DNA of 64,000 nt from a bacterium (GTDB lineage Bacteria; Zhuqueibacterota; QNDG01; JAGLOF01): NCBI GenBank assembly GCA_016934955.1, contig JAFGRY010000005.1, positions 27,967-91,966 of the forward strand, read 5' to 3'. Shown piece by piece: positions 1-64,000 of this stretch. How positions within the stretch are numbered: the first letter of the stretch is position 1; the number at the start of each line of letters is the position of its first letter. The position numbers and the translations under genes were made by a program. The notes below the pieces were generated by a model, which searched no databases, had not been told where the DNA came from, and saw only the letters and a program-made list of their open reading frames with translations.

Positions 1-1
1 T

Positions 2-829
2 CGGCACCGCCGCGCCCGCTGTGTCATCGTCATTCCCCCGTCGTTCGGAAAGGACGACCCCGGGAACCGTATCATTCAGCTCATCATCGACGCCAGCGAT
101 CCCAACGCGGCCAACTACATTCACACCTATCTCGGCACCATTACCGCGTCGTTCAACCGGCGTCATTCCGGCGGTATGCGTCTGCCCTTCAGGTTCGAGC
201 CCCGGCTGCTCTACAATCCGGATCTGAAATCATCGTTTTTCTTTGTGCCCGGCCTCGTGGCGGTCATTATCATGCTCTTCAGCGCGCTGCTGTCCAGCAT
301 CGCCATCGTGCGAGAAAAGGAGATGGGCACATTGGAACAGATTCTCGTCAGCCCCCTCACGCCCATGCAGCTTGTCATCGGCAAGCTCGTCCCCTATCTG
401 CTGCTGAGTCTCGCGGACAGCATCCTCGTGCTCATCGTCGCGCACGTCTGTTTCACGGTACCGATGCACGGTTCCGGCATCCTGCTCCTGGCAACGCTGA
501 TTATCTACGTGGTCTCGGGTCTCAGCTTCGGGCTGCTCATCTCCACCGTGACCCGTTCCCAGCAGATCGCCATGATGGCGACCATGGTGATCACCGTGCT
601 GCCCAGTTTTTTACTGAGCGGATTCATTTTTCCCGTACGGAGCATGCCGCTGCTCTTCCAGGGCATTTCCCAGATCATCCCCGCGACCCACTTCCTGATC
701 ATCATTCGGGGCATCATGCTGAAAGGCGCCGGCCTCGCGGAACTGATGCCCCAGCTGGGGGCTTTGACCCTCTTTTCCCTGGTGCTGATCAGCGTCAGTA
801 TCAGGAAATTTCACACCACGCTGGAGTAA
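2..829 (+). CDS. ABC-2 type transporter permease (YbhR/YbhS-like), 5' end outside window
   Basis: The frame of ORF 176..829 stays open back to the window edge. Its upstream translation (..VIVIPPSFGKDDPGNRIIQLIIDASDPN..) and the ORF itself (IVREKEMGTLEQILVSP) align colinearly with the complete 374-aa paralogue next door (AAVVIPPGFERDL..LIDGVDGNS; IVREKEIGTLEQLMVTP). There are several hydrophobic TM segments. Confidence 0.8.
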   Translation, partial: RHRRARCVIVIPPSFGKDDPGNRIIQLIIDASDPNAANYIHTYLGTITASFNRRHSGGMRLPFRFEPRLLYNPDLKSSFFFVPGLVAVIIMLFSALLSSIAIVREKEMGTLEQILVSPLTPMQLVIGKLVPYLLLSLADSILVLIVAHVCFTVPMHGSGILLLATLIIYVVSGLSFGLLISTVTRSQQIAMMATMVITVLPSFLLSGFIFPVRSMPLLFQGISQIIPATHFLIIIRGIMLKGAGLAELMPQLGALTLFSLVLISVSIRKFHTTLE

Positions 830-831
830 TT

Positions 832-1956
832 ATGTATCGCATCGGGTATCTCATTCAGAAAGAATTCAGACAGATCCTGAGGGAGAAAGCCTTTATCGGG
901 CTCATCTTCGGCATGCCCTTCATCCAGATCGTCATCCTGGGATTCGCGGTGAGCACCGACGTCAGACACGTGTCAATCGCCTTCCTGGACCGGGATCACT
1001 CCCGCTTCAGCAGAAAAATCGCGGACGCGTTCAGCGTCACCGAATCATTTACCGGCAGGGGCGCACTCACCTCAGAGCGGCAGGCGAAGGAGCTGATCGA
1101 CAGCGGCGTCATTCAGGCGGCGGTGGTCATTCCCCCCGGCTTTGAACGGGATCTGCTCAGCGGCCGGGAACCGGCGCTTCAGATGCTCATCGACGGTGTT
1201 GACGGCAATTCCGCGGGCATCGCTCTCGCCTACGCCTCACAGATTGTCGCCCGCCTGCAGCAGGAAGCGGCGGCGGAAGCCCGCGGCGGTCCCCCCTCCC
1301 CGGGTGCCGCGGCGCCGGTGACCCTGGCTCCGCGCATGTGGTACAACCCCGAACTTGAAAGCCGGTACAATATCGTTCCCGGCATTATCGGCATTCTCGT
1401 GACCATGATCACCGCTTTCCTCACCGGCATGGCCATTGTGAGAGAGAAGGAGATCGGCACCCTGGAGCAGCTGATGGTCACGCCGATAAAGAAACACGAG
1501 CTGATCCTGGGCAAGGTGATCCCCTTTGCCGTGGTGGGATTCATGCTGATGAACGTGGGGATAGCGGCCGCGGGACTGCTCTTCGGCCTCTGGATGGAGG
1601 GGAGTCTCTTCTCGCTCTATCTCATGTCGCTGCTCTTCATGCTCAGCACCCTGGGGCTGGGCATTTTCGCCTCGACCATGGCGAGAACGCAGCAGCAGGC
1701 GATGTTCGTCACCTGGTTTTTTTCCATCTTCGCCCTGCTGCTCTCCGGCTTCTTCATCCCCATAGAAAACATGCCGAAAATCATTCAGGCGGTCACCGTC
1801 ATCAATCCGCTGCGCTATTTCATGGTGGCGATTCGTGAGATCTATCTGAAAGGGACGCCGGTCCTCTACCTCTGGAAAGAGGCGCTGTTCATGCTGCTCT
1901 TCGGACTCACGGTCATTATCGCGGCGTCCCTGCGGTTCCGGAAACGGATAGCCTGA
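832..1956 (+). CDS. ABC-2 type transporter permease (YbhR/YbhS-like)
   Basis: 374 aa, starting 2 nt after the stop of the preceding paralogue. It has an N-terminal TM, a large extracytoplasmic loop, then IVREKEIGTLEQLMVTP and five C-terminal TM segments, as typical of ABC-2 membrane proteins. Confidence 0.85.
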   Translation: MYRIGYLIQKEFRQILREKAFIGLIFGMPFIQIVILGFAVSTDVRHVSIAFLDRDHSRFSRKIADAFSVTESFTGRGALTSERQAKELIDSGVIQAAVVIPPGFERDLLSGREPALQMLIDGVDGNSAGIALAYASQIVARLQQEAAAEARGGPPSPGAAAPVTLAPRMWYNPELESRYNIVPGIIGILVTMITAFLTGMAIVREKEIGTLEQLMVTPIKKHELILGKVIPFAVVGFMLMNVGIAAAGLLFGLWMEGSLFSLYLMSLLFMLSTLGLGIFASTMARTQQQAMFVTWFFSIFALLLSGFFIPIENMPKIIQAVTVINPLRYFMVAIREIYLKGTPVLYLWKEALFMLLFGLTVIIAASLRFRKRIA

Positions 1957-2048
1957 ATCAGGAATGACCGCAGCAGCGGCGCCTTTGCCGTTGTACGAAT
2001 GGTACCGGCTTCACGCCGGTTCGAGAAAGCGGGGCGGTTCCGGAAACG

Positions 2049-2909
2049 CTATCGGGGATCCTTTTGAAACACCCGTACCCAATCCACGGTCATTTCCTGG
2101 GGGAACACCGTTGTCTCGTCGGGCGATCCGGGCCAGTTGCCGCCCACCGCCACGTTCAGCAGCAGGTGGAACCGCTGGTCGAAGGGCGCGGGATACGGCC
2201 CGCCGGACGAGTACCACGAGGTGCGGTTGTAGTAGTTGATACCATCGATGTACCAGCGGATCGAAGTGGTGTCCCATTCGATGGAATAGGTATGAAAATC
2301 ATCGCTCAGGGGTTCGGGCCAGATGTACGAGCCGCCGCTCTGCGTATTTGCCGGATAGGCGCCGCCGTAGTGGATCGTTCCGTGCACTTTCGCCGGCTCA
2401 TGCCCGAGCAGTTCCATGATATCGATCTCGCCGCTTGCCGCCCAGCCGCCGTAGACCCAGTCGCTGGGAAGCATCCAGATTGCGGGCCAGAGACCCTGCC
2501 CTCTTGGCATTCTGGCCCTGATATCGAAACGGCCGTATGTCCAGTCGCCTTTGTAGCGGGTGCGCAGACGGGCCGATGTATACTCTCTCGTGCCCTCGGC
2601 CGCGGTGTAGACCTCACTGCGGGCGGTGATGATCAGGTATCCGTCCTCGACCCGGGAATTTTCAGGCCGGGCGGTGTAATACTGCAGTTCGTTGTTACCG
2701 CCGCCCTGAGCGTTCACCTCGTGTTCCCATTTTTCCGGATTGATAGATGAACCGGTAAACTCGTCGTTCCAGAAAAGACGGTACCCCGGGGGCGCTTCAA
2801 TCTCATTCTCGTCATTACGGCTGCTCACCCCGTCACGGCATCCCGCCAGCCACGCCGCCAGCACGGCGGTCACAATGAAGAATATTGACAGTGTGCGATT
2901 TTTCTTCAT
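2049..2909 (-). CDS. GH16 endo-beta-1,3-glucanase (laminarinase), lipoprotein
   Basis: 286 aa with lipoprotein signal MKKNRTLSIFFIVTAVLAAWLAGC. GH16 core includes the catalytic E-x-D-x-x-E motif (GEIDIMEL), plus WPAIWMLP and YTSARLRTRY. Confidence 0.9.
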   Translation of the reverse strand: MKKNRTLSIFFIVTAVLAAWLAGCRDGVSSRNDENEIEAPPGYRLFWNDEFTGSSINPEKWEHEVNAQGGGNNELQYYTARPENSRVEDGYLIITARSEVYTAAEGTREYTSARLRTRYKGDWTYGRFDIRARMPRGQGLWPAIWMLPSDWVYGGWAASGEIDIMELLGHEPAKVHGTIHYGGAYPANTQSGGSYIWPEPLSDDFHTYSIEWDTTSIRWYIDGINYYNRTSWYSSGGPYPAPFDQRFHLLLNVAVGGNWPGSPDETTVFPQEMTVDWVRVFQKDPR

Positions 2910-2924
2910 TCGTTTCCCTTCTGT

Positions 2925-4760
2925 TTATCTGATCAGGAGCATTTTCCCTCTGTCGCTCCAGCACGTCCCGTCACTCTCGATATCGAGATGGTAGATATAG
3001 ACCCCTGAAGGACCGGCAATATCCCAGCGGATCTCGTGACTGCCCGGCGGCTGCCTGACCGGATCGAGGGAGCCTACCCGCCGTCCCTGAATATCGTAGA
3101 CGGTGAGCCTCACCCGGCCCTCCCGCTGCATCTCATAGGGAATGACCGTGGATCCGTTGCACGGATTGGGATAATTCTGTCCCAGGCGGTAATCCCCTGA
3201 CCGGATCACTCCGGTTTCCCGCACCGCGGTGGACAGCTGCTCCACGATCACCCCTGAGATGACCGGCTGATCGATATCGGCGGCAAAGCGAATGTCAATG
3301 ACTCCGTCGGTGACCGCGATAGCATCCGCGCTGAAGCGATAGGCCTGCAACGCCCCGCCCGCTTCCCGGTACACATCCAGATTCTCCTGCGCCTTCTCTC
3401 CCTCGATATAGAGATCGAACACCCGGGTTCCCTCCCGCTCGTAATAGTACTCCGAGAACAGCAGCTCAAGGGCATAGACGCCGCGGGGAGCCCTGATGCG
3501 GTAGGCGGCCGGTCCCTGGCGCCAGTCGCTGAACATCGCCGTATCGCCGGCGCCGCCGACGGCATCATCGGTGTGGTAGGAGATGCCGTCCTCACATCCG
3601 TAATTCGTCTCATGGCTCCAGGCGGCATCGGTCAGCGCCCCCCCCTGCGACTGATCCGATCCGCAATTGATCCTGAGAGGGAACGAGATCTCCGGCCGCC
3701 TCACAATCATCGTATTCTGGCCGTGCATGCGGTTGACACACGCGCTTCTGTCCGTAATATTGAAACAGACAAGATTATAGGCGCGTTCCGGAACGATGCC
3801 GCTGACCCGCAGCCGCACTGTCTGTAGATCCGGCTGCAGCTCGGTATGGAGAATGGTCAGGCCCGGAATGGTATAATTGCCTGTTTCTTCCGCAGAGGTC
3901 TCTTCCACATCCTCGGAAAAACGGACGAGAACGCTGTCTCCGGCCATGGCGGCCCAGAGAACCGCGGGAGGATTGCGGTCCTCATGGCCGGTATAGGTGC
4001 CGCCGGTAAGGCAGAGGATCATCTTCCCGTCCGCGAACACGCAGTTCTCGGGAATGAAATCGACGTTGTTCCCGTTAAAGGTATGAGTCGCCTTCTGCCA
4101 GCGGATTTCATCGAACGAATCGAACTGATCGGTCCACTGCAGGGTAAAATCGCCGTTTGTGCCGCTGTCGCCCATACCGGGAGTGTAGGAATAATAGCTC
4201 ACATAGTCATACCAGGCAAAGAGGGGCAGTATTCGTTCGTCGAATTCTCCGGCCCATCCGGCGGCCGCCGGCTGCCAGATATTCATCATTATTTTCTGGG
4301 GATACTGCAGGGCGGCGATATGGTCTCCCGTCTGCCGGGCCGCCTCTTCCCCGTCGATGAACCAGGCGACATAATCGGGAGTCCACTCACATGCATATAC
4401 GTGATAATCGAGGCCGGGATCGAAATCGACATACTGATGGCGAACGTGGCTGCGCACGCCGGTTGCGATAGTGTTGAACTGAACATCATCCCGGTACCGG
4501 CCCATTATCTCGATATCGATCTCGTTCCAGGGAGTGTTCGGATAATCGTCGTTATAGGTAAAAAACGTCGATGTCTGCCCGCTGCCCCGGGAGGCCCTGT
4601 AGGACACTTCGAACCGGCCGTAAAGAAAGCTCTCCCGGGTGCGCAGTTCCGCGCCTTTGTATTCCCTGGCAAAGACGGGAGACAGGTGCGTGACCGCGGC
4701 AAGCAGGGCGAGCGTCATCAGTGCCGGCCGTGGTTTCACGGCATATCGTGTCAGAACCAT
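2925..4760 (-). CDS. GH16 beta-glucanase fused to a malectin-like carbohydrate-binding module and a T9SS C-terminal sorting domain
   Basis: 611 aa with a signal peptide. N-terminal GH16 carries an EIDIEIMG catalytic motif. The region RINCGSDQ..YRIRAPRGVYALELLFSEYYYEREGTRVFDLYIEGEK resembles malectin/CBM57-type modules. The C-terminus LGQNYPNPCNGSTVIPYEM..LTVYDIQGRRV..GVYIYHL is a type-A T9SS CTD. Confidence 0.85.
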   Translation of the reverse strand: MVLTRYAVKPRPALMTLALLAAVTHLSPVFAREYKGAELRTRESFLYGRFEVSYRASRGSGQTSTFFTYNDDYPNTPWNEIDIEIMGRYRDDVQFNTIATGVRSHVRHQYVDFDPGLDYHVYACEWTPDYVAWFIDGEEAARQTGDHIAALQYPQKIMMNIWQPAAAGWAGEFDERILPLFAWYDYVSYYSYTPGMGDSGTNGDFTLQWTDQFDSFDEIRWQKATHTFNGNNVDFIPENCVFADGKMILCLTGGTYTGHEDRNPPAVLWAAMAGDSVLVRFSEDVEETSAEETGNYTIPGLTILHTELQPDLQTVRLRVSGIVPERAYNLVCFNITDRSACVNRMHGQNTMIVRRPEISFPLRINCGSDQSQGGALTDAAWSHETNYGCEDGISYHTDDAVGGAGDTAMFSDWRQGPAAYRIRAPRGVYALELLFSEYYYEREGTRVFDLYIEGEKAQENLDVYREAGGALQAYRFSADAIAVTDGVIDIRFAADIDQPVISGVIVEQLSTAVRETGVIRSGDYRLGQNYPNPCNGSTVIPYEMQREGRVRLTVYDIQGRRVGSLDPVRQPPGSHEIRWDIAGPSGVYIYHLDIESDGTCWSDRGKMLLIR

Positions 4761-4772
4761 TGTGCCCCTCCC

Positions 4773-6107
4773 TTACCGATCCATTTTACGGCCGTAATCC
4801 AGTCTGTCATGGGTGGTGACGATGGGAAACGACGGCACCATTACCGGGAACGGGACATTCCGCTGCAGCATAAAACTGTCGATCCGGCTCAACGTGATCG
4901 CTTCAAACGCATCGGTATCGATCTCTATCCGGTCGCTGTACCGTTGCATGAGGGAGCGGATGTAGGGATCGAGATCATTCTCCAGGGTACTGAGCAGCGC
5001 CGATTCAAAGGCCTGCTTTTTTCCCCTTTCTTCCAGCCAGCGGTTCCGTTCATAGATGGCGAGAAGATTGTCCCGCCACATGCCAGCGTTCCGCTGCACC
5101 TCGGGAACCGTGTCATATCCCCGTTTGTAGGCTTCCGCGGTGATGTGCCTGTCACGGATCAGGTCGGCCACGGCCAGCTTGAACTCTTCGGCAAAATCCG
5201 CGTTCGACATCGACCGTTTCCGGAACACCAGCGGGTGGGACACCAGTTCATCCTGCAGCCTCCGCACCGTCCATATCTCACCATCGACGGAAAACAGGGG
5301 ATCATCGCTGATCCGTTCCAGAACCGCACCGCTCTCATCGAGAACGCCGGTATCGGCGTCCTTTCCCCAGAACCGCTGGTTGAACGCATCCCGCTTCTCC
5401 CCCGGCGTTTTCACATATTCGCCGGCAACGGCCGGTATCAACGCCCGGTAGGTCGCCTCCACAAACTCGAGACGCCTGCCTTTCATGAGTCTGGAGACAA
5501 ATGCCCGGTAGGCGCGTTCACCCTCGGTTCGACGCAGATATTTTTCAATATCCTGCCGCTGCCGCGCCTGCTCTTCCCCGGAGAGGTAGACCCGTTCCGT
5601 CCACCCGTTGATGAATATGAACGTATATCCGCTCTCATCTGCCACCGGTCCGATGACCTGATGTTTTGCCGGTGCGCCGCTGTAGAGCGCGTCGAGCACG
5701 CCTCCGCTTTCAACCTCGCTGAAGGTGACCCGGCGCTGCGGCAGGTCAGCGGAACCGGTCAGCCGCTCGAACGTCTGCCGAAAACTGCTGCTGTCCCGCA
5801 TGGCGCGGGCCGCGGCCTCGGCCTCGGCCCCGCCGGTGACGGTGAAGTAGGAGATGGTGTAATTTCTTCCGGCCAGCCGGTACCGTTCATCGATGTCAGA
5901 TTCAGCGACCCTGGCTTTCCGGTAGAAATCGTTGTAAAAGAGCCATTGCCGCATCGACTGCTCTTTTCTGCCCCTGAGATAGGCCTGGAAATAGGGGGTG
6001 CGGGCAAGCGCCGAGCTGTCCCCCGCTTCGACGGCCAGCAGCTTCTCGGCGATCAGTGAATTGAGGATGATCTTGCGGTGGATATAGTTGTCCCTTTTAC
6101 AATACAC
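4773..6107 (-). CDS. Hypothetical protein, possibly a SurA-N/PpiD-like periplasmic chaperone; true start probably upstream (to ~6299/6302)
   Basis: 444 aa from GTG at 6107. By eye the N-terminal part (..TISVNEFIRRAEYT.., IILNSLIAEKLL) resembles SurA N-terminal-type chaperone domains. No rotamase motif was recognised. The in-frame upstream sequence encodes a signal-peptide-like segment (see finding). Confidence 0.4.
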   Translation of the reverse strand: MYCKRDNYIHRKIILNSLIAEKLLAVEAGDSSALARTPYFQAYLRGRKEQSMRQWLFYNDFYRKARVAESDIDERYRLAGRNYTISYFTVTGGAEAEAAARAMRDSSSFRQTFERLTGSADLPQRRVTFSEVESGGVLDALYSGAPAKHQVIGPVADESGYTFIFINGWTERVYLSGEEQARQRQDIEKYLRRTEGERAYRAFVSRLMKGRRLEFVEATYRALIPAVAGEYVKTPGEKRDAFNQRFWGKDADTGVLDESGAVLERISDDPLFSVDGEIWTVRRLQDELVSHPLVFRKRSMSNADFAEEFKLAVADLIRDRHITAEAYKRGYDTVPEVQRNAGMWRDNLLAIYERNRWLEERGKKQAFESALLSTLENDLDPYIRSLMQRYSDRIEIDTDAFEAITLSRIDSFMLQRNVPFPVMVPSFPIVTTHDRLDYGRKMDR

Positions 6108-6328
6108 CGGTCTGATCGTATATTCCGCACGCCGGATGAATTCATTGACCGAAATCGTTCTGTCGCCGACGCGTGCCAGAATCTGCTCCGCCGCTTCCGG
6201 AGCCCGGTCTTTCCCGCATCTGCTCAGGCAGAGCGCCGTTAAAATTGATATGGACAGCAGGGCGAACCCGTGCTGTCCATACCGTCGTTTCCGAGTAATG
6301 ATATCTCTTCTCCGTGTCAGGTAATACC

Positions 6329-7390
6329 CTAGAACATCAGTCCTATGTTGTACGCGTGAATGCTGCCGAGGATCCCTATTTCCCGGTAGGAGTACTCGAC
6401 TTTCAGGCTTCTGCCCTGCATCATATGCATCACCACGCCGCCCCCGAATGAGAGACCGTATTCGGAATCGACCATAAAGAGCGCCTTGTAGCCGCCCCGC
6501 AGGAAGAACTGCCAGCCGTTCGGTGTCGTCAGCTGATACTGCCCCCCGAGATTGACGGACTCACTGTTGTTGTTGGGATGAACGGCATCCACCGCCAGGG
6601 TCAGCCGATGCTGCGAGGTGACGAACGGGTTCACCGACACGCCGACCCGGAAAAGAAGCGGAAGCTCCCATCCCTCCGTCTGAAACATGCCGGGGACATC
6701 CTGATAGTTGCCGCCCTCGTTCGGCAGGATATCGATGGGATTGAGCAGATTTTTCCCGGAATACTGCATTTTGGTGCCGAAATTGGATATGCTCATGCCG
6801 ATATTCATGCCGTCTCCCCTGTCGCCCGTGGGCGAGAAGAAGTGGGTCTGCACAATCACTCCCAGATCCACGGCAAACGCGTTGGCCGATGACTGCCATA
6901 TCTGGGAGGAAATATATTTTGCCGTGGCGCCGAAACTGAACCAGTTGGCCAGTTTGCGCGAGTAGGAAATGCCGAACGAGTAATCGGCGGCGTTGAACAG
7001 CTCCCCGGTCCCGTCCTGCATGTCCAGGGTGGTGACCTCATTACGGCCGTAATCCATCTGCACGAGACTGAGGGCGATCGTTCCCACGTTGCTCAACGGC
7101 ATGCCCGCGGCAAATGACACCGCATTGATATCGAGTATCCACGGCTGATAATTGAACTGAACCTCCCGCTGCTCCATATAGGCCAGACCGGCGGGATTCC
7201 AGTAGACCGCTGACAGGTCCGACGCCACGCTCACGTAGGCGTCTCCCATGGCCGTACCCGCGGAGCCGTAGCCGATTTCAAGAAAATTGGCGGCCGTGGT
7301 CCCCTGGCGATACGGTTCCTGCCCGAAACAGAGAACCGCTGTAAAAACAATGAGCAGTACGATCGCCGTTTTGTATGGTTGTATTCTCAT
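6329..7390 (-). CDS. PorV/PorQ-family (FadL-like) outer-membrane beta-barrel protein
   Basis: The likely start is M18 of the ORF (MRIQPYKTAIVLLIVFTAVLCFGQ signal). GTTAANFLEIGYGSAGTAMGDAYVSVASDLSAVYWNPAGLA matches the conserved PorV/PorQ N-terminal signature as I recall it. The sequence alternates in a beta-strand pattern and ends in a terminal aromatic (..NIGLMF). Confidence 0.7.
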   Translation of the reverse strand: MRIQPYKTAIVLLIVFTAVLCFGQEPYRQGTTAANFLEIGYGSAGTAMGDAYVSVASDLSAVYWNPAGLAYMEQREVQFNYQPWILDINAVSFAAGMPLSNVGTIALSLVQMDYGRNEVTTLDMQDGTGELFNAADYSFGISYSRKLANWFSFGATAKYISSQIWQSSANAFAVDLGVIVQTHFFSPTGDRGDGMNIGMSISNFGTKMQYSGKNLLNPIDILPNEGGNYQDVPGMFQTEGWELPLLFRVGVSVNPFVTSQHRLTLAVDAVHPNNNSESVNLGGQYQLTTPNGWQFFLRGGYKALFMVDSEYGLSFGGGVVMHMMQGRSLKVEYSYREIGILGSIHAYNIGLMF

Positions 7391-7437
7391 TTTTGTTGCC
7401 TCACCTATCTGTTGTCTGCCGATACGATGTGTTGGTA

Positions 7438-10400
7438 TCACTTGATGATCGCGAATTTGCCCATCTGTTCATCGCCGGTCTTCGCCTTGAGATGGTAAAG
7501 ATACATACCGGCTGCGACTTCCAGGCCTTCCTTGGTCAGTAAATCCCAATGCACAAGACCGTTGTCCGCATCATTGTTGACATCGATCTCATCGACCAGC
7601 ACACCGCTGACCGTAAAAATCCTGATGGTGCACTCGGCGGGGATATTGGTAAAGATGATGCGCCGCCGCTGATTGAGCCTCCAGTTGCCTACCGCGGGTT
7701 CCATGGCATTGGTGGCGACATAGGGATTGGGGACGACCTTCACTTTCTTGAGCGTTTCGGCCAGTTCCGCTTCATCAAGGGGCGGGGTCTCACTGACGGT
7801 GAAGAGCAGTGAATCACGGTCAAAGAAAGGACGGCGGAAGGTAACCGAGTACACATCGTTGGCCTCGGGGAAATCGGTGCTGCTCATAAAGTCGATGATG
7901 AACGCCGTTCCTGCCCAGCGGTCCTCGTCGTTCACCGGCCCCACGAGCACCCGGTCCCCGGCCATGGAGAATATACCGTCACCGTTCATGTCCTGGACCA
8001 CGAGGTCCATCACATCATACGAACCGTCGACGCCCGGGAACGATGTATTCACCACATAAAACGGGAAGGATTCCCCGGTGAGCAGTGCGTTTCGATTGAT
8101 CCGGGTTCCGTTTTCATCCCTCATCGTTTTTACGGTTACGACGCCGGTATAGGCGGTGTCGCTGTCGGTGAATCGTATTTCGTAATCCCATGGGAAGTAC
8201 TTCGATTCCTCGACGGTGGGAACGATGCGTATGGGAGCGTCTCCCACGAGCCACCCGGAGTGCTGGGAATCGTACACGGGCTCGGTAAGGGGCTGATAGA
8301 TGTTGAGCCGCATTCCTTCGAAAATATCGGTATGCAGCGTTACACCGCTGCGCAGATACGAGACACCGAGGGTATCATTGCGGATAATATTCTCGAAGGC
8401 ATATTTTTCCGGCGTTTCCTGATAGACCGGCCGGCCGCCGTCGGTAACATCATGCACGGCGAACCCGCTGGTGACGTACTGGAACCCCAGGGCATAGTCT
8501 TCCACGGTGCTCACCGTATCGATGCTGAACGTAACCCGGTACTGATGACCCGCTTTCAAATCTCCCTTGGCAAGGATCTCCGGCTCCACGGTTCCCGCGC
8601 CGAAGACAAGACCGTTGTCGTCACTGTCGACCTCTGGGCCTGTATATCCCGCGGCCTGCGGGTGAGGAACCACTATCTGCACGTTCGGCCCCACCGAACG
8701 CACGGCTTCGCTCTCGTCGAGATCGATGTAGATGCTGTTTTCGGACGGGGCAATACCCGGCCCGATATCCGGCGCGCCGTAGTCATAGGCCACCAGCGCA
8801 TAGTAATAGGTCCTGCCGTTCTGAACATCGTTATCGACGAAATAGTGGGTGATGCCGCTGTCGTCGCCGAGGTAGTACCCCACGCCGTTGACAAGACCGA
8901 AATCGGTGAAGCCGGTGATGCCGTCGATAAGATCGCACTGGAATATCGGTTTTTTCAGCATCGGCGTGCCGTAGCCGTCGGTAATCACTTCCGCATCCGA
9001 CATGCGCTTGTCGGTGGCGCGGTAGAGCTTGTATCCTTCGAAATCATTTTCATTCCTGAGGAAGGGATCCCGGGTCTTGGTGTCCGCCCGGTCATCCCAG
9101 CTGAGAATGACCTTGCCGTCCGCGGCGGTCGCCTGCAGGGTCGGCATTTCCGGCGGTTTCGCGAACCGGTAATCACTTTCATAGATAACCTGCACGATGC
9201 GCTTCGCCTCAAAGAGAGCGGGAGCGCTGTGCGCCTCGGAATTCAGGCCGGAAAGGGCATCATAGGAATGCACCTCCGCCATGGAGATCCGCTCGGTCCT
9301 TCCCTGGTAGAGCGAAAACGGACCGGAAGCGAAGGTCTCGATGAGATTCGAAATATTGCCCAGGTACTCGACCAGCGTGTCGCTTCCCAATATCTCCCAC
9401 ATCGATTTGTCACCCCGGAACCAGTGATACTCCGATGAGTGGCTGGGCACCGGAAAGAGCTGAAAACTGGTGAGACCGACCATGTCCGATTCGGACACAT
9501 CGGTTTCCGCGAAATCGGGTTCGCTGTCCCCTTCCCGGCGGTCGGGCATGTGGTTGCACTCACCTTCGTCAGGACCGGTATAATTGAGCTCGGCGGGGCC
9601 GACACCATCCAGGCCGACGTCGTCGCCGGCATCTTCCGTGATCTGATAGATGCCGTCGCCGTTCAGATCATCGCCGTCGTCCCAGTCCTGGTCTTCATCC
9701 GCGTCCCAGTGGACCCGCAGATCCTCCGCTTTGAGATTGTAAAAATCGAGAAAATTCGTCAGATTCGTGATGCCGTAGGTGGGATCGACTTCGGCCGTGG
9801 CATTGTTGTCACGCTGCTCATCGGTCAGGCCGTCCTCATCGTTATCCACACCGTCCTGGGAGATGCCGGGACTTTCCAGGTAGGCGAATCCCATGACGCC
9901 GGGGGAAAGGCCGCCCTGTCCGATGCCGTCCACATCCCAGGAGTAGGCCAGATCGATCTTTCGGTCAAAGTATCCGAGTTCATCGTCACGTTCGCCGCCG
10001 ATGCCGTTGTCCACCCAGTAGCCGAAGGCCACCTCAGGAATATCGTAGTCGGAAATGTTGGCGATGGTGTATTCCCAGAAAATGCAGTCCCGGGCCTGGG
10101 GATTGTTCCACTGAAATCCCCGCTGTTCCACCCGCAGCCCCAGGCCGCCCCAGGGCTGCCCGTACTGGATGGTCACGTCCGGCCGCTTGTCGCCGATACG
10201 CACGCCGGGCCGGGGGTAGTATTTGACTCGGTCTTCCGGCCCCAGGTATTCGAGGTCCTGGGCGTCATTGACGACGAAATAGGTTTCCAGATCGGCGCCG
10301 ACCTTGCCCCGCCCGAACCGGCCGTTCCACTCGCCGGGCCAGACAAGCTGATCGCCGGAGGCGGGCCAGCCCGCTGTCGGCCAGGAACTCGGGTGGTTGC

Positions 10401-10884
10401 TCATGGCGGGGTATTCACTGTTTTCATTAAAATATCCGAACACGGGATAAAAACCCCATTCGATGGTCCCGGTGGGATTCGTGTCCATCTCTTCCCGATA
10501 ACTGGTCTGCAGGTAGTAGAGCGTGTCCAGATCGGTCCTGCCCATGGCGGCCTGAATATCGGTCACGGGTATGGTATCGTTTTCGAGATAGACTCTGGCG
10601 CCCACGAGCAGGGCGATCCCGTCGAGCATACGCACGCCGTCGAGATTATTCGGCCAGCGGGACCACTGTGACCCCACGGCGCCGTTCACCCACTTCGCCA
10701 GCTCGGTTGTGTTTTGAAAATAGAGGTACACCCGGTTTCCGGTCATGTACCCTTCCCGCTCCGCGGCAATATCACCGGCCGGATCGTCGGGACCTTCGTA
10801 CAGCTTTCCCTGGCTCCACAGCGGACTCACACCGACGATAAGACAGAGCAGGGCTGCACTGAGAACTGTCATCACCTTTTTCAT
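7438..10884 (-). CDS. Large secreted protein of unknown function with acidic calcium-binding-type repeats and a T9SS C-terminal sorting domain
   Basis: The ORF runs to 10926; the likely start is MKKVMTVLSAALLCLIVGVSPLWSQG at 10884. It contains thrombospondin-type-3-like acidic loops (DGVDNDEDGLTDEQRDN; DADEDQDWDDGDDLNGDG). The CTD-like end reads VVPNPYVATN..CTIRIFTVSGVLVDEI..GMYLYHLKA..GKFAIIK. There is no SusD-like TPR lipoprotein character. Confidence 0.6.
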   Translation of the reverse strand: MKKVMTVLSAALLCLIVGVSPLWSQGKLYEGPDDPAGDIAAEREGYMTGNRVYLYFQNTTELAKWVNGAVGSQWSRWPNNLDGVRMLDGIALLVGARVYLENDTIPVTDIQAAMGRTDLDTLYYLQTSYREEMDTNPTGTIEWGFYPVFGYFNENSEYPAMSNHPSSWPTAGWPASGDQLVWPGEWNGRFGRGKVGADLETYFVVNDAQDLEYLGPEDRVKYYPRPGVRIGDKRPDVTIQYGQPWGGLGLRVEQRGFQWNNPQARDCIFWEYTIANISDYDIPEVAFGYWVDNGIGGERDDELGYFDRKIDLAYSWDVDGIGQGGLSPGVMGFAYLESPGISQDGVDNDEDGLTDEQRDNNATAEVDPTYGITNLTNFLDFYNLKAEDLRVHWDADEDQDWDDGDDLNGDGIYQITEDAGDDVGLDGVGPAELNYTGPDEGECNHMPDRREGDSEPDFAETDVSESDMVGLTSFQLFPVPSHSSEYHWFRGDKSMWEILGSDTLVEYLGNISNLIETFASGPFSLYQGRTERISMAEVHSYDALSGLNSEAHSAPALFEAKRIVQVIYESDYRFAKPPEMPTLQATAADGKVILSWDDRADTKTRDPFLRNENDFEGYKLYRATDKRMSDAEVITDGYGTPMLKKPIFQCDLIDGITGFTDFGLVNGVGYYLGDDSGITHYFVDNDVQNGRTYYYALVAYDYGAPDIGPGIAPSENSIYIDLDESEAVRSVGPNVQIVVPHPQAAGYTGPEVDSDDNGLVFGAGTVEPEILAKGDLKAGHQYRVTFSIDTVSTVEDYALGFQYVTSGFAVHDVTDGGRPVYQETPEKYAFENIIRNDTLGVSYLRSGVTLHTDIFEGMRLNIYQPLTEPVYDSQHSGWLVGDAPIRIVPTVEESKYFPWDYEIRFTDSDTAYTGVVTVKTMRDENGTRINRNALLTGESFPFYVVNTSFPGVDGSYDVMDLVVQDMNGDGIFSMAGDRVLVGPVNDEDRWAGTAFIIDFMSSTDFPEANDVYSVTFRRPFFDRDSLLFTVSETPPLDEAELAETLKKVKVVPNPYVATNAMEPAVGNWRLNQRRRIIFTNIPAECTIRIFTVSGVLVDEIDVNNDADNGLVHWDLLTKEGLEVAAGMYLYHLKAKTGDEQMGKFAIIK

Positions 10885-10974
10885 ACGAAACAACCTCATA
10901 TAGTAACGATTATTGTACACCATCATCCGGCGTCGGGCCGGCCATGATCCTGTTTTCTCTCCGGTCCCGGCGGC

Positions 10975-13662
10975 CTAAAACATCAGCTCCAGACCCGCCT
11001 TGATCAGCCGGGGAGACGCATACATGGACGGATTCTGAACAACATCCTCAAAGGTATTGAAATCGCTGTGATGAGCGGCGATATCCGTATCTCTGATGAT
11101 TGCCGTATACGCCCTGCCGGTTTCTGCATTTACCCACACCTCGTTCAGGGTGTCGAACAGATTGTAGACATTCAGCACCAGCTTCGCTTTGAACGGACCG
11201 GGTATGGGGATGTTGTAGTATCCCGCGAGGTCAACGCTGAAGCGTGAAGGGGCGGCCGCATTGTTCGGATAGAGGTTCACCCGCGAGAGCATGCTTTCAC
11301 TGACCGGGGACCAGGTGTAGGGAGATCCGCTGTTGTAATAGCCGGTCATGGTCGCGCCGTAGGCGGCGGTATTGTACCCGATCGTGAGGTTGAACGTATG
11401 CCGCTGATCCCAGCTCATGGGAATGAGGCGCGGGATCGGATCCATGCTGTTTCCGGCCCGGGTGAATGTCTGCAGGGGATTGTCCGCGTTTCCGCGGGTG
11501 TACTGCAGGGTGTAGTTTAAATAGGAGGAAAAGGAGCCCCGCACGAAATCGAATTTCAGCTCGAGCCCTTTCGCGTTGCCGTAATCTTTATTTGAATAGA
11601 GTCCGTATTCTATCTGGTTGAAGGTGGTGATCACCTTGGCGCTGAGCATATCGTAGATGTCGCGGTAATACAGGGCCACTTCCATACCCATGCCTTCCAT
11701 CAGCTGCTGCCAGAGCCCGATCTCGTACTGTATCGTTTTTTCCGGCTTGATCTGCGCGTTGCCCATGGTGGTGGCATAATCGGCGGGAGCGACCTGAAAC
11801 GCGTGGTTCTGATAGAGCGCGTACAGGGGCGGCATTTTCCGGAAATGTCCGTAGCTGAAACGCAGGAGCGCTGCTTCGCCGAGCTGGTAGGCGAGACCGA
11901 ACCGGGGGCTGAGCTGTATCTTCGCGTCCGCGTCGGGATACTCCGACATTTTCTCGGGATCGTCGGGGAAATCAAGCTGATTGGCCGGGTTGCGCCGCTG
12001 TGACGGATATACCGTTTTCGGGTTAAAGTACTCATAGCGGAGACCGACATTGATCACCATCTCGTCGAATTCCATTTTATCCTGTATATACGCGGCGAAC
12101 TCCACCGGTTTCACCCGGTAGACATCGGAATAGATCGATGAATCGGGCAGGATTGAGGGTACGTACAGTTCATTTTCCCACTGCGTGCCGTAGTAGTAGT
12201 TGCGAATCTGATGGTACTGATTGTCAAGGTCGTGCAAAATCAGATGGGCGCCGGTTTTTATGTTGTGCTGCTGGGTGATCTGCCAGCTGAAATCGAATTT
12301 TCCCGAATATTCGGTCTTTATGCGGATATCGTGATCCTTGTTCTGACCGCCGGTAAAAAACCCGGGACCGGTGTTCCGCAAAAACCGGTCATGCAGATAT
12401 CCTTCATCGAACGGATTTTCAAACAGGTAATACCCGTGATCATGCCGCATCGCCGATAATTTCAATTCATAAAACATCCGCTTCGTGAGCAGATGGTTGA
12501 TTTCCAGGGCGGCGATTCCCGACTCGCGATGGGTCGAGGACATGCCGTCGGGATTGTATTTGAACGCGTGATCATACCCGAACCAGTTGTCACGGTTGTA
12601 GGTTGCCAGCAGGGAGGTTCTGAATCCGTTAAAGGGCAGGGCGGTGATTTTTGTCATCACCGAAAGGTTTTTACTTTTGTTCATGGGCACATAGGCGCCG
12701 TCGCCCGTGTGCTCGGAATACCAGTCGGCCGGATCCACCGATTCGAAATTACTGTAGTCTCCGGGATTGAAACGGCGAAGGCCGTTGAGATGGTTCTTGT
12801 TGTCCTGATAACGGACATTGGCAAAGAACGAAAGCTTGTTGCCCAGGATGGGGCCGCTCATGCTCATTTTGTAGTCCTGATTTCTGGTCAGTTCCCCGTC
12901 GTCAAGACCAATGAAAATATCCTTGTTGGGAGTGAAATAGTTGCCCAGCTGTCCCGAGATCATGCCGTGGAATGTACTGCTTCCCCCCTTGGTCACCGCG
13001 TTGACGATACCGCTCATTGCCTGACCGTATTCGGCGTTGAACGTACCGGTGATCACTTCCAGATCGGCCACCGCCTCGGGTTCGAGGTCCACTGATTTAC
13101 CGGCGCCTCCGAATGATTCGGTTACCGGGATTCCGTCAATGAGATAGGCGACTTCCGTAAGGCGTCCTCCCCGGAAGTGTCCTTCCACCACACCCGCCTG
13201 CATACTGATCGCAGCCCCGATATTCTCGATGGGCATGACATCGATCTGTTCACTGGACACATTCCGGATCGAGCTGGTTTGATCTTTCTTCATAGACACC
13301 ACGCTGGCCTGCACAACCACGGGAGCCAGTTCCACCACGCTCTGGTTTAGCTCTATATCGTAATATGATGTCCGGTTTACGGAAACCCTGACATTTTCAA
13401 TCTGCTTGGTCTGGTAGCCCATGTAGAGCACCCGCAGTGTGTAGGTGCCCGGCGGCACGTTGAGGATGGTAAATTCCCCGTTCTTATCGGTAGCCGTTCC
13501 CCGTGACGTGCCCTCGATGACCACATTTGCATATTCCAGGGCCTTCCCGTTGGTGGCGTCGGTCACTTTGCCCTTGATTTTTCCGGTTGTCTGCGAGAAA
13601 AGCACTCCTGTCATGGAAAAACAAACCAACAGGAACGCGAAAATCGAGCCTTTCCCTTTCAT
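10975..13662 (-). CDS. TonB-dependent outer-membrane receptor with N-terminal CarboxypepD_reg-like domain
   Basis: The ORF runs to 13794; the likely start is MKGKGSIFAFLLVCFSMTGVLFSQ at 13662. A carboxypeptidase-regulatory-like fold is present (GKIKGKVTDATNGKALEYANVVIEGTSRGTATDKNGEFTILNVPPGTYTLRV). This is followed by a plug region, a long beta-barrel, and the terminal ..AGLELMF. Confidence 0.9.
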   Translation of the reverse strand: MKGKGSIFAFLLVCFSMTGVLFSQTTGKIKGKVTDATNGKALEYANVVIEGTSRGTATDKNGEFTILNVPPGTYTLRVLYMGYQTKQIENVRVSVNRTSYYDIELNQSVVELAPVVVQASVVSMKKDQTSSIRNVSSEQIDVMPIENIGAAISMQAGVVEGHFRGGRLTEVAYLIDGIPVTESFGGAGKSVDLEPEAVADLEVITGTFNAEYGQAMSGIVNAVTKGGSSTFHGMISGQLGNYFTPNKDIFIGLDDGELTRNQDYKMSMSGPILGNKLSFFANVRYQDNKNHLNGLRRFNPGDYSNFESVDPADWYSEHTGDGAYVPMNKSKNLSVMTKITALPFNGFRTSLLATYNRDNWFGYDHAFKYNPDGMSSTHRESGIAALEINHLLTKRMFYELKLSAMRHDHGYYLFENPFDEGYLHDRFLRNTGPGFFTGGQNKDHDIRIKTEYSGKFDFSWQITQQHNIKTGAHLILHDLDNQYHQIRNYYYGTQWENELYVPSILPDSSIYSDVYRVKPVEFAAYIQDKMEFDEMVINVGLRYEYFNPKTVYPSQRRNPANQLDFPDDPEKMSEYPDADAKIQLSPRFGLAYQLGEAALLRFSYGHFRKMPPLYALYQNHAFQVAPADYATTMGNAQIKPEKTIQYEIGLWQQLMEGMGMEVALYYRDIYDMLSAKVITTFNQIEYGLYSNKDYGNAKGLELKFDFVRGSFSSYLNYTLQYTRGNADNPLQTFTRAGNSMDPIPRLIPMSWDQRHTFNLTIGYNTAAYGATMTGYYNSGSPYTWSPVSESMLSRVNLYPNNAAAPSRFSVDLAGYYNIPIPGPFKAKLVLNVYNLFDTLNEVWVNAETGRAYTAIIRDTDIAAHHSDFNTFEDVVQNPSMYASPRLIKAGLELMF

Positions 13663-13802
13663 AATAATCCCTTTAACAATTAGATCACAAGGCAGAATAC
13701 ACACATGACCCAGTCGATCGATTCTGTCTCGAACAATTCCCGTACGCTTCGCAGGTGTCTGAGACGCTACGGGACTGATTTGTCTGCCCTTCACCGAGGA
13801 AG

Positions 13803-13836
13803 AGCGGTCCGCACGCTGGATACGGTGCGGACCGCT
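13803..13836 (-). terminator. Perfect 12-bp GC-rich stem-loop downstream of the 821-aa gene (terminator-like, no U tract)
   Basis: AGCGGTCCGCAC (13803-13814) and GTGCGGACCGCT (13825-13836) are exact reverse complements with a 10-nt loop. The structure sits 16 nt beyond the stop at 13852. Confidence 0.5.
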
Positions 13837-13851
13837 TTCCCGGGTACTGTC

Positions 13852-16302
13852 TTATTTCATCAGCATCATTTTTTTCATGAATGTGTGTGAATCCGTTTTC
13901 AGGCGATAGAAATAGATGCCCGACGCAAGACTGCTGCCGTCGAATTCCACACGGTACGAACCGGCGTTCCGAACCTCGTTGATCAGCGTCTCAACCTTGC
14001 GGCCCATGATGTCGAACACTTCCAGCTTCACATGGGTGCGAGCCGGCAGGCTGTACTCGATATGGGTTACCGGGTTGAACGGGTTGGGATAGTTCTGGGA
14101 CAGCATGAACACAGAGGGCTGGTCCGCGTATTTTTCCTCGACCGCGGTGACGCCGGCAGTGTCGCCGATCCAGGTGTAGAACCACTGCTCCACCGTTGAC
14201 CATTGAGTGTCCTCGGCGTTCGGTGAAAATCCCAGATTTCCTTCCCAGGTGCCGCCGTCGTTATCATGGAAATAGATATCCAGGGGCACTTTCATACCGC
14301 GCACGGGGTGGAAACGGGTATCTCCGGTCGCTACAACGGAATCAAGGGGAATCTTGACTTCGACGATATAGTCTGAACCGCCCAGGTCACTGAAATAGTA
14401 GTTGTCATCAGCAGGCGTCCAGAGCGCTCCCATATTGGCATAATCACGTACGAAATTGTTTTCATTCGCATACATGATGCAGTCAGGCTCCGTGCCGCGT
14501 CTGATAGACTGATGGGGACTGCCGGTCTGGTTGTAGAGACCGAGGAATATCTGGAACGCATCCTGATCCCACCAGTTGCCCGCGCCAAACGAGTAGGAGT
14601 CATCGATGACATCGGCGGCTACGTAGAGATTGTTGTCATCGATCGCCATATACACAGTGGCCGAGAGATCATCGGAATCGTCGACACTTTCCCACACGTT
14701 GTCGGTCTCGGGGGTGATGACAAAGGGCATGATGCCCGAAGCATCCCATTCACTGAGGTCGCCGTCCGCCGCAAAATTTGCCGGAACATTCAGAGAAATC
14801 GTCGGAATACCTTTGGCGGTGTTGGTGGTGCCGCCGGCGCTCGTGCCGAAATCACCGGTGTTGCCGCCTGCATCCGTGCAGGTCACCGCGTAGTAATAGG
14901 TCACATCAGTGTCGGCAAGCGGATAGACCAGCCAGTGGGTTGCCTGATAGGAGTCCTCCGACGTGAGGCCGGCGGCGATTTTGTCAACACCGCCGGCTGC
15001 AAGATCGGTGATCGGATTAAGGCTTGCGTACACAGCATAGGACGCTTCCGATTCACCCGGGACAGGAGTCCAGTAGACGAGGTTGTAATAGGGACCTGCA
15101 GAGGCGCCGACGCCTGTGGGCGCCAGGGGCGCGACAACATCGATGCTCGGATTACCGGTCCACAAATTGTCAAAATAGATATTCTTGCCGCCGACTCCAT
15201 TCCCTTCGGCCATCATTTGAAAGACGACCACATTGGAAGTGTCAAAGCTGGCAGATCCATCCTTGAACGAAAAATCAGCCAGGGCAATAGCGTAATCATG
15301 CCATGCGCCGTCATCTATGGGCGTCCAGTTGTATCCCACTTTGTCGACACCGTCTTCCATCTGAAAACGCAGACCGGGGGTGCCGTCATCGACTTTCGCG
15401 GTGAATTTCAGACTGTCCTGGGTCCAGACACTCGACATATTGTAGGCGGGATCGATGTTCCAACCGGCACCGGCCCAGCCGTCGCCGTGTGTATAGACAA
15501 GGGCGTTGGTGCCTGCTGTATACCCTTCATCATCCATGACCGCCAGGGCGGCGCCCCAGGTAAACCCTTCGAGACTCGAAGAAAGCGTCTTGCCGTTGAA
15601 GAAAATAAAGGGGACACTTCTGGCGCCGTAGAGCTTGATCTCATCGAATGAAATTTTCACGGAATCGGCCGGAAGATTATTGGAAGCGTCCCAGCCCGAT
15701 GTCACTACCGTGAGATTGAATCCGAGGATCTTGTTTCTGTCAAGCATTCTGTTATTATTGGGATTGTTCCAGCTGTCAGGAATCAATACAAAGCCCTCAT
15801 CATTGGGAAGTACCGAGCCGTCCGACTCTCTTTCCAGCAGGGGAATCCTGAGCTGCACCCAATCGGTTTCCGTATCGAGAATTGTCGCATTCTCATAGAT
15901 ATATTCTTCCTGGTCTGCGTCGGGAGTCGGTTTGTCGGCGATATGAATCCTGAAATACAGGTTTTCAGGCACGGTCCCGGCTTCGCGCACTTTGATCCAG
16001 ACACTGATCGAATCGTATGTGCTCCAATCCATGAGATTGTCTTCATCCACCCGATAATAGATCTGGGCATAACTGCCCCACTGATGATATTCTCCGACGA
16101 CGGCATCCATGTCCATTGATCCGATGCCTTCGACGAAATCGGTCGTGTTGTCCCTCAGGATAATCTTGCTGAGGCCTCCTTCGGTACCCAGATCATACAG
16201 ACTATCGGCCACAGAAGAATCGAACGTGTCGAGCACGAACTGTCCATAGGCGATAAAAGGGACCAGTATCAGGAAGATCCCGGTCAGTAATACTTTCTTC
16301 AT
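13852..16302 (-). CDS. Secreted putative glycan-binding protein (CBM-like modules, FN3, CBM9-like domain) with T9SS C-terminal sorting domain
   Basis: The ORF begins at TTG 16317; the better start is ATG 16302 (MKKVLLTGIFLILVPFIAYGQ), 8 nt after GAGGAGG. An FN3-like stretch is present (PLAPTGVGASAGPYYNLVYWTPVPGE..YYYAVTCTDAGGNTG). A CBM9/DOMON-like region follows (DGDLSEWDASGIMPF..ATVYMAIDDNNLYVAADVIDD..WDQDAFQIFLG). The type-A CTD reads SQNYPNPFNPVTHIEYSL..LEVFDIMGRKV..GIYFYRLK. Confidence 0.6.
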   Translation of the reverse strand: MKKVLLTGIFLILVPFIAYGQFVLDTFDSSVADSLYDLGTEGGLSKIILRDNTTDFVEGIGSMDMDAVVGEYHQWGSYAQIYYRVDEDNLMDWSTYDSISVWIKVREAGTVPENLYFRIHIADKPTPDADQEEYIYENATILDTETDWVQLRIPLLERESDGSVLPNDEGFVLIPDSWNNPNNNRMLDRNKILGFNLTVVTSGWDASNNLPADSVKISFDEIKLYGARSVPFIFFNGKTLSSSLEGFTWGAALAVMDDEGYTAGTNALVYTHGDGWAGAGWNIDPAYNMSSVWTQDSLKFTAKVDDGTPGLRFQMEDGVDKVGYNWTPIDDGAWHDYAIALADFSFKDGSASFDTSNVVVFQMMAEGNGVGGKNIYFDNLWTGNPSIDVVAPLAPTGVGASAGPYYNLVYWTPVPGESEASYAVYASLNPITDLAAGGVDKIAAGLTSEDSYQATHWLVYPLADTDVTYYYAVTCTDAGGNTGDFGTSAGGTTNTAKGIPTISLNVPANFAADGDLSEWDASGIMPFVITPETDNVWESVDDSDDLSATVYMAIDDNNLYVAADVIDDSYSFGAGNWWDQDAFQIFLGLYNQTGSPHQSIRRGTEPDCIMYANENNFVRDYANMGALWTPADDNYYFSDLGGSDYIVEVKIPLDSVVATGDTRFHPVRGMKVPLDIYFHDNDGGTWEGNLGFSPNAEDTQWSTVEQWFYTWIGDTAGVTAVEEKYADQPSVFMLSQNYPNPFNPVTHIEYSLPARTHVKLEVFDIMGRKVETLINEVRNAGSYRVEFDGSSLASGIYFYRLKTDSHTFMKKMMLMK

Positions 16303-16326
16303 AATTTTCCTCCTCAACAGTTAAAA

Positions 16327-16342
16327 TGCAGCATGTACCCCG
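16327..16342 (-). promoter_or_regulatory. Weak candidate sigma-54 (-24/-12) promoter upstream of the 821-aa gene
   Basis: The minus strand reads CGGGGTACATGCTGCA. The GG and GC doublets have the correct 10-nt spacing and a TGCA -12 element, but the -24 element (CGGGGT vs TGGCAC) is poor. It lies 24 nt upstream of ATG 16302. Confidence 0.2.
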
Positions 16343-16489
16343 GTCACCTGATATACCGCCATCCGGGTGACCCTGAAAAAAGTATCAAATGTGTTTTCTT
16401 CACCCCCTCTCAACAGATATGTATTGTATGTCAGCATTCCAGTTGTCATGATACGAAACATGTCGCGTCTTTTTCAGGCTGTGTGCCGG

Positions 16490-18100
16490 TTATGCATAAT
16501 AAATATATACACCCAGGACGATGCATATAAGCAAAGCGGACAGAACAACAATGAGCCCGTCTCCCTGGATCATTTTTTTGTATACCGGCAGGGCGTCTTT
16601 TCCTGCCGTCATGCTGTCACGGCTGCGTTCACTGCGCGGGCCTCTTCCCTCGAAGCTTGATACATAGAGCACCCCGATGCATATCAGGAAAAGAAGAAAA
16701 GCGAAATGCAGAAAATTGAGCGACATGACCGCTTCAAAGGGGGCCCAGAGCGCAACTCCTTTGCCTGACAGGAATTCCAGGGCCAGCCTGAGCCCTCCAA
16801 TGACAGTTCCAGTAATCAGGGCGGCGATTGCGGCCTTGTCGGTGCCCTTTTTCCGGATTATCCCCCAGAGAAACAGTGCCGCAACAGCAGGACCTGTGGA
16901 AGCCTGAATATTGAGCAGATACATGTAGCTATTTGTTTCGCGTACCTTTAAAAAAGGCACGGCAATAATAGAACAGATCACAAGTACCGTGGTTGCGAGA
17001 CGGCCCACCAGTACCAGTGCGTCATCGGACGCCCCTGTACGAATTGTACGATAATAATCCATAGTAAAAAGGGCAGAACTGCTGTTAAAAGCGCTGGCCA
17101 AAGCAGATATGAGCGCGGCAAGCAGACCGGCAATGACAACCCCCTTAATCCCCGCCGGGAGGAGATTCCCTGCAACCAGGAGCGGAAATACGCTGTCACT
17201 CAATTTTCCGTTTCCGTAAATAGCCAGGGCGATAACACCCGGTATGAGAAAAATGAACACCGAAAACAGTTTTAGGAATCCGGCAAACACCGCCCCTCTT
17301 CTTGCCTGCAGCGCATTCTTCGCTCCCAGCACTCGCTGAACGATATACTGATCCATACACCAATACCAGGCACCGAGCACGGGACCGCCCAGTACAATGC
17401 CGGTCCAGGGAAAATCAGGATCCGACATTGATTTGAAAAGATGAAAATGGCCTTCAGGCACTGCCGCCCGAAGTGCGGAAAATCCGCCGACGTTATGTAG
17501 TCCTGCAATTGTCAATACAGTCGCACCTATGATAAGCAGCGCCGCGTGCAGTATGTCCACTCTGATGATCGCATTCAACCCCCCGGCAGTGGCATATATG
17601 CCGGCAATAGCGACAATCAGCACGGCCGATGTGGCGGTATCCCAGCCCAGCGTTTCATGGAGAAGAACCCCCCCGGCCATTATTGTGATTGCAATTTTAA
17701 TGAACATGTAAGCAGCGAGCGAAAGCGCAGTCAGGTACAATCGGCTTTTTCTGCCGAACCGTCTCTCCAGAAACTCGGGAACAGTGAATAATCCCATTTT
17801 TATATATAATGGCGCGAAAAACCATCCAAGCAAGAGCACCATAAAACAGGCGATGAGTTCCAGGTTCCCCGCGGCGATCCCCAGGGCGGCTCCGGCTCCC
17901 GCAATGCCGATGAAATGCTCACTGGAAATGCTGACAGCGAATAACGACGATCCTGTTGCCAGCCAGCCTGCCTGCTTCCCGGCGAGAAAATAGTCAGCAG
18001 TCGACCTGCTGCGCCGTGAATAATAAAACCCCACTGTCAGCAGCAATCCGAAATAGACGATAATGATCCAGATATCGGATGCTGCAAGCGATGTGTACAT
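16490..18100 (-). CDS. Sodium:solute symporter family (SGLT-like sugar) transporter
   Basis: 536 aa and highly hydrophobic, with ~13-14 TM segments. The SSS-family N-terminus reads DYFLAGKQAGWLATGSSLFAVSISSEHFIGIAGAGAALGIAAGNLELIA. Confidence 0.9.
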   Translation of the reverse strand: MYTSLAASDIWIIIVYFGLLLTVGFYYSRRSRSTADYFLAGKQAGWLATGSSLFAVSISSEHFIGIAGAGAALGIAAGNLELIACFMVLLLGWFFAPLYIKMGLFTVPEFLERRFGRKSRLYLTALSLAAYMFIKIAITIMAGGVLLHETLGWDTATSAVLIVAIAGIYATAGGLNAIIRVDILHAALLIIGATVLTIAGLHNVGGFSALRAAVPEGHFHLFKSMSDPDFPWTGIVLGGPVLGAWYWCMDQYIVQRVLGAKNALQARRGAVFAGFLKLFSVFIFLIPGVIALAIYGNGKLSDSVFPLLVAGNLLPAGIKGVVIAGLLAALISALASAFNSSSALFTMDYYRTIRTGASDDALVLVGRLATTVLVICSIIAVPFLKVRETNSYMYLLNIQASTGPAVAALFLWGIIRKKGTDKAAIAALITGTVIGGLRLALEFLSGKGVALWAPFEAVMSLNFLHFAFLLFLICIGVLYVSSFEGRGPRSERSRDSMTAGKDALPVYKKMIQGDGLIVVLSALLICIVLGVYIYYA

Positions 18101-18139
18101 CGGTCACCCGGGAAGATAGGATATTAAAACAACATGAAA

Positions 18140-18155
18140 AGCAACAAGTATACCA
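18140..18155 (-). promoter_or_regulatory. Candidate sigma-54 (-24/-12) promoter of the SSS symporter
   Basis: The minus strand reads TGGTATACTTGTTGCT, against the consensus TGGCAC-N5-TTGCW. The GG and GC doublets are correctly spaced and the TTGCT -12 element is complete. It lies 39 nt upstream of ATG 18100. A sigma-54 enhancer-binding protein is encoded at 40589..42043. Confidence 0.5.
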
Positions 18156-18350
18156 CTATCCTGGATCATTGTAAATACGTTACTTATGCACCTTTTGGGC
18201 CTCGTATAAACCGGCGATCATTATCAAATCGAATATCCGTCATTATTAAAATAATAACAGCACGGTGTTCCGTATCGCAGCGCCCGCCCGGTTTTTCAGG
18301 AGCATATCTCTGCTGGATTCTCTTTTCCCCGCCGCGGGCCGGCGCCGCCG

Positions 18351-19808
18351 TCAGTACACCAGGGTCTGTATCGCGTGCGGCTGAATGGTGAACACCGCCT
18401 GCCGCTCCTCGACGGTCAGCATGTATCGTATCGCCTCATCGCTACGGTTCATCACCACCGTTGCCAGGCTGCCGTCGGTATTGAGAAATGATGTTGCCAG
18501 AAGGTGACTCCGGCTGGGAGCGGTGCTGACACGCCTGGCCCCCGGGCGAATGAATTTGGAAAAATGGCCGATATAGTAATACGCGAGGGTGTAGTGAAGC
18601 CTCCCGGCGGGCAGATCGGCATGCATGGGGGCGAAACAGTAGTTGCCCACATGGTTGGGACCGCCCCGCTCGTCGAGCAGGATGTTCCAGTCGGTCCACC
18701 CCACCGTCCCCCGGTTGAAATCGCTGATCATGGAACGGCCGTACCGTTCGGCGTTCTTCCAGGACTGATAATGACCCGGCGTGAAGCTCTCAGCGCACCC
18801 TTCGGTGAATATAAGTTGTTTGTCGGGAAACGCCTCCCAGACCGCCGTCAGGTTGTCGAACATCGGTTCCCCCCCGGCCCAGGTCTCATACCAGTGGAAC
18901 CCGATGCCCCAGACGTATTGTGCGGCTTCCGGATCAGACAGGATGGTATTGGCACGATGAACGATGAGATCCCTGTTGTGGTCCCAGACGATGATCTTCC
19001 TGTCCCCCAGCCCTTCCCGCTTCAGCGTCGGTCCCAGATAGTCCCGCAGGAAATCCCGCTCCTCTTCCGCCGTGTAGATACACGACTCCCATCGCTGCGT
19101 GGCCATGGGCTCGTTCTGCAGGGTCAGGCCCCACACCGGGATCCCTTCGTCCTCATAGGCACGAATGAATTTGACATAGTAATTCGCCCAGGGCTGATAC
19201 CATTCGGGCAGGAGCGAGCCGCCCTGCAGCATGCTGTTGTTGCTCTTCATGAAGGCCGGCGGGCTCCAGGGACTGGCGTAGAGAGTGAGGCTGCCGCCGG
19301 CGGTCTCCATGGCGCGCCTGATCATGGGAATCCGGTATTCTCTGTCATGAGCGATGCTGAAGGTCGTCAGGGCGCTGTCACCCTCTTCCACGTAGGTATA
19401 ACTGGCGCTGCTGAAATCACAGCTGTGAATCGGTACCCTCACCAGGGTGTAGCCGATGCCGTGTTCAGGATCGAAATAGGCCCGCAGCACCTCCTGCTGC
19501 TGTTCCGGGGAGAGGGCCGCGAAGACCTCCGCGGAGACGTCGGTTATCGCCCCCCCGATTCCCAGAAATGTCTGAAACTGTTTGCAGGGATTGACGAACA
19601 CGGCGATCTCATATTCGAACGGCTGCCGCGCCTGCGAAAACGGCTCCGGCCCGGAAAGGTGCAGCCGCTTCGCCGAGCCTGATTCGGTCGTATAGACGGC
19701 CACCCGGTCCCTTCCGGACGGCGACGGAGTATCATCCTCGACGCGGCACCCGGCGCCAAAAGCCGCCGCAAGCGCCAGACACATGCCTGCCATGCTATAT
19801 ACCTTCAC
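18351..19808 (-). CDS. GH30 glycoside hydrolase (glucosylceramidase-like; candidate beta-1,6-glucosidase), lipoprotein
   Basis: The ORF-track N-terminus (to 20075) overlaps the upstream AKR gene and is Arg/Gly-rich. Plausible starts are GTG 19808 (5 nt after AAGGAGG), ATG 19826 or ATG 19793, giving the lipoprotein signal ..MAGMCLALAAAFGAGC. GH30 strings include FLGIGGAITD, YASPWSPPAFMK and GLTLQNEP. Confidence 0.85.
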   Translation of the reverse strand: MKVYSMAGMCLALAAAFGAGCRVEDDTPSPSGRDRVAVYTTESGSAKRLHLSGPEPFSQARQPFEYEIAVFVNPCKQFQTFLGIGGAITDVSAEVFAALSPEQQQEVLRAYFDPEHGIGYTLVRVPIHSCDFSSASYTYVEEGDSALTTFSIAHDREYRIPMIRRAMETAGGSLTLYASPWSPPAFMKSNNSMLQGGSLLPEWYQPWANYYVKFIRAYEDEGIPVWGLTLQNEPMATQRWESCIYTAEEERDFLRDYLGPTLKREGLGDRKIIVWDHNRDLIVHRANTILSDPEAAQYVWGIGFHWYETWAGGEPMFDNLTAVWEAFPDKQLIFTEGCAESFTPGHYQSWKNAERYGRSMISDFNRGTVGWTDWNILLDERGGPNHVGNYCFAPMHADLPAGRLHYTLAYYYIGHFSKFIRPGARRVSTAPSRSHLLATSFLNTDGSLATVVMNRSDEAIRYMLTVEERQAVFTIQPHAIQTLVY

Positions 19809-19858
19809 CTGACCCTCCTTTTCCATCGGCCTTCCGCCGTCTCCGGCAGCGCCGGGAT

Positions 19859-20848
19859 TCACCGTATCAGTGATTCGATCTCCGCCATCTCTCCGGCCGT
19901 CAACGGCCCGAACTCCATGGCCGCTGCATTTTCGGTCACCTGCGCCACCGTCCTGAACCCGGGGATCGGAATCGTCTTCGGACTGCGGGCCCAGAGCCAG
20001 GCGAGGGCGCCCTGGGAAACGGTTCTGCCGTTGCCGGTGAGCACCGCCTTTACCGCATCCCGTTTCTCCAGCCATTCGGGATTCGGGGTGCCGTTCCTGA
20101 AATATTTCATCCAGTCCGGGGCCTTTTCGCCGCGGACATCATTCATGGCGGCCTTCGTGGCGGCGGTATACGTTCCGGTCAGCAGGCCCATGGCCAGCGG
20201 GCCCCTGTTGATGGCCGCCAGATCGTGCTCTTCACACACGGCGATCACATCCGGATTGTCATCGAGCACGTTCAGCTGCAGCTGAATCGCCGTACAGTGC
20301 TCCCCTTCGGCAAACACCCGGGCCCGGTCGGCGAAATCGGTGCTCCACCCGTAACTTCGTATTTTGCCTTCGGCAACCAGCATCTCCAGCGTCTCTCTCA
20401 CCGGCACCGCCTTATCCGCTGGATAGCCGTTGTCATGGAACTGGTAGAGATCGATATAATCGGTATCGAGGCGGCGCAGGGACGCATCACAGGCGGAGCG
20501 TATCCCTTCCGGAGTCACATCCGATCCCGTCACCTGCCTGGTTTCCTCATTGAAAACGGCGGTGAATTTCGTTGCGATAACGACATCGGACCTGCGGGTT
20601 CCAAGCGCTTTCCCCAGCACTTTTTCACTGTGGCCGGCACCGTAGACGTTGGCCGTATCGAAAAAGGTCACGCCCAGATCGAGGGCCGCGTGTATGGCCC
20701 GGACAGATTCTCTGTCATCCACTTCACCCCAGCCGTGGGGGGTTTCCCCCTCCCAGAAGGGGCCGCCGATGGCCCAGCAGCCAAGCCCCATGGCACTGAC
20801 CTCAATTCCCGATCTCCCCAAAAACCGTTTCATTCCATCCTCCTTCAC
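19859..20848 (-). CDS. Aldo/keto reductase family oxidoreductase
   Basis: 329 aa with AKR signatures: GRSGIEVSAMGLGCWAIGG, FFDTANVYGAGHSEKVLGKAL, DYIDLYQFH, SYGWS and IPIPGFRT. An internal ATG at 20833 (MKRFLGRSG) is an alternative start. Confidence 0.9.
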   Translation of the reverse strand: MKEDGMKRFLGRSGIEVSAMGLGCWAIGGPFWEGETPHGWGEVDDRESVRAIHAALDLGVTFFDTANVYGAGHSEKVLGKALGTRRSDVVIATKFTAVFNEETRQVTGSDVTPEGIRSACDASLRRLDTDYIDLYQFHDNGYPADKAVPVRETLEMLVAEGKIRSYGWSTDFADRARVFAEGEHCTAIQLQLNVLDDNPDVIAVCEEHDLAAINRGPLAMGLLTGTYTAATKAAMNDVRGEKAPDWMKYFRNGTPNPEWLEKRDAVKAVLTGNGRTVSQGALAWLWARSPKTIPIPGFRTVAQVTENAAAMEFGPLTAGEMAEIESLIR

Positions 20849-20855
20849 GCTTCTG

Positions 20856-21935
20856 TTATCGCTCCGGCATCAATTCAGGATACCGGTCGTACATCACTTG
20901 TTTCGCTTTCCGGTCGACGGTGAACAATCCCCAGTGTTTTTCCGCCCCCAGCGGGTTCAGATCGGGATTGCCGTCGGGTTTCCAGTCTTCATCGAACGCT
21001 TCAAAAAAGAACGCGGTAATATTCATCTCTGCGGCCCAGTCATAGAGCTCGCGGAAATAGCGGGCCTGTTTCTCCTCGCTCGCCCGCTCCCCGAACTCAT
21101 TGGCAATGGTAGCCCAGCCCGCTTCCCCGATGATCATGGGACTGTCCGGAATCGTCTTCCTGACCTCCTGAATGTTCTCGATGGTGAAAGAGAGGCCTTC
21201 ATCGATATCCTTTCCTTCCCAGAGCGGGTAGGTATGCACCATGATGAAGTCGACCACCTCGGCCAGCGGAGCCCCGTGGTCCCGCCACCAGGCGAAATTG
21301 TCGGCAACGGTAACCGGCTGCTCGATCGCCGCCTGCACCTGCCGCACATAGGCGACAACCGATTCCAGGGGCACCATGTGGTCGTTCCAGCTGACCAGCG
21401 CCTCGTTCCCGATGTTCACCGCAACCACGATATCGTTATACTCGTTGGCCAGCCTGATGGTGTTGTCGATCTGCCGTTCGTTTTTCCGCCGGTTGGCGTC
21501 CAGCGTTTCCTGCGGAATCGGTCCGCTCAGCCACCAGCACCCTTCGTGATTGCTGAATTCTGCGTCGAGCCAGGCTCCCAGCAGCACCTTCATCCTGATG
21601 CCGTGGTCCCTGATTACCTTCAGAACCATCTCGGAGTTTTCATTGGAATCGTAGAGCCTGATCAGATTGAACAGATCGTCTTTGCTCAGGATCCGCAGAT
21701 CTTCCAGAATTTCCGCTTCGGACGGATTGACGGCGCCGCTGCCGCGGTCGGGATGCTGGCCGTGCCTGAAACCGGAGTAGGCCACCGCCCGCACTTCACC
21801 GGCGAGCAGATGGCGCTTCTGCTGTTTGACGGCTCCGCTGATCGGGGTGTCGCTGGTGCACCCTGAAAACAGAAACAGGGCCAGGAACAGCATCGCTGCG
21901 GATAATCCGCAGGCGGGTATGCCGGTGGATTTCAT
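20856..21935 (-). CDS. GH17-like beta-1,3-glucanase/transglycosylase, lipoprotein
   Basis: 359 aa with lipobox LFLFSGC. The TIM-barrel pattern fits GH17: AVAYSGFRHGQ, acid/base candidate VNIGNEALV, nucleophile candidate IIGEAGWAT, and FEAFDEDWK..EKHWGLF. Confidence 0.75.
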   Translation of the reverse strand: MKSTGIPACGLSAAMLFLALFLFSGCTSDTPISGAVKQQKRHLLAGEVRAVAYSGFRHGQHPDRGSGAVNPSEAEILEDLRILSKDDLFNLIRLYDSNENSEMVLKVIRDHGIRMKVLLGAWLDAEFSNHEGCWWLSGPIPQETLDANRRKNERQIDNTIRLANEYNDIVVAVNIGNEALVSWNDHMVPLESVVAYVRQVQAAIEQPVTVADNFAWWRDHGAPLAEVVDFIMVHTYPLWEGKDIDEGLSFTIENIQEVRKTIPDSPMIIGEAGWATIANEFGERASEEKQARYFRELYDWAAEMNITAFFFEAFDEDWKPDGNPDLNPLGAEKHWGLFTVDRKAKQVMYDRYPELMPER

Positions 21936-23227
21936 GGGTCTCTCCTTCCTTGATGTGCTTTCACATAAAATGGAATGTTTGCGTGGGCGCCGCTGCCGCT
22001 GTTGTCATGCGCATACACGAACAGACGGTAGGGGCCCTCGCTTCGGGGGACGGTAAACGTGAGTGAAGCCGCCTGCGCGCTGATGCGCACCTCCTGCGCC
22101 GCCGGGGGCCGCATTTCCGCATCACCGCCCGTTCCCTTATCCGTGGTTTCATGCAGGATCTCCCACGCCAGCGTCAGCGTATCACCGTCCGGATCGCTGA
22201 CATCGGCGACGGCCCGGGCCTCTCTTCCCGGCTGCAGGACGATACTGTCCGCCGCCCGTTTCCCTTCCAGTTCCAGGGAAACGAGACGGGGCGCCCGGTT
22301 TTCAGGCCAGTTCCCCTTCCAGAGCCGGTGCATCACATCCACCGCTTCCGTCTTCTCCCCCTCCGGAAGAAACATGCTGTACCAGGTGGCGGTGCGTTCC
22401 TGCTTGGAGCCCCAGAGAAAGACATAGCTGCCGAGACAGAGCGGATCGTTTTCAATATAATCGTTGTATTCTCTCAGATAGAGATCCGCTTTCTCGCTGC
22501 TGGTGAACTCAATGGGTTCGTCCCAGGAGGTTCTTCCGACCTCCCAGTGTCCGAAGGTGCCCCACTCGCCCACTATGTAGGGGCCCTTCCACCCGTACTC
22601 CCGGATGACCCGGGGAAGCGCCGACAGGGCGGCGTAACAGTTAACGCCGAGAATATCGATGCTGGGGCACCTCTCCTGAATATAGGCGACCTCTTCTTTC
22701 TCGATGAACGCCGTCACGGTCATGGTTGGATGGCGTCCGTCAACCTCATGGATATAGCGGGCCACCTCTTCGACCGCGTTCCAGACCGCGGGGTTGGTGT
22801 AGTTGAGATCGAGCTCGTTGCCGATGCCCCAGACGAGCAGAGCGGGATGATCCTTGTAGGCGAGCACCGCTTTTTTGATCCGCTCGAACTGCCGGCGCAC
22901 CGTTTCGGGATCACTGTAATCGAATCCCTGCCGCTCCTGGTCGAGCCAGATGCCAGCGCAGACGGTAAGTCCCAGCGCCTCAGCCCGGGAGAATGCCTCT
23001 TCCCACTGATCGCTCCCCCAGGTCCTGACCGAATTACCGCCGTATTCGGCAAGGATATCGTAGTGGCCGGTTATTCCGGCGCCCTTAATATAGAAGGCCT
23101 CGCCGCCGCGGAACAGCCGGTATCCCGCTTCTGTATTGCGCACCTCCACCCGCACCGCATGATCCTGGCTGCTGGCGGCGGCCGCCGCCAGCGCGATCAG
23201 CAGTATCAGCGTCACTGTTCTTCTCAT
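21932..23227 (-). CDS. Clan GH-A glycoside hydrolase with C-terminal Ig-like domain (possibly GH158-like endo-beta-1,3-glucanase)
   Basis: The likely start is ATG 23227 after GGAGG (MRRTVTLILLIALAAAAASSQ). TIM-barrel motifs include LLVWGIGNELDL (acid/base) and IVGEWGTFG (nucleophile). A C-terminal ~110-aa beta-sandwich is present (..VADVSDPDGDTLTLAWEI..YRLFVYAHDNSG). The subfamily assignment is a guess from architecture. Confidence 0.6.
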   Translation of the reverse strand: MRRTVTLILLIALAAAAASSQDHAVRVEVRNTEAGYRLFRGGEAFYIKGAGITGHYDILAEYGGNSVRTWGSDQWEEAFSRAEALGLTVCAGIWLDQERQGFDYSDPETVRRQFERIKKAVLAYKDHPALLVWGIGNELDLNYTNPAVWNAVEEVARYIHEVDGRHPTMTVTAFIEKEEVAYIQERCPSIDILGVNCYAALSALPRVIREYGWKGPYIVGEWGTFGHWEVGRTSWDEPIEFTSSEKADLYLREYNDYIENDPLCLGSYVFLWGSKQERTATWYSMFLPEGEKTEAVDVMHRLWKGNWPENRAPRLVSLELEGKRAADSIVLQPGREARAVADVSDPDGDTLTLAWEILHETTDKGTGGDAEMRPPAAQEVRISAQAASLTFTVPRSEGPYRLFVYAHDNSGSGAHANIPFYVKAHQGRRDP

Positions 23228-23262
23228 ACCATCCTCCGCCTCTTCGACATGGGTCACATCGT

Positions 23263-25440
23263 TCAGTCCCTGAACTCGAATGTGCCGCACAGGCCTCCCG
23301 CGGAATCCCCGCCGATCCATACCTGGAACGTGCCGGGTTCGGTCACCTCTTCCAGGCGCGGATTGTGAAAGGAGAGATCGGCTGCGCTCAGGGTGAAGGT
23401 CACGGTCATCGATGCTCCGGGCTTCAGCCGGACCCGGGTGAATCCTTTCAACTCGCGTACCGGACGGACCACGCTCGCCACCAGGTCGCGGACGTAGAGC
23501 TGCGCCACCTCCTCCGCTTCAACGGACCCGGTATTGGTGACAAGCGCGGAGACGGTGAGGGCTCCCTCACTGCCGATCCCGTCCGCCGAAAGCTGCAGAT
23601 CGCTGTACTCGAAGGTCGTGTAGGAAAGACCGTATCCGAAAACGAACCGGGGCTCGTACCCGGCATCTATGTAATGGGACTCATTGCCCAGGGAATTCTG
23701 CACGGCCCGCACCGGAATGTCGTCGATATGGGTAAAGTGCTCTTTTACGGGAGGCCGGCCCGTATTCCGGTGACTGTAATAGATCGGCACCTGCCCCGCC
23801 ATTTTCGGGAATGTCACGGGCAGTTTTCCGGAAGGGCTCTCCCTGCCGAACAGCAGGTCGACGATCGCCGGTCCGCCCATGGTGCCGGGGTGGAACATGA
23901 AAAGAATGCTGTCCACCTGGTCCAGGACACCGTCGAGGATGAGCGGCCGGCCGGCCATGATTATCAGGACGAGCGGTGTTCCGCAGGAAGCGAGTTCATG
24001 AATCAGCTCCTCCTGGGCGCCGGGAAGCGAAAAGTCCGCCCGGCAGTGGGCCTCGCCGGTGATGATCGCCTCCTCTCCCATGAACAGCAGTACCGCATCG
24101 GATTCCCGCGCCAGCGCGACCGCCCTGCTGAAATCCGAACGATCGGTTGAGCGGGAGATCTCCAGCACCGGCAGGTAGTCGATCCGGATGGCATCGCCCG
24201 CATAGTCCCGCAGCGCCTGAAGCGGCGTCACCGTGTCATCGATATTTCTGTCGAATGTCCAGGTCCCCAGCTGTTCATGGGGATCGTCCGCCATGGGGCC
24301 GAACACCGCCAGCCGCGCGACCTCCGGAGCCAGGGGGAGCGCGCCCGTGCCGTTCTTGAGCAGGATGGCGCTCTGGAGCGCGGTTTTTCTGGCTGCGGCA
24401 AGATGTCCTGCGTTCAGCGGCGCCGGGAATTTCGCCGGATCGGTGTAGGGATCCTCAAAAAGACCCAGCCGGAATTTTACCCCAAGAATTCGGCGAACCG
24501 CGTCATCGATCAGTTCCGGCGCGAGCCTGCCCTCGCTCACCAGCGCCTCCAGATGCGTTTCATACACACGCGACGCCATCTCCATGTCCATGCCCGCCGT
24601 CATTGCTTTTTCAGCGGCCTCCCTGTCATCGGCGCAGTATCCGTGGATGATCATTTCCTGAATGGAATTATAGTCGCTGATCACGAATCCCGGGTATTGC
24701 CACTCTCCCTTCAGAACGGTGCGGAGCAGGAACGCATCGCCGGTGCAGGGAATGCCGTTCAGATCGTGAAATCCGCTCATGAACGAGGCCACGCCTTCAT
24801 CCACACATGCCTTGAAGGGCGCCAGATACACATCCCGCAACAGTGTCTCCGGAATGTGCGCGCTGTTGTAATCCCGCCCGCCCTCGGCCGCGCCGTACCC
24901 GGCGAAGTGTTTCGCGCAGGCGGCGATGGAACCGGGAGCGGCGAGATCCTCTCCCTGAAATCCCCGGACCATGGCCGCGCCCATCACCGAGGTCAGGCAG
25001 GTATCTTCGCCGAAGCTCTCGGCGATGCGGCCCCAGCGGGGATCTCTGGCGATGTCGACCATGGGCGCCAGTGTCCAGTTGACTCCTGTCGCCGCCGCTT
25101 CCAGGGCGGCGATGCGCGCGCCCTGCTCCACCAGTTCCGGATTCCAGGTGGCGGCCAGTCCCGGATTTATGGGGAACAGCGTTCTGAACCCGTGAATGAC
25201 ATCCCGGGCGATGAGGAGCGGGATGCCGAGACGGCTTTCCTCAACGGCGATTTTCTGGATTCTGTTGACCGTATCGGGATCCGCCTCATTGAGAACGGAC
25301 CCGACGCTGCCGCCGCGAATGCGGTCTTCATTGCCCTCCGCGCGGTCGCACTGCATCAGCTGCCCGATCTTTTCCCGCAGGGTCATCCGCCGCAGCAGCG
25401 ACTCCGCCCTGCTCTCACTGTCGTCTTTTTTGGTCATCAT
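23263..25440 (-). CDS. GH3 beta-glucosidase (BglX-like), no signal peptide (cytoplasmic)
   Basis: The likely start is MMTKKDDSESRAESLLRRMTLREKIGQLMQ at 25440. GH3 strings include GIPLLIARDVIHG, PRWGRIAESFGEDT, KHFAGYGA and GFVISDYNSI (nucleophile Asp region). A C-terminal FnIII-like domain is present. Confidence 0.9.
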   Translation of the reverse strand: MMTKKDDSESRAESLLRRMTLREKIGQLMQCDRAEGNEDRIRGGSVGSVLNEADPDTVNRIQKIAVEESRLGIPLLIARDVIHGFRTLFPINPGLAATWNPELVEQGARIAALEAAATGVNWTLAPMVDIARDPRWGRIAESFGEDTCLTSVMGAAMVRGFQGEDLAAPGSIAACAKHFAGYGAAEGGRDYNSAHIPETLLRDVYLAPFKACVDEGVASFMSGFHDLNGIPCTGDAFLLRTVLKGEWQYPGFVISDYNSIQEMIIHGYCADDREAAEKAMTAGMDMEMASRVYETHLEALVSEGRLAPELIDDAVRRILGVKFRLGLFEDPYTDPAKFPAPLNAGHLAAARKTALQSAILLKNGTGALPLAPEVARLAVFGPMADDPHEQLGTWTFDRNIDDTVTPLQALRDYAGDAIRIDYLPVLEISRSTDRSDFSRAVALARESDAVLLFMGEEAIITGEAHCRADFSLPGAQEELIHELASCGTPLVLIIMAGRPLILDGVLDQVDSILFMFHPGTMGGPAIVDLLFGRESPSGKLPVTFPKMAGQVPIYYSHRNTGRPPVKEHFTHIDDIPVRAVQNSLGNESHYIDAGYEPRFVFGYGLSYTTFEYSDLQLSADGIGSEGALTVSALVTNTGSVEAEEVAQLYVRDLVASVVRPVRELKGFTRVRLKPGASMTVTFTLSAADLSFHNPRLEEVTEPGTFQVWIGGDSAGGLCGTFEFRD

Positions 25441-25501
25441 CAGTAAATTCCCGTTCCTGCTGTTTTCACATACCTCTACCGTGCACGGCCGCGCCCGGCG
25501 C

Positions 25502-28500
25502 TCAGGACGACTTGCGGGGGAGCGGCCACCAGACATCGATTCTCCGGATCTCCTCGGTTCTCCGGAAGATCGACCCGCTCAATGAGGCGGCGAGTTCCGG
25601 GCCCGGCATGGATTCACGCCGGCCGTCCGAGCGGGTAATGGTGATGCTGCGGGCGTCCGCCCGATGGTAGACAACAGGCACCTGGACAACGGTAAAGGCC
25701 AGAGAGCCCGGCTCCAGGAGCAGCGACTGTTCGCTGCCCTCGACATCGATATAGGTGAAGGTCTCCTCCCGCGGGAGATACTCTTCGTCGCGCAGCAGGG
25801 AGGAGGAAAAACCGATCCGGCCTTCCCGGACCGTCACCCCCAGTTCGCCGAACCGCGAGAGGATGTCCTCCTTTACCTGGCCGGTCATCCCGGGCTGCTG
25901 GGCGCCGAGATGGGCGGGTGTGTGCGAATAGGGATCGGTGGGAAATGCACCGTACGCATCCGGAGATTTGGTAACGCCGATCCCCGTTCTGATCTCGTAG
26001 TAGCGGTCGCGCAGATCCTGCTGCACCGGTGCGGGTGCTCCCTCGCGGACGGCCCGGTAAAAGCATTCCTTGACCGCCAGAAGCAGCTTCGAGACCATGT
26101 GCCAGTAGACGGATCCCAGTCCTTCATACTTGAAAAAAGTTCCGGAACGCCCGGTAAACGACTGGTGATCGAACATCTCCTCGTACATAGTCACCAGCAG
26201 GGCCTTCTCCCGCTCGAAATCGAGGGCGGGATCATCGATGGCCACACCGGTCAGGGCCTCCCTGAGCATGGCCGCATTACGGAAGGAACCGTTGAAATGA
26301 AAGCCGCCTTCGCCGTCCCGGACCACGATGCGTTCATCCCCGGCAGCAGCGAGCGCCGGGATGAGGCGCGACCGTCCAACCGCCCCGGCGGGGATGGTGT
26401 TCTTCTCGACGAACCGGGGCAGCGTTTTGTCGGGATAGAGCAGATAGGCCGCCTGATCCTCCCGGTAGAGGCTGCTCGCCCGCAGCGCATCGAGCACCGC
26501 GACGCTCTCTTCCGGGGTAAGATATCCGGAACTGAGCACCGCGACCTGTCCCTCCAGCATCTCGGAGAGACGGCGGATGGACACGGCGCCTTCGGTCAGG
26601 GTTATCAGATTATAGGCGTGATACAGGCCGTCTTCTCTCCTGCTGGCGGCAATGGTGTGATCGACATACTCCAGCGCCTCCCGGCAGAGGTCCTGCAGCG
26701 ATCCGGGGCCGATCCCCCGTTTCCCGCCGGGGAACCCGCGGCTGTAGACCGCTTCACGGTAGACGCTCCCCGCTGTTCCCAGCATATCCATACACGCTCT
26801 CCGGTCGCCGTTCGACATACTCCCGGTGAGCAGGGAGCGGTTCTCGCCGAGAATGCGGACGATCGAGTCCAGGAAATCGGCGGCCGCGACGGAAACGGCC
26901 ACCGGCTCATCGAGCAGGGAAAAGAGCTCCCGGCAGAAGGAAAGGTGCCGTCTCAGGTAAAAGAGCGTCACCATCGAAACGCCGTATCCCACCAGCGCAT
27001 TATTGGCGTCGTTCCACTCCGGCCGCTGGGTGTTCATCCAGATCCCCGCCCCCGGAATGAAGTTGGAAAGTTTCACCAGCAGCGGTACCAGCAGCTTTTC
27101 CGTGAGAGTGACCAGGTAGAGGTCCTGCTCACCGGTGAGCACGCATTTCCCGTCGGAACCCAGAGCGGCCGTGCGCTGTTCGATCGTCTCTTCGAGATCC
27201 GCGTCGAAGGTGACGGTGTGGTGAGGATCGGCGCAGATCGCTTCGTAGGACGCGATACGATAGGGCACATTGGCATAGGTGAACATATCCCGGGCGAGCA
27301 GCGTCCGCAGGGCCCCGGGGTGGTAGTGACGTGAGAGTTCGAGCAGCTTGAGCAGATAGATGATCTGATGGTCACCCCAGTATCCTATATAGGACCAGGC
27401 GTCGTCCGGGTCGATAATCTCCCATTCAAACCCGTCCCGGCCGATCCGGTAGGGGTTGTATCCGTCGGGGGTGGAACCGTTGACGAACTTGGTGATCATC
27501 GCTTCGATATAGCCGGGAAAGGAGAGGGCCAGGGCTTCCCAGTTCTGAAAGATGTCCCGCCAGTTGCCCTCGTAATTGAGATTCCTGCCGCCGAACGCAT
27601 CCTTGATATCGATGGAAAAGCGGTTCCAGGGCCGGCTGGGATCACCGTGACGGCGGCTGAATGTCAGCGGCAGGTACTCATACCCGAGTTTTTCCAGGGC
27701 GGGATCGTTCCTTTCCCGGAGCGCTGCCAGCAGGGCCTCGTAATCCATTGCCGCCGGCAGGGACTGCAGATAGCCGCGGTGAGTGCCGGCTGTTCTCGAT
27801 GAGGCCTTTTCAGCGAAACGAATGAAATCGGCGGTTTCAATGTGGTACCCGCCGTCAAAAATGCCGCCCCGCATGACGTTGAAGAGCACGTTGGCAAAAT
27901 GCCGCGAGGTGCTCAGCCTGTCTGCGGTTTTTTGCAGACCGTCGGCGGCGGCAACGGTTCGCACCAGGTTTTCCGTCCCCGCCCTGACATCGGCTTCGAT
28001 GTCACCGGCCCGGTCAGCGGCCGACCTGAGATACGCTGCAAGATCGACCACGCCCGCGGTATCGATGGCGACATCGGCGGCGATGTACCAGACCCGTTCA
28101 GCGGCCGCCGGAACTTCGACGCGCGCGTGGATGAAATAGGCGCCCCGCACGCCCCGCACATCGGTTTCCCCGCTGACGGGGAGACCCCGGCGGAACCGGT
28201 CCAGCTGCCCTGACGAGAGCAGCACCGCATCCGGCTGCAGTCCCGCGGACCAGACAACCGTCGCCCGCATCGCTTCACTCGGCTCCGCTTTGTCTACGGG
28301 AATCGAGCTCAGCGAATAGATACCGATGCCGGTGTCTTCCAGAAGTTCGTTTTTCTTGTAAGCGTCCGCCAGGGTGCTGTATTCCATCTGGAACCGCTGG
28401 TTGATGCCGCAGGCGAGAATGTTCTGAATACCGTCGAGCACCGTCACGTTCGCGGCGGTGGTGGAGTGATTGAGCAGACGGGAGCGTTTGATGAACCCGA

Positions 28501-28987
28501 AGCGCTCGCTGTTCATCCAGGCGTAGCTGAACGTGAGACCGAGATCATGGTTGATCTCTTCAAAGAGCAGTTTGTTCCCCCTGATGTTCTTGTAGCAGTT
28601 GCGGACCGTCTCGTACACATCCGGACATCGCTTCGAAAACGGTTCCCAGAGATACCGCTTACCCCCGGCATGCACGATCACCAGGGTCGCGCTGCCGGTG
28701 ATCCCGGTACTGTCGAGAATTCTGTCATCGGTGTCATAGGGAAACAGCGCGGTATCCGCGTTCCTCCGCCCCGCGGAGAGCGCGCCGCTGGACCAGATGA
28801 ACATCCAGTGATCCGAGTCGCTGACGATGCTCATGAAAAAGGGATCCATGCGGTCGTAATGTGCTATCTTGTAGTATGTCTCTCCCTCGAGTTCGACATA
28901 CTCACCCGAGACGGTCCGGTCCCCGGGGCGCAGAAGCGCATCGCCGAGGAAGAGCGGATCGGCTGCTTCAGTGCGGCGGTCATGCAT
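25502..28987 (-). CDS. Large cytoplasmic protein; candidate GH94-clan (GH149/GH161-like) beta-1,3-glucan/oligosaccharide phosphorylase
   Basis: 1161 aa with no signal peptide. Its start overlaps the transporter stop by 8 nt. Two motifs occur in the same order as the GH94 active-site motifs I recall: NWRDIFQNWE (aa 475-484, cf. GFRDSNQD) and RPEWNDANNAL (aa 655-665, cf. RADWNDCLNL). The function is not established. Confidence 0.35.
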   Translation of the reverse strand: MHDRRTEAADPLFLGDALLRPGDRTVSGEYVELEGETYYKIAHYDRMDPFFMSIVSDSDHWMFIWSSGALSAGRRNADTALFPYDTDDRILDSTGITGSATLVIVHAGGKRYLWEPFSKRCPDVYETVRNCYKNIRGNKLLFEEINHDLGLTFSYAWMNSERFGFIKRSRLLNHSTTAANVTVLDGIQNILACGINQRFQMEYSTLADAYKKNELLEDTGIGIYSLSSIPVDKAEPSEAMRATVVWSAGLQPDAVLLSSGQLDRFRRGLPVSGETDVRGVRGAYFIHARVEVPAAAERVWYIAADVAIDTAGVVDLAAYLRSAADRAGDIEADVRAGTENLVRTVAAADGLQKTADRLSTSRHFANVLFNVMRGGIFDGGYHIETADFIRFAEKASSRTAGTHRGYLQSLPAAMDYEALLAALRERNDPALEKLGYEYLPLTFSRRHGDPSRPWNRFSIDIKDAFGGRNLNYEGNWRDIFQNWEALALSFPGYIEAMITKFVNGSTPDGYNPYRIGRDGFEWEIIDPDDAWSYIGYWGDHQIIYLLKLLELSRHYHPGALRTLLARDMFTYANVPYRIASYEAICADPHHTVTFDADLEETIEQRTAALGSDGKCVLTGEQDLYLVTLTEKLLVPLLVKLSNFIPGAGIWMNTQRPEWNDANNALVGYGVSMVTLFYLRRHLSFCRELFSLLDEPVAVSVAAADFLDSIVRILGENRSLLTGSMSNGDRRACMDMLGTAGSVYREAVYSRGFPGGKRGIGPGSLQDLCREALEYVDHTIAASRREDGLYHAYNLITLTEGAVSIRRLSEMLEGQVAVLSSGYLTPEESVAVLDALRASSLYREDQAAYLLYPDKTLPRFVEKNTIPAGAVGRSRLIPALAAAGDERIVVRDGEGGFHFNGSFRNAAMLREALTGVAIDDPALDFEREKALLVTMYEEMFDHQSFTGRSGTFFKYEGLGSVYWHMVSKLLLAVKECFYRAVREGAPAPVQQDLRDRYYEIRTGIGVTKSPDAYGAFPTDPYSHTPAHLGAQQPGMTGQVKEDILSRFGELGVTVREGRIGFSSSLLRDEEYLPREETFTYIDVEGSEQSLLLEPGSLAFTVVQVPVVYHRADARSITITRSDGRRESMPGPELAASLSGSIFRRTEEIRRIDVWWPLPRKSS

Positions 28988-31172
28988 CGCTTTTTCTCTT
29001 TGCCAGGTCTTGCTCTATCTTTTTCATGGTGGTATCATCGAGTTCATAAAAGAACGCGGCGATCACGGCGATCAGCGTTCCGGCAGCGGGAATAAAACTC
29101 ATCATCAGCCTGATACCGTGCAGCGCCCCGGCGGTCTGCTCCACATTCGGCTGGAAATGGAAGATCGAAAGCAGCCATCCGGCCAGGCCGCCGCCCAGGG
29201 CCATGCCGAATTTCTGGGCAAACGTGGCGGCCGAAAAGACAAGGCCCGTGGCCCGCCGCCTGTTCTTCCACTCGGAATAGTCGGCCGTGTCGGCATACAT
29301 CGCCCAGAGCAGCGGCGCCTGGGGAGCCATGACAAAGGAAATCAGAATGTGAAGAGCGAAGACCAGGGTTATCTGTTCCCTGGGCACGTAGTAGAAAAGC
29401 GCCGTCAGAACGGTGGTGAGTCCCATTACAATAATATAAAATTTCTTCTTCCCGAGACGACGGGACAAAAACTCCGTACAGGCGACACCGGCGATAACCG
29501 CGACAGTCCCCAGCACCATGAAGAGCGAAGCAAGGAGCTCGCTGCCGACATAGTACTTGAAGTAATACATGATCGCTCCCATCCGGATGATCACATAGCC
29601 AAGCGTGAAGATGCCCATGACCAGCAGTATCATCCAGGGCCGGTTACGGGAGAGATCTTTCAGGTCGTTTCTCAGTGAGGTTTGCTGATCCCGGGGCGGC
29701 TGTACCCGTTCCTTTGTCGTCCGGAAGGTAATGTAGAAGAGGATGCTGGCAAGGACCCCGAAGGCGATGAGGGTGAACTGGAACCCTCTGGCGACATCCA
29801 CCTTTTTCACCGAATAGGTAATCGCATCGCCGTCCAGATCCTTGAAGGTGCCGGAGAGATCGAGCGAATAGTCCCCGAATCCCTCATTCAGCACCAGGTT
29901 TTCGGGAGGATTGAAGAGCGCCGGCGCATTGTTACCGGCGGCGGTCACACTGACGTTCATCCCGGCAGTCGCGAACCCGCCATGCCCGTCGGCCGCGGTT
30001 ATCTCTATCCTGGAAATGCCGGATTCTCTGAACCGCAGCACCAGGTCACTTCCGGATATACGGGCCGACACCGCCGCCCCGTTCCCGGAAACGGCCGTAT
30101 AGTTCAGCGCATCCCCGTCCGTGTCGGTGAAGAGAGTGGCCAGGTCGATGGTTTCCGGTTCCGGCACGCGGGCTCGTTCCATATCGGCCGGCGGAGAGAC
30201 GACAACGGGCCGATGGTTTCCGGCGGCATTGACGTACACCGAAAAGGATTGATTCTTTTGCCCGTAGGTGTTGTCACGGGCACTGACCGTAACCCGTGAG
30301 CATCCGGGCCCCTTTTCCTTCAGCTCCAGCCGGCTTCCCGACAGTGCGGTCTCGATGACATCGGCGTCCGCGTTGTCCACGCTGTACGTCAGTGATTCAC
30401 TGTCACTGTCCGTGAAAACCGTATCCAGGTCGAGAACGACGGATGAGAATCCCTGCTCGAGCTGCAGATCCTCAAGGGGAGTGGTGACAACGGGCGGGAG
30501 TTCTCCTGTCCTGTTTATGTTGACGAGAAATTCGTTCGCCGCGGTGTTCGTACCATCATCGGCTTCGATAATGAATTTGGCCGTGCGGGTATCGACCTCC
30601 TGAATCGTCAGGACGGTGCCGGAAAGAGTGAACCCCTGATGCACGTTCCCGGTTGTGTTCACCAGCACCAGTGTGGCCCCCTGCACGATAAAGGCGCCCA
30701 CGAAGGCGAGGACGAACCGGTAGGTGGAGGCGCTGGTTCTCTGCATGGAATCCGGAGAGAGAACACCCATGAGCGCGGAATAGGGAATATTGATGGCCGT
30801 ATACGCCATCATCATCAGGATGTACGTGATATAGGCATAGACGATCTTGCCGCCGATATCGAGGTCGGGCGTCGTGAACATGAACACGCCGATGACCGCC
30901 ATGGGGATCATCATCCAGATGAGATAGGGACGGAATTTGCCCCATCTGGTATTCGTTCTGTCCGCGATGATTCCCATCATGGGATCATTGACCGCGTCCC
31001 AGAAGCGGGAAATCATGAAAAGGGTGCCGGCCACTGCCGCCGGAATACCGAACACATCCGTGTAAAAGAAAAGGAGAAAATTGATAAACATTTGAAAATA
31101 CAGATTGGAGGCGGTATCTCCAAGACCGTAGCCGATCTTCTCCTTCACCGAGAGTTTGTCACTCATGTCCAT
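28980..31172 (-). CDS. GPH-family (MelB/XylP-like) glycoside:cation symporter with a large inserted periplasmic repeat domain
   Basis: 730 aa. GPH signatures include GYGLGDTASNLYFQ, RFWDAVNDPMMGIIADRTNTRWGKFRPY and a central RTTKER loop. There are 12 hydrophobic segments, plus a ~290-aa hydrophilic insert between segments 5 and 6. Confidence 0.85.
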   Translation of the reverse strand: MDMSDKLSVKEKIGYGLGDTASNLYFQMFINFLLFFYTDVFGIPAAVAGTLFMISRFWDAVNDPMMGIIADRTNTRWGKFRPYLIWMMIPMAVIGVFMFTTPDLDIGGKIVYAYITYILMMMAYTAINIPYSALMGVLSPDSMQRTSASTYRFVLAFVGAFIVQGATLVLVNTTGNVHQGFTLSGTVLTIQEVDTRTAKFIIEADDGTNTAANEFLVNINRTGELPPVVTTPLEDLQLEQGFSSVVLDLDTVFTDSDSESLTYSVDNADADVIETALSGSRLELKEKGPGCSRVTVSARDNTYGQKNQSFSVYVNAAGNHRPVVVSPPADMERARVPEPETIDLATLFTDTDGDALNYTAVSGNGAAVSARISGSDLVLRFRESGISRIEITAADGHGGFATAGMNVSVTAAGNNAPALFNPPENLVLNEGFGDYSLDLSGTFKDLDGDAITYSVKKVDVARGFQFTLIAFGVLASILFYITFRTTKERVQPPRDQQTSLRNDLKDLSRNRPWMILLVMGIFTLGYVIIRMGAIMYYFKYYVGSELLASLFMVLGTVAVIAGVACTEFLSRRLGKKKFYIIVMGLTTVLTALFYYVPREQITLVFALHILISFVMAPQAPLLWAMYADTADYSEWKNRRRATGLVFSAATFAQKFGMALGGGLAGWLLSIFHFQPNVEQTAGALHGIRLMMSFIPAAGTLIAVIAAFFYELDDTTMKKIEQDLAKRKSDA
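29787..30659 (-). repeat. Tandem cadherin-like/He_PIG-type Ig repeats (half + 2 full + half) encoded inside the GPH symporter gene
   Basis: Full repeats cover aa 225-320 and aa 321-415. The recurring signatures are TDSDSESLTYSV, TDTDGDALNYTA and KDLDGDAITYSV. The flanking half-repeats (aa 181-224 and 416-459) align to the second and first halves respectively. Confidence 0.8.
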
Positions 31173-31264
31173 GGTCTCCTTAGAGTTACTGAATATCTCA
31201 CATCACCAGTTGTCTGTGCACTGTCCTCTTGCAATCCGCCGGCACGGCGTTCCCGCCGGACGTC

Positions 31265-33442
31265 CTATTCAGCGATCGTTATCGTCACCCGTTCCGGCAC
31301 AGCGTCGGACGCATTTCCCGCGTAGAGCGAGTAGGCCCCGGGTTCCAGGTTCCACCCCGGAATCGATTCGTCATACCAGGCGAGATCATTGGTGTCGATG
31401 GTCAGCGTCACTGTCCGCTTCTCTCCCGGCTCCAGATACGTTTTCCGGAACGCTTTCAGCTCCTTGACCGCCCGCTCCACCGGAGAACCGGGCTTGCCCG
31501 CGTAGACCTGAACCACTTCCGCTCCCGCCCTGTCACCGCTGTTGCGAACGCTGCAGGTGACGATTATCGTTTCTCCCGCGGCATAGGATGGCTTGTCGGT
31601 GCGCAGGTCGGATATGGTAAACGACGTATAGGACAATCCGTGCCCGAACGCGAAGAGCGGCGTGATCTTCCTGGTATCATACCAGCGGTAGCCCACGAAG
31701 ATGCCCTCCTGGTAAACCTGCCGGCCGTCTTTCCCCGGATAGGACCGCTCGCCGTAAACATGCGCCGGACTGTCTTCGAGGCGGGCGGGAAAGGTAAACG
31801 GCAGTTTTCCGGAAGGATTGACATCACCGCTGATCACATCGGCGAGGGCGCGGCCGGCTTCACTGCCGAGGTACCAGGCCTGCATCACTCCCCGCACCCG
31901 GGAGAGCCAGGGCATGGACACGGCGTTGCCGCTGATCAATACGACGCCGATGTTTTCGCTGGCGCCGGTCAGCTCCTTCAGGAGGTCATCCTGGCCGAAG
32001 GGAAGGGCCAGGTCCCGCCGGTCCCCCGCCTCGCAGTCCTGACGGTAATTCTTGTTCAGGCCGCCGATAAAGAGCACTACGTCCGCGGCGGCGGCAGCCT
32101 GGACGGCGGCCCGGCGCAGCGAATCGGCGTCAAGCGGCGACGGCAGCTCGCGGCCGTAGGCCGGCGGCCCCGAGGCATAGCCCGGGGCGTGGATGATGGT
32201 CGCGTTTCGGAATCGCTTCCGCACTCCTTCCAGAGGTGATATCTCATGCTTCGCTTTCAGTTCCGACGACCCGCCTCCCGCGGTCATGGAACGGGTCGCG
32301 TTCTCTCCGATAACGGCGATGGTCATCTTTCTTTCGGGATCGAGGGGGAAAAAACCGTTCTCGTTCTTCAGCAGGACGATGCCCTCACGGGCAACGTTCC
32401 TGGCGACCGAGAGATGTTCCTCGTTATTCATGCGCCCCAGCGGGCGACCGGGATTCATGGTAGTGCGCAGCATCAGCCGCAGAATACGGCGAACTTTCTC
32501 ATCCACCACCGATTCGGCGATGTCACCGCTCCTGATCATCTCCCGGAACGGTTTCGCCAGGTAGTAGTAATCGTAGGCATTTTTTGTCGATGCGGTCAGC
32601 CCGTCGGTACCGGTGCCCATTTCGATATCGAGGCCGTTAAGGGCCGCTTCTCTGGTGTCGTGCACGGCGCTCCAGTCGCTGATCACCACTCCGTCGAAAC
32701 GCCATTCCCGTTTAAGAATCCTGGTGAGCAGCAGATCGTTCTGGCTGCAGTACTGTCCGCGGAAGCGGTTGTAGGCGCTCATCATCGACCAGAGCCCCCC
32801 CTTCTGCACCGCGGCTTTATAGGCGGGCAGATAGATCTCGTGCAGGGCTCTGTCACTGAGATCAACGTCGATGAAAAAGCGCCACTGCTCCTGGTTATTG
32901 AGCGCGAAATGTTTCAGACAGGCGGCGACGCCGTTCCGCTGCACCCCCTCTATGTAGGGCACCACCATCATCGAGGCCAGGTGGGGATCCTCACCCATAT
33001 ACTCGAAATTACGGCCTGAAAGGGGCGTGCGGTAGATATTGATCCCGGGACCGAGCAGCACGTCTTTCTTCCGGTAACGGGCCTCTTCGCCCAGGGCGAA
33101 TCCGTATTCCCCGGAGAGCCCCGGATTGAACGTTGCGGCCAGGCAGGTCAGTGCGGGGAACGCCGTTATGGAATCACTGGTCCAGCCGGCGTAATTCCAG
33201 CTGTCCCAGCTGATCTCGGCCCTGACACCGTGGGGGCCGTCGGCCATCCACAGTTCCGGAATCCCGAGGCGGGGCACTCCCGGTGAACTGAATTTCGACT
33301 GGGCGTGACACATGGCCACCTTTTCCTCCAGGGTCATGAGCGCGAGGAGGCTGTCTATGGTCTGTTCCATGCGCGTTTCCTGTACCTGTGCCTGTGTGCC
33401 GACGGTACAGAACAGCAGTATGGCAATGATCCTGTTCTTCAT
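31265..33442 (-). CDS. GH3 beta-glucosidase, secreted/periplasmic
   Basis: The likely start is MKNRIIAILLFCTVGTQAQ at 33442. GH3 strings include LTLEEKVAMCHAQS, GPHGVR, KHFALNNQE and GVVISDWSAV. A C-terminal FnIII-like domain is present. Confidence 0.9.
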   Translation of the reverse strand: MKNRIIAILLFCTVGTQAQVQETRMEQTIDSLLALMTLEEKVAMCHAQSKFSSPGVPRLGIPELWMADGPHGVRAEISWDSWNYAGWTSDSITAFPALTCLAATFNPGLSGEYGFALGEEARYRKKDVLLGPGINIYRTPLSGRNFEYMGEDPHLASMMVVPYIEGVQRNGVAACLKHFALNNQEQWRFFIDVDLSDRALHEIYLPAYKAAVQKGGLWSMMSAYNRFRGQYCSQNDLLLTRILKREWRFDGVVISDWSAVHDTREAALNGLDIEMGTGTDGLTASTKNAYDYYYLAKPFREMIRSGDIAESVVDEKVRRILRLMLRTTMNPGRPLGRMNNEEHLSVARNVAREGIVLLKNENGFFPLDPERKMTIAVIGENATRSMTAGGGSSELKAKHEISPLEGVRKRFRNATIIHAPGYASGPPAYGRELPSPLDADSLRRAAVQAAAAADVVLFIGGLNKNYRQDCEAGDRRDLALPFGQDDLLKELTGASENIGVVLISGNAVSMPWLSRVRGVMQAWYLGSEAGRALADVISGDVNPSGKLPFTFPARLEDSPAHVYGERSYPGKDGRQVYQEGIFVGYRWYDTRKITPLFAFGHGLSYTSFTISDLRTDKPSYAAGETIIVTCSVRNSGDRAGAEVVQVYAGKPGSPVERAVKELKAFRKTYLEPGEKRTVTLTIDTNDLAWYDESIPGWNLEPGAYSLYAGNASDAVPERVTITIAE

Positions 33443-33515
33443 TTTCGCTGTTTCTCCACTCACGGACGCGAACCCCGCGGTCCGCCCGTATAATATAATT
33501 ATTCAGCTCCGCCGG

Positions 33516-36500
33516 TCAATGCATGACGGCGCATTTCTTTACCGTTCTCGTGCGCCGGCCGCCGGTTTCAGCCTGGAAGACGACCAGGTACAATCCACTG
33601 CCTACTTTACGTCCCTCCGTATCGTCGCCGTCCCATCGATGCAGATACTCCCCTGCTCCCCGGTTGCCGTTCCAGATGCTCCGGACGGTCCTGCCGATGC
33701 TGTTGAGAACAGTAATCCGGACGCGGGCGGAAGCTGAAAGACGATACGAGAGCCAGGTTGCCTCTCCTGATGCCCCCGGTACCGCCGGATTGGGGAACGG
33801 CTCATCCACCGACATCAGCGGTAATTCACTCTCACTCTCTCCATTCCCGGGTTCATCCCCCACACCGCGGGCCTCGAGACCGAACCAGACAGTCCTGCCG
33901 GCCGTCTGATCGATCTCTATTTCAAAGAAATCCCCGTTCCCTTTTTCATAGAGATAGCCGGTGCCGGCACCATTCCCGCGCTCATCCAGGGGATAGACGA
34001 GCAGCGTATCCGCGCTGATGCCGAGACGCAGCCTGCACGACTCGGGTTTCATTGTCACGGGTTCGGATCCCCACCGGTCATGCACCGTCCCTGTTCCATC
34101 CCATATCATACCGTGATTCTGGGCCCTGCTCGAGAGGGTCAGCAAAGAAAACGGCGCCGATGCGAGGGGATCGCCGGAGAGAGAGAGCCAGGTGAGCGTG
34201 AAGAAACCGCTGGCTTCCTGTATCTGCATGATCCCCGCCTCTCCCCCTGAGAAAGAGTCGAGATAGCCGGCAGCCGCGATGAACGCCGGGGAGACAGCGG
34301 TAAAGACACCCGCTCCGGGATCCCAGTTAAGCTGACCCGTATCTGATGTCCAGGGCGGCCCGGCAGGCGATAGCGCGGACATGCCGCCGGAAGCGGCCTC
34401 CGCGGCTGTAAACGATGCGTTCCGGACCGCGTGTTCCAGGGCCAGCTGCCGGGGAAATGTCTCCGGCCCTGTCCAGGACATGGCATCGTGTTTGGGCAGG
34501 AGCAGAATATCGTCTTCCGTATACCGCAGCTCGATCGTTTCGACCGCGGTCGTGATGAGTCCGTTACGGAAGGCGGCGGCGCAGGACGGCATCAGGGACA
34601 TCATGGCCGGATTGCGCTGAATATCAAAAAATCCTTCGATCAGATCCGCTTCCCAGGAACCGTTATCTCCCGCATAGTCGAACATTAAAAGACCGTCGAG
34701 ATCGTGAAACGACCCGTAGGCGGCAAGGAACAGCGGGCCTTCCGTCTGAAAACGGTTGGGGAAAGCATGATTGTATTCACTGATGATGAACGGCTTGTCC
34801 GTGCTTCCCACTCCTCCCATCAGGAGAGGAATAGTGCCCCCCTGGAAAGATGTGACCATCGGCTCATTGGCGATCAGCCAGTCCGTGGGCGACCAGGGGG
34901 CGTCGGGAAAAGAGGGGTGGTCCCAGTACCCGTGATTGTCGATAATGTCACATATCGACTGCACCACGAGATCCGCCGGCCCCACATTCCAGTTCGTGCC
35001 GATAATCGGCACCTTCACACCGAGATCATTCTTCAGGTAGTCGTACATATCGGCGAAAAAATCATTCTGCAACGCCAGATAAAACATGCTCATATCGCGC
35101 ACCCGGCCGTCGCTGTACACAAGGGCGTCACTGTAATCGATTCTCTTAATATTCTCCGATGCAAACGATTCGTCATCACCCAGGCCCCTGATGCTACTTG
35201 TCCGCAGCGAAATGAGATCGAACCAGAAAGTGCCGATGCTGCCGCCAAGCTGAAAACTGAGCCGGACATCCCCCGTGTTGGTTTCGGGAGCCTTGAAACT
35301 GAATGTATAGGCCTGCCACTGATCAAAAACATCGAAGCTGAATGTCCCGTACATGGTCCAGGGAGCGGTCTCCTTCATGAGGCTGACCGCCGGTGATTTG
35401 GGGCCGTCGCTTCGCGCGAGGAAGGACAGTGTGTACACACTGTCCTGTTCCAGAGAGAGTCCGGCCTGTTTCCACTGCACGTGCCAGGATGTTCCGTTGG
35501 CTGCCTGCACACTCAATTTCGCCGACACGGTCCCTTCCCCGGGATCGGCGGCGTCGACCGCCATGACGGCTGCGGCGCCTTCATGCTCTTCCAGCTGCCA
35601 CCGCCTGAGATTTGGATTGTTTTCAAAACTGCCGCGATAGACGAGTTCCTCTCCCTCTCCCGCGGATACTGCAGACCGCCAGGCGGTCCGCAGCGAATCG
35701 GTCGAGGGATAGCGGGCCGTCAAATACTCTCTCCAGAGGATGTCCAGCATCAGATCATGCCGGTCGATCAGGTCACCACCCTCACGCTGCGGTTTCAAAG
35801 CATCATCCCGCCACATGCGATAGAGTGAATTTTCATTGACGATCTCCACCATGGCCATGACCGGATCGTCGACCAGGGCGGTACCCGTATACGGGGAGAT
35901 GCCCGTCAGCAGAGCGGCCGCATACTCTTTCTGCAGGGCAATCAACTGCGGATCAAAAAGGGTTACCCCTTTACCGTAATTGAGAATATCTTCAGCATCG
36001 GCCACTCCGTCTGTTTCACTGAATGTGCGGCTCACATGTAGATTGATATTCGCATAAACGCCGTTCCTCCGCAGCTGATACAGCAGGTAGCGCACCCTGT
36101 CGAGCATTTCCGGATCGAGCTGCCGTGTTCCGTTTCCGGGTGCGAAAATATGGTCTCCCCAGGGATTGTCCATATGATGAAACCGGACAAGATTGAATCC
36201 CATTTTTCGCATGCGGCCTGCGATAGAGGCTGCGTCATCTTTTTGCGGGAAACAGGCTCCGGCCGAGAGATTGGTGCCGAAAAACCTGATCCGCTCCCCG
36301 GAACGCCGGAAATGGCCAAGGGGACCGATACTGATGGCATCCTCATCGCTGAGGAACCGCTGTTCAAATGAAGGCAAGAAATCACCGGGAATCGTATCCC
36401 GGGGCGGCAGGTAAAACCTGAATCCGCCGCTGAAATTCTGGGCCGAAAGGGGAGCCGTTATCACCTGCAGCAGAAAAAGACAGCGCAGCACCTGCCGCAT

Positions 36501-36536
36501 ACGCACCGGTGTTAGCCTTTCGGACAGCTTATTCAT
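33516..36536 (-). CDS. Clan GH-A (GH5-like) glycoside hydrolase with inserted CBM4/9-like module and T9SS C-terminal sorting domain
   Basis: 1006 aa with a signal peptide. The TIM-barrel start reads IRFFGTNLS..MGFNLVRFHHMDNPWG. Candidate catalytic residues are VEIVNENS (acid/base) and PFIISEYNH (nucleophile). A CBM-like insert is present (GSFENNPNLRRWQLEEHEGAAA..WHVQWKQAGLSLEQDSVYTLSFLARS). The CTD reads PFPNPAV..RITVLNSIGRTV..GLYLVVFQ. Confidence 0.6.
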   Translation of the reverse strand: MNKLSERLTPVRMRQVLRCLFLLQVITAPLSAQNFSGGFRFYLPPRDTIPGDFLPSFEQRFLSDEDAISIGPLGHFRRSGERIRFFGTNLSAGACFPQKDDAASIAGRMRKMGFNLVRFHHMDNPWGDHIFAPGNGTRQLDPEMLDRVRYLLYQLRRNGVYANINLHVSRTFSETDGVADAEDILNYGKGVTLFDPQLIALQKEYAAALLTGISPYTGTALVDDPVMAMVEIVNENSLYRMWRDDALKPQREGGDLIDRHDLMLDILWREYLTARYPSTDSLRTAWRSAVSAGEGEELVYRGSFENNPNLRRWQLEEHEGAAAVMAVDAADPGEGTVSAKLSVQAANGTSWHVQWKQAGLSLEQDSVYTLSFLARSDGPKSPAVSLMKETAPWTMYGTFSFDVFDQWQAYTFSFKAPETNTGDVRLSFQLGGSIGTFWFDLISLRTSSIRGLGDDESFASENIKRIDYSDALVYSDGRVRDMSMFYLALQNDFFADMYDYLKNDLGVKVPIIGTNWNVGPADLVVQSICDIIDNHGYWDHPSFPDAPWSPTDWLIANEPMVTSFQGGTIPLLMGGVGSTDKPFIISEYNHAFPNRFQTEGPLFLAAYGSFHDLDGLLMFDYAGDNGSWEADLIEGFFDIQRNPAMMSLMPSCAAAFRNGLITTAVETIELRYTEDDILLLPKHDAMSWTGPETFPRQLALEHAVRNASFTAAEAASGGMSALSPAGPPWTSDTGQLNWDPGAGVFTAVSPAFIAAAGYLDSFSGGEAGIMQIQEASGFFTLTWLSLSGDPLASAPFSLLTLSSRAQNHGMIWDGTGTVHDRWGSEPVTMKPESCRLRLGISADTLLVYPLDERGNGAGTGYLYEKGNGDFFEIEIDQTAGRTVWFGLEARGVGDEPGNGESESELPLMSVDEPFPNPAVPGASGEATWLSYRLSASARVRITVLNSIGRTVRSIWNGNRGAGEYLHRWDGDDTEGRKVGSGLYLVVFQAETGGRRTRTVKKCAVMH

Positions 36537-38361
36537 ACGTCAATCCGAAGCCATACGGAAAGAGCGGATTGTAGACGCCGTCTCCCTCATTCACGGGTAT
36601 CTGGGCCATATTCAGCGGCCATGAGTGAGAAAGGGTGCCCGTGGGCGCGACATCCCCGAACAGCACATCCGCAACGCCTCTTCCCTCGGTTCCCGGCAGC
36701 CAGGCGGCGATCAGCCCGTCACAGTCGTCGAGTATCTCCTCCAGAATCATCGGCCGTCCCGAGACGAGAACCGCCACCACCGGCACGCCGGCCTGTTTGA
36801 GCCGTTTGACCGTGGTTACATCCGCATCGCTCAGAGAAAGATCCGCCCTGTCCCCTGCTCCCTCGGCATAGGGATCCTCTCCGATCACAGCAACGGCGAT
36901 GTCGCTTCCCGCCGCTCCGCTTCCGTCCGGGCTGTAGGTGACCACGGTTCCGGCCGGAGCACGCTGAGCGATGCCGCGGTAAATCGTCGTGCCGATGGTA
37001 ATAGGACCGCGACCGCCCTGCCAGCTGATCGTCCAGCCGCCGCACTGGGCGCCGATGTCATCCGCGTTCCGGCCCGCCACATGAATTCTTGTCTCCGAGC
37101 CGGTAAACGGCAGCCTCCCGCCGTCGTTTTTCAGCAGGACCAGTGACTGCCGCACGCAGCGACGGGCCACCTCCCGGTGAGCCGCGGATCCGATATGCAT
37201 AATCTCCGTACGGTCCGCAAAAGGCGCTTCAAACAGGCCGAAACGGAATTTGATCCTGAGAATTCTGCTCACCGCGTCATCGATCCGCTCCATGGGAACC
37301 CGTCCCTGATCGACCAGCGTGTCGAGGGCGGTGATGAACTCTCTGTATCGTGTGGGCACCATCACCATATCGATGCCGGCGTTGATCGCCTGTTCCACAT
37401 CTTCCTCGTACCCGCCGGAAAGCTGGTCGATGCCGGCCCAGTCGGAAACGACGAAACCGTCGAATCCGAGTTCGCCTTTCAGCACATCGGTGAGCAGGTA
37501 ACGGCTGCCGTGCATTTTCACCCCGTTCCAGCTGCTGTAGGAGGCCATGACCGTTCCCGCTCCCGCCCTCACCGCCGCCTCGTACCCGGGCAGGTGGATC
37601 GCACGCAATTCAGCCTCGCTGACCACGGTATTGCCCTGGTCGTCCCCGCCCAGGGTGCCGCCGTCGCCGAGAAAATGTTTCGGGCAGGCGACGATCCGGC
37701 CGGGCTCACCGGGAATCACTCCCTGGAGTCCCTCAACCGCGGCCGCGGCCATCATCTCCGCCAGCTCGGGAGTCTCACCGAAGCCCTCGTAAGTGCGGCC
37801 CCAGCGTTCATCTCTGACAACCGCGATGCAGGGGGAGAACGTCCAGTGAATGCCGGTTCCCGACACCTCGGCGGCGGTGACCTCAGCCGCTTCCCGCACG
37901 AGGTCCGGATCGCGGGTGCATCCCATTCCGATGTTATGGGGAAATATCACGGCTCCGTACACATTGTTGTGGCCGTGCACGGCGTCGATCCCGTATATGA
38001 GAGGGATGGCCAGTCGTGTCTGCAGCGCCTGCTGCTGAAATCCATCGGTCATGTCTGCCCAGGCGCTTGCGTTGTTGGCGCCCGGGCTCGACCCGCCGCC
38101 GCTGAGCACCGATCCCAGAAACAGGGTGCGAATATCGCTGACCTGATAGAGGGCGCCCCGTTCAGCCTGGGTCATCTGACCGATCTTCTCCTGCAGCGTC
38201 ATCCGGGAAAGCAGGTCAGCAACCCGCTCCTCCACACCGGCGGCCGGATTCATATAATCGGTTCTGCCGTCCCGGGGGCCGGTCGCGTTATTGTCGAAAA
38301 TGCATGCCGGAATGAACAGCAAGCCAAGCAGCAGCGCACATAAAAGCAGCGTTCTCATCAC
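36529..38361 (-). CDS. GH3 exo-beta-glucanase/beta-glucosidase (plant ExoI-like), lipoprotein
   Basis: 610 aa with signal/lipobox LLFIPAC. GH3 strings include MTLQEKIGQMTQ, IPLIYGIDAVHGHNN, ERWGRTYEGFGE, KHFLGDGGT and GFVVSDWAGI. Its stop overlaps the next gene start by 8 nt. Confidence 0.9.
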   Translation of the reverse strand: MMRTLLLCALLLGLLFIPACIFDNNATGPRDGRTDYMNPAAGVEERVADLLSRMTLQEKIGQMTQAERGALYQVSDIRTLFLGSVLSGGGSSPGANNASAWADMTDGFQQQALQTRLAIPLIYGIDAVHGHNNVYGAVIFPHNIGMGCTRDPDLVREAAEVTAAEVSGTGIHWTFSPCIAVVRDERWGRTYEGFGETPELAEMMAAAAVEGLQGVIPGEPGRIVACPKHFLGDGGTLGGDDQGNTVVSEAELRAIHLPGYEAAVRAGAGTVMASYSSWNGVKMHGSRYLLTDVLKGELGFDGFVVSDWAGIDQLSGGYEEDVEQAINAGIDMVMVPTRYREFITALDTLVDQGRVPMERIDDAVSRILRIKFRFGLFEAPFADRTEIMHIGSAAHREVARRCVRQSLVLLKNDGGRLPFTGSETRIHVAGRNADDIGAQCGGWTISWQGGRGPITIGTTIYRGIAQRAPAGTVVTYSPDGSGAAGSDIAVAVIGEDPYAEGAGDRADLSLSDADVTTVKRLKQAGVPVVAVLVSGRPMILEEILDDCDGLIAAWLPGTEGRGVADVLFGDVAPTGTLSHSWPLNMAQIPVNEGDGVYNPLFPYGFGLTYE

Positions 38362-38370
38362 AGGCAGAAA

Positions 38371-40377
38371 TCACTCCACACAGGTCATCGTAAAAGCCGC
38401 GGACTTTCCGCCGCTCTCAAGCCGCGACACATACACACCGGACGCCACCGGCCTGCGCTCCATGTCAGTCCCATCCCACTGGAACACGGTGATGCCGGTG
38501 CCGCCGGCCTCCGCCGGTGAGAGGTCCTTGACCAGACCGCCGGTGACACTGTAAATTTTCAGCGTGAACTCAGCCGGTTCTCTGACGATCACCGGGATGC
38601 GTACCGTTCGCTGAAAGGGGTTGGGATAGGGACGGCCCAGGGATATATTGTCGTTGAGCTCGGAGAACGGCGCTTTCCCTTTTCCGCTTTCCAGAACTGA
38701 AAATCGCAGATAGTTGATATTGAACCCGCCCTGGATGATCTGGAGGGTCAGCTGACGGGTGCCGGAGACCAGCGACGCGGAGCCGAGCGTCACCGTTCGC
38801 CAGGTCTGGAATCCGCCGCTGGCGGGGATGGAGACCACTCCGGAGATATCCTCACCGTCAAGCAGCAGACGGCACTCCCCTCCCCCCTGTGCCGCCGCGG
38901 TCCTGATCTCCACTGCATATTCGCCGGTCACCGCTATCTGCACGGTGTAGGTCAGCCACTCACCGTCCTCGGTCCACCCCACATTGTAACCCGTCCCCCC
39001 GGCGTCTGCACACACTTCCAGGTCCACACCGTCGTTGCGATACGTCCAGCCCCGGTTCCACACACCGCCCCCCGGACCACCGGTGTTCTGATAATCAGCG
39101 TCGGAATAGGCCACACCGTTGCTCCCGAAATCGTAATCTTCCGCGGGGATGACACCCGGAATGATGTGGGCCCTGAACGGGGAAGAATCGGAATCGAAGG
39201 AATCACTGAACAGCGCTTCGAGCACGCCGGGACGATCCTGACAATTATCCAGCTCGAGGGCCTCGGTCAGGTCGGACAAACCGGCCACCGCCATCTCCTG
39301 CGTCGGTCTGCCGCCCTGCCCCTGCCAGTAAGCGAGAATCCGCTGGTAGCCCGCCGGAATCACCGCCGACAGGGGACTGGTGAGGGTCGATACTTTCTTG
39401 TGGGTCCACCAGCACCAGCCGATGCCGTTCTCTTCCAGCAGATCCACACAGTCGCTGAACCAGGTATTGGAATTCTCACCGGACTCGCCCATCCAGAGCG
39501 GCACCGTATACGCCGTGCTGAGATCAAGATAGTCCTGAATGCTCGCCTTGCTGTTCCGGTTCCAGTACTTGTGAAAGCTGAGGACCATATTGTCGTCAAG
39601 CAGAGGGAAAAGCCCGGTAAAATCGGTGGCGTACCAGTTCCCCTCAATGAAGACGATATGGTTGGTGTCGACTTCCCGGATCGCCGCGGTGATATCCATG
39701 TACAGTTTTCGCAGGTAATACGCAGAAACTCCCGAGGGCAGGACCGGTTCGTTGATCAGATCATAGCCGCCGATCCACGGTTCATCGCTGTAACGGTCGG
39801 CGATGATTTTCCAGAGGGCAATGGTGCGCTGCTTATTCGCCTCATCGGTCCAGAGGCGCGCCTCGATACCGTCGGAATCACTGATGTTATCCTTGTTCTG
39901 TCCGCCGGGAGCACAGTGCAGGTCGAGAATGAGATAGAGCTCCGACCGCTCGCACCATGCAAGCAGCCGGTCTATAATTTCGAACCCTTCCTCGAGAATG
40001 ACATCAGGCTGAGCCTCCGGCGAGAGAAGCCGGTAATTGAAGGGAATACGGATCGAGTTGAACCCCCAGGCCGCAATGCGCTGGATATCGGCCTCGGTCA
40101 CGTACGCATCCCGGTATCGTTCCCAGAACAGCCGCGCCTCCTCTGTTCCAACCAGTGCCTCGACCTTCGATTCAATATCCGAGGGCGAACCGAATCCGGG
40201 TATGTGCAGCTGATAGCCTTCAGGGACAAGCCAGCCGCCGAGTCCCATACCTCTCAGCAGCACGGGTTGTCCCATGCCGTCGACAATCTCCTTTCCGCTC
40301 ACGGAAAGATATTGGCTGTACCCGGGTGAATTGAAAATAAGAAGAATAACGGAGAAGAGCACTACTCTCTTCTTCAT
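38371..40377 (-). CDS. GH5 beta-glucanase with CBM6 and T9SS C-terminal sorting domain
   Basis: 668 aa with a signal peptide. GH5 motifs include NSIRIPFNY, LDLHCAPGGQN, GYDLINEP (acid/base) and WMGESGE (nucleophile). The CBM6 reads IPAEDYDF..GYNVGWTEDGEWLTYTV..GGFQTWRTV. The CTD reads PYPNPFQRTVRIP..LKIYSVTGGLV..GVYVSRL. Confidence 0.85.
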   Translation of the reverse strand: MKKRVVLFSVILLIFNSPGYSQYLSVSGKEIVDGMGQPVLLRGMGLGGWLVPEGYQLHIPGFGSPSDIESKVEALVGTEEARLFWERYRDAYVTEADIQRIAAWGFNSIRIPFNYRLLSPEAQPDVILEEGFEIIDRLLAWCERSELYLILDLHCAPGGQNKDNISDSDGIEARLWTDEANKQRTIALWKIIADRYSDEPWIGGYDLINEPVLPSGVSAYYLRKLYMDITAAIREVDTNHIVFIEGNWYATDFTGLFPLLDDNMVLSFHKYWNRNSKASIQDYLDLSTAYTVPLWMGESGENSNTWFSDCVDLLEENGIGWCWWTHKKVSTLTSPLSAVIPAGYQRILAYWQGQGGRPTQEMAVAGLSDLTEALELDNCQDRPGVLEALFSDSFDSDSSPFRAHIIPGVIPAEDYDFGSNGVAYSDADYQNTGGPGGGVWNRGWTYRNDGVDLEVCADAGGTGYNVGWTEDGEWLTYTVQIAVTGEYAVEIRTAAAQGGGECRLLLDGEDISGVVSIPASGGFQTWRTVTLGSASLVSGTRQLTLQIIQGGFNINYLRFSVLESGKGKAPFSELNDNISLGRPYPNPFQRTVRIPVIVREPAEFTLKIYSVTGGLVKDLSPAEAGGTGITVFQWDGTDMERRPVASGVYVSRLESGGKSAAFTMTCVE

Positions 40378-40552
40378 ACGACCGCCTTAATGAATATTCG
40401 CTGTTTAAATAATGATACAGTCTCAAGAATCAAGCCAGATCTCGAGACTTTTCACAACTTCCGGTATATCATAAAGATAGGAGGAATAGGCAGGAAGGGA
40501 CAGAGCACCATTCGTTATTAAATTGATAATGCCGTTATCAAAACAAGAACAG

Positions 40553-40565
40553 CCGCGGGACGCGG
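40553..40565 (-). terminator. Weak terminator-like hairpin after the response-regulator gene
   Basis: On the minus strand CCGCG-TCC-CGCGG is followed by CTGTTCTTGTTTTG, about 25 nt beyond the stop at 40589. The stem is only 5 bp. Confidence 0.25.
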
Positions 40566-40588
40566 GGCCGAACGCAGAAGGACACCGG

Positions 40589-42043
40589 TTATTTCAACCC
40601 GAGTTCTTTGCACATTCTGTAGTAATTGGGAGGAGCGAGTCCGAGCAGGCGGGCGGCTTCAGCATCGGACTGAACCCTGTTTCGCACATGCAGGAAATAC
40701 TGGCGCCGAAAACCCCGTTCCATATCACGCAGAGGGGCCAGCGCATTGTCGGGAATCTTGAACGAGATATCCTCTTGCTCCTCCCTTGAACCGGAGACAA
40801 TGCCGAGCGCGCTGTTCACGTCATCGAGGGTAATCGTGCCTTCACTTATAATGAGCAGCCGCTGCACCACGTTCTGCAGTTCCCGGACATTGCCGGGCCA
40901 GGCATAGCCAAGCAGCGCCCGCCTTGCATCAGGAGTCATTGTGGAAGCGCTGCGGTCAAGGGTGAGCGAATAGAAGGAGAGAAAATGTTCTATGAGAAGG
41001 CCGATATCACCCTCCCGGCCCCGCAGCGGAGGGGCGTGAAGGGAAACGACGTTGAGCCGGTAGTAGAGATCCTCCCGGAATCGCTTTTCCTTTATCTCCT
41101 TTTTCAGATCCTTGTTTGTAGCGGCAATGATCCGGACATCGACCTTTATTCTCTTTTTCCTGCCTATTTTGTCTATCTCTCCCTCCTGAAGCACTCGCAG
41201 CAGCGTGGACTGCACGGACATGGGCAGCTCGGAAATTTCATCGAGAAAAAGGGTCCCCTTGTCCGCCAATTCGAAAAATCCGGGTTTCTCCTTTCCCGCA
41301 CCGGTGAAAGATCCCTTTTCAAACCCGAACAGCTCGCTTTCTATCAGGTTGCCCGGCAGACTGCCGCAGTTTACCGCCAGAAAGGTCTCGAAGCGCCGGT
41401 CGCTCTGATAATGGATATTACTGGCTATCAGCTCTTTCCCGGTCCCCGATTCACCGCTCACCAGCACGTTCATGGAATGAAGGGCGTACTTTGCAATACT
41501 GGAACGCAGCTTTCTCATACTATCCGATTCTCCGATGATTCTCTTCTGCTCCAGAATGTCGTTCACCGACTGCTCGAGTTTGCTGTGCGCCTGCCGCTGT
41601 CGCTTTTCCAGCTGCCGCTTGTCGTACGCGTTGACGATACTGAGAACAAAGTCGGTTGGCTGGTAAATGAGGTTTTCAATATCGCCGGGATATTTGGTAC
41701 AGTACCACATGGCACCGGCGTCGAGGAGCCGGTTGGCAAAATCATAATCGGTCACATTGATGGTCATCTTGGTGACAACGATAATCTGAAGGGTGGCGTC
41801 GATTTCCCGGATCTTTCGAATAAGGCTTTCACCCCGCAGGCCGCCGGCGATTTGAAAATCCATAATGATCACATCATAGAAATCCGGCCTGGCTTCAATA
41901 AGATCGATGGCACCCATACCGTCAGCGACGATATCCTTGATATGGATGCGTTCACTGAAGGGTTCGAGGGTTTTGTGTATACGCTGAACGTCGAACGCTT
42001 CATCTTCTATGAGGAGAACGTGAATGGGTTTTTGATGCGCCAT
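40589..42043 (-). CDS. Sigma-54-dependent response regulator (NtrC-type enhancer-binding protein: REC + AAA+ + HTH)
   Basis: The likely start is MAHQKPIHVLLIEDE at 42043; the longer ORF-track N-terminus overlaps the kinase gene. REC domain has the acceptor Asp in VIIMDFQ. The AAA+ domain has Walker A GESGTGKE, a GAFTGA-type loop (FEKGSFTGAG), and RFREDLYYRLNV. A C-terminal Fis-type HTH is present (AARLLGLAPPNYYRMCKELG). Confidence 0.9.
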   Translation of the reverse strand: MAHQKPIHVLLIEDEAFDVQRIHKTLEPFSERIHIKDIVADGMGAIDLIEARPDFYDVIIMDFQIAGGLRGESLIRKIREIDATLQIIVVTKMTINVTDYDFANRLLDAGAMWYCTKYPGDIENLIYQPTDFVLSIVNAYDKRQLEKRQRQAHSKLEQSVNDILEQKRIIGESDSMRKLRSSIAKYALHSMNVLVSGESGTGKELIASNIHYQSDRRFETFLAVNCGSLPGNLIESELFGFEKGSFTGAGKEKPGFFELADKGTLFLDEISELPMSVQSTLLRVLQEGEIDKIGRKKRIKVDVRIIAATNKDLKKEIKEKRFREDLYYRLNVVSLHAPPLRGREGDIGLLIEHFLSFYSLTLDRSASTMTPDARRALLGYAWPGNVRELQNVVQRLLIISEGTITLDDVNSALGIVSGSREEQEDISFKIPDNALAPLRDMERGFRRQYFLHVRNRVQSDAEAARLLGLAPPNYYRMCKELGLK

Positions 42044-42059
42044 TGGGTGCCCGGTCCTT

Positions 42060-43526
42060 TCAGGAATGGGTGATGGTAATCGTGAAAACAGCCCCGCCGC
42101 CGTCCCGGTTGCCGGCTTCGATATCCCAGCCGCACCGCTCCTTGGCCAGCTCATAGGCAATATAGCAGCCGTACCCGTTGTTGTGGTGATCCTTTTTGGT
42201 GGATACGTGCTCGTTAAACAGCATCTGCACTCCCTGCTCATTACGATCGAGCAGATGACCGGCGATCCCGGTACCGTTATCTTCGATCACGAGTCTGCTT
42301 TTCCTCTGCTCCTTGTCGTGCCGGGTGGTCACGGTAATGGTGACCCTGTCCCGGCCGCTGTGATCGATACAGTTCTGGATCAGCGGCTCCAGAATTTCCC
42401 AGACTACGAACTCATTCACCTGCACCGCAGGCAGGTCACTGTCAAAATCAAGGGTGAATGTGAGATGGTCCGAAGCCCGGGTTGTGCGCTTAAAAAGCTT
42501 CTCGACCATAAATGTGACCACTTCGTTCAAATTCGTTGAAAACAGCTGGCTTCGTATTGTCTGCACTGGCGGATCGAACCATTTCATATCATAGATAACC
42601 CGGGAAATGAAATTCGCGTATTTCATCACCTGGTATTTGACGCTGTCGAGATTGTCGGTTGACAGCTCGCGCAGATCCTCTTTGATAAATCCCATGACCT
42701 TTTCGGCCTTGTGATGCGTATGATAGATCCTCTTCGTAAAGAGCGCTTCCTTCTCCTCCTTGATTTTACTCTCCCGGGCGTCGTAGAGGAGGCGCTGGGC
42801 CTCATCCCGTTCGCTGACCGTATAGGAACTGATGTAGAACATGCCCAGAAATCCAAAAAGGATGAGCGCGATGAAAATAATATTGGTTTGATTATAACTG
42901 TTCAATATTTCATTGGTGACAAAGCCAAAGGCCGGATTTGCCCGCAGATAAAACACGCCGCTGTACTCCCCCCGCAGCACAAAGGGAACGAAAACATGGA
43001 ACCTCTGGCTTCCTTCGGTGATCGTCACGATCTGTTCCGTCTTTCGTATCGACTCACGCTCTTCACGATATCTCGCCACGGCCATGCGGTGGCTGTCCGA
43101 CGCCGGTACCGGGACACCGCCGGTAAGGTAATCGAGAAGCCGTGTCCCGTCATCGATGGGAACAATGCGGTCCCTGCTTTCCAGAAGCAGCACCGCTTCC
43201 TCAACGTGCGGCTGCAGCAGCTGCTGGCTGAGAACGATATTGAAGGCCTGAATCACCTGCCGCTTTTCATCGTCGTTCAAATCGGCACCCGCCGTTACTT
43301 CCATCAGCAGTTCCAGGGAGGTCGCAGACATATTCGCCAGGCTGTTGATATAGTCCCGCTGATACCCTTCTCTCGTCTCGAGAAGAAACCGCTGAAGAGA
43401 AATCTTGTGAATGTAGGTGATCATCATCTGTGACAGCACCAGCACGACGAAAACGATGAGCAGATGCCGCAGCTCGAAATGATGCTTTTTAATCTGATCG
43501 ATGATGTGCTTTTGCTTTTTCTTCAT
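42060..43526 (-). CDS. Sensor histidine kinase with extracytoplasmic sensor domain
   Basis: 488 aa. Two TM segments (LLIVFVVLVLSQMMITYI; IIFIALILFGFLGMFYISSY) flank a ~170-aa loop. The C-terminal HATPase_c has N box EILEPLIQNCIDHS, G1 IEDNGTGI and G2 GYGCYIA. The His region is atypical (RIYHTHHKAEKV). Confidence 0.8.
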   Translation of the reverse strand: MKKKQKHIIDQIKKHHFELRHLLIVFVVLVLSQMMITYIHKISLQRFLLETREGYQRDYINSLANMSATSLELLMEVTAGADLNDDEKRQVIQAFNIVLSQQLLQPHVEEAVLLLESRDRIVPIDDGTRLLDYLTGGVPVPASDSHRMAVARYREERESIRKTEQIVTITEGSQRFHVFVPFVLRGEYSGVFYLRANPAFGFVTNEILNSYNQTNIIFIALILFGFLGMFYISSYTVSERDEAQRLLYDARESKIKEEKEALFTKRIYHTHHKAEKVMGFIKEDLRELSTDNLDSVKYQVMKYANFISRVIYDMKWFDPPVQTIRSQLFSTNLNEVVTFMVEKLFKRTTRASDHLTFTLDFDSDLPAVQVNEFVVWEILEPLIQNCIDHSGRDRVTITVTTRHDKEQRKSRLVIEDNGTGIAGHLLDRNEQGVQMLFNEHVSTKKDHHNNGYGCYIAYELAKERCGWDIEAGNRDGGGAVFTITITHS

Positions 43527-43542
43527 GCAGCACCCCGCTCCT

Positions 43543-44898
43543 CTACGGGTGGAGAAGCGACGAATTGGTGTTGATCGCGTATTGAATCGCTTTCAGGGCC
43601 TCATCAACGGATATCTTTCCGTCGATGGCGGCCGAGAGATTGTAGGAGAACACGTCGGAGATGCGCGTGTAATTTTCCAGGGTGGGCCGGTAGACACCGC
43701 TGTTCAGTAACTCGGCAAAGGTCTGGAGGCCCGTGTGCCCGGCCATGTATGCCGAATCGGCGTAGACCCTGCTGCTGGCGGGGAGATACCCGCCTTCATC
43801 GTAGAGCAGCTTCTGATTGTCCTCCTGAAGGGCGAATCGAATAAAGGCCAGCGCCTCCTCTTTTTTCTCGGAATACTTCGAGATCATCAAATTCCATCCG
43901 CCGAACACGAACGATTTCGGAGACCCGGCAAAATGAGGAAGGGGCGCAATGCGCAGATACCGCATCTTTTCCGAATCCTCCATTATCGTATTATACTGGG
44001 TGAGGAACCCGGGCCACCCCCGGACGAATACGGCGTCATGCCGCAGCGCGTACTGGTACCCGGTATACTCATCGAATTTAAGTACGTCCCTGGGGGTCAT
44101 GCCGTATGTCTGCACCATATCGACCAGCATCTGGATGGACCGGCGTACCTGGGGAAACTGTACGCTCACCGAGTCTTCAAAGAAGACCCTGTCGGCGATC
44201 GGTGCGATCCCTTCAAAAAAACTGCAGGTGAGCCCTTCAAAATGGTCGGCGGGGAAAATATAGAACGGGTTATTGTGCCCCCGCTGTTTGAGCCGTGCGT
44301 TCAACGTGATGAACTCTTTCCAGGTAAGTGAATGTTCAATTCCGGCAATCACCTTCTCGGCGTCGGGGAGTGTCCGGATAATGTCTTCCCGATAATACAT
44401 GATGCTGATATCGGTATACAATGGGATCGCATAGAACTGCTGCTGGTAATAGCAGGACTGGGTGACGTGTTCAATGAGCTCGCTGCGTTCCTGGAGGGTA
44501 AAATAGTCATCCAGCGGCTGAGACCAGCGGGAAAAACGGGGCACCCAGATGACATCTACGGCAAACAGATCGATGCGGTTGGATTTGCTGCGAAGCGACC
44601 GGGCCAGCAGCTCTTTGCGGTCATTGGTGCTGAACTTGCTGAAGGGAAGATTGATCGGCACCACTTCGATTCGGCCGGCGTACAATGCATTGAACCGGTC
44701 GATGATCCGCTGATGAGCCTCGGAAATATTATCCACATAGTACACTTTTACAGCCGGATCATTGTCGGACGTATATTCGGTGTAAGGGACCACCAGAAAA
44801 AACACGATAATCACGGCGGTGATGAAGAGGGACAGCACTAAAAACACGGATCTGCTGAGATTCTTGCGCACTGAATCCACACGATCTCCTCGTTGCAT
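43543..44898 (-). CDS. Membrane-anchored extracellular solute-binding protein (family 1, sugar-binding type), no cognate ABC permease/ATPase nearby
   Basis: 451 aa with an N-terminal TM anchor (VFLVLSLFITAVIIVFFLVV). It has the length and pattern of ABC sugar SBPs (DLFAVDVIWVPRF, FVFGGWNLMISKYSEKKEEALAFIRF). It sits 16 nt upstream of the kinase gene. Confidence 0.7.
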   Translation of the reverse strand: MQRGDRVDSVRKNLSRSVFLVLSLFITAVIIVFFLVVPYTEYTSDNDPAVKVYYVDNISEAHQRIIDRFNALYAGRIEVVPINLPFSKFSTNDRKELLARSLRSKSNRIDLFAVDVIWVPRFSRWSQPLDDYFTLQERSELIEHVTQSCYYQQQFYAIPLYTDISIMYYREDIIRTLPDAEKVIAGIEHSLTWKEFITLNARLKQRGHNNPFYIFPADHFEGLTCSFFEGIAPIADRVFFEDSVSVQFPQVRRSIQMLVDMVQTYGMTPRDVLKFDEYTGYQYALRHDAVFVRGWPGFLTQYNTIMEDSEKMRYLRIAPLPHFAGSPKSFVFGGWNLMISKYSEKKEEALAFIRFALQEDNQKLLYDEGGYLPASSRVYADSAYMAGHTGLQTFAELLNSGVYRPTLENYTRISDVFSYNLSAAIDGKISVDEALKAIQYAINTNSSLLHP

Positions 44899-45064
44899 GT
44901 AAGCGGGGACATGGGCCGCATCTCACGCGCGTAAACGCACCACGGCACGTGATTCCCTGACAAAAAAGGGCGGACAGGCCACCTGTTCAGGCAAAGTACT
45001 AAATCGAAGGGAAATTCGCAAGAATAATGACAAAACGGTCACGGGCGGCGGGTGCGGGACGCGT

Positions 45065-45778
45065 TCACCGGCGGAGTCCGGCGCCGTGTCCGAGCAGCGA
45101 TGAAACGGTGACGAACCGGTACCCCCGGGCACGCAGACCGGCGATCACCCGCGGCAGCGCTTTGCGGGACGCCGCGCCCCCCGGATACATGACATGAAGG
45201 AGAATGATCGCTCCCGGTTTCGCCTCTTCGAGAATCCGGGCCGTCAGTTCGGAGGCGCTGCCGGCAATCCCGGGACGCGATTCGGGCTCGATGGACCACA
45301 TGACCGTGGTTCTGCCGGTGCGCGCCAGGATCCAGGGGAGGATAAAGAGCTTCTTGCCGAAAGGAGGACGGAACAGAATCGGTCCGGTCTGTCCGGCGTT
45401 TCTGATCGCCCGGTCGGTCCTTTCGATCTCTTCACGTATTCGGGAAGGACTTTTCAGGATCAGCCTGGAATGGGAGTAGGAATGGTTGCCCAGTTCATGT
45501 CCAGCCTGAACAATCATCGCGGCCAGGTCAGAATGTTCGTCCGCCTCTTGGCCGGTGACAAAGAATGTGGCCTCGACATCCCCCTGCCGCAGCAGGGCGA
45601 GCACCGTATCCGTATAGGCCCGGGAAGGTCCGTCATCGAAGGTGAGAGCGATGAGCGAATCGGCTGTTTGCACGAACGCAACGATCTTTCCGAACAACTG
45701 ATGGTTCCGGGATTTGTGGTACGGCCAGAGCAGGGCCGCAAGACCGAGCAGCACTACCGGGACGACGATCTTTTTCAT
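45065..45778 (-). CDS. Polysaccharide deacetylase (CE4, NodB homology domain)
   Basis: 237 aa with a signal/anchor. NodB motifs include LTFDDGP, HELGNHSYSH, FRPPFG and IILLHV. Confidence 0.85.
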   Translation of the reverse strand: MKKIVVPVVLLGLAALLWPYHKSRNHQLFGKIVAFVQTADSLIALTFDDGPSRAYTDTVLALLRQGDVEATFFVTGQEADEHSDLAAMIVQAGHELGNHSYSHSRLILKSPSRIREEIERTDRAIRNAGQTGPILFRPPFGKKLFILPWILARTGRTTVMWSIEPESRPGIAGSASELTARILEEAKPGAIILLHVMYPGGAASRKALPRVIAGLRARGYRFVTVSSLLGHGAGLRR

Positions 45779-45889
45779 ACGATATCAGGTCTCATCAGCA
45801 CAAAAAGGATCCTTACGATCAGGAAACAGGACCGGATCATTATACGTGTGTATACGGTATCGGTTCCAGGAGGCACGGAATATCAGCGG

Positions 45890-46231
45890 TTATTCCCTGA
45901 AACTCGCCACCGCTTCGTCCACTGTATCGAAGCACTCGAATATCGTGATCAGTTTCGTGATCATCAGCAGGCTGTTCACTTTTTCCGAGGCGCCGCAGAT
46001 CTTGAATACCCCGCCGCTGTTCTTGGAGGATGTGAGGCATGCCATGAGCATGCCCAGACCTTTGCTGTTCACCCATTTCACGTGGGAAAGATCGGCGACG
46101 ATTTTTTTAGTCTTTTCTTCCAGCAGCTCCTTGACTTTCATATGGCAGCTGTCAGTTTCACTGCCTCCCATGAGATTGCCTTTGACGGTGAGAACCGCCA
46201 CATCATCGACCATTTTTACTTTTGCGTTCAT
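45890..46231 (-). CDS. STAS-domain anti-sigma-factor antagonist (RsbV/SpoIIAA-like)
   Basis: 113 aa with the typical STAS layout. The conserved phospho-acceptor region reads DLSHVKWVNSKGLGMLM. Confidence 0.85.
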   Translation of the reverse strand: MNAKVKMVDDVAVLTVKGNLMGGSETDSCHMKVKELLEEKTKKIVADLSHVKWVNSKGLGMLMACLTSSKNSGGVFKICGASEKVNSLLMITKLITIFECFDTVDEAVASFRE

Positions 46232-46262
46232 AGCGCACCTCCATATATTCCGAAAAGGGATG

Positions 46263-47561
46263 TTACATTCTCTTTATCACCATTAATGTGATATCATCGA
46301 ACTGTTCCTGCGTACCGGCGAAAAGGCCTATCTCTTTTATCACCTCGTCGACAATGTCATCCGCCTTTTTCACCCGCAGGCGCTTTGCCAGGTTCCAGAG
46401 CCTCTCTTCTCCATACTCCTCCTGCAGTTCATTTATCGCTTCCGTCACTCCGTCTGAATAGACAACCAGTACTTCCCCCGGCGCGAGCGTACAGGTATCT
46501 TCCGGATAGTCGAATTGTTCCAGCATGCTCAGGACAATACCGGCGGTACACAATTCCGTGTGCTCACCGTTTCCGCGGACGATAAAGGGCCGGTTGTGTC
46601 CGGCGTTAGCATACACGATGGAGTGTTCGTTCACATCGAGTATTCCATAGAACAGAGTTGCGAATTTGTTTGCCTCAGTATTTCGATACAGCAGCCGGTT
46701 GGAATGGTTGAGACATTCGCAGGGACATTGCACCAACAGCGCCTCCGTGCGGATAGTCGCCTGCAGATTGGACATCAGCAGGGCCGCCGGGATTCCCTTG
46801 CCGCAGACATCAGCGACACAGAAAGCGAGCCGGTGCTCATCGATGGAAATAAAATCGAAGTAGTCGCCGCCTACCGCTTTTGCCGGATAGCTCACCCCGG
46901 CGATGTCGTATCCGTTTATGGACGGAGCCGCTTTCGGCAGAAGGCGGGTCTGAATTTCAGCCGCCAGCCGATGCTCTTCCTGTATACGGGTAAGCATCTG
47001 CTCCTGTTCCAACAGACGGGCGTTTTCAATAACCTGCGCCGATTGAGCCGCGATAATGGACAGCAGCCGCTGATCTTCTTCGGAAAATCCCTCATCCCCT
47101 TTCTTGTTGAAACATGAAATCAGCCCCATCATCTTGCCCTTTTTAAACAGGGGAACGCACAGCAGCGATTTTACCTGGACACCGTCCCGCGGCATCGCCT
47201 GAAATCGTTCATCGGTCTGCAAATCGTTGACAAGGAGCGGTTGCCGGTGTTTCAGCATCCACCCGGTCAGCTGGGTGTCGAGCCGATAGGGGGCTGCAAC
47301 CCTGCTCTGATCCGCTTCCCTGATCATGGTCTGAAAGGGATTGTCCGATGCCTCCTCCCTCAGAATCATCACCGCCGCCTGTTCAACATGAAAATGCTTT
47401 ATACATTTTTTAATTATCAGCGTTTCGATGGTGCCCAGTTCCATTGTTGAAGAGATAGTCGTCGAAATTTCGTTGAGTATCGACAGTTCTTCCACTGCAC
47501 GTTTCAGACGGAGATTTTCCTGTTTTATCGAATCTTTGCTGTCAGGGGTATCGGCGCTCAT
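46263..47561 (-). CDS. GAF-domain PP2C/SpoIIE-family serine phosphatase (RsbU-like)
   Basis: The likely start is MSADTPDSK at 47561; the longer ORF-track N-terminus overlaps the PrsW gene. A GAF-like region (ILNEISTTISSTMELG..LLCVPLFKKGKMMGLI) precedes PP2C motifs (AVGGDYFDF, VADVCGKGIPAALLMS, ANAGHN, YSDGVTEA, FDDITLMV). Confidence 0.85.
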   Translation of the reverse strand: MSADTPDSKDSIKQENLRLKRAVEELSILNEISTTISSTMELGTIETLIIKKCIKHFHVEQAAVMILREEASDNPFQTMIREADQSRVAAPYRLDTQLTGWMLKHRQPLLVNDLQTDERFQAMPRDGVQVKSLLCVPLFKKGKMMGLISCFNKKGDEGFSEEDQRLLSIIAAQSAQVIENARLLEQEQMLTRIQEEHRLAAEIQTRLLPKAAPSINGYDIAGVSYPAKAVGGDYFDFISIDEHRLAFCVADVCGKGIPAALLMSNLQATIRTEALLVQCPCECLNHSNRLLYRNTEANKFATLFYGILDVNEHSIVYANAGHNRPFIVRGNGEHTELCTAGIVLSMLEQFDYPEDTCTLAPGEVLVVYSDGVTEAINELQEEYGEERLWNLAKRLRVKKADDIVDEVIKEIGLFAGTQEQFDDITLMVIKRM

Positions 47562-47614
47562 ATACACTCCGGTGATTGGGGTACGGTACCACATATAATC
47601 GCACAGGGGTTCCC

Positions 47615-48622
47615 TCATGCTTTTTTGACAAGATATATTTGCCACAAATCCCTGGTACTGGTATGAATCAGCGGGGCCAGCGCGATTTTGCCCGTTTTCC
47701 CGATAGCTTTCTCCAGGTATGCAAGTTCCTCCAGCTTCTTTTCCACTTCGACATCTCTGGCAATGCCGAACCCGGCACCCTGGGCAAGCAGAATTCCCTT
47801 GGCCCGGACAGCCAGCTCGAGATGAATCCTGAGGTAACAAAGCATATCCGCGAGGACCAAGCCCGTAAACCGTTCTCCCAGCGAATGAAGATACACTCCG
47901 ATATTCGTATCGGAAACACTTCCTTTGGTGATAATCTCCAGCGCGGTTACATCTGAATCCAATCCCTGTTCCAGCCACGCCCTCAGCAACACTTCACTTC
48001 TGGTGAATACCAAAATAAAGGCCAGCGGCATTAGAACGAGCTGAATGACGGTGATAAGCCTGGGATCAAGAATAAGATGATTGAAAAACGAATGAATAAT
48101 AATCGCTCCGGCCAGTCCCGGCAGAAAATGGTACAGCTGCACTCGTCCGCTTCTATCAGAAATGCTCTTTGCAGATATTGCCATGAGAGCTACCGTACCT
48201 CCATGCATCACCGCAGTGCCGAAACCGCGAATAATCCAGAGGAACATGCCTCCGGAGGGCAGATTGATAAGATATTCACTATTTTCAATCACCGCAAAAC
48301 CAGCCCCAACGGCAAAGCCGTAAATAGCGGCATCGACCATGAAACCAATCTTGTCATTTTTCAGTAAATAATACAGACAGCTTCCTTTTACCAGCTCTTC
48401 CAGAACAGGCGCGATCACCTGAGTATATACGGAGATAGGGATTCCGAATGTATTCAGGCTCCAGCTGGTAATGACATAGCAGGTGATTCCCGCGCCGCAT
48501 CCTGTAAGAACGAAGAACAGTACAGATCTCACCCGAACCAGCTTGTAACTGTCCAGGACAACGAGTGTCACCAGAAAAAACAGAACCGGGATCAGGCTTA
48601 TCCCCGCATCGGCGATTCCCAT
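47615..48622 (-). CDS. PrsW-family intramembrane metalloprotease with C-terminal cytoplasmic extension
   Basis: 335 aa with ~7 TM segments. PrsW-type motifs include PVLEELVKGS, FAVGAGFAVIENSEY, GFGTAVMHGG and IIHSFFNH. Its start codon overlaps the upstream stop by 1 nt (TAATG). Confidence 0.7.
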   Translation of the reverse strand: MGIADAGISLIPVLFFLVTLVVLDSYKLVRVRSVLFFVLTGCGAGITCYVITSWSLNTFGIPISVYTQVIAPVLEELVKGSCLYYLLKNDKIGFMVDAAIYGFAVGAGFAVIENSEYLINLPSGGMFLWIIRGFGTAVMHGGTVALMAISAKSISDRSGRVQLYHFLPGLAGAIIIHSFFNHLILDPRLITVIQLVLMPLAFILVFTRSEVLLRAWLEQGLDSDVTALEIITKGSVSDTNIGVYLHSLGERFTGLVLADMLCYLRIHLELAVRAKGILLAQGAGFGIARDVEVEKKLEELAYLEKAIGKTGKIALAPLIHTSTRDLWQIYLVKKA

Positions 48623-51570
48623 TATAATAATCTCAGTGAAACCATCACTTCTTTTGACGCATGTCGATCTTCAGCAAAAGCCCATGCATATCCGAGAGAA
48701 AGTGTGGACCGGAGTAATGAAAATGTCACCAGCCTCATATCCATCTGGCCACCCACACTCACATATCTTCCTGAAACAGCCTTGCTGTCAACATTGGTGA
48801 CCAGGACGGTGGAGAACAAGGCGAATCGGGCCCAACGGGCATAGAAACTTGGAGTACCCCATCGTTCGAACCGAACCGGCGGAAATGTCCATTCCACGGT
48901 GGTTTTCGCATAATTCGTCCCAGCAATAGCATTCAGTTCACATCCGGGGAAACTGTAATAACTGCGGTACCGTTGTATTCGCCGGTAATCCACCCAGTTA
49001 TTACCGAATCCACCGAAATAAAAGTTGGCGAAGGGCTCTCGCCTTTTCCCAATGGAATAGCCTGCTGAATTTCGAATCCAGATTGAAGAGTGATGCCAGG
49101 GCAGTAAAAAACCGACATCATGATTGAAATAAAAACGGGGGTACATGGTTCCGTTCACATAATTCAAGCTGGAGGCGATTTTCCAGGCGACCCCCTGCTC
49201 ATTGTTCACCGCGCCAAGAGAATTGAGCAGATTGGTATAATCCAGGCTGGCGCTGGCGCTCAGCAATTTATCATACGAGGCGTTGACATTCTGATAGTCG
49301 GGAAGCTTTTCAAGTCCCCCGTACCCCGCGGTCTGAAGGGAATACTGCAGTCTTCGCGGATTATCGTATATCAGATAATTGGAGTAGGCGATCCCCAGAG
49401 AATACCCTTTCCGGCTTGTCTTGGTCGGCCCGAACAGATCATAAAAATCGGTCCCGTTATATGTCCCGAAAACATTCACATTCCAGTGCTGGTAATCAAA
49501 ATTGGCATGCAGCCGCTCATCCTCGGGCAGCAGCCGGTTCGGCGTGTACAGTGCGGAAACATGCAGGGCATCGATGCCGCCCAGCGGATCCATCAGATCT
49601 ATCCGCATCCCATAGGCGGGAAATTCCTTGTATCCTTCCACCACCGGATAAATTGACGCCAATCTCAGACTCCCGAGACTTTTATATGCTCCAGCCGACA
49701 CGGCAAGGGTATCGAGACTGATCCTTTCAGGATTCGGAGGCTCCAGCGTCCAGGTCGTCAGTACAGGATGTTCGCGGAGGACTCTGTTCCCCAAGAGCGT
49801 GATCGAATCCACTTGACAGAGAGTATGTGGAATCAGCACGGGAGTGAATCCTTTCCCTGAATAGCGAAATACGAGCAGTGTATCAGGTGATATGACAAGG
49901 GGACGGAAAAAACCGGTCTCGCTGTTGCTGACGGGATAGGTCATTTTCTCCGCGAAATCATATCGGTATACATTGGAAACGCCGGTGTAGTACGAAGTGC
50001 CGTAAAGATATCTTCCATCAGGTGAAAAGACAAAATTCAAGGGTGAATTGCCCTCGAATTCCTCCAGCACCTCATAGTCCCGCTCGCCCCGCAGCAGATT
50101 TCGCATGTCGAACTTCACCAGACGCTGGTCTCCGTTGATTTCCGCCAGTGAGCCGCTCACCATGGTACCGTCGGGTGAAATATCAATATCGTACACATCC
50201 TTTCCATACGGCAGGGCAAGAATTTCCTGAAAGGAATCGTAGGGAGGCGGTATCCGCACCAGCGTTGAGTAGCCGTCGTGGTGACGCACACCCCAGATCG
50301 ATTCATCCGCTCCGTTCAGGGCCAGGTCCCCGATTCTCGCCTTTTTCATCAGCACCCTGCATTTGCCGGTGGACAGATCCACTGCATTGAGGCCTCGCCA
50401 CTGGGCGCTGTTGTGAGTAGTAAAATAGATCTCATCCGTGGACGAATTATAGACAAGTGATGTAACATAGTACAGACCGGGCGATGCCACATTGCAGATT
50501 TTATGGATACGGCCGGACTCCAGATCGATAGCGGCGATCTGAGAAATCTGCCCGGGATAATCGATCCCCATATATATTCTGTTCCTCTTTCTGTCCAGAC
50601 AGGCGTTGGAGACCGAGCCCAGCGGCTGCCGGCTGATGTTCCGGTACGGAGTCACCGGTTGTTGCCGGATAAATGCCAGGTTCTGCCGCTGCCATTCATG
50701 TTCCCATTGCACCCATTTTCGCCATTCTTCATCGAGACTGACGCTATATACGTTACTGAACTGCCGGGTAAAGTACCGCTTGCTGTCCCCGGTACGGTTG
50801 TACCACTTCAGGAGCTTATCGATTCCGTATCTATAGGCAAGATAACTGATGAATCGGGTTCCATACAAATATGAATTGATACCCATCTGAAAATCTATCG
50901 TTGTTCCTTCGGACTCGAGACCGACAACATCGTAAAAATGACTGGAGTCTCTGACCATTGACCGGAACACCATCTCATCATAGCCGTTCTGGGCTCTGCC
51001 AATTCCGCCGGACATCCAGGTCTCCATGAATACGGCAATGCCCTCATGATACCAGCGGGGTGAATACCAGCGGGGAGTGGTGAGATAACTGTACCACATG
51101 GACAGCGGATTTTCAGCCGTTGGATTCACTTTGCCGCTGAACAGCTTTCTAAATAAACGATCGGATGCCGCAGCTTTATCTGTAGCCAGGACATGCACCA
51201 GTTCATGATTCATTACCCAGTTCATGCGTTCATTCGCCGGGGACACCTCATACACATAATCATAAGGTTCGAGACCGATGTTGAGAAAATTCCAGGGGAT
51301 CGTATTGGTACCACCCGATCCATAATCATTGAAATCCTGCAGCAGTATCGTAACTTCTTCTGAAGGAGTATAATCAAACAGACGACGGTGGAATGAAAGC
51401 GAATTTTCAAAGCAACGGGCAATATGCGGAATGAATACTTCATGATTTTTGTCGTAATATATAAGGCGGAGGTTTTTTGTTCTCAACGAATAAAGCGGCA
51501 CCTGTGACCGGGCGCCGTTGTACATCAAAAGCAGCGAAAGCAGAATCATTACCCGGGGGAAACGGATCAT
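48622..51570 (-). CDS. Secreted fusion protein: Peptidase_MA-type zinc metallopeptidase + PD40/TolB-like beta-propeller + Omp85-like C-terminal beta-barrel
   Basis: The likely start is MIRFPRVMILLSLLLMYNGARSQ at 51570. A HELVH motif is followed ~50 aa later by WYHEGIAVFMETW. PD40-like strings are present (FSPDGRYLYGTSYYTGVSNVYRYD; ISPDGTMVSGS). The C-terminal ~350 aa are beta-strand-like, with FYFGGFGNNWVDYRRIQRY..AGTNYAKTTVEWTFP. Confidence 0.55.
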   Translation of the reverse strand: MIRFPRVMILLSLLLMYNGARSQVPLYSLRTKNLRLIYYDKNHEVFIPHIARCFENSLSFHRRLFDYTPSEEVTILLQDFNDYGSGGTNTIPWNFLNIGLEPYDYVYEVSPANERMNWVMNHELVHVLATDKAAASDRLFRKLFSGKVNPTAENPLSMWYSYLTTPRWYSPRWYHEGIAVFMETWMSGGIGRAQNGYDEMVFRSMVRDSSHFYDVVGLESEGTTIDFQMGINSYLYGTRFISYLAYRYGIDKLLKWYNRTGDSKRYFTRQFSNVYSVSLDEEWRKWVQWEHEWQRQNLAFIRQQPVTPYRNISRQPLGSVSNACLDRKRNRIYMGIDYPGQISQIAAIDLESGRIHKICNVASPGLYYVTSLVYNSSTDEIYFTTHNSAQWRGLNAVDLSTGKCRVLMKKARIGDLALNGADESIWGVRHHDGYSTLVRIPPPYDSFQEILALPYGKDVYDIDISPDGTMVSGSLAEINGDQRLVKFDMRNLLRGERDYEVLEEFEGNSPLNFVFSPDGRYLYGTSYYTGVSNVYRYDFAEKMTYPVSNSETGFFRPLVISPDTLLVFRYSGKGFTPVLIPHTLCQVDSITLLGNRVLREHPVLTTWTLEPPNPERISLDTLAVSAGAYKSLGSLRLASIYPVVEGYKEFPAYGMRIDLMDPLGGIDALHVSALYTPNRLLPEDERLHANFDYQHWNVNVFGTYNGTDFYDLFGPTKTSRKGYSLGIAYSNYLIYDNPRRLQYSLQTAGYGGLEKLPDYQNVNASYDKLLSASASLDYTNLLNSLGAVNNEQGVAWKIASSLNYVNGTMYPRFYFNHDVGFLLPWHHSSIWIRNSAGYSIGKRREPFANFYFGGFGNNWVDYRRIQRYRSYYSFPGCELNAIAGTNYAKTTVEWTFPPVRFERWGTPSFYARWARFALFSTVLVTNVDSKAVSGRYVSVGGQMDMRLVTFSLLRSTLSLGYAWAFAEDRHASKEVMVSLRLL

Positions 51571-51740
51571 CGTACATTTCCCCCTCTCTTTATCTATCGT
51601 GCGGAGAGCAGCCATATTTATCTCCCATTGGTGAGATACATGCGCAATCCGATTCTTTCAGTCTGATGAATGCACGAAAAGAACGTGGCCCGTTCCTTGA
51701 CAAAATAGATATATTCTTCCTGCCATGTGGAGATAGCACT

Positions 51741-51772
51741 CCGCGGAGGGGATGCAGTACTCCCCTCCGCGG
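51741..51772 (-). terminator. Perfect 12-bp GC-rich stem-loop downstream of the repeat-protein gene (terminator-like, no U tract)
   Basis: CCGCGGAGGGGA (51741-51752) and TCCCCTCCGCGG (51761-51772) are exact reverse complements with an 8-nt loop. The structure sits ~45 nt beyond the stop at 51818. Confidence 0.5.
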
Positions 51773-51817
51773 TTGCATCTTACGTCGTTTTGATGCATGT
51801 GTGCGACAAATACACTG

Positions 51818-53962
51818 CTATTGTATCGAACGGTCAGGATTCGTGGATCTCATCCGGTCCAGTGTCTCGGCTCTCTCAACGGGTTGCATTCTCGCCAGGG
51901 CGTCCGTCCGCTCGGGAATTGCCATCATTCCCAGCGTTTCAACACGAACAGGAAGGGACAGTCTGTCGAGGGTGAACGCCCGAATACCCGGAGCCATCTT
52001 CTCGAGGGAAAGCGCCCGTTCCGACAGCGGCAGTCGCTCCAGCACCAGCGCCCGGTCCGCTATGGCGAGTTTTTCCAGGGCCTCCACTCGTTTCTCAAGC
52101 GCCATCTGTCCCAGCACATCGGCTCTCTCAGGAAACGCCATTTTCTCAAGCGAAAAAACCCTGTTATTAATCGACATTTTCTCGAGCTCGCCGGCACGTT
52201 GTGGAAGCGATAATTTTGCCAGATCTTCATGGAATGCCGCTATACTGGCCATTTTCTCGAGAGTCTCTGTTCTAACTGCCGGAGCGAGCTTATCCAGCGT
52301 TTCTTCACGGAACATCTGAGCCATGCGGTCCAGCGTCTGAGCTCTTTTCTCAAGAGTCAGTTTCTCGAGTGAAGGAATACGATCTGAGATTGCCAGCTTT
52401 TCAAGCACGCCTGCACACTGAGCGACCGGCAGCCTTTCCAGTGTTTCGATCCGTAATTCCGGAGCCATTCTCTCAAGAGCTTCAAACCTTTCTTCTGACG
52501 CCATCTTTTCTAGAGAGAGGGCACGGTCCGGGAGCGATAGTCGGCTCAATGATTCGACCCGGATGGGAATCGACATCTTTTCCAGACTGAGATACCGCAC
52601 CGGCAGAGAGAGTTTCTCGAGCGATTCCACTCTCTTCGGCAATGAGAGTTTTTCCAGTGATTCCACTCTCGAGGCATCACTCATTCTCTCAAGGGCTTCG
52701 CTCCGCTCCACACTCTTCATCCTCTCCAGAGCGGGGATTCTTTGATCCAGTGCCAGTTTTTCCAGAGACAGCGCCCGTTCCCTCACTGCCATTTGCTGCA
52801 ATATATCGGTCCGGCTCTCAAGCGACATTCTTCCCAGACATTCAGCGCGAGGCTCCAACGCCATTCTTTCCAGGGTGGCCGTCTGCACCGGAAGGCTGAG
52901 TTTTTCAAGAGACGAAAGACGAACAGGAAGCGCGAGTCTCTCAAAGGTCAACGCCCGATCGGGCAGACTGAGCTTTTCCAGGGAACTGAAACGCTCTGCA
53001 TCAGCCATTTTTTCCAGAAACATGGTTCTTTGTGTGATCGCCATCCGTTCCAGACATTCATTTCTCAGCGGCAGTGACATCTTATCGAGCGTTGCAGCCC
53101 CGTCAGGCAGAGACAGTTTTTCCAGGGCATAGGTCCGTTCGATCGGTGCCAGTTTTTCCAGGGTCGCCGCTCTTTCTTCAGGAGCCAGTTTTTCCAGACT
53201 CGTCTGATCGGCTTCCAGCCGCTTCATTCTTTCCAGAGTCTCGGTTTTTATCGCCGGGGCCAGTCTCTCCAACGATTCAGCCTGTATGGCCTTTGCCATG
53301 CAATCCAGTGTCAGTGCCCGTTCGGTCGGTGCCATCTTCTGCAAAACGTCCATCCGGTCAGCAGGTGCCATCATTTCCAGGGTTTCCGTACGCCTGGAAA
53401 CGGCCATCTGTTCCAAGTACGGCGAGAGCGGACGAGCGATGCTCATCTTCTCGAGAGTGGACAGCCGTTCTTCCAGGGCCATTTTTTCCAGGGTGAGCAC
53501 CTGATCGGGAAGAGCCAGTTTCTGCAGGATATCAATTCTTTCCGGAAGCGCCAGTTTTTCAAGTGTAAGGGCTCTCTCGACAGGCACCATCCGGGCAAGA
53601 GCCTCATCCCGCTGCGGTACAGCCATTTTCATGAGAACCGCGGCACGATCCTGACTGGACATGCGCCCCAGCTCCTCGGCCCGCTCGGGGGCTGCCATCT
53701 TTTCCAGAGACTCCGCATACTCTTTCAGTGATACGATCTGCGTCGTCTCATCGGTGTGAATGCTTTTGATCACAACGTCAGCGTCGGTAATCTGTTCAGC
53801 ACGAAATTTTTCTGCTTTTTTTGCGCCACCGATGGTACCGCTGACTTCAAGTGACTTGGGCCATGGATAAATCGCCGCTAAATACACCACAACAATAATG
53901 GCCACGACTGACACACCGACAATCAGTCCCCACTGCCGTTTGTTTCTTTCATTCTTACTCAT
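51818..53962 (-). CDS. Membrane-anchored periplasmic protein composed of ~50 tandem 12-residue repeats (unknown family)
   Basis: 714 aa. The start is preceded by GGAAGGAGGAACACC. A basic N-terminus and one TM (WGLIVGVSVVAIIVVVYLAAIY) come first. An uninterrupted LEK[LM]xxPxRxxx array then runs to the C-terminus. Confidence 0.7.
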   Translation of the reverse strand: MSKNERNKRQWGLIVGVSVVAIIVVVYLAAIYPWPKSLEVSGTIGGAKKAEKFRAEQITDADVVIKSIHTDETTQIVSLKEYAESLEKMAAPERAEELGRMSSQDRAAVLMKMAVPQRDEALARMVPVERALTLEKLALPERIDILQKLALPDQVLTLEKMALEERLSTLEKMSIARPLSPYLEQMAVSRRTETLEMMAPADRMDVLQKMAPTERALTLDCMAKAIQAESLERLAPAIKTETLERMKRLEADQTSLEKLAPEERAATLEKLAPIERTYALEKLSLPDGAATLDKMSLPLRNECLERMAITQRTMFLEKMADAERFSSLEKLSLPDRALTFERLALPVRLSSLEKLSLPVQTATLERMALEPRAECLGRMSLESRTDILQQMAVRERALSLEKLALDQRIPALERMKSVERSEALERMSDASRVESLEKLSLPKRVESLEKLSLPVRYLSLEKMSIPIRVESLSRLSLPDRALSLEKMASEERFEALERMAPELRIETLERLPVAQCAGVLEKLAISDRIPSLEKLTLEKRAQTLDRMAQMFREETLDKLAPAVRTETLEKMASIAAFHEDLAKLSLPQRAGELEKMSINNRVFSLEKMAFPERADVLGQMALEKRVEALEKLAIADRALVLERLPLSERALSLEKMAPGIRAFTLDRLSLPVRVETLGMMAIPERTDALARMQPVERAETLDRMRSTNPDRSIQ
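51863..53707 (-). repeat. Degenerate 36-nt (12-codon) in-frame tandem repeat array, ~50 copies
   Basis: Example units are LEKLSLPDRALT, FERLALPVRLSS, LEKLSLPVQTAT, LERMALEPRAEC and LGRMSLESRTDI. On the plus strand this appears as recurring ttttccag / tttctcgag strings. Many shadow ORFs are open in all plus-strand frames. Confidence 0.9.
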
Positions 53963-54067
53963 GGTGTTCCTCCTTCCCGTTTATAATACGATGGTGCACA
54001 TTCTCGTAACACTAACAATACAGCTTCACCGCGAATATGTTGTTACCGATTCCAATTGTTTCAGGCG

Positions 54068-54859
54068 TTAGTGTAGATCATCGAGCGATATCGTCTTCGA
54101 GATGATTACATCCCCCCCTTTCTGTATGTCAAGACGTATTTCCTGCCTGGAGAACGACATTCCTTTAAAAAGAATGAGGCACCTGTACCTGCCGAACGCG
54201 CTAAAAGCTGTGCGATCGACGGTTTTCACAAACGAAAGTCCGGCAGTATCGGGTGACGACACTCCGAAAAAATTGATCGCCTGCGGATTATAGGAAAAGG
54301 TAAGTGTCATCGGTGATGCAGCATCTATATCTACCGTGAACCCGATAATAGTATCGTGAATGCTTGCATCTATGGCCCCGGTAATCCGGTCTTCGTTCAG
54401 TGTCTGAGAAAACAGCGGCTTGAATCCTCCCGATCCATGCAGGCCCACGGTACCCAGAAAATCGTCAGTGACCGGCGCATACTGATCCTCAGCGATCGGC
54501 GCGATAAGTATCAGCATGACTCCGACCGCAACTCCAGCCGTGAACGTAACCACCCGAGCGGGTGAAAAGAGCCGGCTGAATCCGTTGACGGCAGTTTTCT
54601 TACCCGAGGCGGTCGATCGCGCTGCATAGCGGTTGGTATCAATGGAGTTCATGATGGTTTTTATCAAATTGTCGGAAGGATCGGGAGTCGACATCCGGGA
54701 GAGGGTACGGGAGATGGTAAGCTGATGAGTATATTCCCTTTTAGCCTCGGAGTGTCCGGCTGTATAGGAGTCGAGCCATTTTTTCTCGTGGTCCGAAAGG
54801 CCTTGCTCAATCTCCTTTGCCAGCAGTTTTTTAAACCGTCTCTTCGACATATTCTGCAT
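54068..54859 (-). CDS. Putative single-pass membrane anti-sigma factor
   Basis: 263 aa. Its start overlaps the ECF sigma gene end by 20-29 nt (ATG 54859 or 54850). It has a helical N-terminal ~90 aa, one TM (VVTFTAGVAVGVMLILIAPIA), and a ~140-aa extracytoplasmic domain. No zinc HxxxCxxC motif is present. The call rests mainly on position and topology. Confidence 0.5.
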   Translation of the reverse strand: MQNMSKRRFKKLLAKEIEQGLSDHEKKWLDSYTAGHSEAKREYTHQLTISRTLSRMSTPDPSDNLIKTIMNSIDTNRYAARSTASGKKTAVNGFSRLFSPARVVTFTAGVAVGVMLILIAPIAEDQYAPVTDDFLGTVGLHGSGGFKPLFSQTLNEDRITGAIDASIHDTIIGFTVDIDAASPMTLTFSYNPQAINFFGVSSPDTAGLSFVKTVDRTAFSAFGRYRCLILFKGMSFSRQEIRLDIQKGGDVIISKTISLDDLH

Positions 54860-55403
54860 ACCCCTTTTCTATACAGTATTTCCTGATCACTTGCCGGGCC
54901 GAGAAAAGGCGGGACTTCACTCTCTTCTCCGGGATATCCATGATATAAGCAATATCCGCATAGGGCAGTTCGATAAAATATTTCAGGACAATCACTGCTC
55001 TGTATATAGTATCCAGAGAATCTATTGCCGCATGGAGAATGCGGTCACGTTCCCAGGTTTCCACCATCTCGGCGGGCGACCGCCCGGATCCCGCCTGTTC
55101 ATGCTCCAGTGTTCCTGTTTTACAGTTTCGTTCTGCAAAGTTCAGTGCTTCATTGACTGCGATACGGTAGATCCAACTGAAAAACTTATATGTCTGCTTG
55201 TATCGACCGAGATTCTCATACACTTTCAGAAAGACCGACTGGGCAATATCCTCGGCATCATTATAATTATGAACAATCCCGAAGACCAGTTTAAATACCT
55301 GTCGCTGGTACCGTTCAACCAGTATCCTGAACGTTTCCGTGTCACCCTGTAGACAGCGCCGGACACATTCTCTATCAGTCAGTTCTGTCATAAATACAGG
55401 CAC
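54831..55403 (-). CDS. ECF-type (group 4) RNA polymerase sigma-70 family factor
   Basis: 190 aa. Region 2 reads FRILVERYQRQVFKLVFGIVHNYNDAEDIAQSVFLKVYENL..WIYRIAVNEALN. Region 4 reads RAVIVLKYFIELPYADIAYIMDIPEKRVKSRLFSAR. There is no region 3. Confidence 0.9.
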   Translation of the reverse strand: MPVFMTELTDRECVRRCLQGDTETFRILVERYQRQVFKLVFGIVHNYNDAEDIAQSVFLKVYENLGRYKQTYKFFSWIYRIAVNEALNFAERNCKTGTLEHEQAGSGRSPAEMVETWERDRILHAAIDSLDTIYRAVIVLKYFIELPYADIAYIMDIPEKRVKSRLFSARQVIRKYCIEKGYAEYVEETV

Positions 55404-55428
55404 CTTGAAAAAAAGTTGGTCATCGGTG

Positions 55429-55716
55429 TTACCGGTCAGCTATTGAAAAAATCAAGTCGAATCCGGCATAATGGAAAATATCCCGGATATGGTCAGTGAG
55501 ATTGATCAGTTTCAATTCACTGCCGCTTTCCTTGAGCCGTTTCTGGGTTGCCAGCAGCACCCCCAATCCACTGCTGGAGATATATTCCAGCGTGGCAAAA
55601 TCGACGGTTGCGGTTTCCGATACCCGGTCGAACATCTCCAGTGCATACGCTTCCCTGCTGGCGTCAAACCGACCCTCCAGAATCAGCAGATCCTTTTCAA
55701 TGGTGATCTGAAACAT
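55429..55716 (-). CDS. STAS-domain anti-sigma-factor antagonist (RsbV/SpoIIAA-like)
   Basis: 95 aa. The conserved region VDFATLEYISSSGLGVLL contains the phospho-acceptor Ser. It overlaps the upstream kinase gene by 20 nt. Confidence 0.85.
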   Translation of the reverse strand: MFQITIEKDLLILEGRFDASREAYALEMFDRVSETATVDFATLEYISSSGLGVLLATQKRLKESGSELKLINLTDHIRDIFHYAGFDLIFSIADR

Positions 55717-56131
55717 AGGTATTCTCCAGATTTTTTCTCAGGGTGATTATGCTGCGCCTGTTCTCATAGTGGTAATCAACCTCATCCATCAGTTTATGGA
55801 TCAGGGGGATGCCGAGCCCTCCTACTCTCCTCTCCTCTATTTTCTTTTTGAAGTTATATGGCTCGCGCATACGGATATCGAAACGGTCCACATCAGTATC
55901 GATGAGGGTGATCACCAGGACATCCTTATCGCGCACAAGTGATATCGATACCGGATTGTGATTGTTCTTCACATATTTTACCGAGTTGGTAAAGAGTTCC
56001 TCCACTGCAAGATTGACGGCGAACACCGTCCTGGCATCCAGTTCGGCGGTGTGCGCAAATGCATCGATCAGAAGGTTGATATGTTCGAGCGATTCCATGG
56101 TGCGGGGGAACGATGCTGAGACTGATGCCAT
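55697..56131 (-). CDS. Anti-sigma regulatory factor, RsbW/SpoIIAB-like serine protein kinase (HATPase_c_2)
   Basis: 144 aa. The N box reads AVEELFTNSVKYV and the G2-like region GGLGIPLIHKLMDEVDY. Size and layout are typical of partner-switching kinases. Confidence 0.8.
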   Translation of the reverse strand: MASVSASFPRTMESLEHINLLIDAFAHTAELDARTVFAVNLAVEELFTNSVKYVKNNHNPVSISLVRDKDVLVITLIDTDVDRFDIRMREPYNFKKKIEERRVGGLGIPLIHKLMDEVDYHYENRRSIITLRKNLENTYVSDHH

Positions 56132-56791
56132 AGGGACTCCCTGATTCCAGATCTCTTCCGTGTCCGGCAGTAAAATCCCCGGAAGAAAGACATGAACCCC
56201 ATCTCAATATCCACAGCAATGAGGTGGACGGGACGAGATCACGAACACACGTCCTGTCCGGAAACGTGCAGCATACCAGATACATCGTACACCGATCGAT
56301 GCGATTCTGAAAGAGAACCGATACCGGCACAATAACGAGAAACAGGTACAGGGCCAATAAATCGTACACACCGCGGAAGCGAATGAATATGGATATGAAT
56401 ATCAACGATGCATGAACCGCAATCAGCTGCAGTGTTCGATGAATGATACCACTGTATTACCCCGAATGTCCCTTTCCGAAGGATACAGACATCCCGAGGC
56501 AAACAAGATCAACGGCCGTCAGGGCGCAGAACACAGGATGTGTATAGTTGTAATAGGGAAAATATATGTTAAGATACACATTTTTTTATCAAAATCAAAA
56601 TGGTAATATTATTCTATCCGATCTGCATATCCGCCATACAAGGGGGTTTTTCCCACTCCTTTAAGCATGCTGCAGGGGATACTTTTTCTTCATGAGCACC
56701 TGCAGGCGGAGCAGTCCGGACCGGGATTCCTGTTGCCGCTGCAGCGGGGATGAACTCGCCGGTAACGGTCATCTCTGCGACGTCTCATGTC

Positions 56792-59128
56792 TCAATGTTT
56801 TGCGGGAAAATTCATTTTTTGTATCAATTCCTGAAAGCGCGGTTCATCACGCAGCAGATCCCATTTGGGATCGACATTGAGATACACCAGATCCTGCATC
56901 CGCTCCTCCCAGGCAACCTCCAGCCAGTCCAGGGCCCGCTCGGTATCCTCGGCATATGCATAGTAGGCGGCAATGGACAGCGAGTGAGCACGGTTGGAAC
57001 GGGCCTCCAGGGCCTGTGCCACCCGGCGCATGGCTTCCCGGTACCCGCCTTCGCGGTACCCCTGATTGAGGGCGTTGAGAAGATCATCAGAGCCCTTTAT
57101 CTCATATACATTTCGTCTTACGGCAAGCGCTTCGGTGTCATTCCCTCTGAATTGATAGCATTGCGCCAGGTTGCCGAGAGCATCGGTAAAATCGGACTGA
57201 AGTGCGATACTCTCTTTATACTGCTCGATGGCTAGATCATAGCGGCGGGAACGCTTGTATACCTGCCCCAGATAGGCCTGATGCATGGCATTCATCGGAT
57301 CCAGCTGAATGCCTGCTTTCATCTGGGCCTCAGCCTCTTCAAACCGTCCCATTCCGGTCAGGAACAGCCCGTAAAAGATCCGCGCCTGGGCATAATTCGC
57401 ATTAAGCGTCAATGCCTTTTTAAACTCCTCTTCAGCCTTCTCCCAGTCAAATAAATACCAGGTGGCAAACCCCGCCATGCCGTAATGGCCCTCAGCTAGT
57501 GTGCTGTCCAGCTCAAGACAACTTTCCACAGCTGCCTTCCAGTTCGGCATAATCTGCCTGGGAAGCATTCCAAAATATGTCATCGCAGCCCAATACATCG
57601 CAATACCGTGATATGCCGGAGCATAATCCGGATCCTTTTGCAGGGCCAGCTCAAAATATCCCCGTGACAATTCAAGATCCTGTCTGGAGAATTTATTCCA
57701 GTGGAACCGGCCTTTCAGCAAGGCTTCATAAGCATCAGGATCAACCTCCCTTGATCTGGTGAGGCGTTGTTTTTCTTTCTCCGTAACGGTAACGGTGGTA
57801 TTGTGAGCAATCTCCAGTGCCAGCTCGCTGTACAGGTTCAGAACATCACACCTGGCCCGCCTGTAGGTATCTCCCCAGATATTTCGCTCCACCGGGAGCG
57901 CATCGATCAACTGAAGCCGGATGCGGACGGTGTCACCGGCTTCGTAGACCGTGCCCTCCACCAGGGCATCCACTTTCAGCTCCCGGGCGATCTCGGGCAG
58001 AGATTTTACGGTGGTCTTGTACCCCATAATCGATGTCCGTGAGATGATCCGTTTGAATCCCTGAATCTGACCCAGCTGGCCGATCAGCTCATCGGTTACA
58101 CCGTCCGCAAAAAATTCCTTGTCCGGATCACCGGTCATGTTTTTCAGCGGCAGCACCGCAATGGATTCAATCGCATCGGCCCGGCCAGTGCATAGATGAA
58201 TCCCTGACACAGAGAGAATAACAGCAAGCACGGTGAAACTCGTATAGAGGATGACTCTTTTTCTTCTCCGCAGTTTCGCCTTCCTCAGCCGGGACTGAAT
58301 ATCGTCCGGCATGATCCCGGCGTTGATCGACTGCAGATCCTCCAGCAGCTTTTGCATTGTCTGGTAGCGTGCATCAGGACTTTTTTCCAGCGCTTTGCAG
58401 ACCAGCTGCTCCAGCGATTCGGGAATATCCGGATTGACCCGGGAGACCGCTTTCGGCTCTTCATTCAATATTGAATACATCACCGCCTGCTCGTAATCGC
58501 CCCTGAAGGGCCGCTCGCCGGTGAACATCTCGTAGAGGATGACGCCCAGGGCCCAGATGTCCGTGCGATGATCCACCTCCGTGCCCTGCATCTGCTCCGG
58601 CGACATGTAGCCGATGGTGCCCAGGGTCGTGCCCGCCCTGGTCAGCAGGCTGCGGTCGGACAGCTTGGCCAGGCCGAAATCGACGATCTTGACCGTGCCG
58701 TCCCCGGTGATGAGGATATTGGCCGGCTTGATGTCGCGGTGCACGATGCCTTTGGTGTGGGCCTTATCCAACCCCCTGGCGATCTGGACGGCGATCTCCA
58801 TCGCATCCTCAACCGGCAGCGGGCCCCGGCTTATTCTATCCTTTAAGGACTCGCCCTCATAACAGGCCATGGCAATATAGAGCTGACCGTCCTCGCTCTC
58901 ATTGATCTCATAAACGGTGCAGATATTGGGATGATCCAGGGCCGAGGCTGCCTTCGCTTCGTGAATGAAGCGCTGCTTGTCCTCCGGGGATTGGCTCAGA
59001 TGGGGCGGCAGAAACTTGAGGGCCACGAAACGGTCCAGTTTAATGTCAATTGCTTTGTAGACCGTGCCCATCCCGCCGCGGCCTAGTTCTTCGATGATTT
59101 TGTAATGAGATATGGTTTTGCCGATCAT
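56792..59128 (-). CDS. Ser/Thr protein kinase with TM segment, TolB-N-like extracytoplasmic domain and TPR repeats (paralogue 1)
   Basis: The likely start is [26 protein letters not shown] at 59128; the ORF-track extension overlaps the upstream gene. Kinase motifs include [17 protein letters not shown] and [13 protein letters not shown] segment ([16 protein letters not shown]) is followed by [22 protein letters not shown] and then TPR-like repeats. Confidence 0.9.
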
Positions 59129-59237
59129 ACGCCATTTCTCACGAAGGCCTTGCGGGATATCGCGTCCCGATACTTCTGGAAAGTACCGCCGCTGGCGTGA
59201 TTTCCCAGGATCGTGTGAAGGTGAACCGCCATGCCTG

Positions 59238-61949
59238 TCACGGTGCGCCCCTCCCTGTGCCGCCGACATGACCCGGCTGTGTCCCGGATCTGTCCGCAGC
59301 CGGGGCGGATTCACTGATTTTCCCGGTCTCTGCCGGCGCGTTTGTATCGCTCTGCACACCGCCCCTGGCCAGCAACGCCTGGAACTTCGGATGATTTCTG
59401 AGAGGGTCATACAGCGGATCAAGCCGCAGGATCTGTGCGGTGATCACTTTAGGAACCTCCGGTGAGAGAAGAAAGTCCAGCTTTTCCAGGGCATCTTCAT
59501 ATCTGCCGACCATCACATACACCTGAGTCAGGGCAATCAGCGGATACATCCCTCGCAATGCGTCAGCAGAAAGCGGAAGAAGGTCTACAGCCCGCTCAGC
59601 TTCCCGTACGGCCTCGTCCGGCTGGCCAAGACCGGCATAGGCAATTCCCAATGCGCTGTAAAGCCGGTCATCGTCCGGATTTTTATTGATTTGTGACAGG
59701 AGGAACGACCGGGCGGAATCGAATGAAGCAACCGATTTCTCTTTGTCATCCAGCAACCGGTAAATCAGCCCCCGGAGTAAAAATACCGGAGTGATGGAAT
59801 ACTGGTACTCATAGGAATTTTCGGCAACCCGGTCCAGACGTTCGAGGGCCGCAGTGTATGTGCGTTCATACATATCCAGCCAGGCCAGATGCGCCCACGG
59901 CTTTATATCGGACTGAATACGATCGAGATCGTTACGGCTTTCTTTTGTATCTCCGGATCGGAGCAAATCGATATCCGCCTTCCGGATGTAGGGCCACACC
60001 GGTTCGGAAGAGAGCGCAATATAGCGATCGAAATACGTCTCGGCTTCAGAAAACCTGCCAAGCCAGGATAACGTTACGCCGATCTCATAAAGTGTGTTCA
60101 GATTTTTCGGATCGAGTTCAAAGCCCTTTTTCTGCTTCTCCAGTGCCTGCGCGAATTTCCCCTGCCTTCTCCAGATATAGGCCACAGCCGTCAGAATTCG
60201 ACTGCTGTTCGGTAACCGCTTTTCAGCAATGGCAAATGATCTCAGTGCTTGCGGGTAATTCCGGAATCCGAAATAATAATAAATACCCAGCACATAGTAG
60301 GCTTCGGGCATATCACTTTGCAGAGCGAATGCCCGGTCCAGGGCCGCCTTTGCCGCGGATAGCCGCTCCTGGGACCGGTCGAATCCAAACCAGTAGTATC
60401 TCAAATGTGCTGTAGAAAGAGAGAGATAGGCAAGTACAAAAGTAGAATCCAGCTCGACTGCGCGTTGACACAACTCGATCCGTTTTTCCATTCCGGAGCG
60501 TTCATAGATTGAAACTGAGAGACACTGCAGATAGGCCTGGTATGCATCCAGATTCTTTGTCGGGATCATGGCCAGGCTCAGTCTCTCTGTTTCATTCAGA
60601 ACGATATCCAGCGATTTCACGACCTGGGTGGCAATATCCGTTTGTATGGCAAAGATATCCTCCATCGTCCGATCCATGTTACCGGCCCAAAGCTGTACAT
60701 CATCCGTCACCTGAATAAGCTTGGGTGTGATCCGGATCCGGCCCAGGTTACCGGATTTCACCCAGCGTATCGTTCCCTCGAGTACATAGTCAACACCCAG
60801 TTCTTTGGCGATGACGGGAAGGGGCTTCGATGACTTTTTATAGTGTTCGGCACTGGTCCGGGAGATGACGCCGAGATTGCGGACCGAGCTCAGGCGCGAC
60901 GTGATTTCTTCAGTGAGTCCATCGGCAAAATACTCATCCTCCGCCGGCCCCAGGTTCTCAAACGGGAGAACGGCGATCATTTTCAATCGGTGCGTCTCTT
61001 CCTTCCCGGGCTGGAACAGGAAATATCCGAGTAAAACCAGTACAATCAGAACCGCGGGGACTCCATATCGCAGAAGCCTCCGTCTGTTTTGTTCGTGTTT
61101 CGCGTCGTGCCGTCCGGGTAATCCCTCCGGGAGAGTGCCGGTCTGGAGAGCGATCAAATCATCGAGGAAATCCGCCATGGTGGCATAGCGGGTATCAGGT
61201 TCCTTTTCCAGTGCCCTGCACACGATCCCCTCAAGAAAAGGAGGAAGATCCGGACGCAGATCAGCCATGACTCCGGGTTCCTCGTTGAGAATCGAGTAGA
61301 TCACCGCCTGCTCGTAATCCCCCTTGAAGGGCCGCTCTCCAGTGAGCATCTCAAAGAGGATGACTCCCAGGGCCCAAATGTCCGTCCTCTGATCGACCGC
61401 GTCTCCCCGTGCCTGCTCAGGCGACATATAGGCGACCGTTCCCAGGGTGGTCCCCTCTTTGGTCAGGAGGCTGCGGTCGGCCAGCTTGGCCAGGCCGAAG
61501 TCGACGATCTTGGCGGTCCCGTCCTCGGTGATGAGGATATTGGCCGGCTTGACATCCCGGTGCACAATGCCCTTGGCGTGAGCTTTGTCCAGCCCCCGGG
61601 CGATCTGAACGGCGATGTCCATGGCATCTTTCACGGGCAGAGGGCCCCTGCTGATTCTATCCTTAAGGGACTCACCCTCGTAGCAGGCCATAGCGATGTA
61701 GAGCTGTCCCTCTTCGCTCTCGTTGATCTCGTGGATGGTGCAGATGTTGGGATGGTCAAGGGCCGAGGTGGCCCTGGCTTCGTGAATAAATCGCTTTTTA
61801 TCCTCGGCGGATTGACTGAGATGGGCGGGCAGGAATTTCAGGGCCACAAAGCGGTCGAGCCTGGTATCCTGCGCCCTGTAGACCGTGCCCATGCCGCCGC
61901 TACCAATCATTTCGAGGATCTTATAATGAGATATTTCTTTCCCTATCAT
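59238..61949 (-). CDS. Ser/Thr protein kinase with TM segment, TolB-N-like domain and long TPR region (paralogue 2)
   Basis: 903 aa. The kinase domain is visibly highly similar to paralogue 1 (HRDVKPANILI, DFGLAK, GTVAYMSPEQ). A TM segment (VPAVLIVLVLLGYFLF) is followed by IAVLPFENLGP..FADGLTEEI and many TPR-like repeats. The tail is low-complexity. Confidence 0.9.
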   Translation of the reverse strand: MIGKEISHYKILEMIGSGGMGTVYRAQDTRLDRFVALKFLPAHLSQSAEDKKRFIHEARATSALDHPNICTIHEINESEEGQLYIAMACYEGESLKDRISRGPLPVKDAMDIAVQIARGLDKAHAKGIVHRDVKPANILITEDGTAKIVDFGLAKLADRSLLTKEGTTLGTVAYMSPEQARGDAVDQRTDIWALGVILFEMLTGERPFKGDYEQAVIYSILNEEPGVMADLRPDLPPFLEGIVCRALEKEPDTRYATMADFLDDLIALQTGTLPEGLPGRHDAKHEQNRRRLLRYGVPAVLIVLVLLGYFLFQPGKEETHRLKMIAVLPFENLGPAEDEYFADGLTEEITSRLSSVRNLGVISRTSAEHYKKSSKPLPVIAKELGVDYVLEGTIRWVKSGNLGRIRITPKLIQVTDDVQLWAGNMDRTMEDIFAIQTDIATQVVKSLDIVLNETERLSLAMIPTKNLDAYQAYLQCLSVSIYERSGMEKRIELCQRAVELDSTFVLAYLSLSTAHLRYYWFGFDRSQERLSAAKAALDRAFALQSDMPEAYYVLGIYYYFGFRNYPQALRSFAIAEKRLPNSSRILTAVAYIWRRQGKFAQALEKQKKGFELDPKNLNTLYEIGVTLSWLGRFSEAETYFDRYIALSSEPVWPYIRKADIDLLRSGDTKESRNDLDRIQSDIKPWAHLAWLDMYERTYTAALERLDRVAENSYEYQYSITPVFLLRGLIYRLLDDKEKSVASFDSARSFLLSQINKNPDDDRLYSALGIAYAGLGQPDEAVREAERAVDLLPLSADALRGMYPLIALTQVYVMVGRYEDALEKLDFLLSPEVPKVITAQILRLDPLYDPLRNHPKFQALLARGGVQSDTNAPAETGKISESAPAADRSGTQPGHVGGTGRGAP

Positions 61950-62113
61950 TGGTGAAGAACCTCAATAGTTCGTAAGGAATATATGGTTTTTCATAGCAAA
62001 AAGTCATTGCGGCCGAGTCCGTTTAAAACACTTTTATTTACCCCCGTAATGATGGCCGAAGTTACCATCCATGTGTCACTTACCGCATTTACAACCGGCA
62101 TCTTGATTTCATG

Positions 62114-64000
62114 TTATTTTACCTTATCCTCCGGAAGGCCGATACGTCTTAAAAGATCATGATATCGCGGATCAGAGCTGAGGGAGTTGAAATGCAACTT
62201 GAGATACGGCATGCTCCGATTGTGTTCACGACAGGCGCGTTCGAGCCACTCGAAGACCCGGTCCTGTTCCCCTGCATGAAGGTACAGGTTGGCAAGATGA
62301 AAACTGGACACGCCTCCCGGTTTCCCATAGCGCCATGCCAGAGTATCTGCGAGCCGCTTTTTCGCACCGGTGAAACCGTTTTCCCTGTAGCCCCGGTTGA
62401 TTGCCTCGAGGAGTTCGGGATCGCCGGCACACCGTTCCCGTTCAGCTTCGAGGTGCTCGTCATATCGGCCGGTGGCAAAGAGTGCAGTAAGAAGGGCGAC
62501 TCTGGCGACCGGTGTATTGGGCTGCATGCTGAGAATATCGCGGGCCACGGCAATGGCCTCGTCATAGCGGCGAACATAATCGAGATCCAGGGCGTAGAAA
62601 CTCAGGATTTTGATGTTGAACGGATCGAGCTCAAGAGCCCTTTTGATCATCTCCATTGCCTCATCCTTGCGGTCCTGATGCATCAGCAATTGAGAATATG
62701 ACGACAGGGCATCCGCGTGGCTCGGATCGAGCTCCAATACCCGCTTCCATGTCCGTTCTGCGGCTTCCCAGTCCCACTCCTCCCAGGTCAGGATTCCGGC
62801 AAGGGCTCGGTGGGCTTCGACTTCCGTGTTGTCCAGCGCCAGTGCCTTGAGGGCCGCCGACCTGGCCTTCGGTGAAGCCTCCTGAGCCGTTGCCCACTGC
62901 ATTTGCTGACGGCCTCCCCAGATCCGGGACAGACAGGCCCAGGCTGCGGCATAGTTCGGATCCTTCTCAAGGGCCAGGTTGATGTATCGCTCAGCGGCAT
63001 CGTAACTTTCCCTGGTTACCTGTTCCCGATAATGGACTGCTTTGAGATAGGCCTCATAGGCCTCAGGATCAACATCAAGGGCCCTGTCCAGTCGCTTCTG
63101 TACATCGGGCAGGAGATGGATTGCCAGAGACCCGGCAACTTTCCGGGCTACCTCATTCTGCAATGCCAGAATGCTCGACATCTCCGATTCATAGGTTTCG
63201 GACCAGAGTTGGGTCTGATCCCGGACTTGTATGAGCTCTGCGGTAATATGAACAGTACTCGCTTCCCTGAAGGAACTGCCCTCCAGGATGTAATTCACTC
63301 CCAGTTCCCTGCCGACCTGATCGATGGGCGTGTCAGATCCTTTATAGCGGATGATAGACATGCGGGCGATAACTCTTAGACGGGCAGGATGGAGACGTCC
63401 GAGCTGACTGATCATCTCCTGTGTCAGACCGTCGTTGAGGTAGTCCTGCCCGGGATCACCGCTCAGATTCACAAAGGGCAGTACTGCAAGTTTGATCATT
63501 GGTGCATGCCATTTGCCGCTGCCTAAAATCCGATTCCTCAATCCGGTTGCGTTTAAACCAAAAAGAATGAGGATCATGATCAGGATGGCGGGTAAAAGTA
63601 TGCTTTTATTCAATCTGAATCTTTTTCGCTTGATCCGACTCCCGGCCAGCAAGGGTTTCAGCCCTTCGGCCACGGCATTCAGATCACCGGTCAGTGCTTC
63701 CATAGTCTGGTAACGGTCGTCCTTCTCTTTGACCAGAGCCTGCTCGATGATTGGTTCCAGTTCAGCAGGCATCCCGGATTCGTGCTTACCCACCGGTTCG
63801 GGAGTTTCATTCAGAATCGAGTAGATCACCGCCTGCTCATAATCGCCTTTGAAGGGCCGTTCTCCGGTCAGCATCTCGTACAGGATGACACCCAGAGCCC
63901 AGATATCCGTCCGCTGATCGACCGCATCTCCTCTGGTCTGTTCCGGCGACATGTAGGCAGCCGTGCCCAGGGTGGTCCCTTCCTTTGTCATCAGGCTCCG
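62114..64000 (-). CDS. Ser/Thr protein kinase with TPR sensor (paralogue 3), N-terminus beyond window end
   Basis: The frame is open to position 64000. The sequence starts inside the kinase activation segment (..TKEGTTLGTAAYMSPEQ). A TM segment (ILLPAILIMILILFGL) is followed by LAVLPFVNLSGD..LNDGLTQEMI and TPR-like repeats. Confidence 0.9.
   Translation of the reverse strand, partial: RSLMTKEGTTLGTAAYMSPEQTRGDAVDQRTDIWALGVILYEMLTGERPFKGDYEQAVIYSILNETPEPVGKHESGMPAELEPIIEQALVKEKDDRYQTMEALTGDLNAVAEGLKPLLAGSRIKRKRFRLNKSILLPAILIMILILFGLNATGLRNRILGSGKWHAPMIKLAVLPFVNLSGDPGQDYLNDGLTQEMISQLGRLHPARLRVIARMSIIRYKGSDTPIDQVGRELGVNYILEGSSFREASTVHITAELIQVRDQTQLWSETYESEMSSILALQNEVARKVAGSLAIHLLPDVQKRLDRALDVDPEAYEAYLKAVHYREQVTRESYDAAERYINLALEKDPNYAAAWACLSRIWGGRQQMQWATAQEASPKARSAALKALALDNTEVEAHRALAGILTWEEWDWEAAERTWKRVLELDPSHADALSSYSQLLMHQDRKDEAMEMIKRALELDPFNIKILSFYALDLDYVRRYDEAIAVARDILSMQPNTPVARVALLTALFATGRYDEHLEAERERCAGDPELLEAINRGYRENGFTGAKKRLADTLAWRYGKPGGVSSFHLANLYLHAGEQDRVFEWLERACREHNRSMPYLKLHFNSLSSDPRYHDLLRRIGLPEDKVK

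What the first reader, a model, noticed from the sequence alone, without database searches (positions are those of the whole stretch)
6329..13662. SusD-less capture module: TonB-dependent receptor + 1148-aa T9SS cargo of unknown function + PorV-like barrel
**Seen.**
- The CarboxypepD_reg-type TonB-dependent receptor is followed after 90 nt by a 1148-aa secreted protein. That protein has acidic Ca-binding-type loops and a T9SS CTD.
- A PorV/PorQ-like barrel follows after 47 nt.
- No ~500-600-aa TPR lipoprotein (SusD-like) occurs anywhere in the window.

**Established.** In Bacteroidia, glycan loci are defined by SusC/SusD pairs, and SusD is the lid/binding partner of the receptor.

**Inference.** The large CTD protein occupies the SusD position. 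It may be the surface glycan-binding or lid partner, tethered through the T9SS/PorV route rather than by lipidation. This would be an alternative architecture for TonB-dependent glycan import in an FCB lineage.
Basis: partly seen in the sequence, partly recalled or inferred. Interest (0 to 1): 0.65.

Follow-up and report, generated by a model that had tools for sequence, protein, structure and literature searches.

The report
SusD-free glycan uptake cassette with PorV-tethered partner
Inside a laminarin-degrading gene cluster, an outer-membrane importer is always encoded next to a large uncharacterised secreted protein and a dedicated PorV-like barrel; this conserved trio appears to stand in for the classic SusC/SusD pair in several bacterial phyla related to Bacteroidota.

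Summary
On the minus strand lie a TonB-dependent receptor (10975-13662), a 1148-aa secreted protein with no Pfam or NCBIfam family ("BIG", 7438-10884) and a PorV/PorQ-family barrel (6329-7390). The gaps are 90 and 47 nt. No SusD occurs in the window.

They sit in a β-1,3-glucan locus (GH16, GH3, GH5, GH17, GH30, GH149).

The trio is not a chance adjacency:
- All 59 related loci with enough flank carry it.
- These come from Calditrichota, Marinimicrobia, KSB1, Ignavibacteriota and Rhodothermales, next to varied CAZymes (GH26, GH125, GH9, GH130).
- The three proteins co-diverge.

BIG's C-terminal domain most resembles the uncleaved CTDs of PorZ and PorU, which dock on PorQ and PorV. Its divergence tracks the PorV-like barrel, while its N-terminal part tracks the receptor. 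A confident AlphaFold model (pLDDT 88.5) gave no match to a catalytic fold.

Two further cassette genes were missed: an upstream CBM9+CTD protein and a downstream PrsA/SurA-like lipoprotein, which is not SusD.

Best reading: a SusD-independent, T9SS-tethered accessory for glycan import. The binding or lid role itself is untested. I found no published description.

The parts
13852..16317 (-). 821-aa secreted protein with a CBM9 domain and a canonical type-A T9SS CTD. It is a candidate surface glycan-binding protein and the first gene of the cassette.
   Evidence: Pfam CBM9_1 46.5 bits and Por_Secre_tail 43.4 bits; TIGR04183 41.8 bits. A CTD-ending gene lies within 700 nt upstream of the TBDR in 49 of 61 related loci. 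In 19 of these it is a full-length CBM9-type homologue.
10975..13662 (-). TonB-dependent receptor, 895 aa. It has a signal peptide, a carboxypeptidase-regulatory-like N-terminal domain, a TonB-box-like PVVVQA, a plug and a barrel. It is not SusC by the curated model.
   Evidence: Pfam. TIGR04056 SusC/RagA scores 83 bits against a cut-off of 368, matching the N-terminal region only. A PDB sequence search hits only the NTE and plug pieces, with no SusC barrel. It lies directly upstream of BIG in 64 of 67 loci with enough flank.
7438..10884 (-). BIG: a 1148-aa secreted protein of an undescribed family. Layout: signal peptide 1-25; N-terminal β-rich domain ~30-575 with invariant acidic Ca-type loops (340-470); FN3-like 576-725; variable β-sandwiches 726-1045; PorZ/PorU-like CTD 1046-1148.
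   Evidence: No Pfam or NCBIfam family. Relatives: 6037 clusters at 50% identity. AF2 pLDDT 88.5 and pTM 0.75. Foldseek top hits are PorZ 5m11 and PorU 6za2. The PDB profile search hits only the PorU and PorZ CTDs. Conservation profile.
6329..7390 (-). PorV/PorQ-family 14-strand-type outer-membrane barrel, 353 aa. It is the proposed cognate dock for BIG's retained CTD.
   Evidence: NF033709 scores 217.6 bits against a cut-off of 90, but it is below the PorV, PorQ and PorV2 equivalog cut-offs. Pfam PorV 42 bits. PDB PorV 6h3i_F at 6.7e-13. It is adjacent to BIG or the TBDR in 66 of 70 loci.
4773..6302 (-). ~505-aa PrsA/SurA-like foldase lipoprotein. It is a probable dedicated periplasmic chaperone. 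It has no canonical start codon in frame.
   Evidence: Homologues align over 97-99% of the N-extended query and carry SurA_N_2, SurA_N_3 or Rotamase_2. All homologues have a lipobox Cys. The family profile hits the PrsA foldase 4wo7 at 6e-5 and no SusD structure. tblastn detected it in 34 of the 83 related loci.
2049..4760 (-). Two GH16 β-glucanases that close the operon-like run. One is GH16+malectin (2925-4760) and one is GH16 (2049-2909).
   Evidence: Pfam. The same enzymes follow the cassette in L001, L004 and L005.
16490..43526 (-). The rest of the β-1,3-glucan utilisation locus: SSF symporter, GH30, aldo-keto reductase, GH17, GH2-like, GH3 (three copies), GH149 phosphorylase, MFS_2, GH5+CBM4_9, GH5+CBM6 and a σ54 two-component regulator.
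   Evidence: Pfam. NCBIfam GH149 at 1624 bits.

Best explanation
This is the core of a SusD-independent polysaccharide-utilisation locus for β-1,3-glucan (laminarin).

**Proposed mechanism.**
1. T9SS-secreted GH16 and GH5 enzymes and the CBM9+CTD protein act on the polymer at the cell surface.
2. The TonB-dependent receptor imports the oligosaccharides.
3. Periplasmic GH3, GH17 and GH30 enzymes trim them, and SSF and MFS carriers take them into the cytoplasm, where the predicted GH149 phosphorylase acts.
4. BIG is exported by the T9SS. Like PorZ on PorQ and PorU on PorV, it keeps its C-terminal domain. That domain docks non-covalently on the PorV-family barrel encoded next to it.
5. BIG's Ca-stabilised N-terminal two-thirds is thereby held at the receptor. 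There it acts as the receptor's extracellular accessory: substrate capture, lid, or scaffold.
6. The PrsA/SurA-like lipoprotein chaperones these large envelope proteins in the periplasm.

**Shown.** Gene identities, locus context, conserved synteny, co-divergence, CTD resemblance, and no match to a catalytic fold.

**Inferred.** T9SS export, CTD retention and docking, contact with the receptor, and any glycan binding.
For: **CAZyme context.**
- The locus context is CAZyme-rich.

**Conservation of the trio.**
- 59 of 59 loci with both flanks hold the trio. They span Calditrichota, Marinimicrobia, KSB1, Ignavibacteriota and Rhodothermales.
- The whole trio is duplicated in tandem in L085.

**Generic core role.**
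- The same cassette sits with GH26, GH125, GH9, GH130, GH2, ABC importers and LacI regulators.

**Co-divergence.**
- Identities to the window proteins co-vary: BIG-TBDR r 0.96 and BIG-PorVL r 0.92, against BIG-CBM9 protein r 0.23.
- Partial Mantel tests show that BIG's N-terminal regions follow the TBDR (0.74 given PorVL) but not PorVL (0.035, p 0.19).
- BIG's CTD has the strongest PorVL-specific signal (0.255, p 0.001).

**CTD resemblance.**
- The best hits for BIG's CTD are PorZ and PorU, by NCBIfam, by PDB sequence and by Foldseek.
- The CTDs of PorU and PorZ are known to stay uncleaved and bound to PorV and PorQ. Cognate PorV-like barrels have been proposed to protect such CTDs (PMC10202324).

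**No sign of catalysis.**
- A confident model gave no match to a catalytic fold.
- No Cys, His or Ser is invariant across the family.

**No SusD.**
- None was found.
Against: - There is no direct evidence that BIG binds glycan or touches the receptor or the barrel. No multimer model could be run.
- BIG's CTD falls below the curated type-A thresholds, so even T9SS export is an inference.
- T9SS core genes are not in the window.
- Distance-matrix correlations are inflated by shared ancestry, and partial Mantel tests are known to be liberal.
- Orthologues are unusually conserved (62-67% over 1150 aa across phyla). That level is more typical of machinery or enzymes than of SusD-like binders.
- The upstream CBM9 protein could supply all the glycan binding, leaving BIG some other job.
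- A few loci lack a partner within the fetched flank (L035, L048). Some carry two or three BIG paralogues per receptor (L014, L070).
Confidence: 0.6

Rival explanations
1. BIG and the PorV-like barrel form a locus-specific T9SS attachment or sorting platform, a private analogue of PorZ-PorQ or PorU-PorV. They receive and hold the locus's own CTD-bearing enzymes and CBM protein beside the receptor. BIG binds cargo or LPS rather than glycan. Its role is assembly of a surface 'utilisome', not substrate capture.
For: - BIG's CTD is closest to PorZ and PorU.
- Some long family members carry PorZ-like Reg_prop β-propellers.
- A CTD-ending gene precedes the receptor in 49 of 61 loci.
- Por_Secre_tail is the commonest family among flanking ORFs.
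- High cross-phylum conservation fits machinery.
Against: - BIG lacks the PorU C25 peptidase domain and, in this window, the PorZ propellers. It scores 15.8 and 21 bits against the PorU and PorZ models, whose cut-offs are 420 and 260.
- BIG's N-terminal part co-diverges with the receptor, not with the barrel.
- Paralogous copies diverge to ~33% identity alongside different CAZyme sets. That suggests substrate-linked specialisation.
Confidence: 0.2
2. BIG is a surface enzyme of a new family, a glycanase or lyase that produces import-sized oligosaccharides at the mouth of the receptor.
For: - Orthologues are strongly conserved, with many invariant acidic residues.
- Weak but high-probability Foldseek matches exist to β-sandwich parts of GH116 (7w2t) and dextran dextrinase (9ju0).
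Against: - Those matches have TM 0.15-0.26 and correspond to non-catalytic β-sandwich regions.
- BIG is almost all β-strand and loops, with no (α/α)6 or TIM-barrel element.
- The invariant acidic residues lie mostly in DxDxDG-type Ca loops.
- The same family sits in loci for β-glucan, β-mannan, α-mannan and cellulose-type substrates. One catalytic specificity would not fit that spread.
- Every locus already encodes dedicated endo-enzymes.
Confidence: 0.1
3. The receptor-like barrel, BIG and the PorV-like barrel are not about nutrient import. They serve another surface function, such as adhesion, S-layer-like coating or envelope biogenesis, and merely travel with CAZyme genes.
For: - Foldseek lists S-layer and adhesin arrays among the weak hits.
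- A foldase lipoprotein is part of the cassette.
Against: - The receptor has a complete plug and a TonB-box-like segment.
- The cassette is embedded in CAZyme, importer and regulator loci in every case examined.
- It is duplicated with different CAZyme sets.
Confidence: 0.05

Closest known systems
SusC/SusD-type polysaccharide utilisation loci of Bacteroidota (pedal-bin SusCD core, utilisomes)
   Same: - A TonB-dependent transporter with a carboxypeptidase-regulatory-like N-terminal domain is encoded with an obligatory extracellular partner gene.
- That pair sits inside a CAZyme, inner-membrane importer and regulator locus.
- The core is reused with many different CAZyme sets and is duplicated within genomes.
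   Different: - The receptor fails the curated SusC/RagA model.
- The partner is not a ~550-aa TPR lipoprotein. It is a 1150-aa β-rich protein with a T9SS-type CTD.
- A third obligatory gene, the PorV-family barrel, has no counterpart in SusCD.
- Anchoring is proposed to be by CTD-barrel docking rather than by lipidation.
PorZ-PorQ and PorU-PorV pairs of the T9SS attachment complex (Porphyromonas gingivalis)
   Same: - A large CTD protein whose CTD resembles those of PorZ and PorU is encoded next to a PorV/PorQ-family barrel.
- In the known pairs the CTD is not cleaved and holds the protein on the barrel (PMC10202324).
   Different: - BIG has no C25 peptidase domain and, in this window, no PorZ β-propellers.
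- The barrel is below the PorV, PorQ and PorV2 equivalog cut-offs.
- The pair is multi-copy, sits in CAZyme loci and is always coupled to a TonB-dependent receptor. It is not a single housekeeping complex.
Type-B CTD proteins with cognate PorP/SprF-like barrels (e.g. SprB-SprF in Flavobacterium johnsoniae)
   Same: The logic is the same: a T9SS substrate is encoded next to its own outer-membrane barrel, which retains it at the surface.
   Different: - The barrel here belongs to the PorV family, not to PorP/SprF.
- The CTD is PorZ/PorU/type-A-like, not type B.
- The function is linked to nutrient import rather than to gliding adhesins.
SusD-less TonB-dependent glycan loci of Proteobacteria (CUT loci of Xanthomonas, marine Gammaproteobacteria)
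   Same: TonB-dependent glycan import occurs without SusD (review PMC13543919).
   Different: Those receptors have no conserved large surface partner and no PorV-like barrel, and those organisms lack a T9SS.

Membership tests
SusC/SusD PUL core | Receptor meets the SusC/RagA model (TIGR04056) | tested here: not met
   The score is 83.1 bits against a cut-off of 368.25. Only residues 72-197 (the N-terminal domain) align. A PDB sequence search finds no SusC barrel.
SusC/SusD PUL core | Adjacent SusD-like lipoprotein (Pfam SusD families) | tested here: not met
   - No SusD-family hit appears in any window ORF scanned.
- None appears in 7 Pfam-annotated related loci.
- The one ~505-aa lipoprotein in the cassette matches the PrsA foldase and SurA_N, not SusD.
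SusC/SusD PUL core | Co-localised CAZymes, inner-membrane sugar importers and a regulator | tested here: met
   The window holds GH16 (two copies), GH3 (three copies), GH5 (two copies), GH17, GH30, GH149, SSF, MFS_2 and a σ54 two-component system.
T9SS type-A CTD cargo | C-terminal domain meets TIGR04183 or PF18962 | tested here: inconclusive
   - For BIG, TIGR04183 scores 17.7 bits (cut-off 23), and PF18962 is not reported.
- There are weak FlgD_ig and CHU_C hits.
- The fold and motif are CTD-like, and the closest hits are PorZ and PorU.
- The neighbouring CBM9 protein passes clearly.
T9SS type-A CTD cargo | Organism possesses a T9SS (SprA/Sov, PorK-N, PorU/V) | not testable with these tools
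Several canonical CTD proteins in the locus imply a T9SS.
PorV/PorQ family outer-membrane barrels | Meets NF033709 (PorV_fam) | tested here: met
   217.6 bits against a cut-off of 90, over residues 48-368. PDB PorV at 6.7e-13.
PorV / PorQ / PorV2 proper (equivalogs) | Meets NF033710, NF033711 or NF052325 | tested here: not met
   Scores and cut-offs are 103.3 against 250, 90.7 against 220, and 65.1 against 325. It is a distinct clade of the family.
PorU sortase / PorZ | Full-length match to NF033707 or NF052228 (C25 peptidase domain; double β-propeller) | tested here: not met
   Only the last ~70 residues align, scoring 15.8 and 21.1 bits against cut-offs of 420 and 260. No Cys or His is invariant across the family.
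PorU/PorZ-like retention on a cognate barrel | CTD uncleaved and bound to the barrel | not testable with these tools
   This needs proteomics or a complex structure. The indirect support is CTD-specific co-divergence with the barrel.
SurA/PrsA/PpiD-type foldases (downstream lipoprotein) | SurA_N-type chaperone domain with or without a parvulin domain | tested here: inconclusive
   - The window protein alone gives SurA_N_3 at E 0.16.
- Homologues carry PF13623, PF13624 or PF13145.
- The family profile hits PrsA 4wo7 at 6e-5 over 184 positions.

The most novel reading that the evidence does not exclude
Several non-Bacteroidota FCB phyla build their glycan-import 'utilisomes' on a different principle from Bacteroidota. 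These phyla include Calditrichota, Marinimicrobia/SAR406, KSB1, Ignavibacteriota and Rhodothermota. Here the TonB-dependent transporter's obligatory extracellular partner is a 1150-aa protein of a new family. It is exported by the T9SS and pinned to the membrane by a private PorV-like barrel. A dedicated PrsA/SurA-like foldase accompanies them. Together this would functionally replace the lipoprotein SusD, acting as a lid or substrate funnel. It would be a second, independently evolved solution to selective glycan capture, present in thousands of environmental loci.
Probability: 0.4. Interest if true: 0.85.

Novelty: new variant of a known kind. Interest (0 to 1): 0.72.

Why it matters
SusC/SusD pairs are the marker used to find and count polysaccharide utilisation loci, so loci built on this cassette are invisible to current PUL predictors.

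The carriers matter ecologically. Marinimicrobia, Calditrichota and KSB1 are abundant in oceans and sediments, where laminarin is a major carbon flux.

If BIG and the PorV-like barrel are the receptor's partners, three things follow:
- A new protein family (>6000 clusters at 50% identity, no Pfam model) gains a role.
- T9SS 'cognate barrel' tethering extends from housekeeping components to nutrient uptake.
- A SusD-independent route to selective glycan import becomes available for study, and a new marker triad for annotating glycan loci in uncultured FCB lineages.

It is testable, because Caldithrix abyssi, a cultured species, carries an orthologue (Calab_3088).

Tried and rejected
- **First AF2 model.** The run on 34 close orthologues failed for residues 1-720 (pLDDT below 50). 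A diverse 64-sequence alignment fixed this.
- **Foldseek.** The whole multidomain model gave only low-TM matches. The N-terminal domain has no convincing PDB counterpart.
- **Sequence and profile searches on BIG.** PDB, Pfam on the whole protein, on five fragments and on 41 divergent members, and NCBIfam gave nothing beyond the CTD, an FN3 hint, and Reg_prop in four long members.
- **Paralogue idea.** The second 1161-aa no-Pfam protein (25502-28987) is unrelated to BIG. It is a GH149 phosphorylase.
- **Hidden SusD idea.** The ~505-aa lipoprotein is not a hidden SusD. It is PrsA/SurA-like.
- **PorU-like peptidase idea.** Rejected, because BIG has no C25 domain and no invariant Cys or His.
- **Promoter and terminator scan.** Counts were at shuffle level and uninformative.
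- **RNA scans.** Rfam and tRNA scans of the window were empty.
- **Literature.** Seven searches and two reviews found no description of the triad. The papers on Caldithrix, Melioribacter and the Jermuk laminarinase do not mention it.
- **Contig look-ups.** Look-ups for P0064 and P0001 were not on record.

Full report
**1. What is in the sequence**

Four long ORFs lie head to tail on the minus strand across the reported interval.

- **Receptor.** The ORF is 10975-13794. The plausible start is MKGKGSIF at 13662, giving 895 aa. It has a signal peptide, a CarbopepD_reg_2/CarboxypepD_reg domain, a Plug and a TonB_dep_Rec_b-barrel.
- **Large protein, here called BIG.** The ORF is 7438-10926. NCBI's call for the identical protein JXO52_01905 is 1153 aa.
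- **Barrel.** The ORF is 6329-7441. The start MRIQPYK at 7390 gives 353 aa, the size of its homologues.
- **Gaps.** With these starts the gaps are 90 nt and 47 nt, exactly as reported.

The barrel is a member of the PorV/PorQ family. NF033709 scores 217.6 bits against a cut-off of 90. It is below the equivalog cut-offs for PorV, PorQ and PorV2. Its best solved relative is Flavobacterium johnsoniae PorV at 6.7e-13.

The receptor is not a SusC by the curated model. TIGR04056 scores 83 bits against a cut-off of 368, matching the N-terminal domain only. A PDB sequence search hits only the N-terminal-domain and plug pieces.

BIG has no Pfam or NCBIfam family. This holds whether it is searched whole, in five fragments, or through 41 divergent relatives.

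**2. The surroundings**

The window is one long, co-directional β-1,3-glucan (laminarin-type) utilisation locus. In order of transcription it contains:

- a σ54 response regulator and a histidine kinase;
- GH5+CBM6, GH3, GH5+CBM4_9 and GH3;
- an MFS_2 carrier;
- a GH149 β-1,3-glucan phosphorylase (NCBIfam 1624 bits);
- GH3, a GH2-like protein and GH17;
- an aldo-keto reductase, GH30 and an SSF symporter;
- an 821-aa CBM9 protein with a canonical T9SS CTD (13852-16317);
- the receptor, BIG and the PorV-like barrel;
- an ORF with no Pfam hit (4773-6107);
- GH16+malectin and GH16.

None of the 34 substantial ORFs scanned hits a SusD family. The only TPR proteins are Ser/Thr kinases at the far end of the window.

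**3.

The ORF after the barrel is listed from GTG 6107 (444 aa). The same frame stays open upstream and encodes RKRRYGQHGFALLSISILTALCLSRCGK, a lipoprotein-type signal. There is no ATG, GTG or TTG in that stretch.

Homologues are 500-520 aa and align over 97-99% of the extended translation. They begin with a clear lipobox.

Some homologues carry SurA_N_2, SurA_N_3 or Rotamase_2. A profile of the family hits the foldase PrsA (4wo7, 6e-5) and no SusD structure.

So there is a ~505-aa lipoprotein in the cassette, but it is a PrsA/SurA-like chaperone, not a SusD.

**4. Is the trio conserved?**

BIG has about 1,900 detectable relatives in the word-indexed search. The top 120 are 62-100% identical over the full length. 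They come from KSB1, Calditrichota (including cultured Caldithrix abyssi, Calab_3088) and Marinimicrobia.

An exhaustive profile search finds 6037 clusters at 50% identity with E ≤ 1e-3, and 616 with E ≤ 1e-30.

A scan of one genome per species returned at least 567 confirmed relatives. The best 80 are from Calditrichota, Neomarinimicrobiota, KSB1, Ignavibacteriota, Rhodothermales and some MAGs labelled Bacteroidota.

I searched the 84 loci held at that point (L001-L084; 83 after dropping the duplicate L002) with the five window proteins by tblastn.

| Test | Result |
|---|---|
| Loci with ≥2.9 kb upstream that hold the receptor | 66 of 67 (64 adjacent) |
| Loci with ≥1.3 kb downstream that hold the barrel | 69 of 70 (66 adjacent) |
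| Loci with both flanks that hold the full trio | 59 of 59 (54 directly adjacent) |
| Loci with a CTD-ending gene ≤700 nt upstream of the receptor | 49 of 61 |

Further variations on the theme:

- A few loci have the order receptor-barrel-BIG (L022, L027, L031, L038).
- Some have two or three BIG paralogues in tandem (L014, L070).
- L085 has the entire trio duplicated in tandem.

**5. What travels with the cassette?**

The close orthologues sit with GH16, GH3 and GH5 enzymes, as in the window.

Divergent members (~33% identity) sit with other enzymes:
- GH26+CTD in L086;
- GH125 with ROK and MFS in L085.

Among 103 flanking ORFs of divergent loci, the commonest families are:

| Family | ORFs |
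|---|---|
| Por_Secre_tail | 16 |
| ABC permeases | 15 |
| ABC binding proteins | 10 |
| GH16 | 9 |
| GH3 | 7 |
| Malectin | 7 |
| Rotamase_2 | 7 |
| LacI regulators | 6 |
| SSF | 5 |
| GH9 | 4 |
| GH130 | 4 |
| GH2 | 2 |

No SusD family is among the 25 commonest. The cassette therefore behaves like a generic locus core that is reused for different glycans. That is the evolutionary behaviour of SusC/SusD.

**6. Co-divergence**

Across loci, identity to the window proteins co-varies tightly for the trio.

| Pair | r |
|---|---|
| BIG-receptor | 0.96 |
| BIG-barrel | 0.92 |
| Receptor-barrel | 0.94 |
| BIG-CBM9 protein | 0.23 |

I then built pairwise distance matrices from 64 complete sets and ran partial Mantel tests.

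| BIG region | Partial r with receptor, given barrel | Partial r with barrel, given receptor |
|---|---|---|
| N-terminal (30-340) | 0.735 | 0.035 (p 0.19) |
| Ca-loop region (341-575) | 0.673 | 0.009 (p 0.38) |
| FN3-like (576-725) | 0.568 | 0.090 |
| Middle (726-1045) | 0.561 | 0.133 |
| CTD (1046-1148) | 0.428 | 0.255 (p 0.001) |

This gradient is what one expects if the CTD contacts the barrel and the N-terminal body is coupled to the receptor. Such tests are liberal on phylogenetically structured data, so I treat this as suggestive only.

**7. What BIG looks like**

A first AlphaFold run on close orthologues failed for the N-terminal 720 residues. A diverse 64-sequence alignment gave a confident model, with mean pLDDT 88.5 and pTM 0.75.

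The model has these parts:
- a signal helix (2-23);
- a large β-rich N-terminal body (~30-575) with long ordered loops;
- an FN3-like domain (576-725);
- further β-sandwiches (726-1045);
- a C-terminal β-sandwich (1046-1148).

The acidic loops are real and are the family's signature. D347, D349, D351, E356, D396, W401, D422, G424, G427, E455, D462, E465 and D467 are invariant across members down to ~31% identity. They form DxDxDG-type Ca-binding motifs.

No Cys, His or Ser is invariant, which argues against a peptidase.

Foldseek against the PDB gives these results:
- The best hits are PorZ (5m11, 8e-7) and PorU (6za2, 2e-5).
- FN3 and Ig arrays follow.
- The only enzyme-related matches are low-TM β-sandwich similarities to GH116 and dextran dextrinase.
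- No match to a catalytic fold appears among the hits.

A PDB profile search returns only the CTDs of PorU and PorZ (E 0.011 and 0.021). NCBIfam's best hit for the C-terminus is PorZ (9e-5), ahead of the generic type-A model, which BIG fails at 17.7 bits against 23.

Conservation follows a clear pattern:
- Across paralogues it is highest in the Ca-loop core, the FN3 domain and the CTD.
- It is lowest in residues 720-1040.
- Among orthologues, residues 120-720 are about 85% conserved.

**8. How it most likely works**

Established knowledge on the T9SS comes from the review PMC10202324:
- T9SS substrates carry a CTD.
- PorV binds CTDs and shuttles cargo.
- PorU and PorZ are themselves CTD proteins. 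Their CTDs are not cleaved and hold them on PorV and PorQ.
- Cognate PorV-like barrels have been proposed to protect such CTDs.

T9SS is reported across the FCB superphylum (PMC11205867).

On that basis, the best-supported reading has these steps:

1. BIG is exported by the T9SS and keeps its PorZ/PorU-like CTD.
2. The CTD docks on the private PorV-family barrel encoded beside it.
3. BIG's Ca-stabilised body is thereby placed at the TonB-dependent receptor.
4. There it acts as the receptor's extracellular accessory.
5. The CBM9+CTD protein is the likeliest dedicated glycan binder.
6. The PrsA/SurA-like lipoprotein is a dedicated periplasmic foldase for these large envelope proteins.

What is shown: the gene content, the locus context, the conservation and co-divergence, the CTD resemblance, and the lack of any match to a catalytic fold.

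What is inferred: T9SS export, CTD retention, docking, contact with the receptor, and any glycan-binding or lid function. I put 0.6 on this reading.

The main rival (0.2) is that BIG and the barrel form a locus-private attachment or scaffold platform for the locus's CTD enzymes rather than a substrate-binding lid. A novel enzyme (0.1) and a function unrelated to import (0.05) are less likely, for the reasons given under the rival explanations.

**9. Comparison with what is known, and novelty**

The system works like a SusC/SusD core but is not a member of that family. The receptor fails the SusC model and there is no SusD.

The BIG-barrel pair works like PorZ-PorQ or PorU-PorV but is not either of them. 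All the equivalog models fail, and BIG has neither the peptidase domain nor the propellers.

Seven full-text searches found no description of a receptor + large CTD protein + PorV-like barrel cassette. Neither did a 2026 review of bacterial glycoside transporters, a 2024 T9SS review, or the papers on Caldithrix, Melioribacter and a Marinimicrobia laminarinase. Subscription-only papers were not searchable.

I class it as a new variant of a known kind: TonB-dependent glycan loci built around a new accessory architecture and a new protein family.

**10. Verdict**

The alternative architecture and the tethering logic are well backed by comparative evidence. The specific binding or lid role is untested.
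It has five genes, including a CTD-bearing CBM protein and a foldase lipoprotein.
- Interest is 0.72.

Noticed in passing
window 6107-6302 (minus strand): The foldase-like lipoprotein gene has no ATG, GTG or TTG upstream of GTG 6107. Yet the open frame encodes a lipoprotein signal (…LTALCLSRCGK) that all homologues possess. NCBI's model (JXO52_01895, 444 aa) is therefore N-terminally truncated. Either a non-canonical start (ATC/ATT near 6302) is used or the MAG has an indel here.
   Followed up: partly
window 25502-28987 (minus strand): A 1161-aa protein with no Pfam hit is a GH149 β-1,3-glucan phosphorylase by NCBIfam (1624 bits against a cut-off of 1150). This points to phosphorolytic use of imported laminari-oligosaccharides. 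It is unrelated to BIG despite having the same length.
   Followed up: yes
window 28980-31172 (minus strand): The MFS_2 sugar carrier ORF is 730 aa, and the Pfam match comes in two stretches. It is much longer than the 427-position MFS_2 model, so it may have an added N-terminal region, a mis-called start or a fusion.
   Followed up: no
window 40589-44898 (minus strand): A σ54-dependent response regulator, a histidine kinase and an extracellular solute-binding protein sit at the head of the locus. They are a candidate oligosaccharide-sensing regulator, unlike the SusR, HTCS or ECF-σ regulators of Bacteroidota loci.
   Followed up: no
window 48622-51615 (minus strand): A 997-aa ORF has no Pfam family. 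Its only NCBIfam hit is a faint one to a lactonase-type NosZ propeller (E 0.0028).
   Followed up: no
window 56792-63991 (minus strand): Three consecutive Ser/Thr protein kinase genes with C-terminal TPR arrays lie here. The last one runs off the window. These are the only TPR proteins in the window.
   Followed up: no
L085 265-14297; L014 1-11754; L070 1094-12656: The cassette is modular. L085 has two complete receptor-BIG-barrel trios in tandem. L014 has three BIG paralogues in a row before one barrel. L070 has one receptor, two BIG paralogues and one barrel.
   Followed up: partly
P0296 (1495 aa), P0312 (1592 aa), relatives of BIG: Some long family members carry an inserted PorZ-like β-propeller region before the CTD (Pfam Reg_prop; NCBIfam PorZ up to 51 bits, below its cut-off). 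This hints at an evolutionary link between this family and PorZ.
   Followed up: partly
orthologues in Calditrichota, KSB1, Marinimicrobia: Laminarin-type orthologues of BIG, the receptor and the barrel are 55-67% identical between different phyla. The flanking CBM9 protein is only 35-46% identical and the foldase 41-49%. This means either very strong constraint on the trio or lateral transfer of the cassette.
   Followed up: no

Follow-up and report, generated by a model that had tools for sequence, protein, structure and literature searches.

A full-length GH149 protein, predicted to act as a cytoplasmic beta-1,3-glucan phosphorylase, in a laminarin-type locus of an uncultured KSB1-like bacterium

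In the analyzed window (the whole stretch of 64,000 nucleotides), a protein of 1161 aa is encoded between the genes of a sugar symporter and a signal-less GH3 beta-glucosidase, and this position raises the question of which reaction it may perform on imported oligosaccharides. An earlier note had guessed that it phosphorolyses beta-1,3-glucan in the cytoplasm and belongs to a distant or new family of the GH94 clan. The gene is a single open frame on the minus strand (25502..28987, stop codon included) with an ATG start. This ATG occupies positions 28987-28985 and the TGA of the symporter gene positions 28982-28980, so that on the minus strand the two genes do overlap by the 8 nt previously reported (ATGCATGA; the junction reads ...GCG ATG CAT GA). 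It is the sole canonical start codon 5' of the conserved N-terminus, and the homologues start approximately six residues further in, while the public gene call P0002 (1143 aa) begins with a CTG 18 residues downstream of the ATG and loses conserved residues. No signal peptide was detected, in agreement with the earlier reading: the maximal 12-residue Kyte-Doolittle mean within the first 50 aa was 1.20, compared to 2.55-3.15 obtained with the same measure for the secreted neighbours, and no 19-residue window exceeded 1.57; no transmembrane segment was found.

The NCBIfam equivalog model NF058639.1 ('GH149_beta_1_3') recognized the protein end to end with 1624.6 bits at a cut-off of 1150 bits, aa 24-1152 being aligned to profile positions 3-1131 of 1134; the same result was obtained in a profile search of the genome, in which GH149 is present in one copy. 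In a phmmer search against PDB, the GH149 structures 6hq6/6hq8 (Pro_7066) were matched with E=0 and 1216 bits, chain residues 35-1167 being aligned to aa 22-1152, and a profile built from 34 homologues matched 6hq6 with 1712 bits. Full-length similarity to GH161 was not found: the match (E 1.2e-9 with the single sequence and only 1.6e-24 with the 34-homologue profile) was limited to aa 535-787 and a weak stretch 434-515, about 300 residues in total. GH94 chains of PDB gave no match at E<=10 with the single sequence and none at E<=0.01 with the profile. Hence, of the three families against which the earlier note proposed to compare the protein, GH149 was matched over the whole length, GH161 partially and GH94 not at all in sequence. 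No Pfam-A family was matched at E<=10, because Pfam, to our knowledge, has no GH149 model, a genuine gap behind the difficulty of the earlier reading. Our protein belongs over its full length to the established family GH149 and represents neither a new nor a divergent family; its low resemblance to GH94, previously regarded as a sign of divergence, is a property of GH149 as a whole (PMC6771811). The length range given for GH149 and GH161 in the earlier note (~1000-1200 aa) is in line with PDB, where the chains have 1175 and 1046 residues, respectively.

The AF2 model (pLDDT 83.9, pTM 0.86) comprises a beta-sandwich, a helical linker, a helical barrel and, at the C-terminus, a jelly roll. In the Foldseek search, chains of 6hq6/6hq8 occupied ranks 1-3, and the model was superposed on 1133/1133 residues of 6hq6_B (TM 0.93/0.96, rmsd 2.4 A, 1133 columns, ~48% identity). 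Ranks 4 to 38, all with probability 1.00, were taken by phosphorylases either of GH161 or of the GH94 type, two of them being phosphorylase domains of cyclic-glucan synthases; the runners-up were GH161 (TM 0.66/0.73, ~16% identity), followed by a GH94 laminaribiose phosphorylase (0.58/0.72). The (alpha/alpha)6 barrel of clan GH-Q, common to GH94, GH149 and GH161 and suggested earlier as a test of the assignment, is therefore present in the predicted structure. The model also shows the four-domain layout of GH149 with the family-specific inserts Dom 1 and Dom 2, the boundaries of which were published for Pro_7066 (PMC6771811). The predicted N-terminal domain (aa 27-309; 28061..28909, minus strand, as for the following domains; Pro_7066 1-303) is all-strand, the linker (aa 310-347; 27947..28060; Pro_7066 304-341) is formed by helices 310-322 and 326-347, the mostly helical catalytic domain (aa 348-1048; 25844..27946; Pro_7066 342-1045) carries Dom 1 and Dom 2, and strands again form the C-terminal jelly roll (aa 1051-1154; 25526..25837; Pro_7066 1046-1156). 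In the parts of the alignment to 6hq6 that are shown, including the regions of Dom 1 and Dom 2, only single-residue gaps occur. The active-site loops 445-466, 655-663, 945-957 and 1025-1033 are the least confident parts of the model (pLDDT <50), so that the geometry of the pocket rests on homology to 6HQ6 and not on the model.

Judged by alignment with Pro_7066, every published GH149 active-site residue is conserved. The motifs NWRDIFQNWE (aa 475-484; 27536..27565, minus strand) and RPEWNDANNAL (aa 655-665; 26993..27025, minus strand) lie exactly where they had been located, and both are identical in 6hq6. The former contains the RD motif presumably recognizing sugar 1-phosphate (R477/D478, equivalent to R470/D471 of Pro_7066), and the latter, the putative catalytic loop with W658/N659/D660 (W651/N652/D653). 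In the stretch EGLGSVYWH (aa 955-963; 26099..26125, minus strand), E955 and H963 map to E951, the contact of the donor hydroxyl, and H959, the phosphate-site histidine. All seven residues are invariant in the 34 homologues. GH149 has the RD and WND motifs in common with GH94 (PMC6771811). The glutamate preceding WND (aa 657) had been taken as a mark of divergence; it is the majority state in GH149, found in 28/34 homologues (the remaining 6/34 have Asp) and in 6HQ6. Neither is the replaced first Asp of DWND a matter of concern, as the catalytic residue is the second one, that is D653 of Pro_7066 (PMC6771811) and, as predicted, D660 here.

The gene environment was analyzed in the same window. 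The symporter gene (28980..31172, minus strand, 730 aa) encodes a GPH-type (MFS_2) cation:sugar symporter, as previously noted (Pfam MFS_2 4.8e-99 in two stretches; TIGR00792 gph 1.4e-119), which is the presumed importer of the substrate. It is preceded by a secreted GH3 (31265..33463, minus strand; Pfam GH3 N and C domains, Fn3-like; signal-like N-terminus), with which the closely spaced series of genes including GH149 begins; a promoter-like TTGACC-N16-TATATT (33519-33492) was found near it by consensus match only. Downstream of GH149 there is the GH3 beta-glucosidase (23263..25440, minus strand; 725 aa from ATGATG), the most probable start of which, ATGATG at 25440, lies 61 nt past the GH149 stop codon. 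It possesses the Pfam GH3 N, GH3 C and Fn3-like domains, is BglX-like (664.3 bits at a BglX model cut-off of 666) and has no hydrophobic N-terminus (Kyte-Doolittle 0.12), which bears out its earlier description as a signal-less (cytoplasmic) protein. The same strand carries genes of a secreted relative of GH158 endo-beta-1,3-glucanases (21932..23320, likely start 23227, MRRTVTL...; PDB 9oro 1.2e-105, 6pal 2e-80; signal-like N-terminus), a lipoprotein-type GH17 beta-1,3-glucanase (20856..21935; Pfam Glyco_hydro_17) and a GH30 of beta-1,6-glucosidase type (18351..20075; Pfam Glyco_hydro_30 7.4e-77 and GH30C), which is a candidate debranching enzyme. GH149 forms part of a conserved operon together with the GPH symporter, GH158, GH17, an aldo/keto reductase, GH30 and an SSS symporter; in total, the window contains two GH16, GH30, three GH3 (two of them secreted), two GH5-type proteins, a TonB receptor without SusD and the SSS symporter, in addition to cargo proteins of T9SS. 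Published GH149 clusters are of the same kind, with MFS pfam13347, GH16, GH17, GH3, GH30 and a TonB receptor (PMC5827456).

This linkage is conserved among relatives. The symporter adjoins GH149 in L087, L088, L089 and L090, GH17 occupies the same place in L087, L088 and L090 (in L087, directly after GH149), and in the nearest relatives (62-67% identity) the symporter-GH149 pair followed by GH158 and/or GH17 is retained. In the phylogenetic tree, the protein groups with homologues from Ignavibacteriota, Fidelibacterota, Acidobacteriota and relatives of the same order, separately from the Bacteroidota clade; Pro_7066 was placed nearest to Flavobacteria (PMC5827456). As to expression, a 151-nt metatranscriptome contig (RNA-Seq run X5 of the study that also comprises the DNA run holding the window) coincides without mismatches with positions 26273..26423 inside GH149. 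It may hint at transcription of the gene in situ; altogether the metatranscriptome yielded three short exact or near-exact contigs, for which carry-over of DNA is possible.

Considering the NF058639.1 and 6HQ6 matches, the Foldseek results and the abundance of beta-1,3-glucanases in the locus, the earlier functional guess holds, and we estimate at about 90% the probability that the protein is a cytoplasmic inverting GH149 (clan GH-Q) beta-1,3-glucan/laminaridextrin phosphorylase acting on imported laminari-oligosaccharides. With regard to the reaction and its range of chain lengths, the sequence of steps and the choice of the substrate transporter, we infer the following scheme. Laminarin-type beta-1,3-glucan would be cut extracellularly by enzymes secreted through T9SS or located on the surface (two GH16, two GH5-type, GH158), and the fragments would cross the outer membrane through the TonB-dependent receptor. 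In the periplasm, they may be debranched and trimmed by GH30, GH17 and the secreted GH3s, after which the GPH symporter would carry laminari-oligosaccharides across the inner membrane to the cytoplasm. There, GH149 is expected to attack the non-reducing-end glucose: (Glc-beta-1,3)n + Pi -> alpha-D-glucose-1-phosphate + (Glc-beta-1,3)n-1, with D660 of the W658-N659-D660 loop as the probable general acid and R477/D478, E955 and H963 presumably holding the glucosyl and phosphate groups. Glucose-1-phosphate would be converted to glucose-6-phosphate by one of the phosphoglucomutase-superfamily enzymes, three genes of which are present in the genome, with one ATP saved per glucose in comparison to hydrolysis plus kinase, and the remainder could be hydrolyzed by the adjoining signal-less GH3.

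The closest characterized system is Pro_7066 (6HQ6/6HQ8; PMC5827456, PMC6771811), which resembles our protein in length class, four domains with both inserts, the RD, WND, Glu and His residues, lack of a signal peptide and location in a beta-1,3-glucan utilization cluster with an MFS_2 transporter, GH3, GH16, GH17, GH30. It is specific for the beta-1,3 linkage and uses acceptors from Glc to G6 with similar efficiency (PMC5827456, PMC6771811). The two proteins share only ~48% identity, Pro_7066 being the one bacterial GH149 enzyme characterized so far, and differ in clade (Flavobacteria-like versus non-Bacteroidota FCB/Acidobacteriota) and in the host locus, which here contains a TonB receptor without SusD together with T9SS cargo instead of a SusC/D PUL. 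They also differ in the surface oligosaccharide-binding site, which is kept here in part: Y993, E994, E838 and R1062 of Pro_7066 correspond to Y997, E998, E843 and R1066 (the YE motif is retained), K831 is conservatively replaced by R836, and three of the eight residues are changed non-conservatively (Y841 to A846, E982 to A986, E990 to D994). According to the authors of the Pro_7066 structure, this site is variable among GH149, poorly conserved in distant bacterial members and not family-defining; its alteration means that chain-length behaviour may differ. The likeness to EgP1 of Euglena gracilis (PMC5827456), a eukaryotic enzyme preferring Glc and G2 acceptors, is at the level of the family and of the phosphorolysis of beta-1,3-glucosidic bonds, predicted to be inverting. 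GH161 (9qqk, 9gy9; PMC6484121; ~1040 aa) shares the clan-level fold, the substrate class and a part of the catalytic domain but is a separate family, whereas GH94 (PsLBP 6GGY/6GH3; cellobiose and chitobiose phosphorylases), with the same clan GH-Q, fold and RD/WND/His apparatus, shows 8-14% identity and TM 0.45-0.59 on the query and is devoid of Dom 1 and Dom 2.

It is decidedly unlikely that a phosphorylase of GH149 fold acts here on something other than linear laminari-oligosaccharides, such as laminarin fragments with beta-1,6 branches, beta-1,3/1,4 oligosaccharides of mixed linkage or a different sugar with beta-1,3 bonds. The separate tree branch and the three altered surface residues would be compatible with this, as would the GH5, CBM4_9, CBM6 and CBM9 proteins of the locus, which could act on other beta-glucans, and the chain-length preferences of EgP1 and Pro_7066 that differ already at 45% identity; but the donor-site and catalytic residues are all invariant, the NF058639.1 score is far over the equivalog cut-off, the GH16, GH17, GH158 and GH30 neighbours make up the canonical laminarin set, and both characterized enzymes are strictly beta-1,3-glucose specific. 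A mainly synthetic role in vivo, with an intracellular beta-1,3-glucan store built from glucose-1-phosphate, seems very improbable: what the GH149 of Euglena, which has a beta-1,3-glucan biochemistry of its own, does physiologically is indeed unsettled (PMC5827456), but our gene lies in a catabolic operon, overlaps the importer gene and is flanked by exo- and endo-beta-glucanases, and the bacterial GH149 contexts in the literature are all degradative (PMC5827456). There is practically no probability that the protein founds a new distant GH94-related family or is a non-phosphorylase, as the lack of Pfam-A matches and of detectable GH94 sequence similarity, along with the prevalence of 'hypothetical protein' labels among the homologues, is outweighed by the whole-length match to the curated GH149 equivalog and crystal structure, the 34-homologue profile and Foldseek.

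Within the preferred reading, a laminaridextrin phosphorylase, it is possible, though unlikely, that the non-Bacteroidota GH149 branch (KSB1-like, Ignavibacteriota, Fidelibacterota, Acidobacteriota) differs from Pro_7066 and EgP1 in chain-length or branching specificity, e.g., towards beta-1,6-branched laminarin fragments, or is tightly coupled in function to the unusual symporter overlapping its start codon. As an enzyme of an uncharacterized branch, it could be a modestly useful additional biocatalyst for beta-1,3-glucan synthesis. Apart from correct annotation, the GH149 finding is of little import: public records carry the protein itself and nearly all its close homologues as 'hypothetical protein', although NCBIfam and CAZy already cover GH149. 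For the biology of the group, it places energy-saving phosphorolytic laminarin catabolism, as predicted here, in an uncultured KSB1-like sediment bacterium and extends the operon of GH149, GPH symporter, GH158, GH17 and GH30 past Bacteroidota and Proteobacteria to other phyla of the FCB group.

The gene at 25502-28987 (minus strand) is a single open frame of 1161 codons with an ATG start, present in one copy in the 4.4-Mb, 52-contig, ~90%-complete genome. The motifs NWRDIFQNWE (residues 475-484) and RPEWNDANNAL (655-665), which the earlier note had read in its product, lie at exactly these positions, and the overlap described there with the stop of the upstream gene, indeed a GPH/MFS_2 symporter, was reproduced: the minus strand reads AAGAGAAAAAGCG-ATG-CAT-GA, with the ATG at 28987-28985, the symporter TGA at 28982-28980 and an 8-nt shared string ATGCATGA. 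Ahead of the conserved N-terminus there is no in-frame ATG, GTG or TTG besides the ATG at 28987, and the N-termini of homologues begin ~6 residues past it. Public records place the start of this protein (P0002, 1143 aa) at a CTG 18 codons further in (Leu19 of the 1161-aa form; both starts lie in window 28931-28987); the CTG was rejected in favour of the ATG, since it loses PLFLGDALL, a segment that aligns with homologue N-termini. The protein has neither a signal peptide nor a membrane segment, as had been noticed: the most hydrophobic 12-residue stretch among its first 50 residues averages 1.20 in hydropathy, versus 2.55-3.15 in the secreted neighbours. The GH3 encoded downstream, also described as signal-less, lacks a hydrophobic N-terminus. 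What had been observed of this locus was correct in all details, the strand being the sole addition.

A search of Pfam-A at E<=10 gave no match to the 1161-aa protein, because no Pfam model of GH149 exists and not because the protein is novel; this explains why just two motifs had been noticed earlier. The NCBIfam equivalog NF058639.1 ('1,3-beta-D-glucan phosphorylase, GH149 family'; curated cut-off 1150 bits) matched with 1624.6 bits over positions 3-1131 of its 1134, and the top match among solved structures was the characterised bacterial GH149 enzyme Pro_7066 (PDB 6HQ6/6HQ8; E=0, 1216 bits, aa 22-1152). The GH161 phosphorylases were matched over only ~250 residues, at 1e-9 with the single sequence and at 1.6e-24 with a 34-sequence profile; with the same profile no GH94 enzyme was found at E<=0.01. 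The nearest named homologues come from KSB1, Calditrichota, Ignavibacteria and Fidelibacterota MAGs (54-58% identity). The public sequence P0054 (1175 aa) was considered as a possible tagged PDB sequence and rejected, being a separate homologue that carries DWND.

The AlphaFold2 model, built on 34 homologues (mean pLDDT 83.9, pTM 0.86), consists of an N-terminal beta-sandwich (aa 27-309), a helical linker (aa 310-347), a large helical domain extending to ~aa 1048 and a C-terminal beta jelly roll (aa 1051-1154), which is the domain layout published for Pro_7066. Foldseek ranked 6HQ6 first (TM 0.93/0.96, rmsd 2.4 A over 1133 columns, 48% identity), followed by GH161 (TM 0.66/0.73), a GH94 laminaribiose phosphorylase (0.58/0.72) and the remaining GH94 enzymes. 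The pLDDT falls below 50 on the loops 445-466, 655-663, 945-957 and 1025-1033 (window ~25889-27655), while the scaffold around them exceeds 90; the first three loops carry the invariant PSRPWN, WND and EGLG residues, and the fourth overlaps the invariant QQPG stretch. By sequence and by structure alike the protein belongs to GH149 and to neither GH94 nor GH161, to which it is akin at the clan level only. The checks of family, fold and residues that were run all favour a phosphorylase of clan GH-Q, specifically of GH149. The earlier guess of a beta-1,3-glucan phosphorylase was right, as GH149, whereas its placement in a divergent or new family was mistaken and is rejected on the matches to NF058639.1 and 6HQ6 and the Foldseek ranking.

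The active site of Pro_7066 comprises the WND loop W651/N652/D653 with the catalytic D653, the RD motif R470/D471, the phosphate-site histidine H959 and E951, which touches the donor mimic (PMC6771811). After correction for the 19-residue offset between the PDB chain and the paper numbering, checked by the right letters at ten named residues, the equivalents are W658/N659/D660, R477/D478, H963 and E955, and all seven are invariant in the 34 homologues (54-67% identity). The Glu preceding WND (E657), earlier taken as a departure from 'DWND', is no such thing: 6HQ6 has the same Glu, the position is occupied by Glu in 28 and by Asp in 6 of the 34 homologues, and the catalytic residue is a different one. 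The surface oligosaccharide-binding site of Pro_7066 is only partly retained. Five of its residues are kept or conservatively swapped (K831->R836, E838->E843, Y993->Y997, E994->E998 and R1062->R1066, from Pro_7066 to the present protein) and three are altered (Y841->A846, E982->A986 and E990->D994); this site is variable in more distant bacterial members, according to the authors of the structure (PMC6771811). Pro_7066 is beta-1,3-specific and uses acceptors from glucose to laminarihexaose at nearly equal efficiency; by default, the present protein would be expected to act as a laminaridextrin phosphorylase that accepts a broad range of chain lengths. A shifted substrate preference is considered improbable.

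The gene is part of a long series of closely packed genes, all encoded on the minus strand. Upstream are a solute-binding protein, a histidine kinase and a sigma-54 activator (40589-44898), a GH5 with CBM6 and a FlgD_ig-like C-terminal domain, the latter a weak Pfam match (38371-40377), a secreted GH3 (36529-38361), a GH5-like protein with CBM4_9 (33516-36536), a second secreted GH3 (31265-33463) and the GPH symporter (28980-31172). The symporter has 730 aa and matches MFS_2 in two stretches (1-~190 and ~460-713), separated by an insert of ~270 aa that weakly matches the Big_9 Ig domain. Downstream follow a cytoplasmic BglX-like GH3 (23263-25440; 664.3 bits against a cut-off of 666), GH158 (21932-23320), GH17 (20856-21935), an aldo/keto reductase (19859-20848), GH30 (18351-20075), an SSS symporter (16490-18100), a CBM9 T9SS cargo protein (13852-16317), a TonB-dependent receptor (10975-13794) and two GH16 (2049-4760). 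The BglX-like GH3 most likely starts at the ATGATG at 25440, 61 nt past the GH149 stop, a form in which the Pfam domain sets in at residue 20; a longer frame from 25536, which would overlap the end of GH149 by 35 nt, was discarded, its 32 extra residues having no counterpart. The GH158 relative, secreted and 431-462 aa long, is clearly related to endo-beta-1,3-glucanases (PDB 9oro, 1.2e-105; 6pal, 2e-80), and Pfam gave only a weak GH2_C match. The best NCBIfam match of the aldo/keto reductase was a methylglyoxal reductase model, far under its cut-off. Adjoining the TonB receptor, 7438-10926 (minus strand) encodes a 1162-aa protein with zero Pfam matches. A promoter and terminator scan of 16000-34000 gave 19 terminator-like sites versus 14.8 +/- 4.4 in shuffled sequence, i.e., chance level, and no sign that the run is interrupted between the symporter and GH149 or between GH149 and GH3.

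Bacterial GH149 clusters of the same type, with a TonB receptor, GH16, GH17, GH3/GH30 and a pfam13347 transporter, have already been described (PMC5827456), and recent marine literature routinely lists GH149 in laminarin PULs. In the pathway that we propose, a laminarin-type glucan would be cut outside the cell, its fragments taken up via the TonB receptor, debranched and shortened in the periplasm and carried inward by the GPH symporter; the cytoplasmic GH149 enzyme would then take off glucose units with phosphate, yielding alpha-Glc1P, and the BglX-like GH3 would hydrolyse what remains. Phosphoglucomutase could then convert Glc1P to Glc6P with no ATP spent; the genome holds three genes of the phosphoglucomutase superfamily. 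A biosynthetic role in place of such breakdown appears very improbable, and the notion of a new family is effectively refuted. The sequence originates from a sediment metagenome, and in a metatranscriptome from that study one 151-nt contig matches part of GH149 exactly and two further contigs fall in the symporter, which weakly hints at expression.

Within the order, 9 of the 31 genomes carry a GH149 gene. The nearest relatives (contigs L087, L088 and L090) encode proteins 62-67% identical; in L088 the whole gene order is preserved (MFS_2, GH149, GH158, GH17, AKR, GH30, SSF, CBM9/T9SS and TonB receptor), and in the other two parts of it are. GH158 directly follows GH149 in L088 and L090, the aldo/keto reductase directly follows GH17 in the window, L087 (14665-15639) and L088 (14255-15229), and GH30 comes next in the window and L088. 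The cytoplasmic GH3, which in the window stands between GH149 and GH158 (23263-25440), is absent from the corresponding place in all three relatives and seems to have joined the operon in this lineage only. The adjacency of symporter and GH149 is conserved, but the 8-nt overlap is not (gaps of 13-40 nt in the relatives). The 730-aa symporter form recurs in L087, L088 and another GH149 locus, L089, and L090 has a plain 454-aa form.

In a FastTree phylogeny of 87 GH149 sequences, the protein grouped with its syntenic relatives within a supported clade that also holds Ignavibacteriota, Fidelibacterota, Acidobacteriota and same-order genomes and is separate from that of the Bacteroidota; Pro_7066 groups with Flavobacteria, according to its authors (PMC5827456). 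Full-length GH149 genes also occur in archaeal MAGs (L002, Brockarchaeota; P0043, 'Thermoproteota archaeon'), and since L002 nests beside Acidobacteriota sequences, transfer from bacteria or mis-binning is suggested. The GH149 of an 'uncultured Bifidobacteriaceae' MAG (L051) is sister to a Limisphaerales (Verrucomicrobiota) sequence, and that of Limnocylindrales (Chloroflexota) is tightly paired with an Acidobacteriota one (L010/L022); these placements reflect either recent transfers or binning errors.

Taken together, the protein adds a new member to a known family, in which neither its branch nor its phylum-level lineage has a characterised representative, and the main value of the finding is the right annotation of a protein called hypothetical in public records.

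Follow-up and report, generated by a model that had tools for sequence, protein, structure and literature searches.

A symporter of the GPH/MelB family, encoded on the minus strand of the window (i.e., the whole stretch of 64,000 nucleotides of bacterial DNA that was analysed), contains 291 aa of folded beta domains, as modelled by AF2, between the transmembrane helices TM5 and TM6, in contrast to its MelB/GPH relatives, in which loop 5-6 comprises about 14 residues. The whole data set is best explained, with a probability of roughly 45%, by an accessory split-domain module on a carrier of beta-1,3-glucan oligosaccharides. In bacteria, MFS and GPH carriers are commonly seen as bare 12-helix proteins, a view of the MFS that would be extended by a bacterial symporter whose periplasmic module is folded and conserved. 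A search of the literature for reports of periplasmic Ig or cadherin domains in GPH or bacterial MFS carriers gave no relevant result, and the known add-ons to MFS proteins are mostly cytoplasmic C-terminal fusions (PMC10710835).

Carrier identity and membrane topology

The gene and the parts of its product are as follows.

28980..31172, minus strand: whole gene, GPH/MelB-family cation:oligosaccharide symporter with a predicted periplasmic insert; intact 730-aa ORF
30651..31172, minus strand: N-terminal part of the carrier, TM1-TM5, aa 1-174 (AF2 helices and alignment with MelB 4M64)
30501..30647, minus strand: H1, second half (strands D-G) of the predicted split domain Da, aa 176-224 (hhalign, AF2)
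30213..30500, minus strand: R1, full cadherin-like unit with a degenerate DxDxD motif, aa 225-320 (alignment, hhalign, AF2)
29928..30212, minus strand: R2, full cadherin-like (Big_9) unit, aa 321-415 (Pfam Big_9, AF2)
29787..29927, minus strand: H2, first half (strands A-C) of the predicted split domain Da, aa 416-462 (hhalign, AF2)
28980..29786, minus strand: C-terminal part of the carrier, TM6-TM12 and C-terminal helix, aa 463-730 plus stop (AF2, MFS_2)

The first-pass annotation, made from the sequence alone, had claimed a GPH carrier with 12 transmembrane helices, and this identity is borne out by two family profiles and by superposition on MelB. Both Pfam MFS_2 (PF13347; 4.8e-99, 332.2 bits vs. 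a cut-off of 27) and NCBIfam TIGR00792 (gph; 399.7 bits vs. a cut-off of 231.35) match the 730-aa protein in two stretches flanking the insert, and the AF2 model superimposes on MelB structures 9OLI and 7L16 with target-normalised TM-scores of 0.87–0.88, showing the 12-helix MFS fold. The N-terminal helices of the carrier span residues 9-40, 45-72, 81-98, 106-138 and 142-174 in this model, and its C-terminal helices lie within 460-729, where the second MFS_2 stretch covers aa 461-713. The TM2 cation site of MelB (R52, D55, N58 and D59) aligns to R56, D59, N62 and D63 in the 4M64 alignment, and these four residues are invariant across an alignment of 82 sequences. The likeness to MelB/GPH (TC 2.A.2) therefore lies in the HMM match, the 12-helix fold and this R/D/N/D site. 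The melibiose-type sugar site is absent, MelB K18/D19, D124 and W128 being replaced in the alignment by S22/N23, N128 and S132, suggesting that the 730-aa carrier takes a different sugar. Insert-less homologues are 448–469 aa long with a loop 5-6 of about 14 residues, vs. a 291-aa loop here, so the unusual length pointed out in the first pass is real; the 730-aa protein is an architectural variant of the known GPH family, set apart by the length of loop 5-6.

The deposited annotation of the carrier gene gives a product of just 400 aa, starting at the internal Met331, which could be taken as a sign of an assembly or annotation artefact, i.e., a chimeric junction or an ORF called wrongly. However, the 730-codon frame is intact and its N-terminus fits the family consensus, the GC content of the insert matches that of its flanks, no near-identical DNA repeats occur across the insert, and at least 64 sequence clusters found by homologue search, from independent projects, share the same TM5-TM6 insertion point and layout. 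Numerous independent contigs from JGI, ENA, NCBI and Logan also show this architecture, which argues against a chimeric assembly, and an artefact is thus given next to no weight. With its annotation cut to 400 aa, a carrier of this kind can escape notice in public records.

The N-terminus is placed inside by homology to MelB, and the positive-inside count agrees, with 17 K+R per 72 residues in the cytoplasmic-side loops and 1 per 28 in the short outer loops. The insert is acidic (42 D+E vs. 20 K+R). On the MelB topology and the positive-inside rule, the insert is predicted to face the periplasm, as had been claimed for the TM5-TM6 loop, and a cytoplasmic insert is rejected by the same counts and the MelB alignment. 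TM5 and TM6 would be helices of one and the same six-helix bundle, the N-terminal one, so that the module should ride on it without blocking the rocker-switch cycle.

Repeat units and probable closure of the insert

The insert (aa 172-462, positions 30659-29787; 291 aa) is ordered as second half, full unit, full unit and first half of a ~95-aa cadherin-like (Big_9) unit. This layout, proposed in the first pass, was confirmed by both pairwise and profile–profile comparison. In pairwise alignment, R1 (225-320) matches R2 (321-415) with z = 24.9, a score reached by 0 of 300 shuffles, while H2 (416-462) matches the first half of R1 with z = 15.4 and H1 (176-224) its second half with z = 4.5; when H2 and H1 are re-joined in this order, they align with R1 over its full length (z = 17.7). 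In profile–profile comparison (hhalign) of the repeat units built from 55 family members, R1 and R2 match at 99.8% probability, H2 maps to unit positions 1-46 (98–99%, E of 1e-14 to 1e-19) and H1 to positions 51-94 (96.7%, E of about 4e-10), and no mutual similarity between H1 and H2 was found.

The reading of the unit as cadherin-like (Big_9 or bacterial cadherin-like Ig domain; PF17963, PF17892) also stands. Big_9 matches R2 alone above threshold (26.6 bits vs. the Pfam gathering cut-off of 23.6); R1 and the re-joined Da on their own fall below it and are homologous to R2 by hhalign (96.7–99.8%). The closest solved sequence match of the unit is a cadherin EC domain, which is marginal (E = 0.004). 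Structural matches of the insert domains by Foldseek include cadherin, protocadherin and SraP, and outside carriers the best match is given by a GH107 fucoidanase, through its Ig-like part. The conserved motif residues of R2 are F348, D350, D352, D354 and L356, with the DxDxD conserved at 85% or above; the DxDxDG-type loop is largely kept in H2 (F443, D445, G448) and degenerate in R1. An intein or mobile element was set aside, as the units are cadherin-like and all families that Pfam gave for the protein are of MFS or Ig/cadherin type. In the DNA, a 45-nt segment occurs three times at a spacing of exactly 285 nt (95 codons); its copies are only 64–71% identical and none is near-identical, ruling out recent DNA duplication or assembly collapse.

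It had further been suggested that the two terminal halves complement each other into a third domain. AF2 models the full protein with a pLDDT of 83.7 and a pTM of 0.74, and DSSP assigns 4 + 7 + 7 + 3 strands to H1, R1, R2 and H2. The strands of H1 (181-184, 187-191, 198-205 and 210-220) start about six residues past TM5, R1 and R2 each have seven strands (within 236-315 and 331-410, respectively), and the strands of H2 (426-429, 434-438 and 452-459) are followed directly, with no linker, by helix 460-485 (TM6). The blocks of Da reach a pLDDT of 85–93 in the full protein, equal to or above that of the intact units. In a natural short variant (P0057), AF2 gives 4 + 3 strands, a low-confidence linker of 12 residues and no other beta domain, with a pLDDT of just 67–86 for Da. 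H1 and H2 are hence probably packed into one beta-sandwich, Da, which would close the insert, as judged from their complementary profile matches, the AF2 strand pattern with its high pLDDT, and the natural H1-linker-H2 deletion variants, which are predicted to have arisen independently at least four times.

According to this model, the chain would exit TM5, form strands D-G of Da, pass through R1 and R2, return to form strands A-C of Da and enter TM6. R1 and R2 would thereby nest between the C- and N-termini of the joined Da, and the chain, by closing on itself, would keep TM5 and TM6 adjacent. Split domains are in principle also able to complement in trans, and the AF2 runs, which modelled a monomer, are compatible with an inter-protomer swap, in which H1 and the H2 of an adjacent carrier form a pair and drive the formation of dimers or chains. 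However, such a swap would require TM5 and TM6 of different protomers to adjoin, with strand C joined to its helix without a linker and strand D lying about six residues past TM5; moreover, even the shortest of the natural linkers, with about 19 residues, can span one domain within a chain, and the monomer models are confident (pTM of 0.74 and 0.81). The swap is therefore regarded as very improbable.

Distribution and evolution of the insert

Insert-bearing carriers occur in dozens of uncultured bacteria, with Krumholzibacteria, Fidelibacterota and KSB1 as the named groups, names which rest on few source labels. The long-form insert measures 288–299 aa in nearly all members, and 321 aa in one (P0065). 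Short forms, with inserts of 110–142 aa and of 227 aa, retain exactly H1 and H2, joined by a linker of roughly 20–50 residues, and in the carrier tree they appear at no fewer than four separate places within the long-insert clade. From their positions, R1 and R2 are taken to have been deleted independently in at least four lineages, with H1 and H2 kept each time. Mean pairwise identity is 48–53% for H1 and H2 vs. 40% for R1 and R2, and the insert as a whole diverges at about three times the rate of the carrier. The insert is a clean case of protein evolution, for which these natural deletion variants serve as controls.

Insert-less orthologues with about 70–79% carrier identity occupy equivalent loci. 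In a carrier-only NJ tree, which is without support values, the insert-bearing sequences are not monophyletic, and some sequences without an insert are placed among them; a single gain of the insert is thus not established, as this tree splits the insert-bearing sequences. The fast divergence, the repeated loss of R1 and R2 and the nested insert-less sequences also fit a weakly selected passenger.

As to its origin, the insert is collinear, at 35–41% identity, with uninterrupted Big_9 arrays of T9SS-tailed proteins (e.g., P0156 and P0125). Such arrays in T9SS-sorted surface proteins share the repeat unit but are long, linear and part of secreted proteins, whereas the present insert comprises exactly three unit-lengths, out of register, inside a membrane carrier. 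The insert may therefore have originated as a three-unit, out-of-register slice of a Big_9 tandem array, with a T9SS surface protein as the donor. Such a slice of whole-unit length can close on itself when cut out of register, which would make it insertable into a short loop. When the insert profile was searched against 1.84 billion representatives, giant repeat proteins led the list, with scores that sum over their repeats; a scan of genome contigs with the single insert returned two unrelated Big_9-type matches (L001 and L002), and a word-indexed search with the insert only recovered just three proteins and missed the family.

The same origin could also have left a fold-constrained passenger, i.e., an in-frame array slice captured by chance, tolerated through the complementarity of its ends and selected only to fold, which persists because a working loop is restored only by precise excision. 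The pace of divergence relative to the carrier, the multiple losses of R1 and R2 (Da being maybe retained merely as an anchor of TM5 and TM6), the insert-less sequences within the insert-bearing set and the equivalent loci that function without an insert would all be expected of such a passenger. On the other hand, the three-unit length varies by no more than about ten residues among nearly all long forms, across three named groups and down to 32–34% insert identity, and conservation of the DxDxD motif is 85% or higher in both R2 and Da. Export of 290 hydrophilic residues is costly, so that long retention suggests a benefit. A mere passenger is accordingly considered unlikely.

Locus, probable cargo and possible role of the insert

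The carrier lies within a same-strand beta-glucan utilisation locus of about 36 kb, which contains a TonB-dependent receptor, T9SS-sorted GH5/CBM enzymes, a GH30, three GH3 genes and a GH149. The direct neighbours of the carrier gene are as follows.

25502..28987, minus strand: downstream GH149 beta-1,3-glucan phosphorylase; its start overlaps the carrier stop by 8 nt
31265..33463, minus strand: upstream GH3 with an N-terminal signal-like sequence (Glyco_hydro_3, Glyco_hydro_3_C, Fn3-like)

The GH149 neighbour scores 1624.6 bits against the NCBIfam equivalog NF058639 (cut-off 1150) and matches PDB 6HQ6, a beta-1,3-oligosaccharide phosphorylase, with E = 0 over residues 22-1152; no signal peptide is evident. 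Its overlap with the carrier gene points to laminari-oligosaccharides as the probable cargo, which gene context makes the most likely choice, and the beta-glucan context noticed earlier is hereby confirmed and narrowed to beta-1,3-glucan. The imported laminari-oligosaccharides would be phosphorolysed by GH149 in the cytoplasm. The upstream GH3, separated from the carrier by 92 nt, is a candidate periplasmic partner. A context of GH30/GH16/GH17/GH3 with either GH149 or GH94 is common to five other insert-bearing loci and to the insert-less Melioribacter locus, and among the loci compared no partner gene separates the insert-bearing from the insert-less ones.

In the available text of Kuhaudomlarp et al. 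(2018, PMC5827456), type II GH149 clusters include a PF13347 carrier, whose partners are alike, i.e., a TonB-dependent receptor, GH16/GH17-type enzymes and GH149. That carrier is described there as an ordinary MFS transporter, with no mention of a periplasmic domain in the same text, and, unlike those clusters as the text presents them, the present lineages are FCB-type with T9SS-sorted enzymes. According to published abstracts, laminarin is among the most abundant marine glycans; if the module is functional, it bears on the uptake of laminarin products by uncultured FCB-group bacteria (Krumholzibacteria, Fidelibacterota and KSB1).

The insert-less orthologues in equivalent loci suggest that the insert is an accessory which may be dispensable for transport, and it is tentatively proposed, by analogy, that its likeliest role would be that of a periplasmic scaffold for docking partners, or of a substrate holder near the carrier mouth. 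The docked partners could be the periplasmic exo-glycosidases of the locus. In PepT1 and PepT2 (SLC15), trypsin is docked by extracellular Ig-like domains whose function does not depend on transport (Beale et al. 2015, PMC4597091). Like the present carrier, PepT1/2 carry tandem Ig-like domains on an outward loop between helices of one six-helix bundle, and for them, too, docking of a hydrolase beside the carrier has been proposed, with the domains dispensable for transport (PMC4597091). However, PepT1/2 are eukaryotic POT carriers with two domains in normal order in the TM9-TM10 loop, none of them split or permuted, whereas the GPH carrier here has three units in the TM5-TM6 loop; PepT1/2 are thus unrelated to it and comparable in function only, and their bacterial homologues are stated to lack the large extracellular domain (PMC4597091).

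Carbohydrate binding by the insert itself was also weighed, i.e., a tethered glycan-binding module whose units bind beta-1,3-gluco-oligosaccharides, possibly in a Ca2+-dependent manner, and concentrate the substrate at the carrier mouth. The beta-sandwich is a common fold of carbohydrate-binding modules, the insert is seen only in carriers of beta-glucan loci, and the top structural match outside carriers, the Ig-like part of the GH107 fucoidanase, would also be in line with such a module. A precedent is given by cadherin-like domains of Saccharophagus degradans, which are reported as carbohydrate-binding modules (Fraiberg 2011, cited through PMC7326809). However, the insert is without tryptophan and its conserved positions are nearly all core or structural (core hydrophobics, glycines and the DxDxD motifs), and this absence of conserved aromatics counts mildly against a classical carbohydrate-binding site. 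Furthermore, no CBM family in Pfam matches any unit, and R1 and R2, being the least conserved parts and lost several times, would be odd as a site for a chemically invariant ligand. A glycan-binding module is thus rather unlikely.

It is possible, if doubtful, that Da, R1 and R2 form a closed and rigid three-domain ring on the N-bundle which acts as a built-in periplasmic hand-off device and captures either laminari-oligosaccharides or the exo-glycosidases by which they are released. If so, outer-membrane uptake would be coupled to inner-membrane symport, and with this ring a secondary carrier would have its own equivalent of a tethered binding protein, made in one capture of an array slice that was out of register. 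The P2 loop of MalF in the E. coli maltose ABC importer is a folded periplasmic domain which docks the partner MalE, and it is likewise a folded periplasmic loop domain in the membrane subunit of an importer of sugar oligosaccharides; however, MalF belongs to an ABC transporter and P2 is a single domain rather than a split repeat, whereas the present carrier is secondary. On the practical side, cryo-EM of such a carrier, which is about 48 kDa in size, might profit from the rigid soluble module as a natural fiducial.

The carrier and its periplasmic insert

The gene encoding the carrier is located in the window as follows:

28980-31172, (-) strand: carrier ORF, intact frame, 730 aa

Pfam MFS_2 matches the product (4.8e-99) in two stretches with the insert between them, and NCBIfam TIGR00792 (gph) scores 399.7 bits vs. 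a cut-off of 231, confirming the GPH family assignment of the first-pass annotation, which had also recommended the Pfam scan. Direct mapping placed the insert at 30659-29787, i.e., aa 172-462, in exact agreement with the coordinates first read from the sequence. This insert comprises a half-unit H1, two full units of ~95 aa (R1 and R2) and a half-unit H2. An alignment to MelB revealed that the cation-site residues are retained in the carrier (R56, D59, N62 and D63) and that the sugar-site residues differ. The public record MBN2414572.1 (P0121) presents the same gene as a 400-aa 'MFS transporter' starting from the internal Met331, within R2, and thus without the N-terminal 330 codons (TM1-5, H1 and R1), although the reading frame is uninterrupted in the window; the deposited product therefore conceals the architecture.

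Lysine and arginine amount to 17 per 72 residues in the cytoplasmic-side loops and to 1 per 28 residues in the short opposite-side loops, and the insert itself is acidic (D+E 42 vs. K+R 20). The N-terminus of MelB lies inside the cell. The loop charge counts and the alignment to MelB thus place the insert in the periplasm, as had been proposed. The expected cadherin-like nature of the units also held: R2 alone exceeds the Pfam Big_9 threshold (26.6 vs. 23.6 bits), with less strong matches to Cadherin_5 and Cadherin_4, and the sole relative of the unit profile by sequence among solved structures is the cadherin EC domain of CDHR2 (5CYX), with a marginal E = 0.004.

Repeat layout and probable closure of the split domain

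In pairwise comparisons, R1 (225-320) aligns with R2 (321-415) at z = 24.9 and H2 (416-462) with the first half of R1 at z = 15.4, while the match of H1 (176-224) to the second half of R1 is weak (z = 4.5); H2 and H1 re-joined in that order align with R1 from end to end (z = 17.7). To strengthen the weak H1 link, a profile-profile comparison with 55 family members was run, which assigned H2 to unit positions 1-46 (probability 98-99%) and H1 to positions 51-94 (probability 96.7%, E about 4e-10), and detected no relationship between H1 and H2, showing that the two complement each other, without overlap, as halves of a single ~95-aa unit. The half-full-full-half layout noticed in the first reading is borne out by both comparisons. 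The 95-codon period can still be traced in the DNA as three copies of a 45-nt segment (29819-29863, 30104-30148 and 30389-30433; 64-71% identity), which encodes the LDL..F.D.DGD.L motif and recurs at a spacing of exactly 285 nt. A search of the insert region for near-identical DNA repeats found none, and the base composition of the insert equals that of its flanks.

AlphaFold2 was applied to the full carrier with an input alignment of 82 sequences (pLDDT 83.7, pTM 0.74) and predicted the following elements:

TM5, aa 142-174: helix
H1, aa 181-220: four strands
R1: seven strands
R2: seven strands
H2, aa 426-459: three strands, the last one running straight into TM6
TM6, aa 460-485: helix

The pLDDT of the split-domain blocks (85-93) is equal to or above that of the intact units. 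Foldseek superimposes the carrier on MelB (target-normalised TM-score 0.87) and matches the insert to cadherin, protocadherin, SraP and GH107 Ig-like arrays with an rmsd of 20-30 Å, so the modelled inter-domain geometry differs from their linear rod.

A whole-protein search, clustered at 90% identity, recovered at least 64 clusters with an insert at the identical point. Nearly all of the ~55 long-form clusters carry 288-299 aa (321 aa in P0065, a carrier of 791 aa), a length maintained down to 32-34% insert identity. The short forms comprise eight clusters with 110-142 aa, read as H1, a linker of ~20-50 residues and H2, and one with 227 aa, in which R1 alone is missing. A neighbour-joining tree (carrier columns only, no support values) places the short forms at four or more separate points within the long-insert clade, suggesting that R1 and R2 were deleted independently several times, with both halves retained each time. 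The AlphaFold2 model of the shortest form, P0057 (pLDDT 81, pTM 0.81; domain blocks 67-86), shows the same 4+3 strands with a 12-residue low-confidence linker, strand C again entering TM6, and P0057 contains no further beta domain as a packing partner for the halves. Mean pairwise identity is 48-53% for H1 and H2 vs. 40% for R1 and R2, and conservation within the insert falls on core hydrophobics, glycines and DxDxD motifs.

The variants keeping both halves, the P0057 model and the higher conservation of H1 and H2 argue that these halves would form one intrachain domain, Da, whose C- and N-termini would flank the nested R1-R2 (probability roughly 0.8). An inter-protomer swap appears very improbable. 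The original suggestion that the terminal halves complement each other into a third domain is well supported by the profiles, the predicted strand pattern and the deletion variants.

Origin and putative role of the module

The insert profile matched 24,379 representative proteins at E <= 0.001, with repeat proteins of 1,300-7,800 aa at the top of the list. Insert residues 11-286 of 291 are collinear with uninterrupted arrays of such proteins at 35-41% identity, the two closest arrays being Big_9, in proteins with a T9SS sorting tail. Judged from these alignments, the insert looks like an out-of-register slice of exactly three units from an ordinary tandem array, which would necessarily carry complementary halves at both ends. 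The insertion junction is clean, i.e., GGDNQS-VGF in insert-less relatives vs. GKDNES, insert, KGFQ in KSB1-type carriers. The insert-bearing sequences do not form a single clade in the neighbour-joining tree without support values, in which KSB1-type carriers split off at a deep level and five sequences lacking the insert fall among those that have it.

Since close orthologues do without it, the module is accessory. It evolves ~3x faster than the carrier, and some lineages can dispense with R1 and R2. A fold-constrained passenger without a specific role is an unlikely reading. The two helices flanking the insert, TM5 and TM6, are part of the N-terminal bundle, and the transport cycle, as far as the MFS fold indicates, should therefore be unhindered. 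The extracellular Ig domains of PepT1/2 are independent of transport and dock trypsin (PMC4597091), and a docking or scaffold role is tentatively favoured for the module. Bacterial cadherin-like domains have been reported to bind carbohydrate (Fraiberg 2011, as cited in PMC7326809); the insert lacks tryptophan and shows no obvious conserved platform of aromatic residues, it is related to generic surface-protein repeats, and direct glycan binding is put as low as the passenger reading. The remaining probability falls to some other role.

A full-text literature search found no described GPH or bacterial MFS carrier that bears an Ig or cadherin module in the periplasm. The domain fusions listed in a review on how bacterial transporters are regulated are mostly cytoplasmic and C-terminal (PMC10710835), and bacterial homologues of PepT1/2 lack the extracellular domain (PMC4597091). 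Taken singly, carrier family, repeat family and gene partnership are all known; their combination is new, as is the predicted self-closing split-domain topology.

Gene context and candidate cargo

Immediately downstream of the carrier lies a GH149 beta-1,3-glucan phosphorylase gene (1624.6 bits vs. an equivalog cut-off of 1150), whose product matches PDB 6HQ6 over the full length. The two genes overlap by 8 nt (28980-28987), with the GH149 start codon at 28987 and the carrier stop codon at 28980-28982, which suggests translational coupling. The same-strand cluster spans about 6.3-42.2 kb of the window and encodes a PorV-like protein, a TonB-dependent receptor, a CBM9 protein with a T9SS tail, an SSF symporter, GH30, three GH3 genes, two GH5+CBM enzymes and a sigma-54 activator. 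Comparable loci of five other insert-bearing carriers and of an insert-less Melioribacter orthologue encode GH30, GH16 or GH17, and GH3, plus a GH149-sized or GH94 phosphorylase. The beta-glucan context anticipated earlier is upheld by the overlapping GH149 gene and these loci. In the type II GH149 clusters described in PMC5827456, a PF13347 carrier already accompanies GH149. The gene context points to laminari-oligosaccharides as the probable cargo.

Further features of the window are:

3846-6059, (+): 737-aa ORF without Pfam family
7438-10926, (-): 1162-aa ORF without Pfam family
16490-18100, (-): ordinary SSF sodium:solute symporter, 536 aa, adjoining GH30
20649-21866, (+): 405-aa ORF without Pfam family
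21932-23320, (-): recurrent 425-462-aa gene
40589-42241, (-): sigma-54-dependent activator (AAA+ enhancer-binding protein), at the upstream end of the cluster
48622-51615, (-): 997-aa ORF without Pfam family

The SSF symporter is a second candidate inner-membrane sugar carrier, and the locus may thus import both oligosaccharides and monosaccharides. In place of the sigma-54-dependent activator, related loci contain LacI-type (L007) or hybrid two-component (L005) regulators. The recurrent gene, also found at 11097-12374 of L008 and 10452-11732 of L007, sits immediately upstream of GH149 in two related loci, and in the window its position is one gene farther downstream. With a weak GH2_C TIM-barrel match only, or no Pfam match, its product may be an unclassified clan GH-A beta-glucanase. 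In L009 (8001-14285), P0065, which has ~25 additional residues within R2, directly precedes genes for an insert-less MFS_2 paralogue of 453 aa and a GH94 phosphorylase, so both carrier forms coexist in one locus. On the 1-Mb contig L003, which carries the protein P0029, a GH149 homologue (10964-14420) is called as two genes of 152 and 975 aa; both match the window GH149 in consecutive segments by tblastn, and the split is probably a frameshift or sequencing error. The C-terminus of the 1162-aa ORF product gives a weak PorZ/T9SS-like match; the ORF lies between the PorV-like gene and the TonB-dependent receptor, and L003 has a similar pair of a 992-aa protein and PorV.
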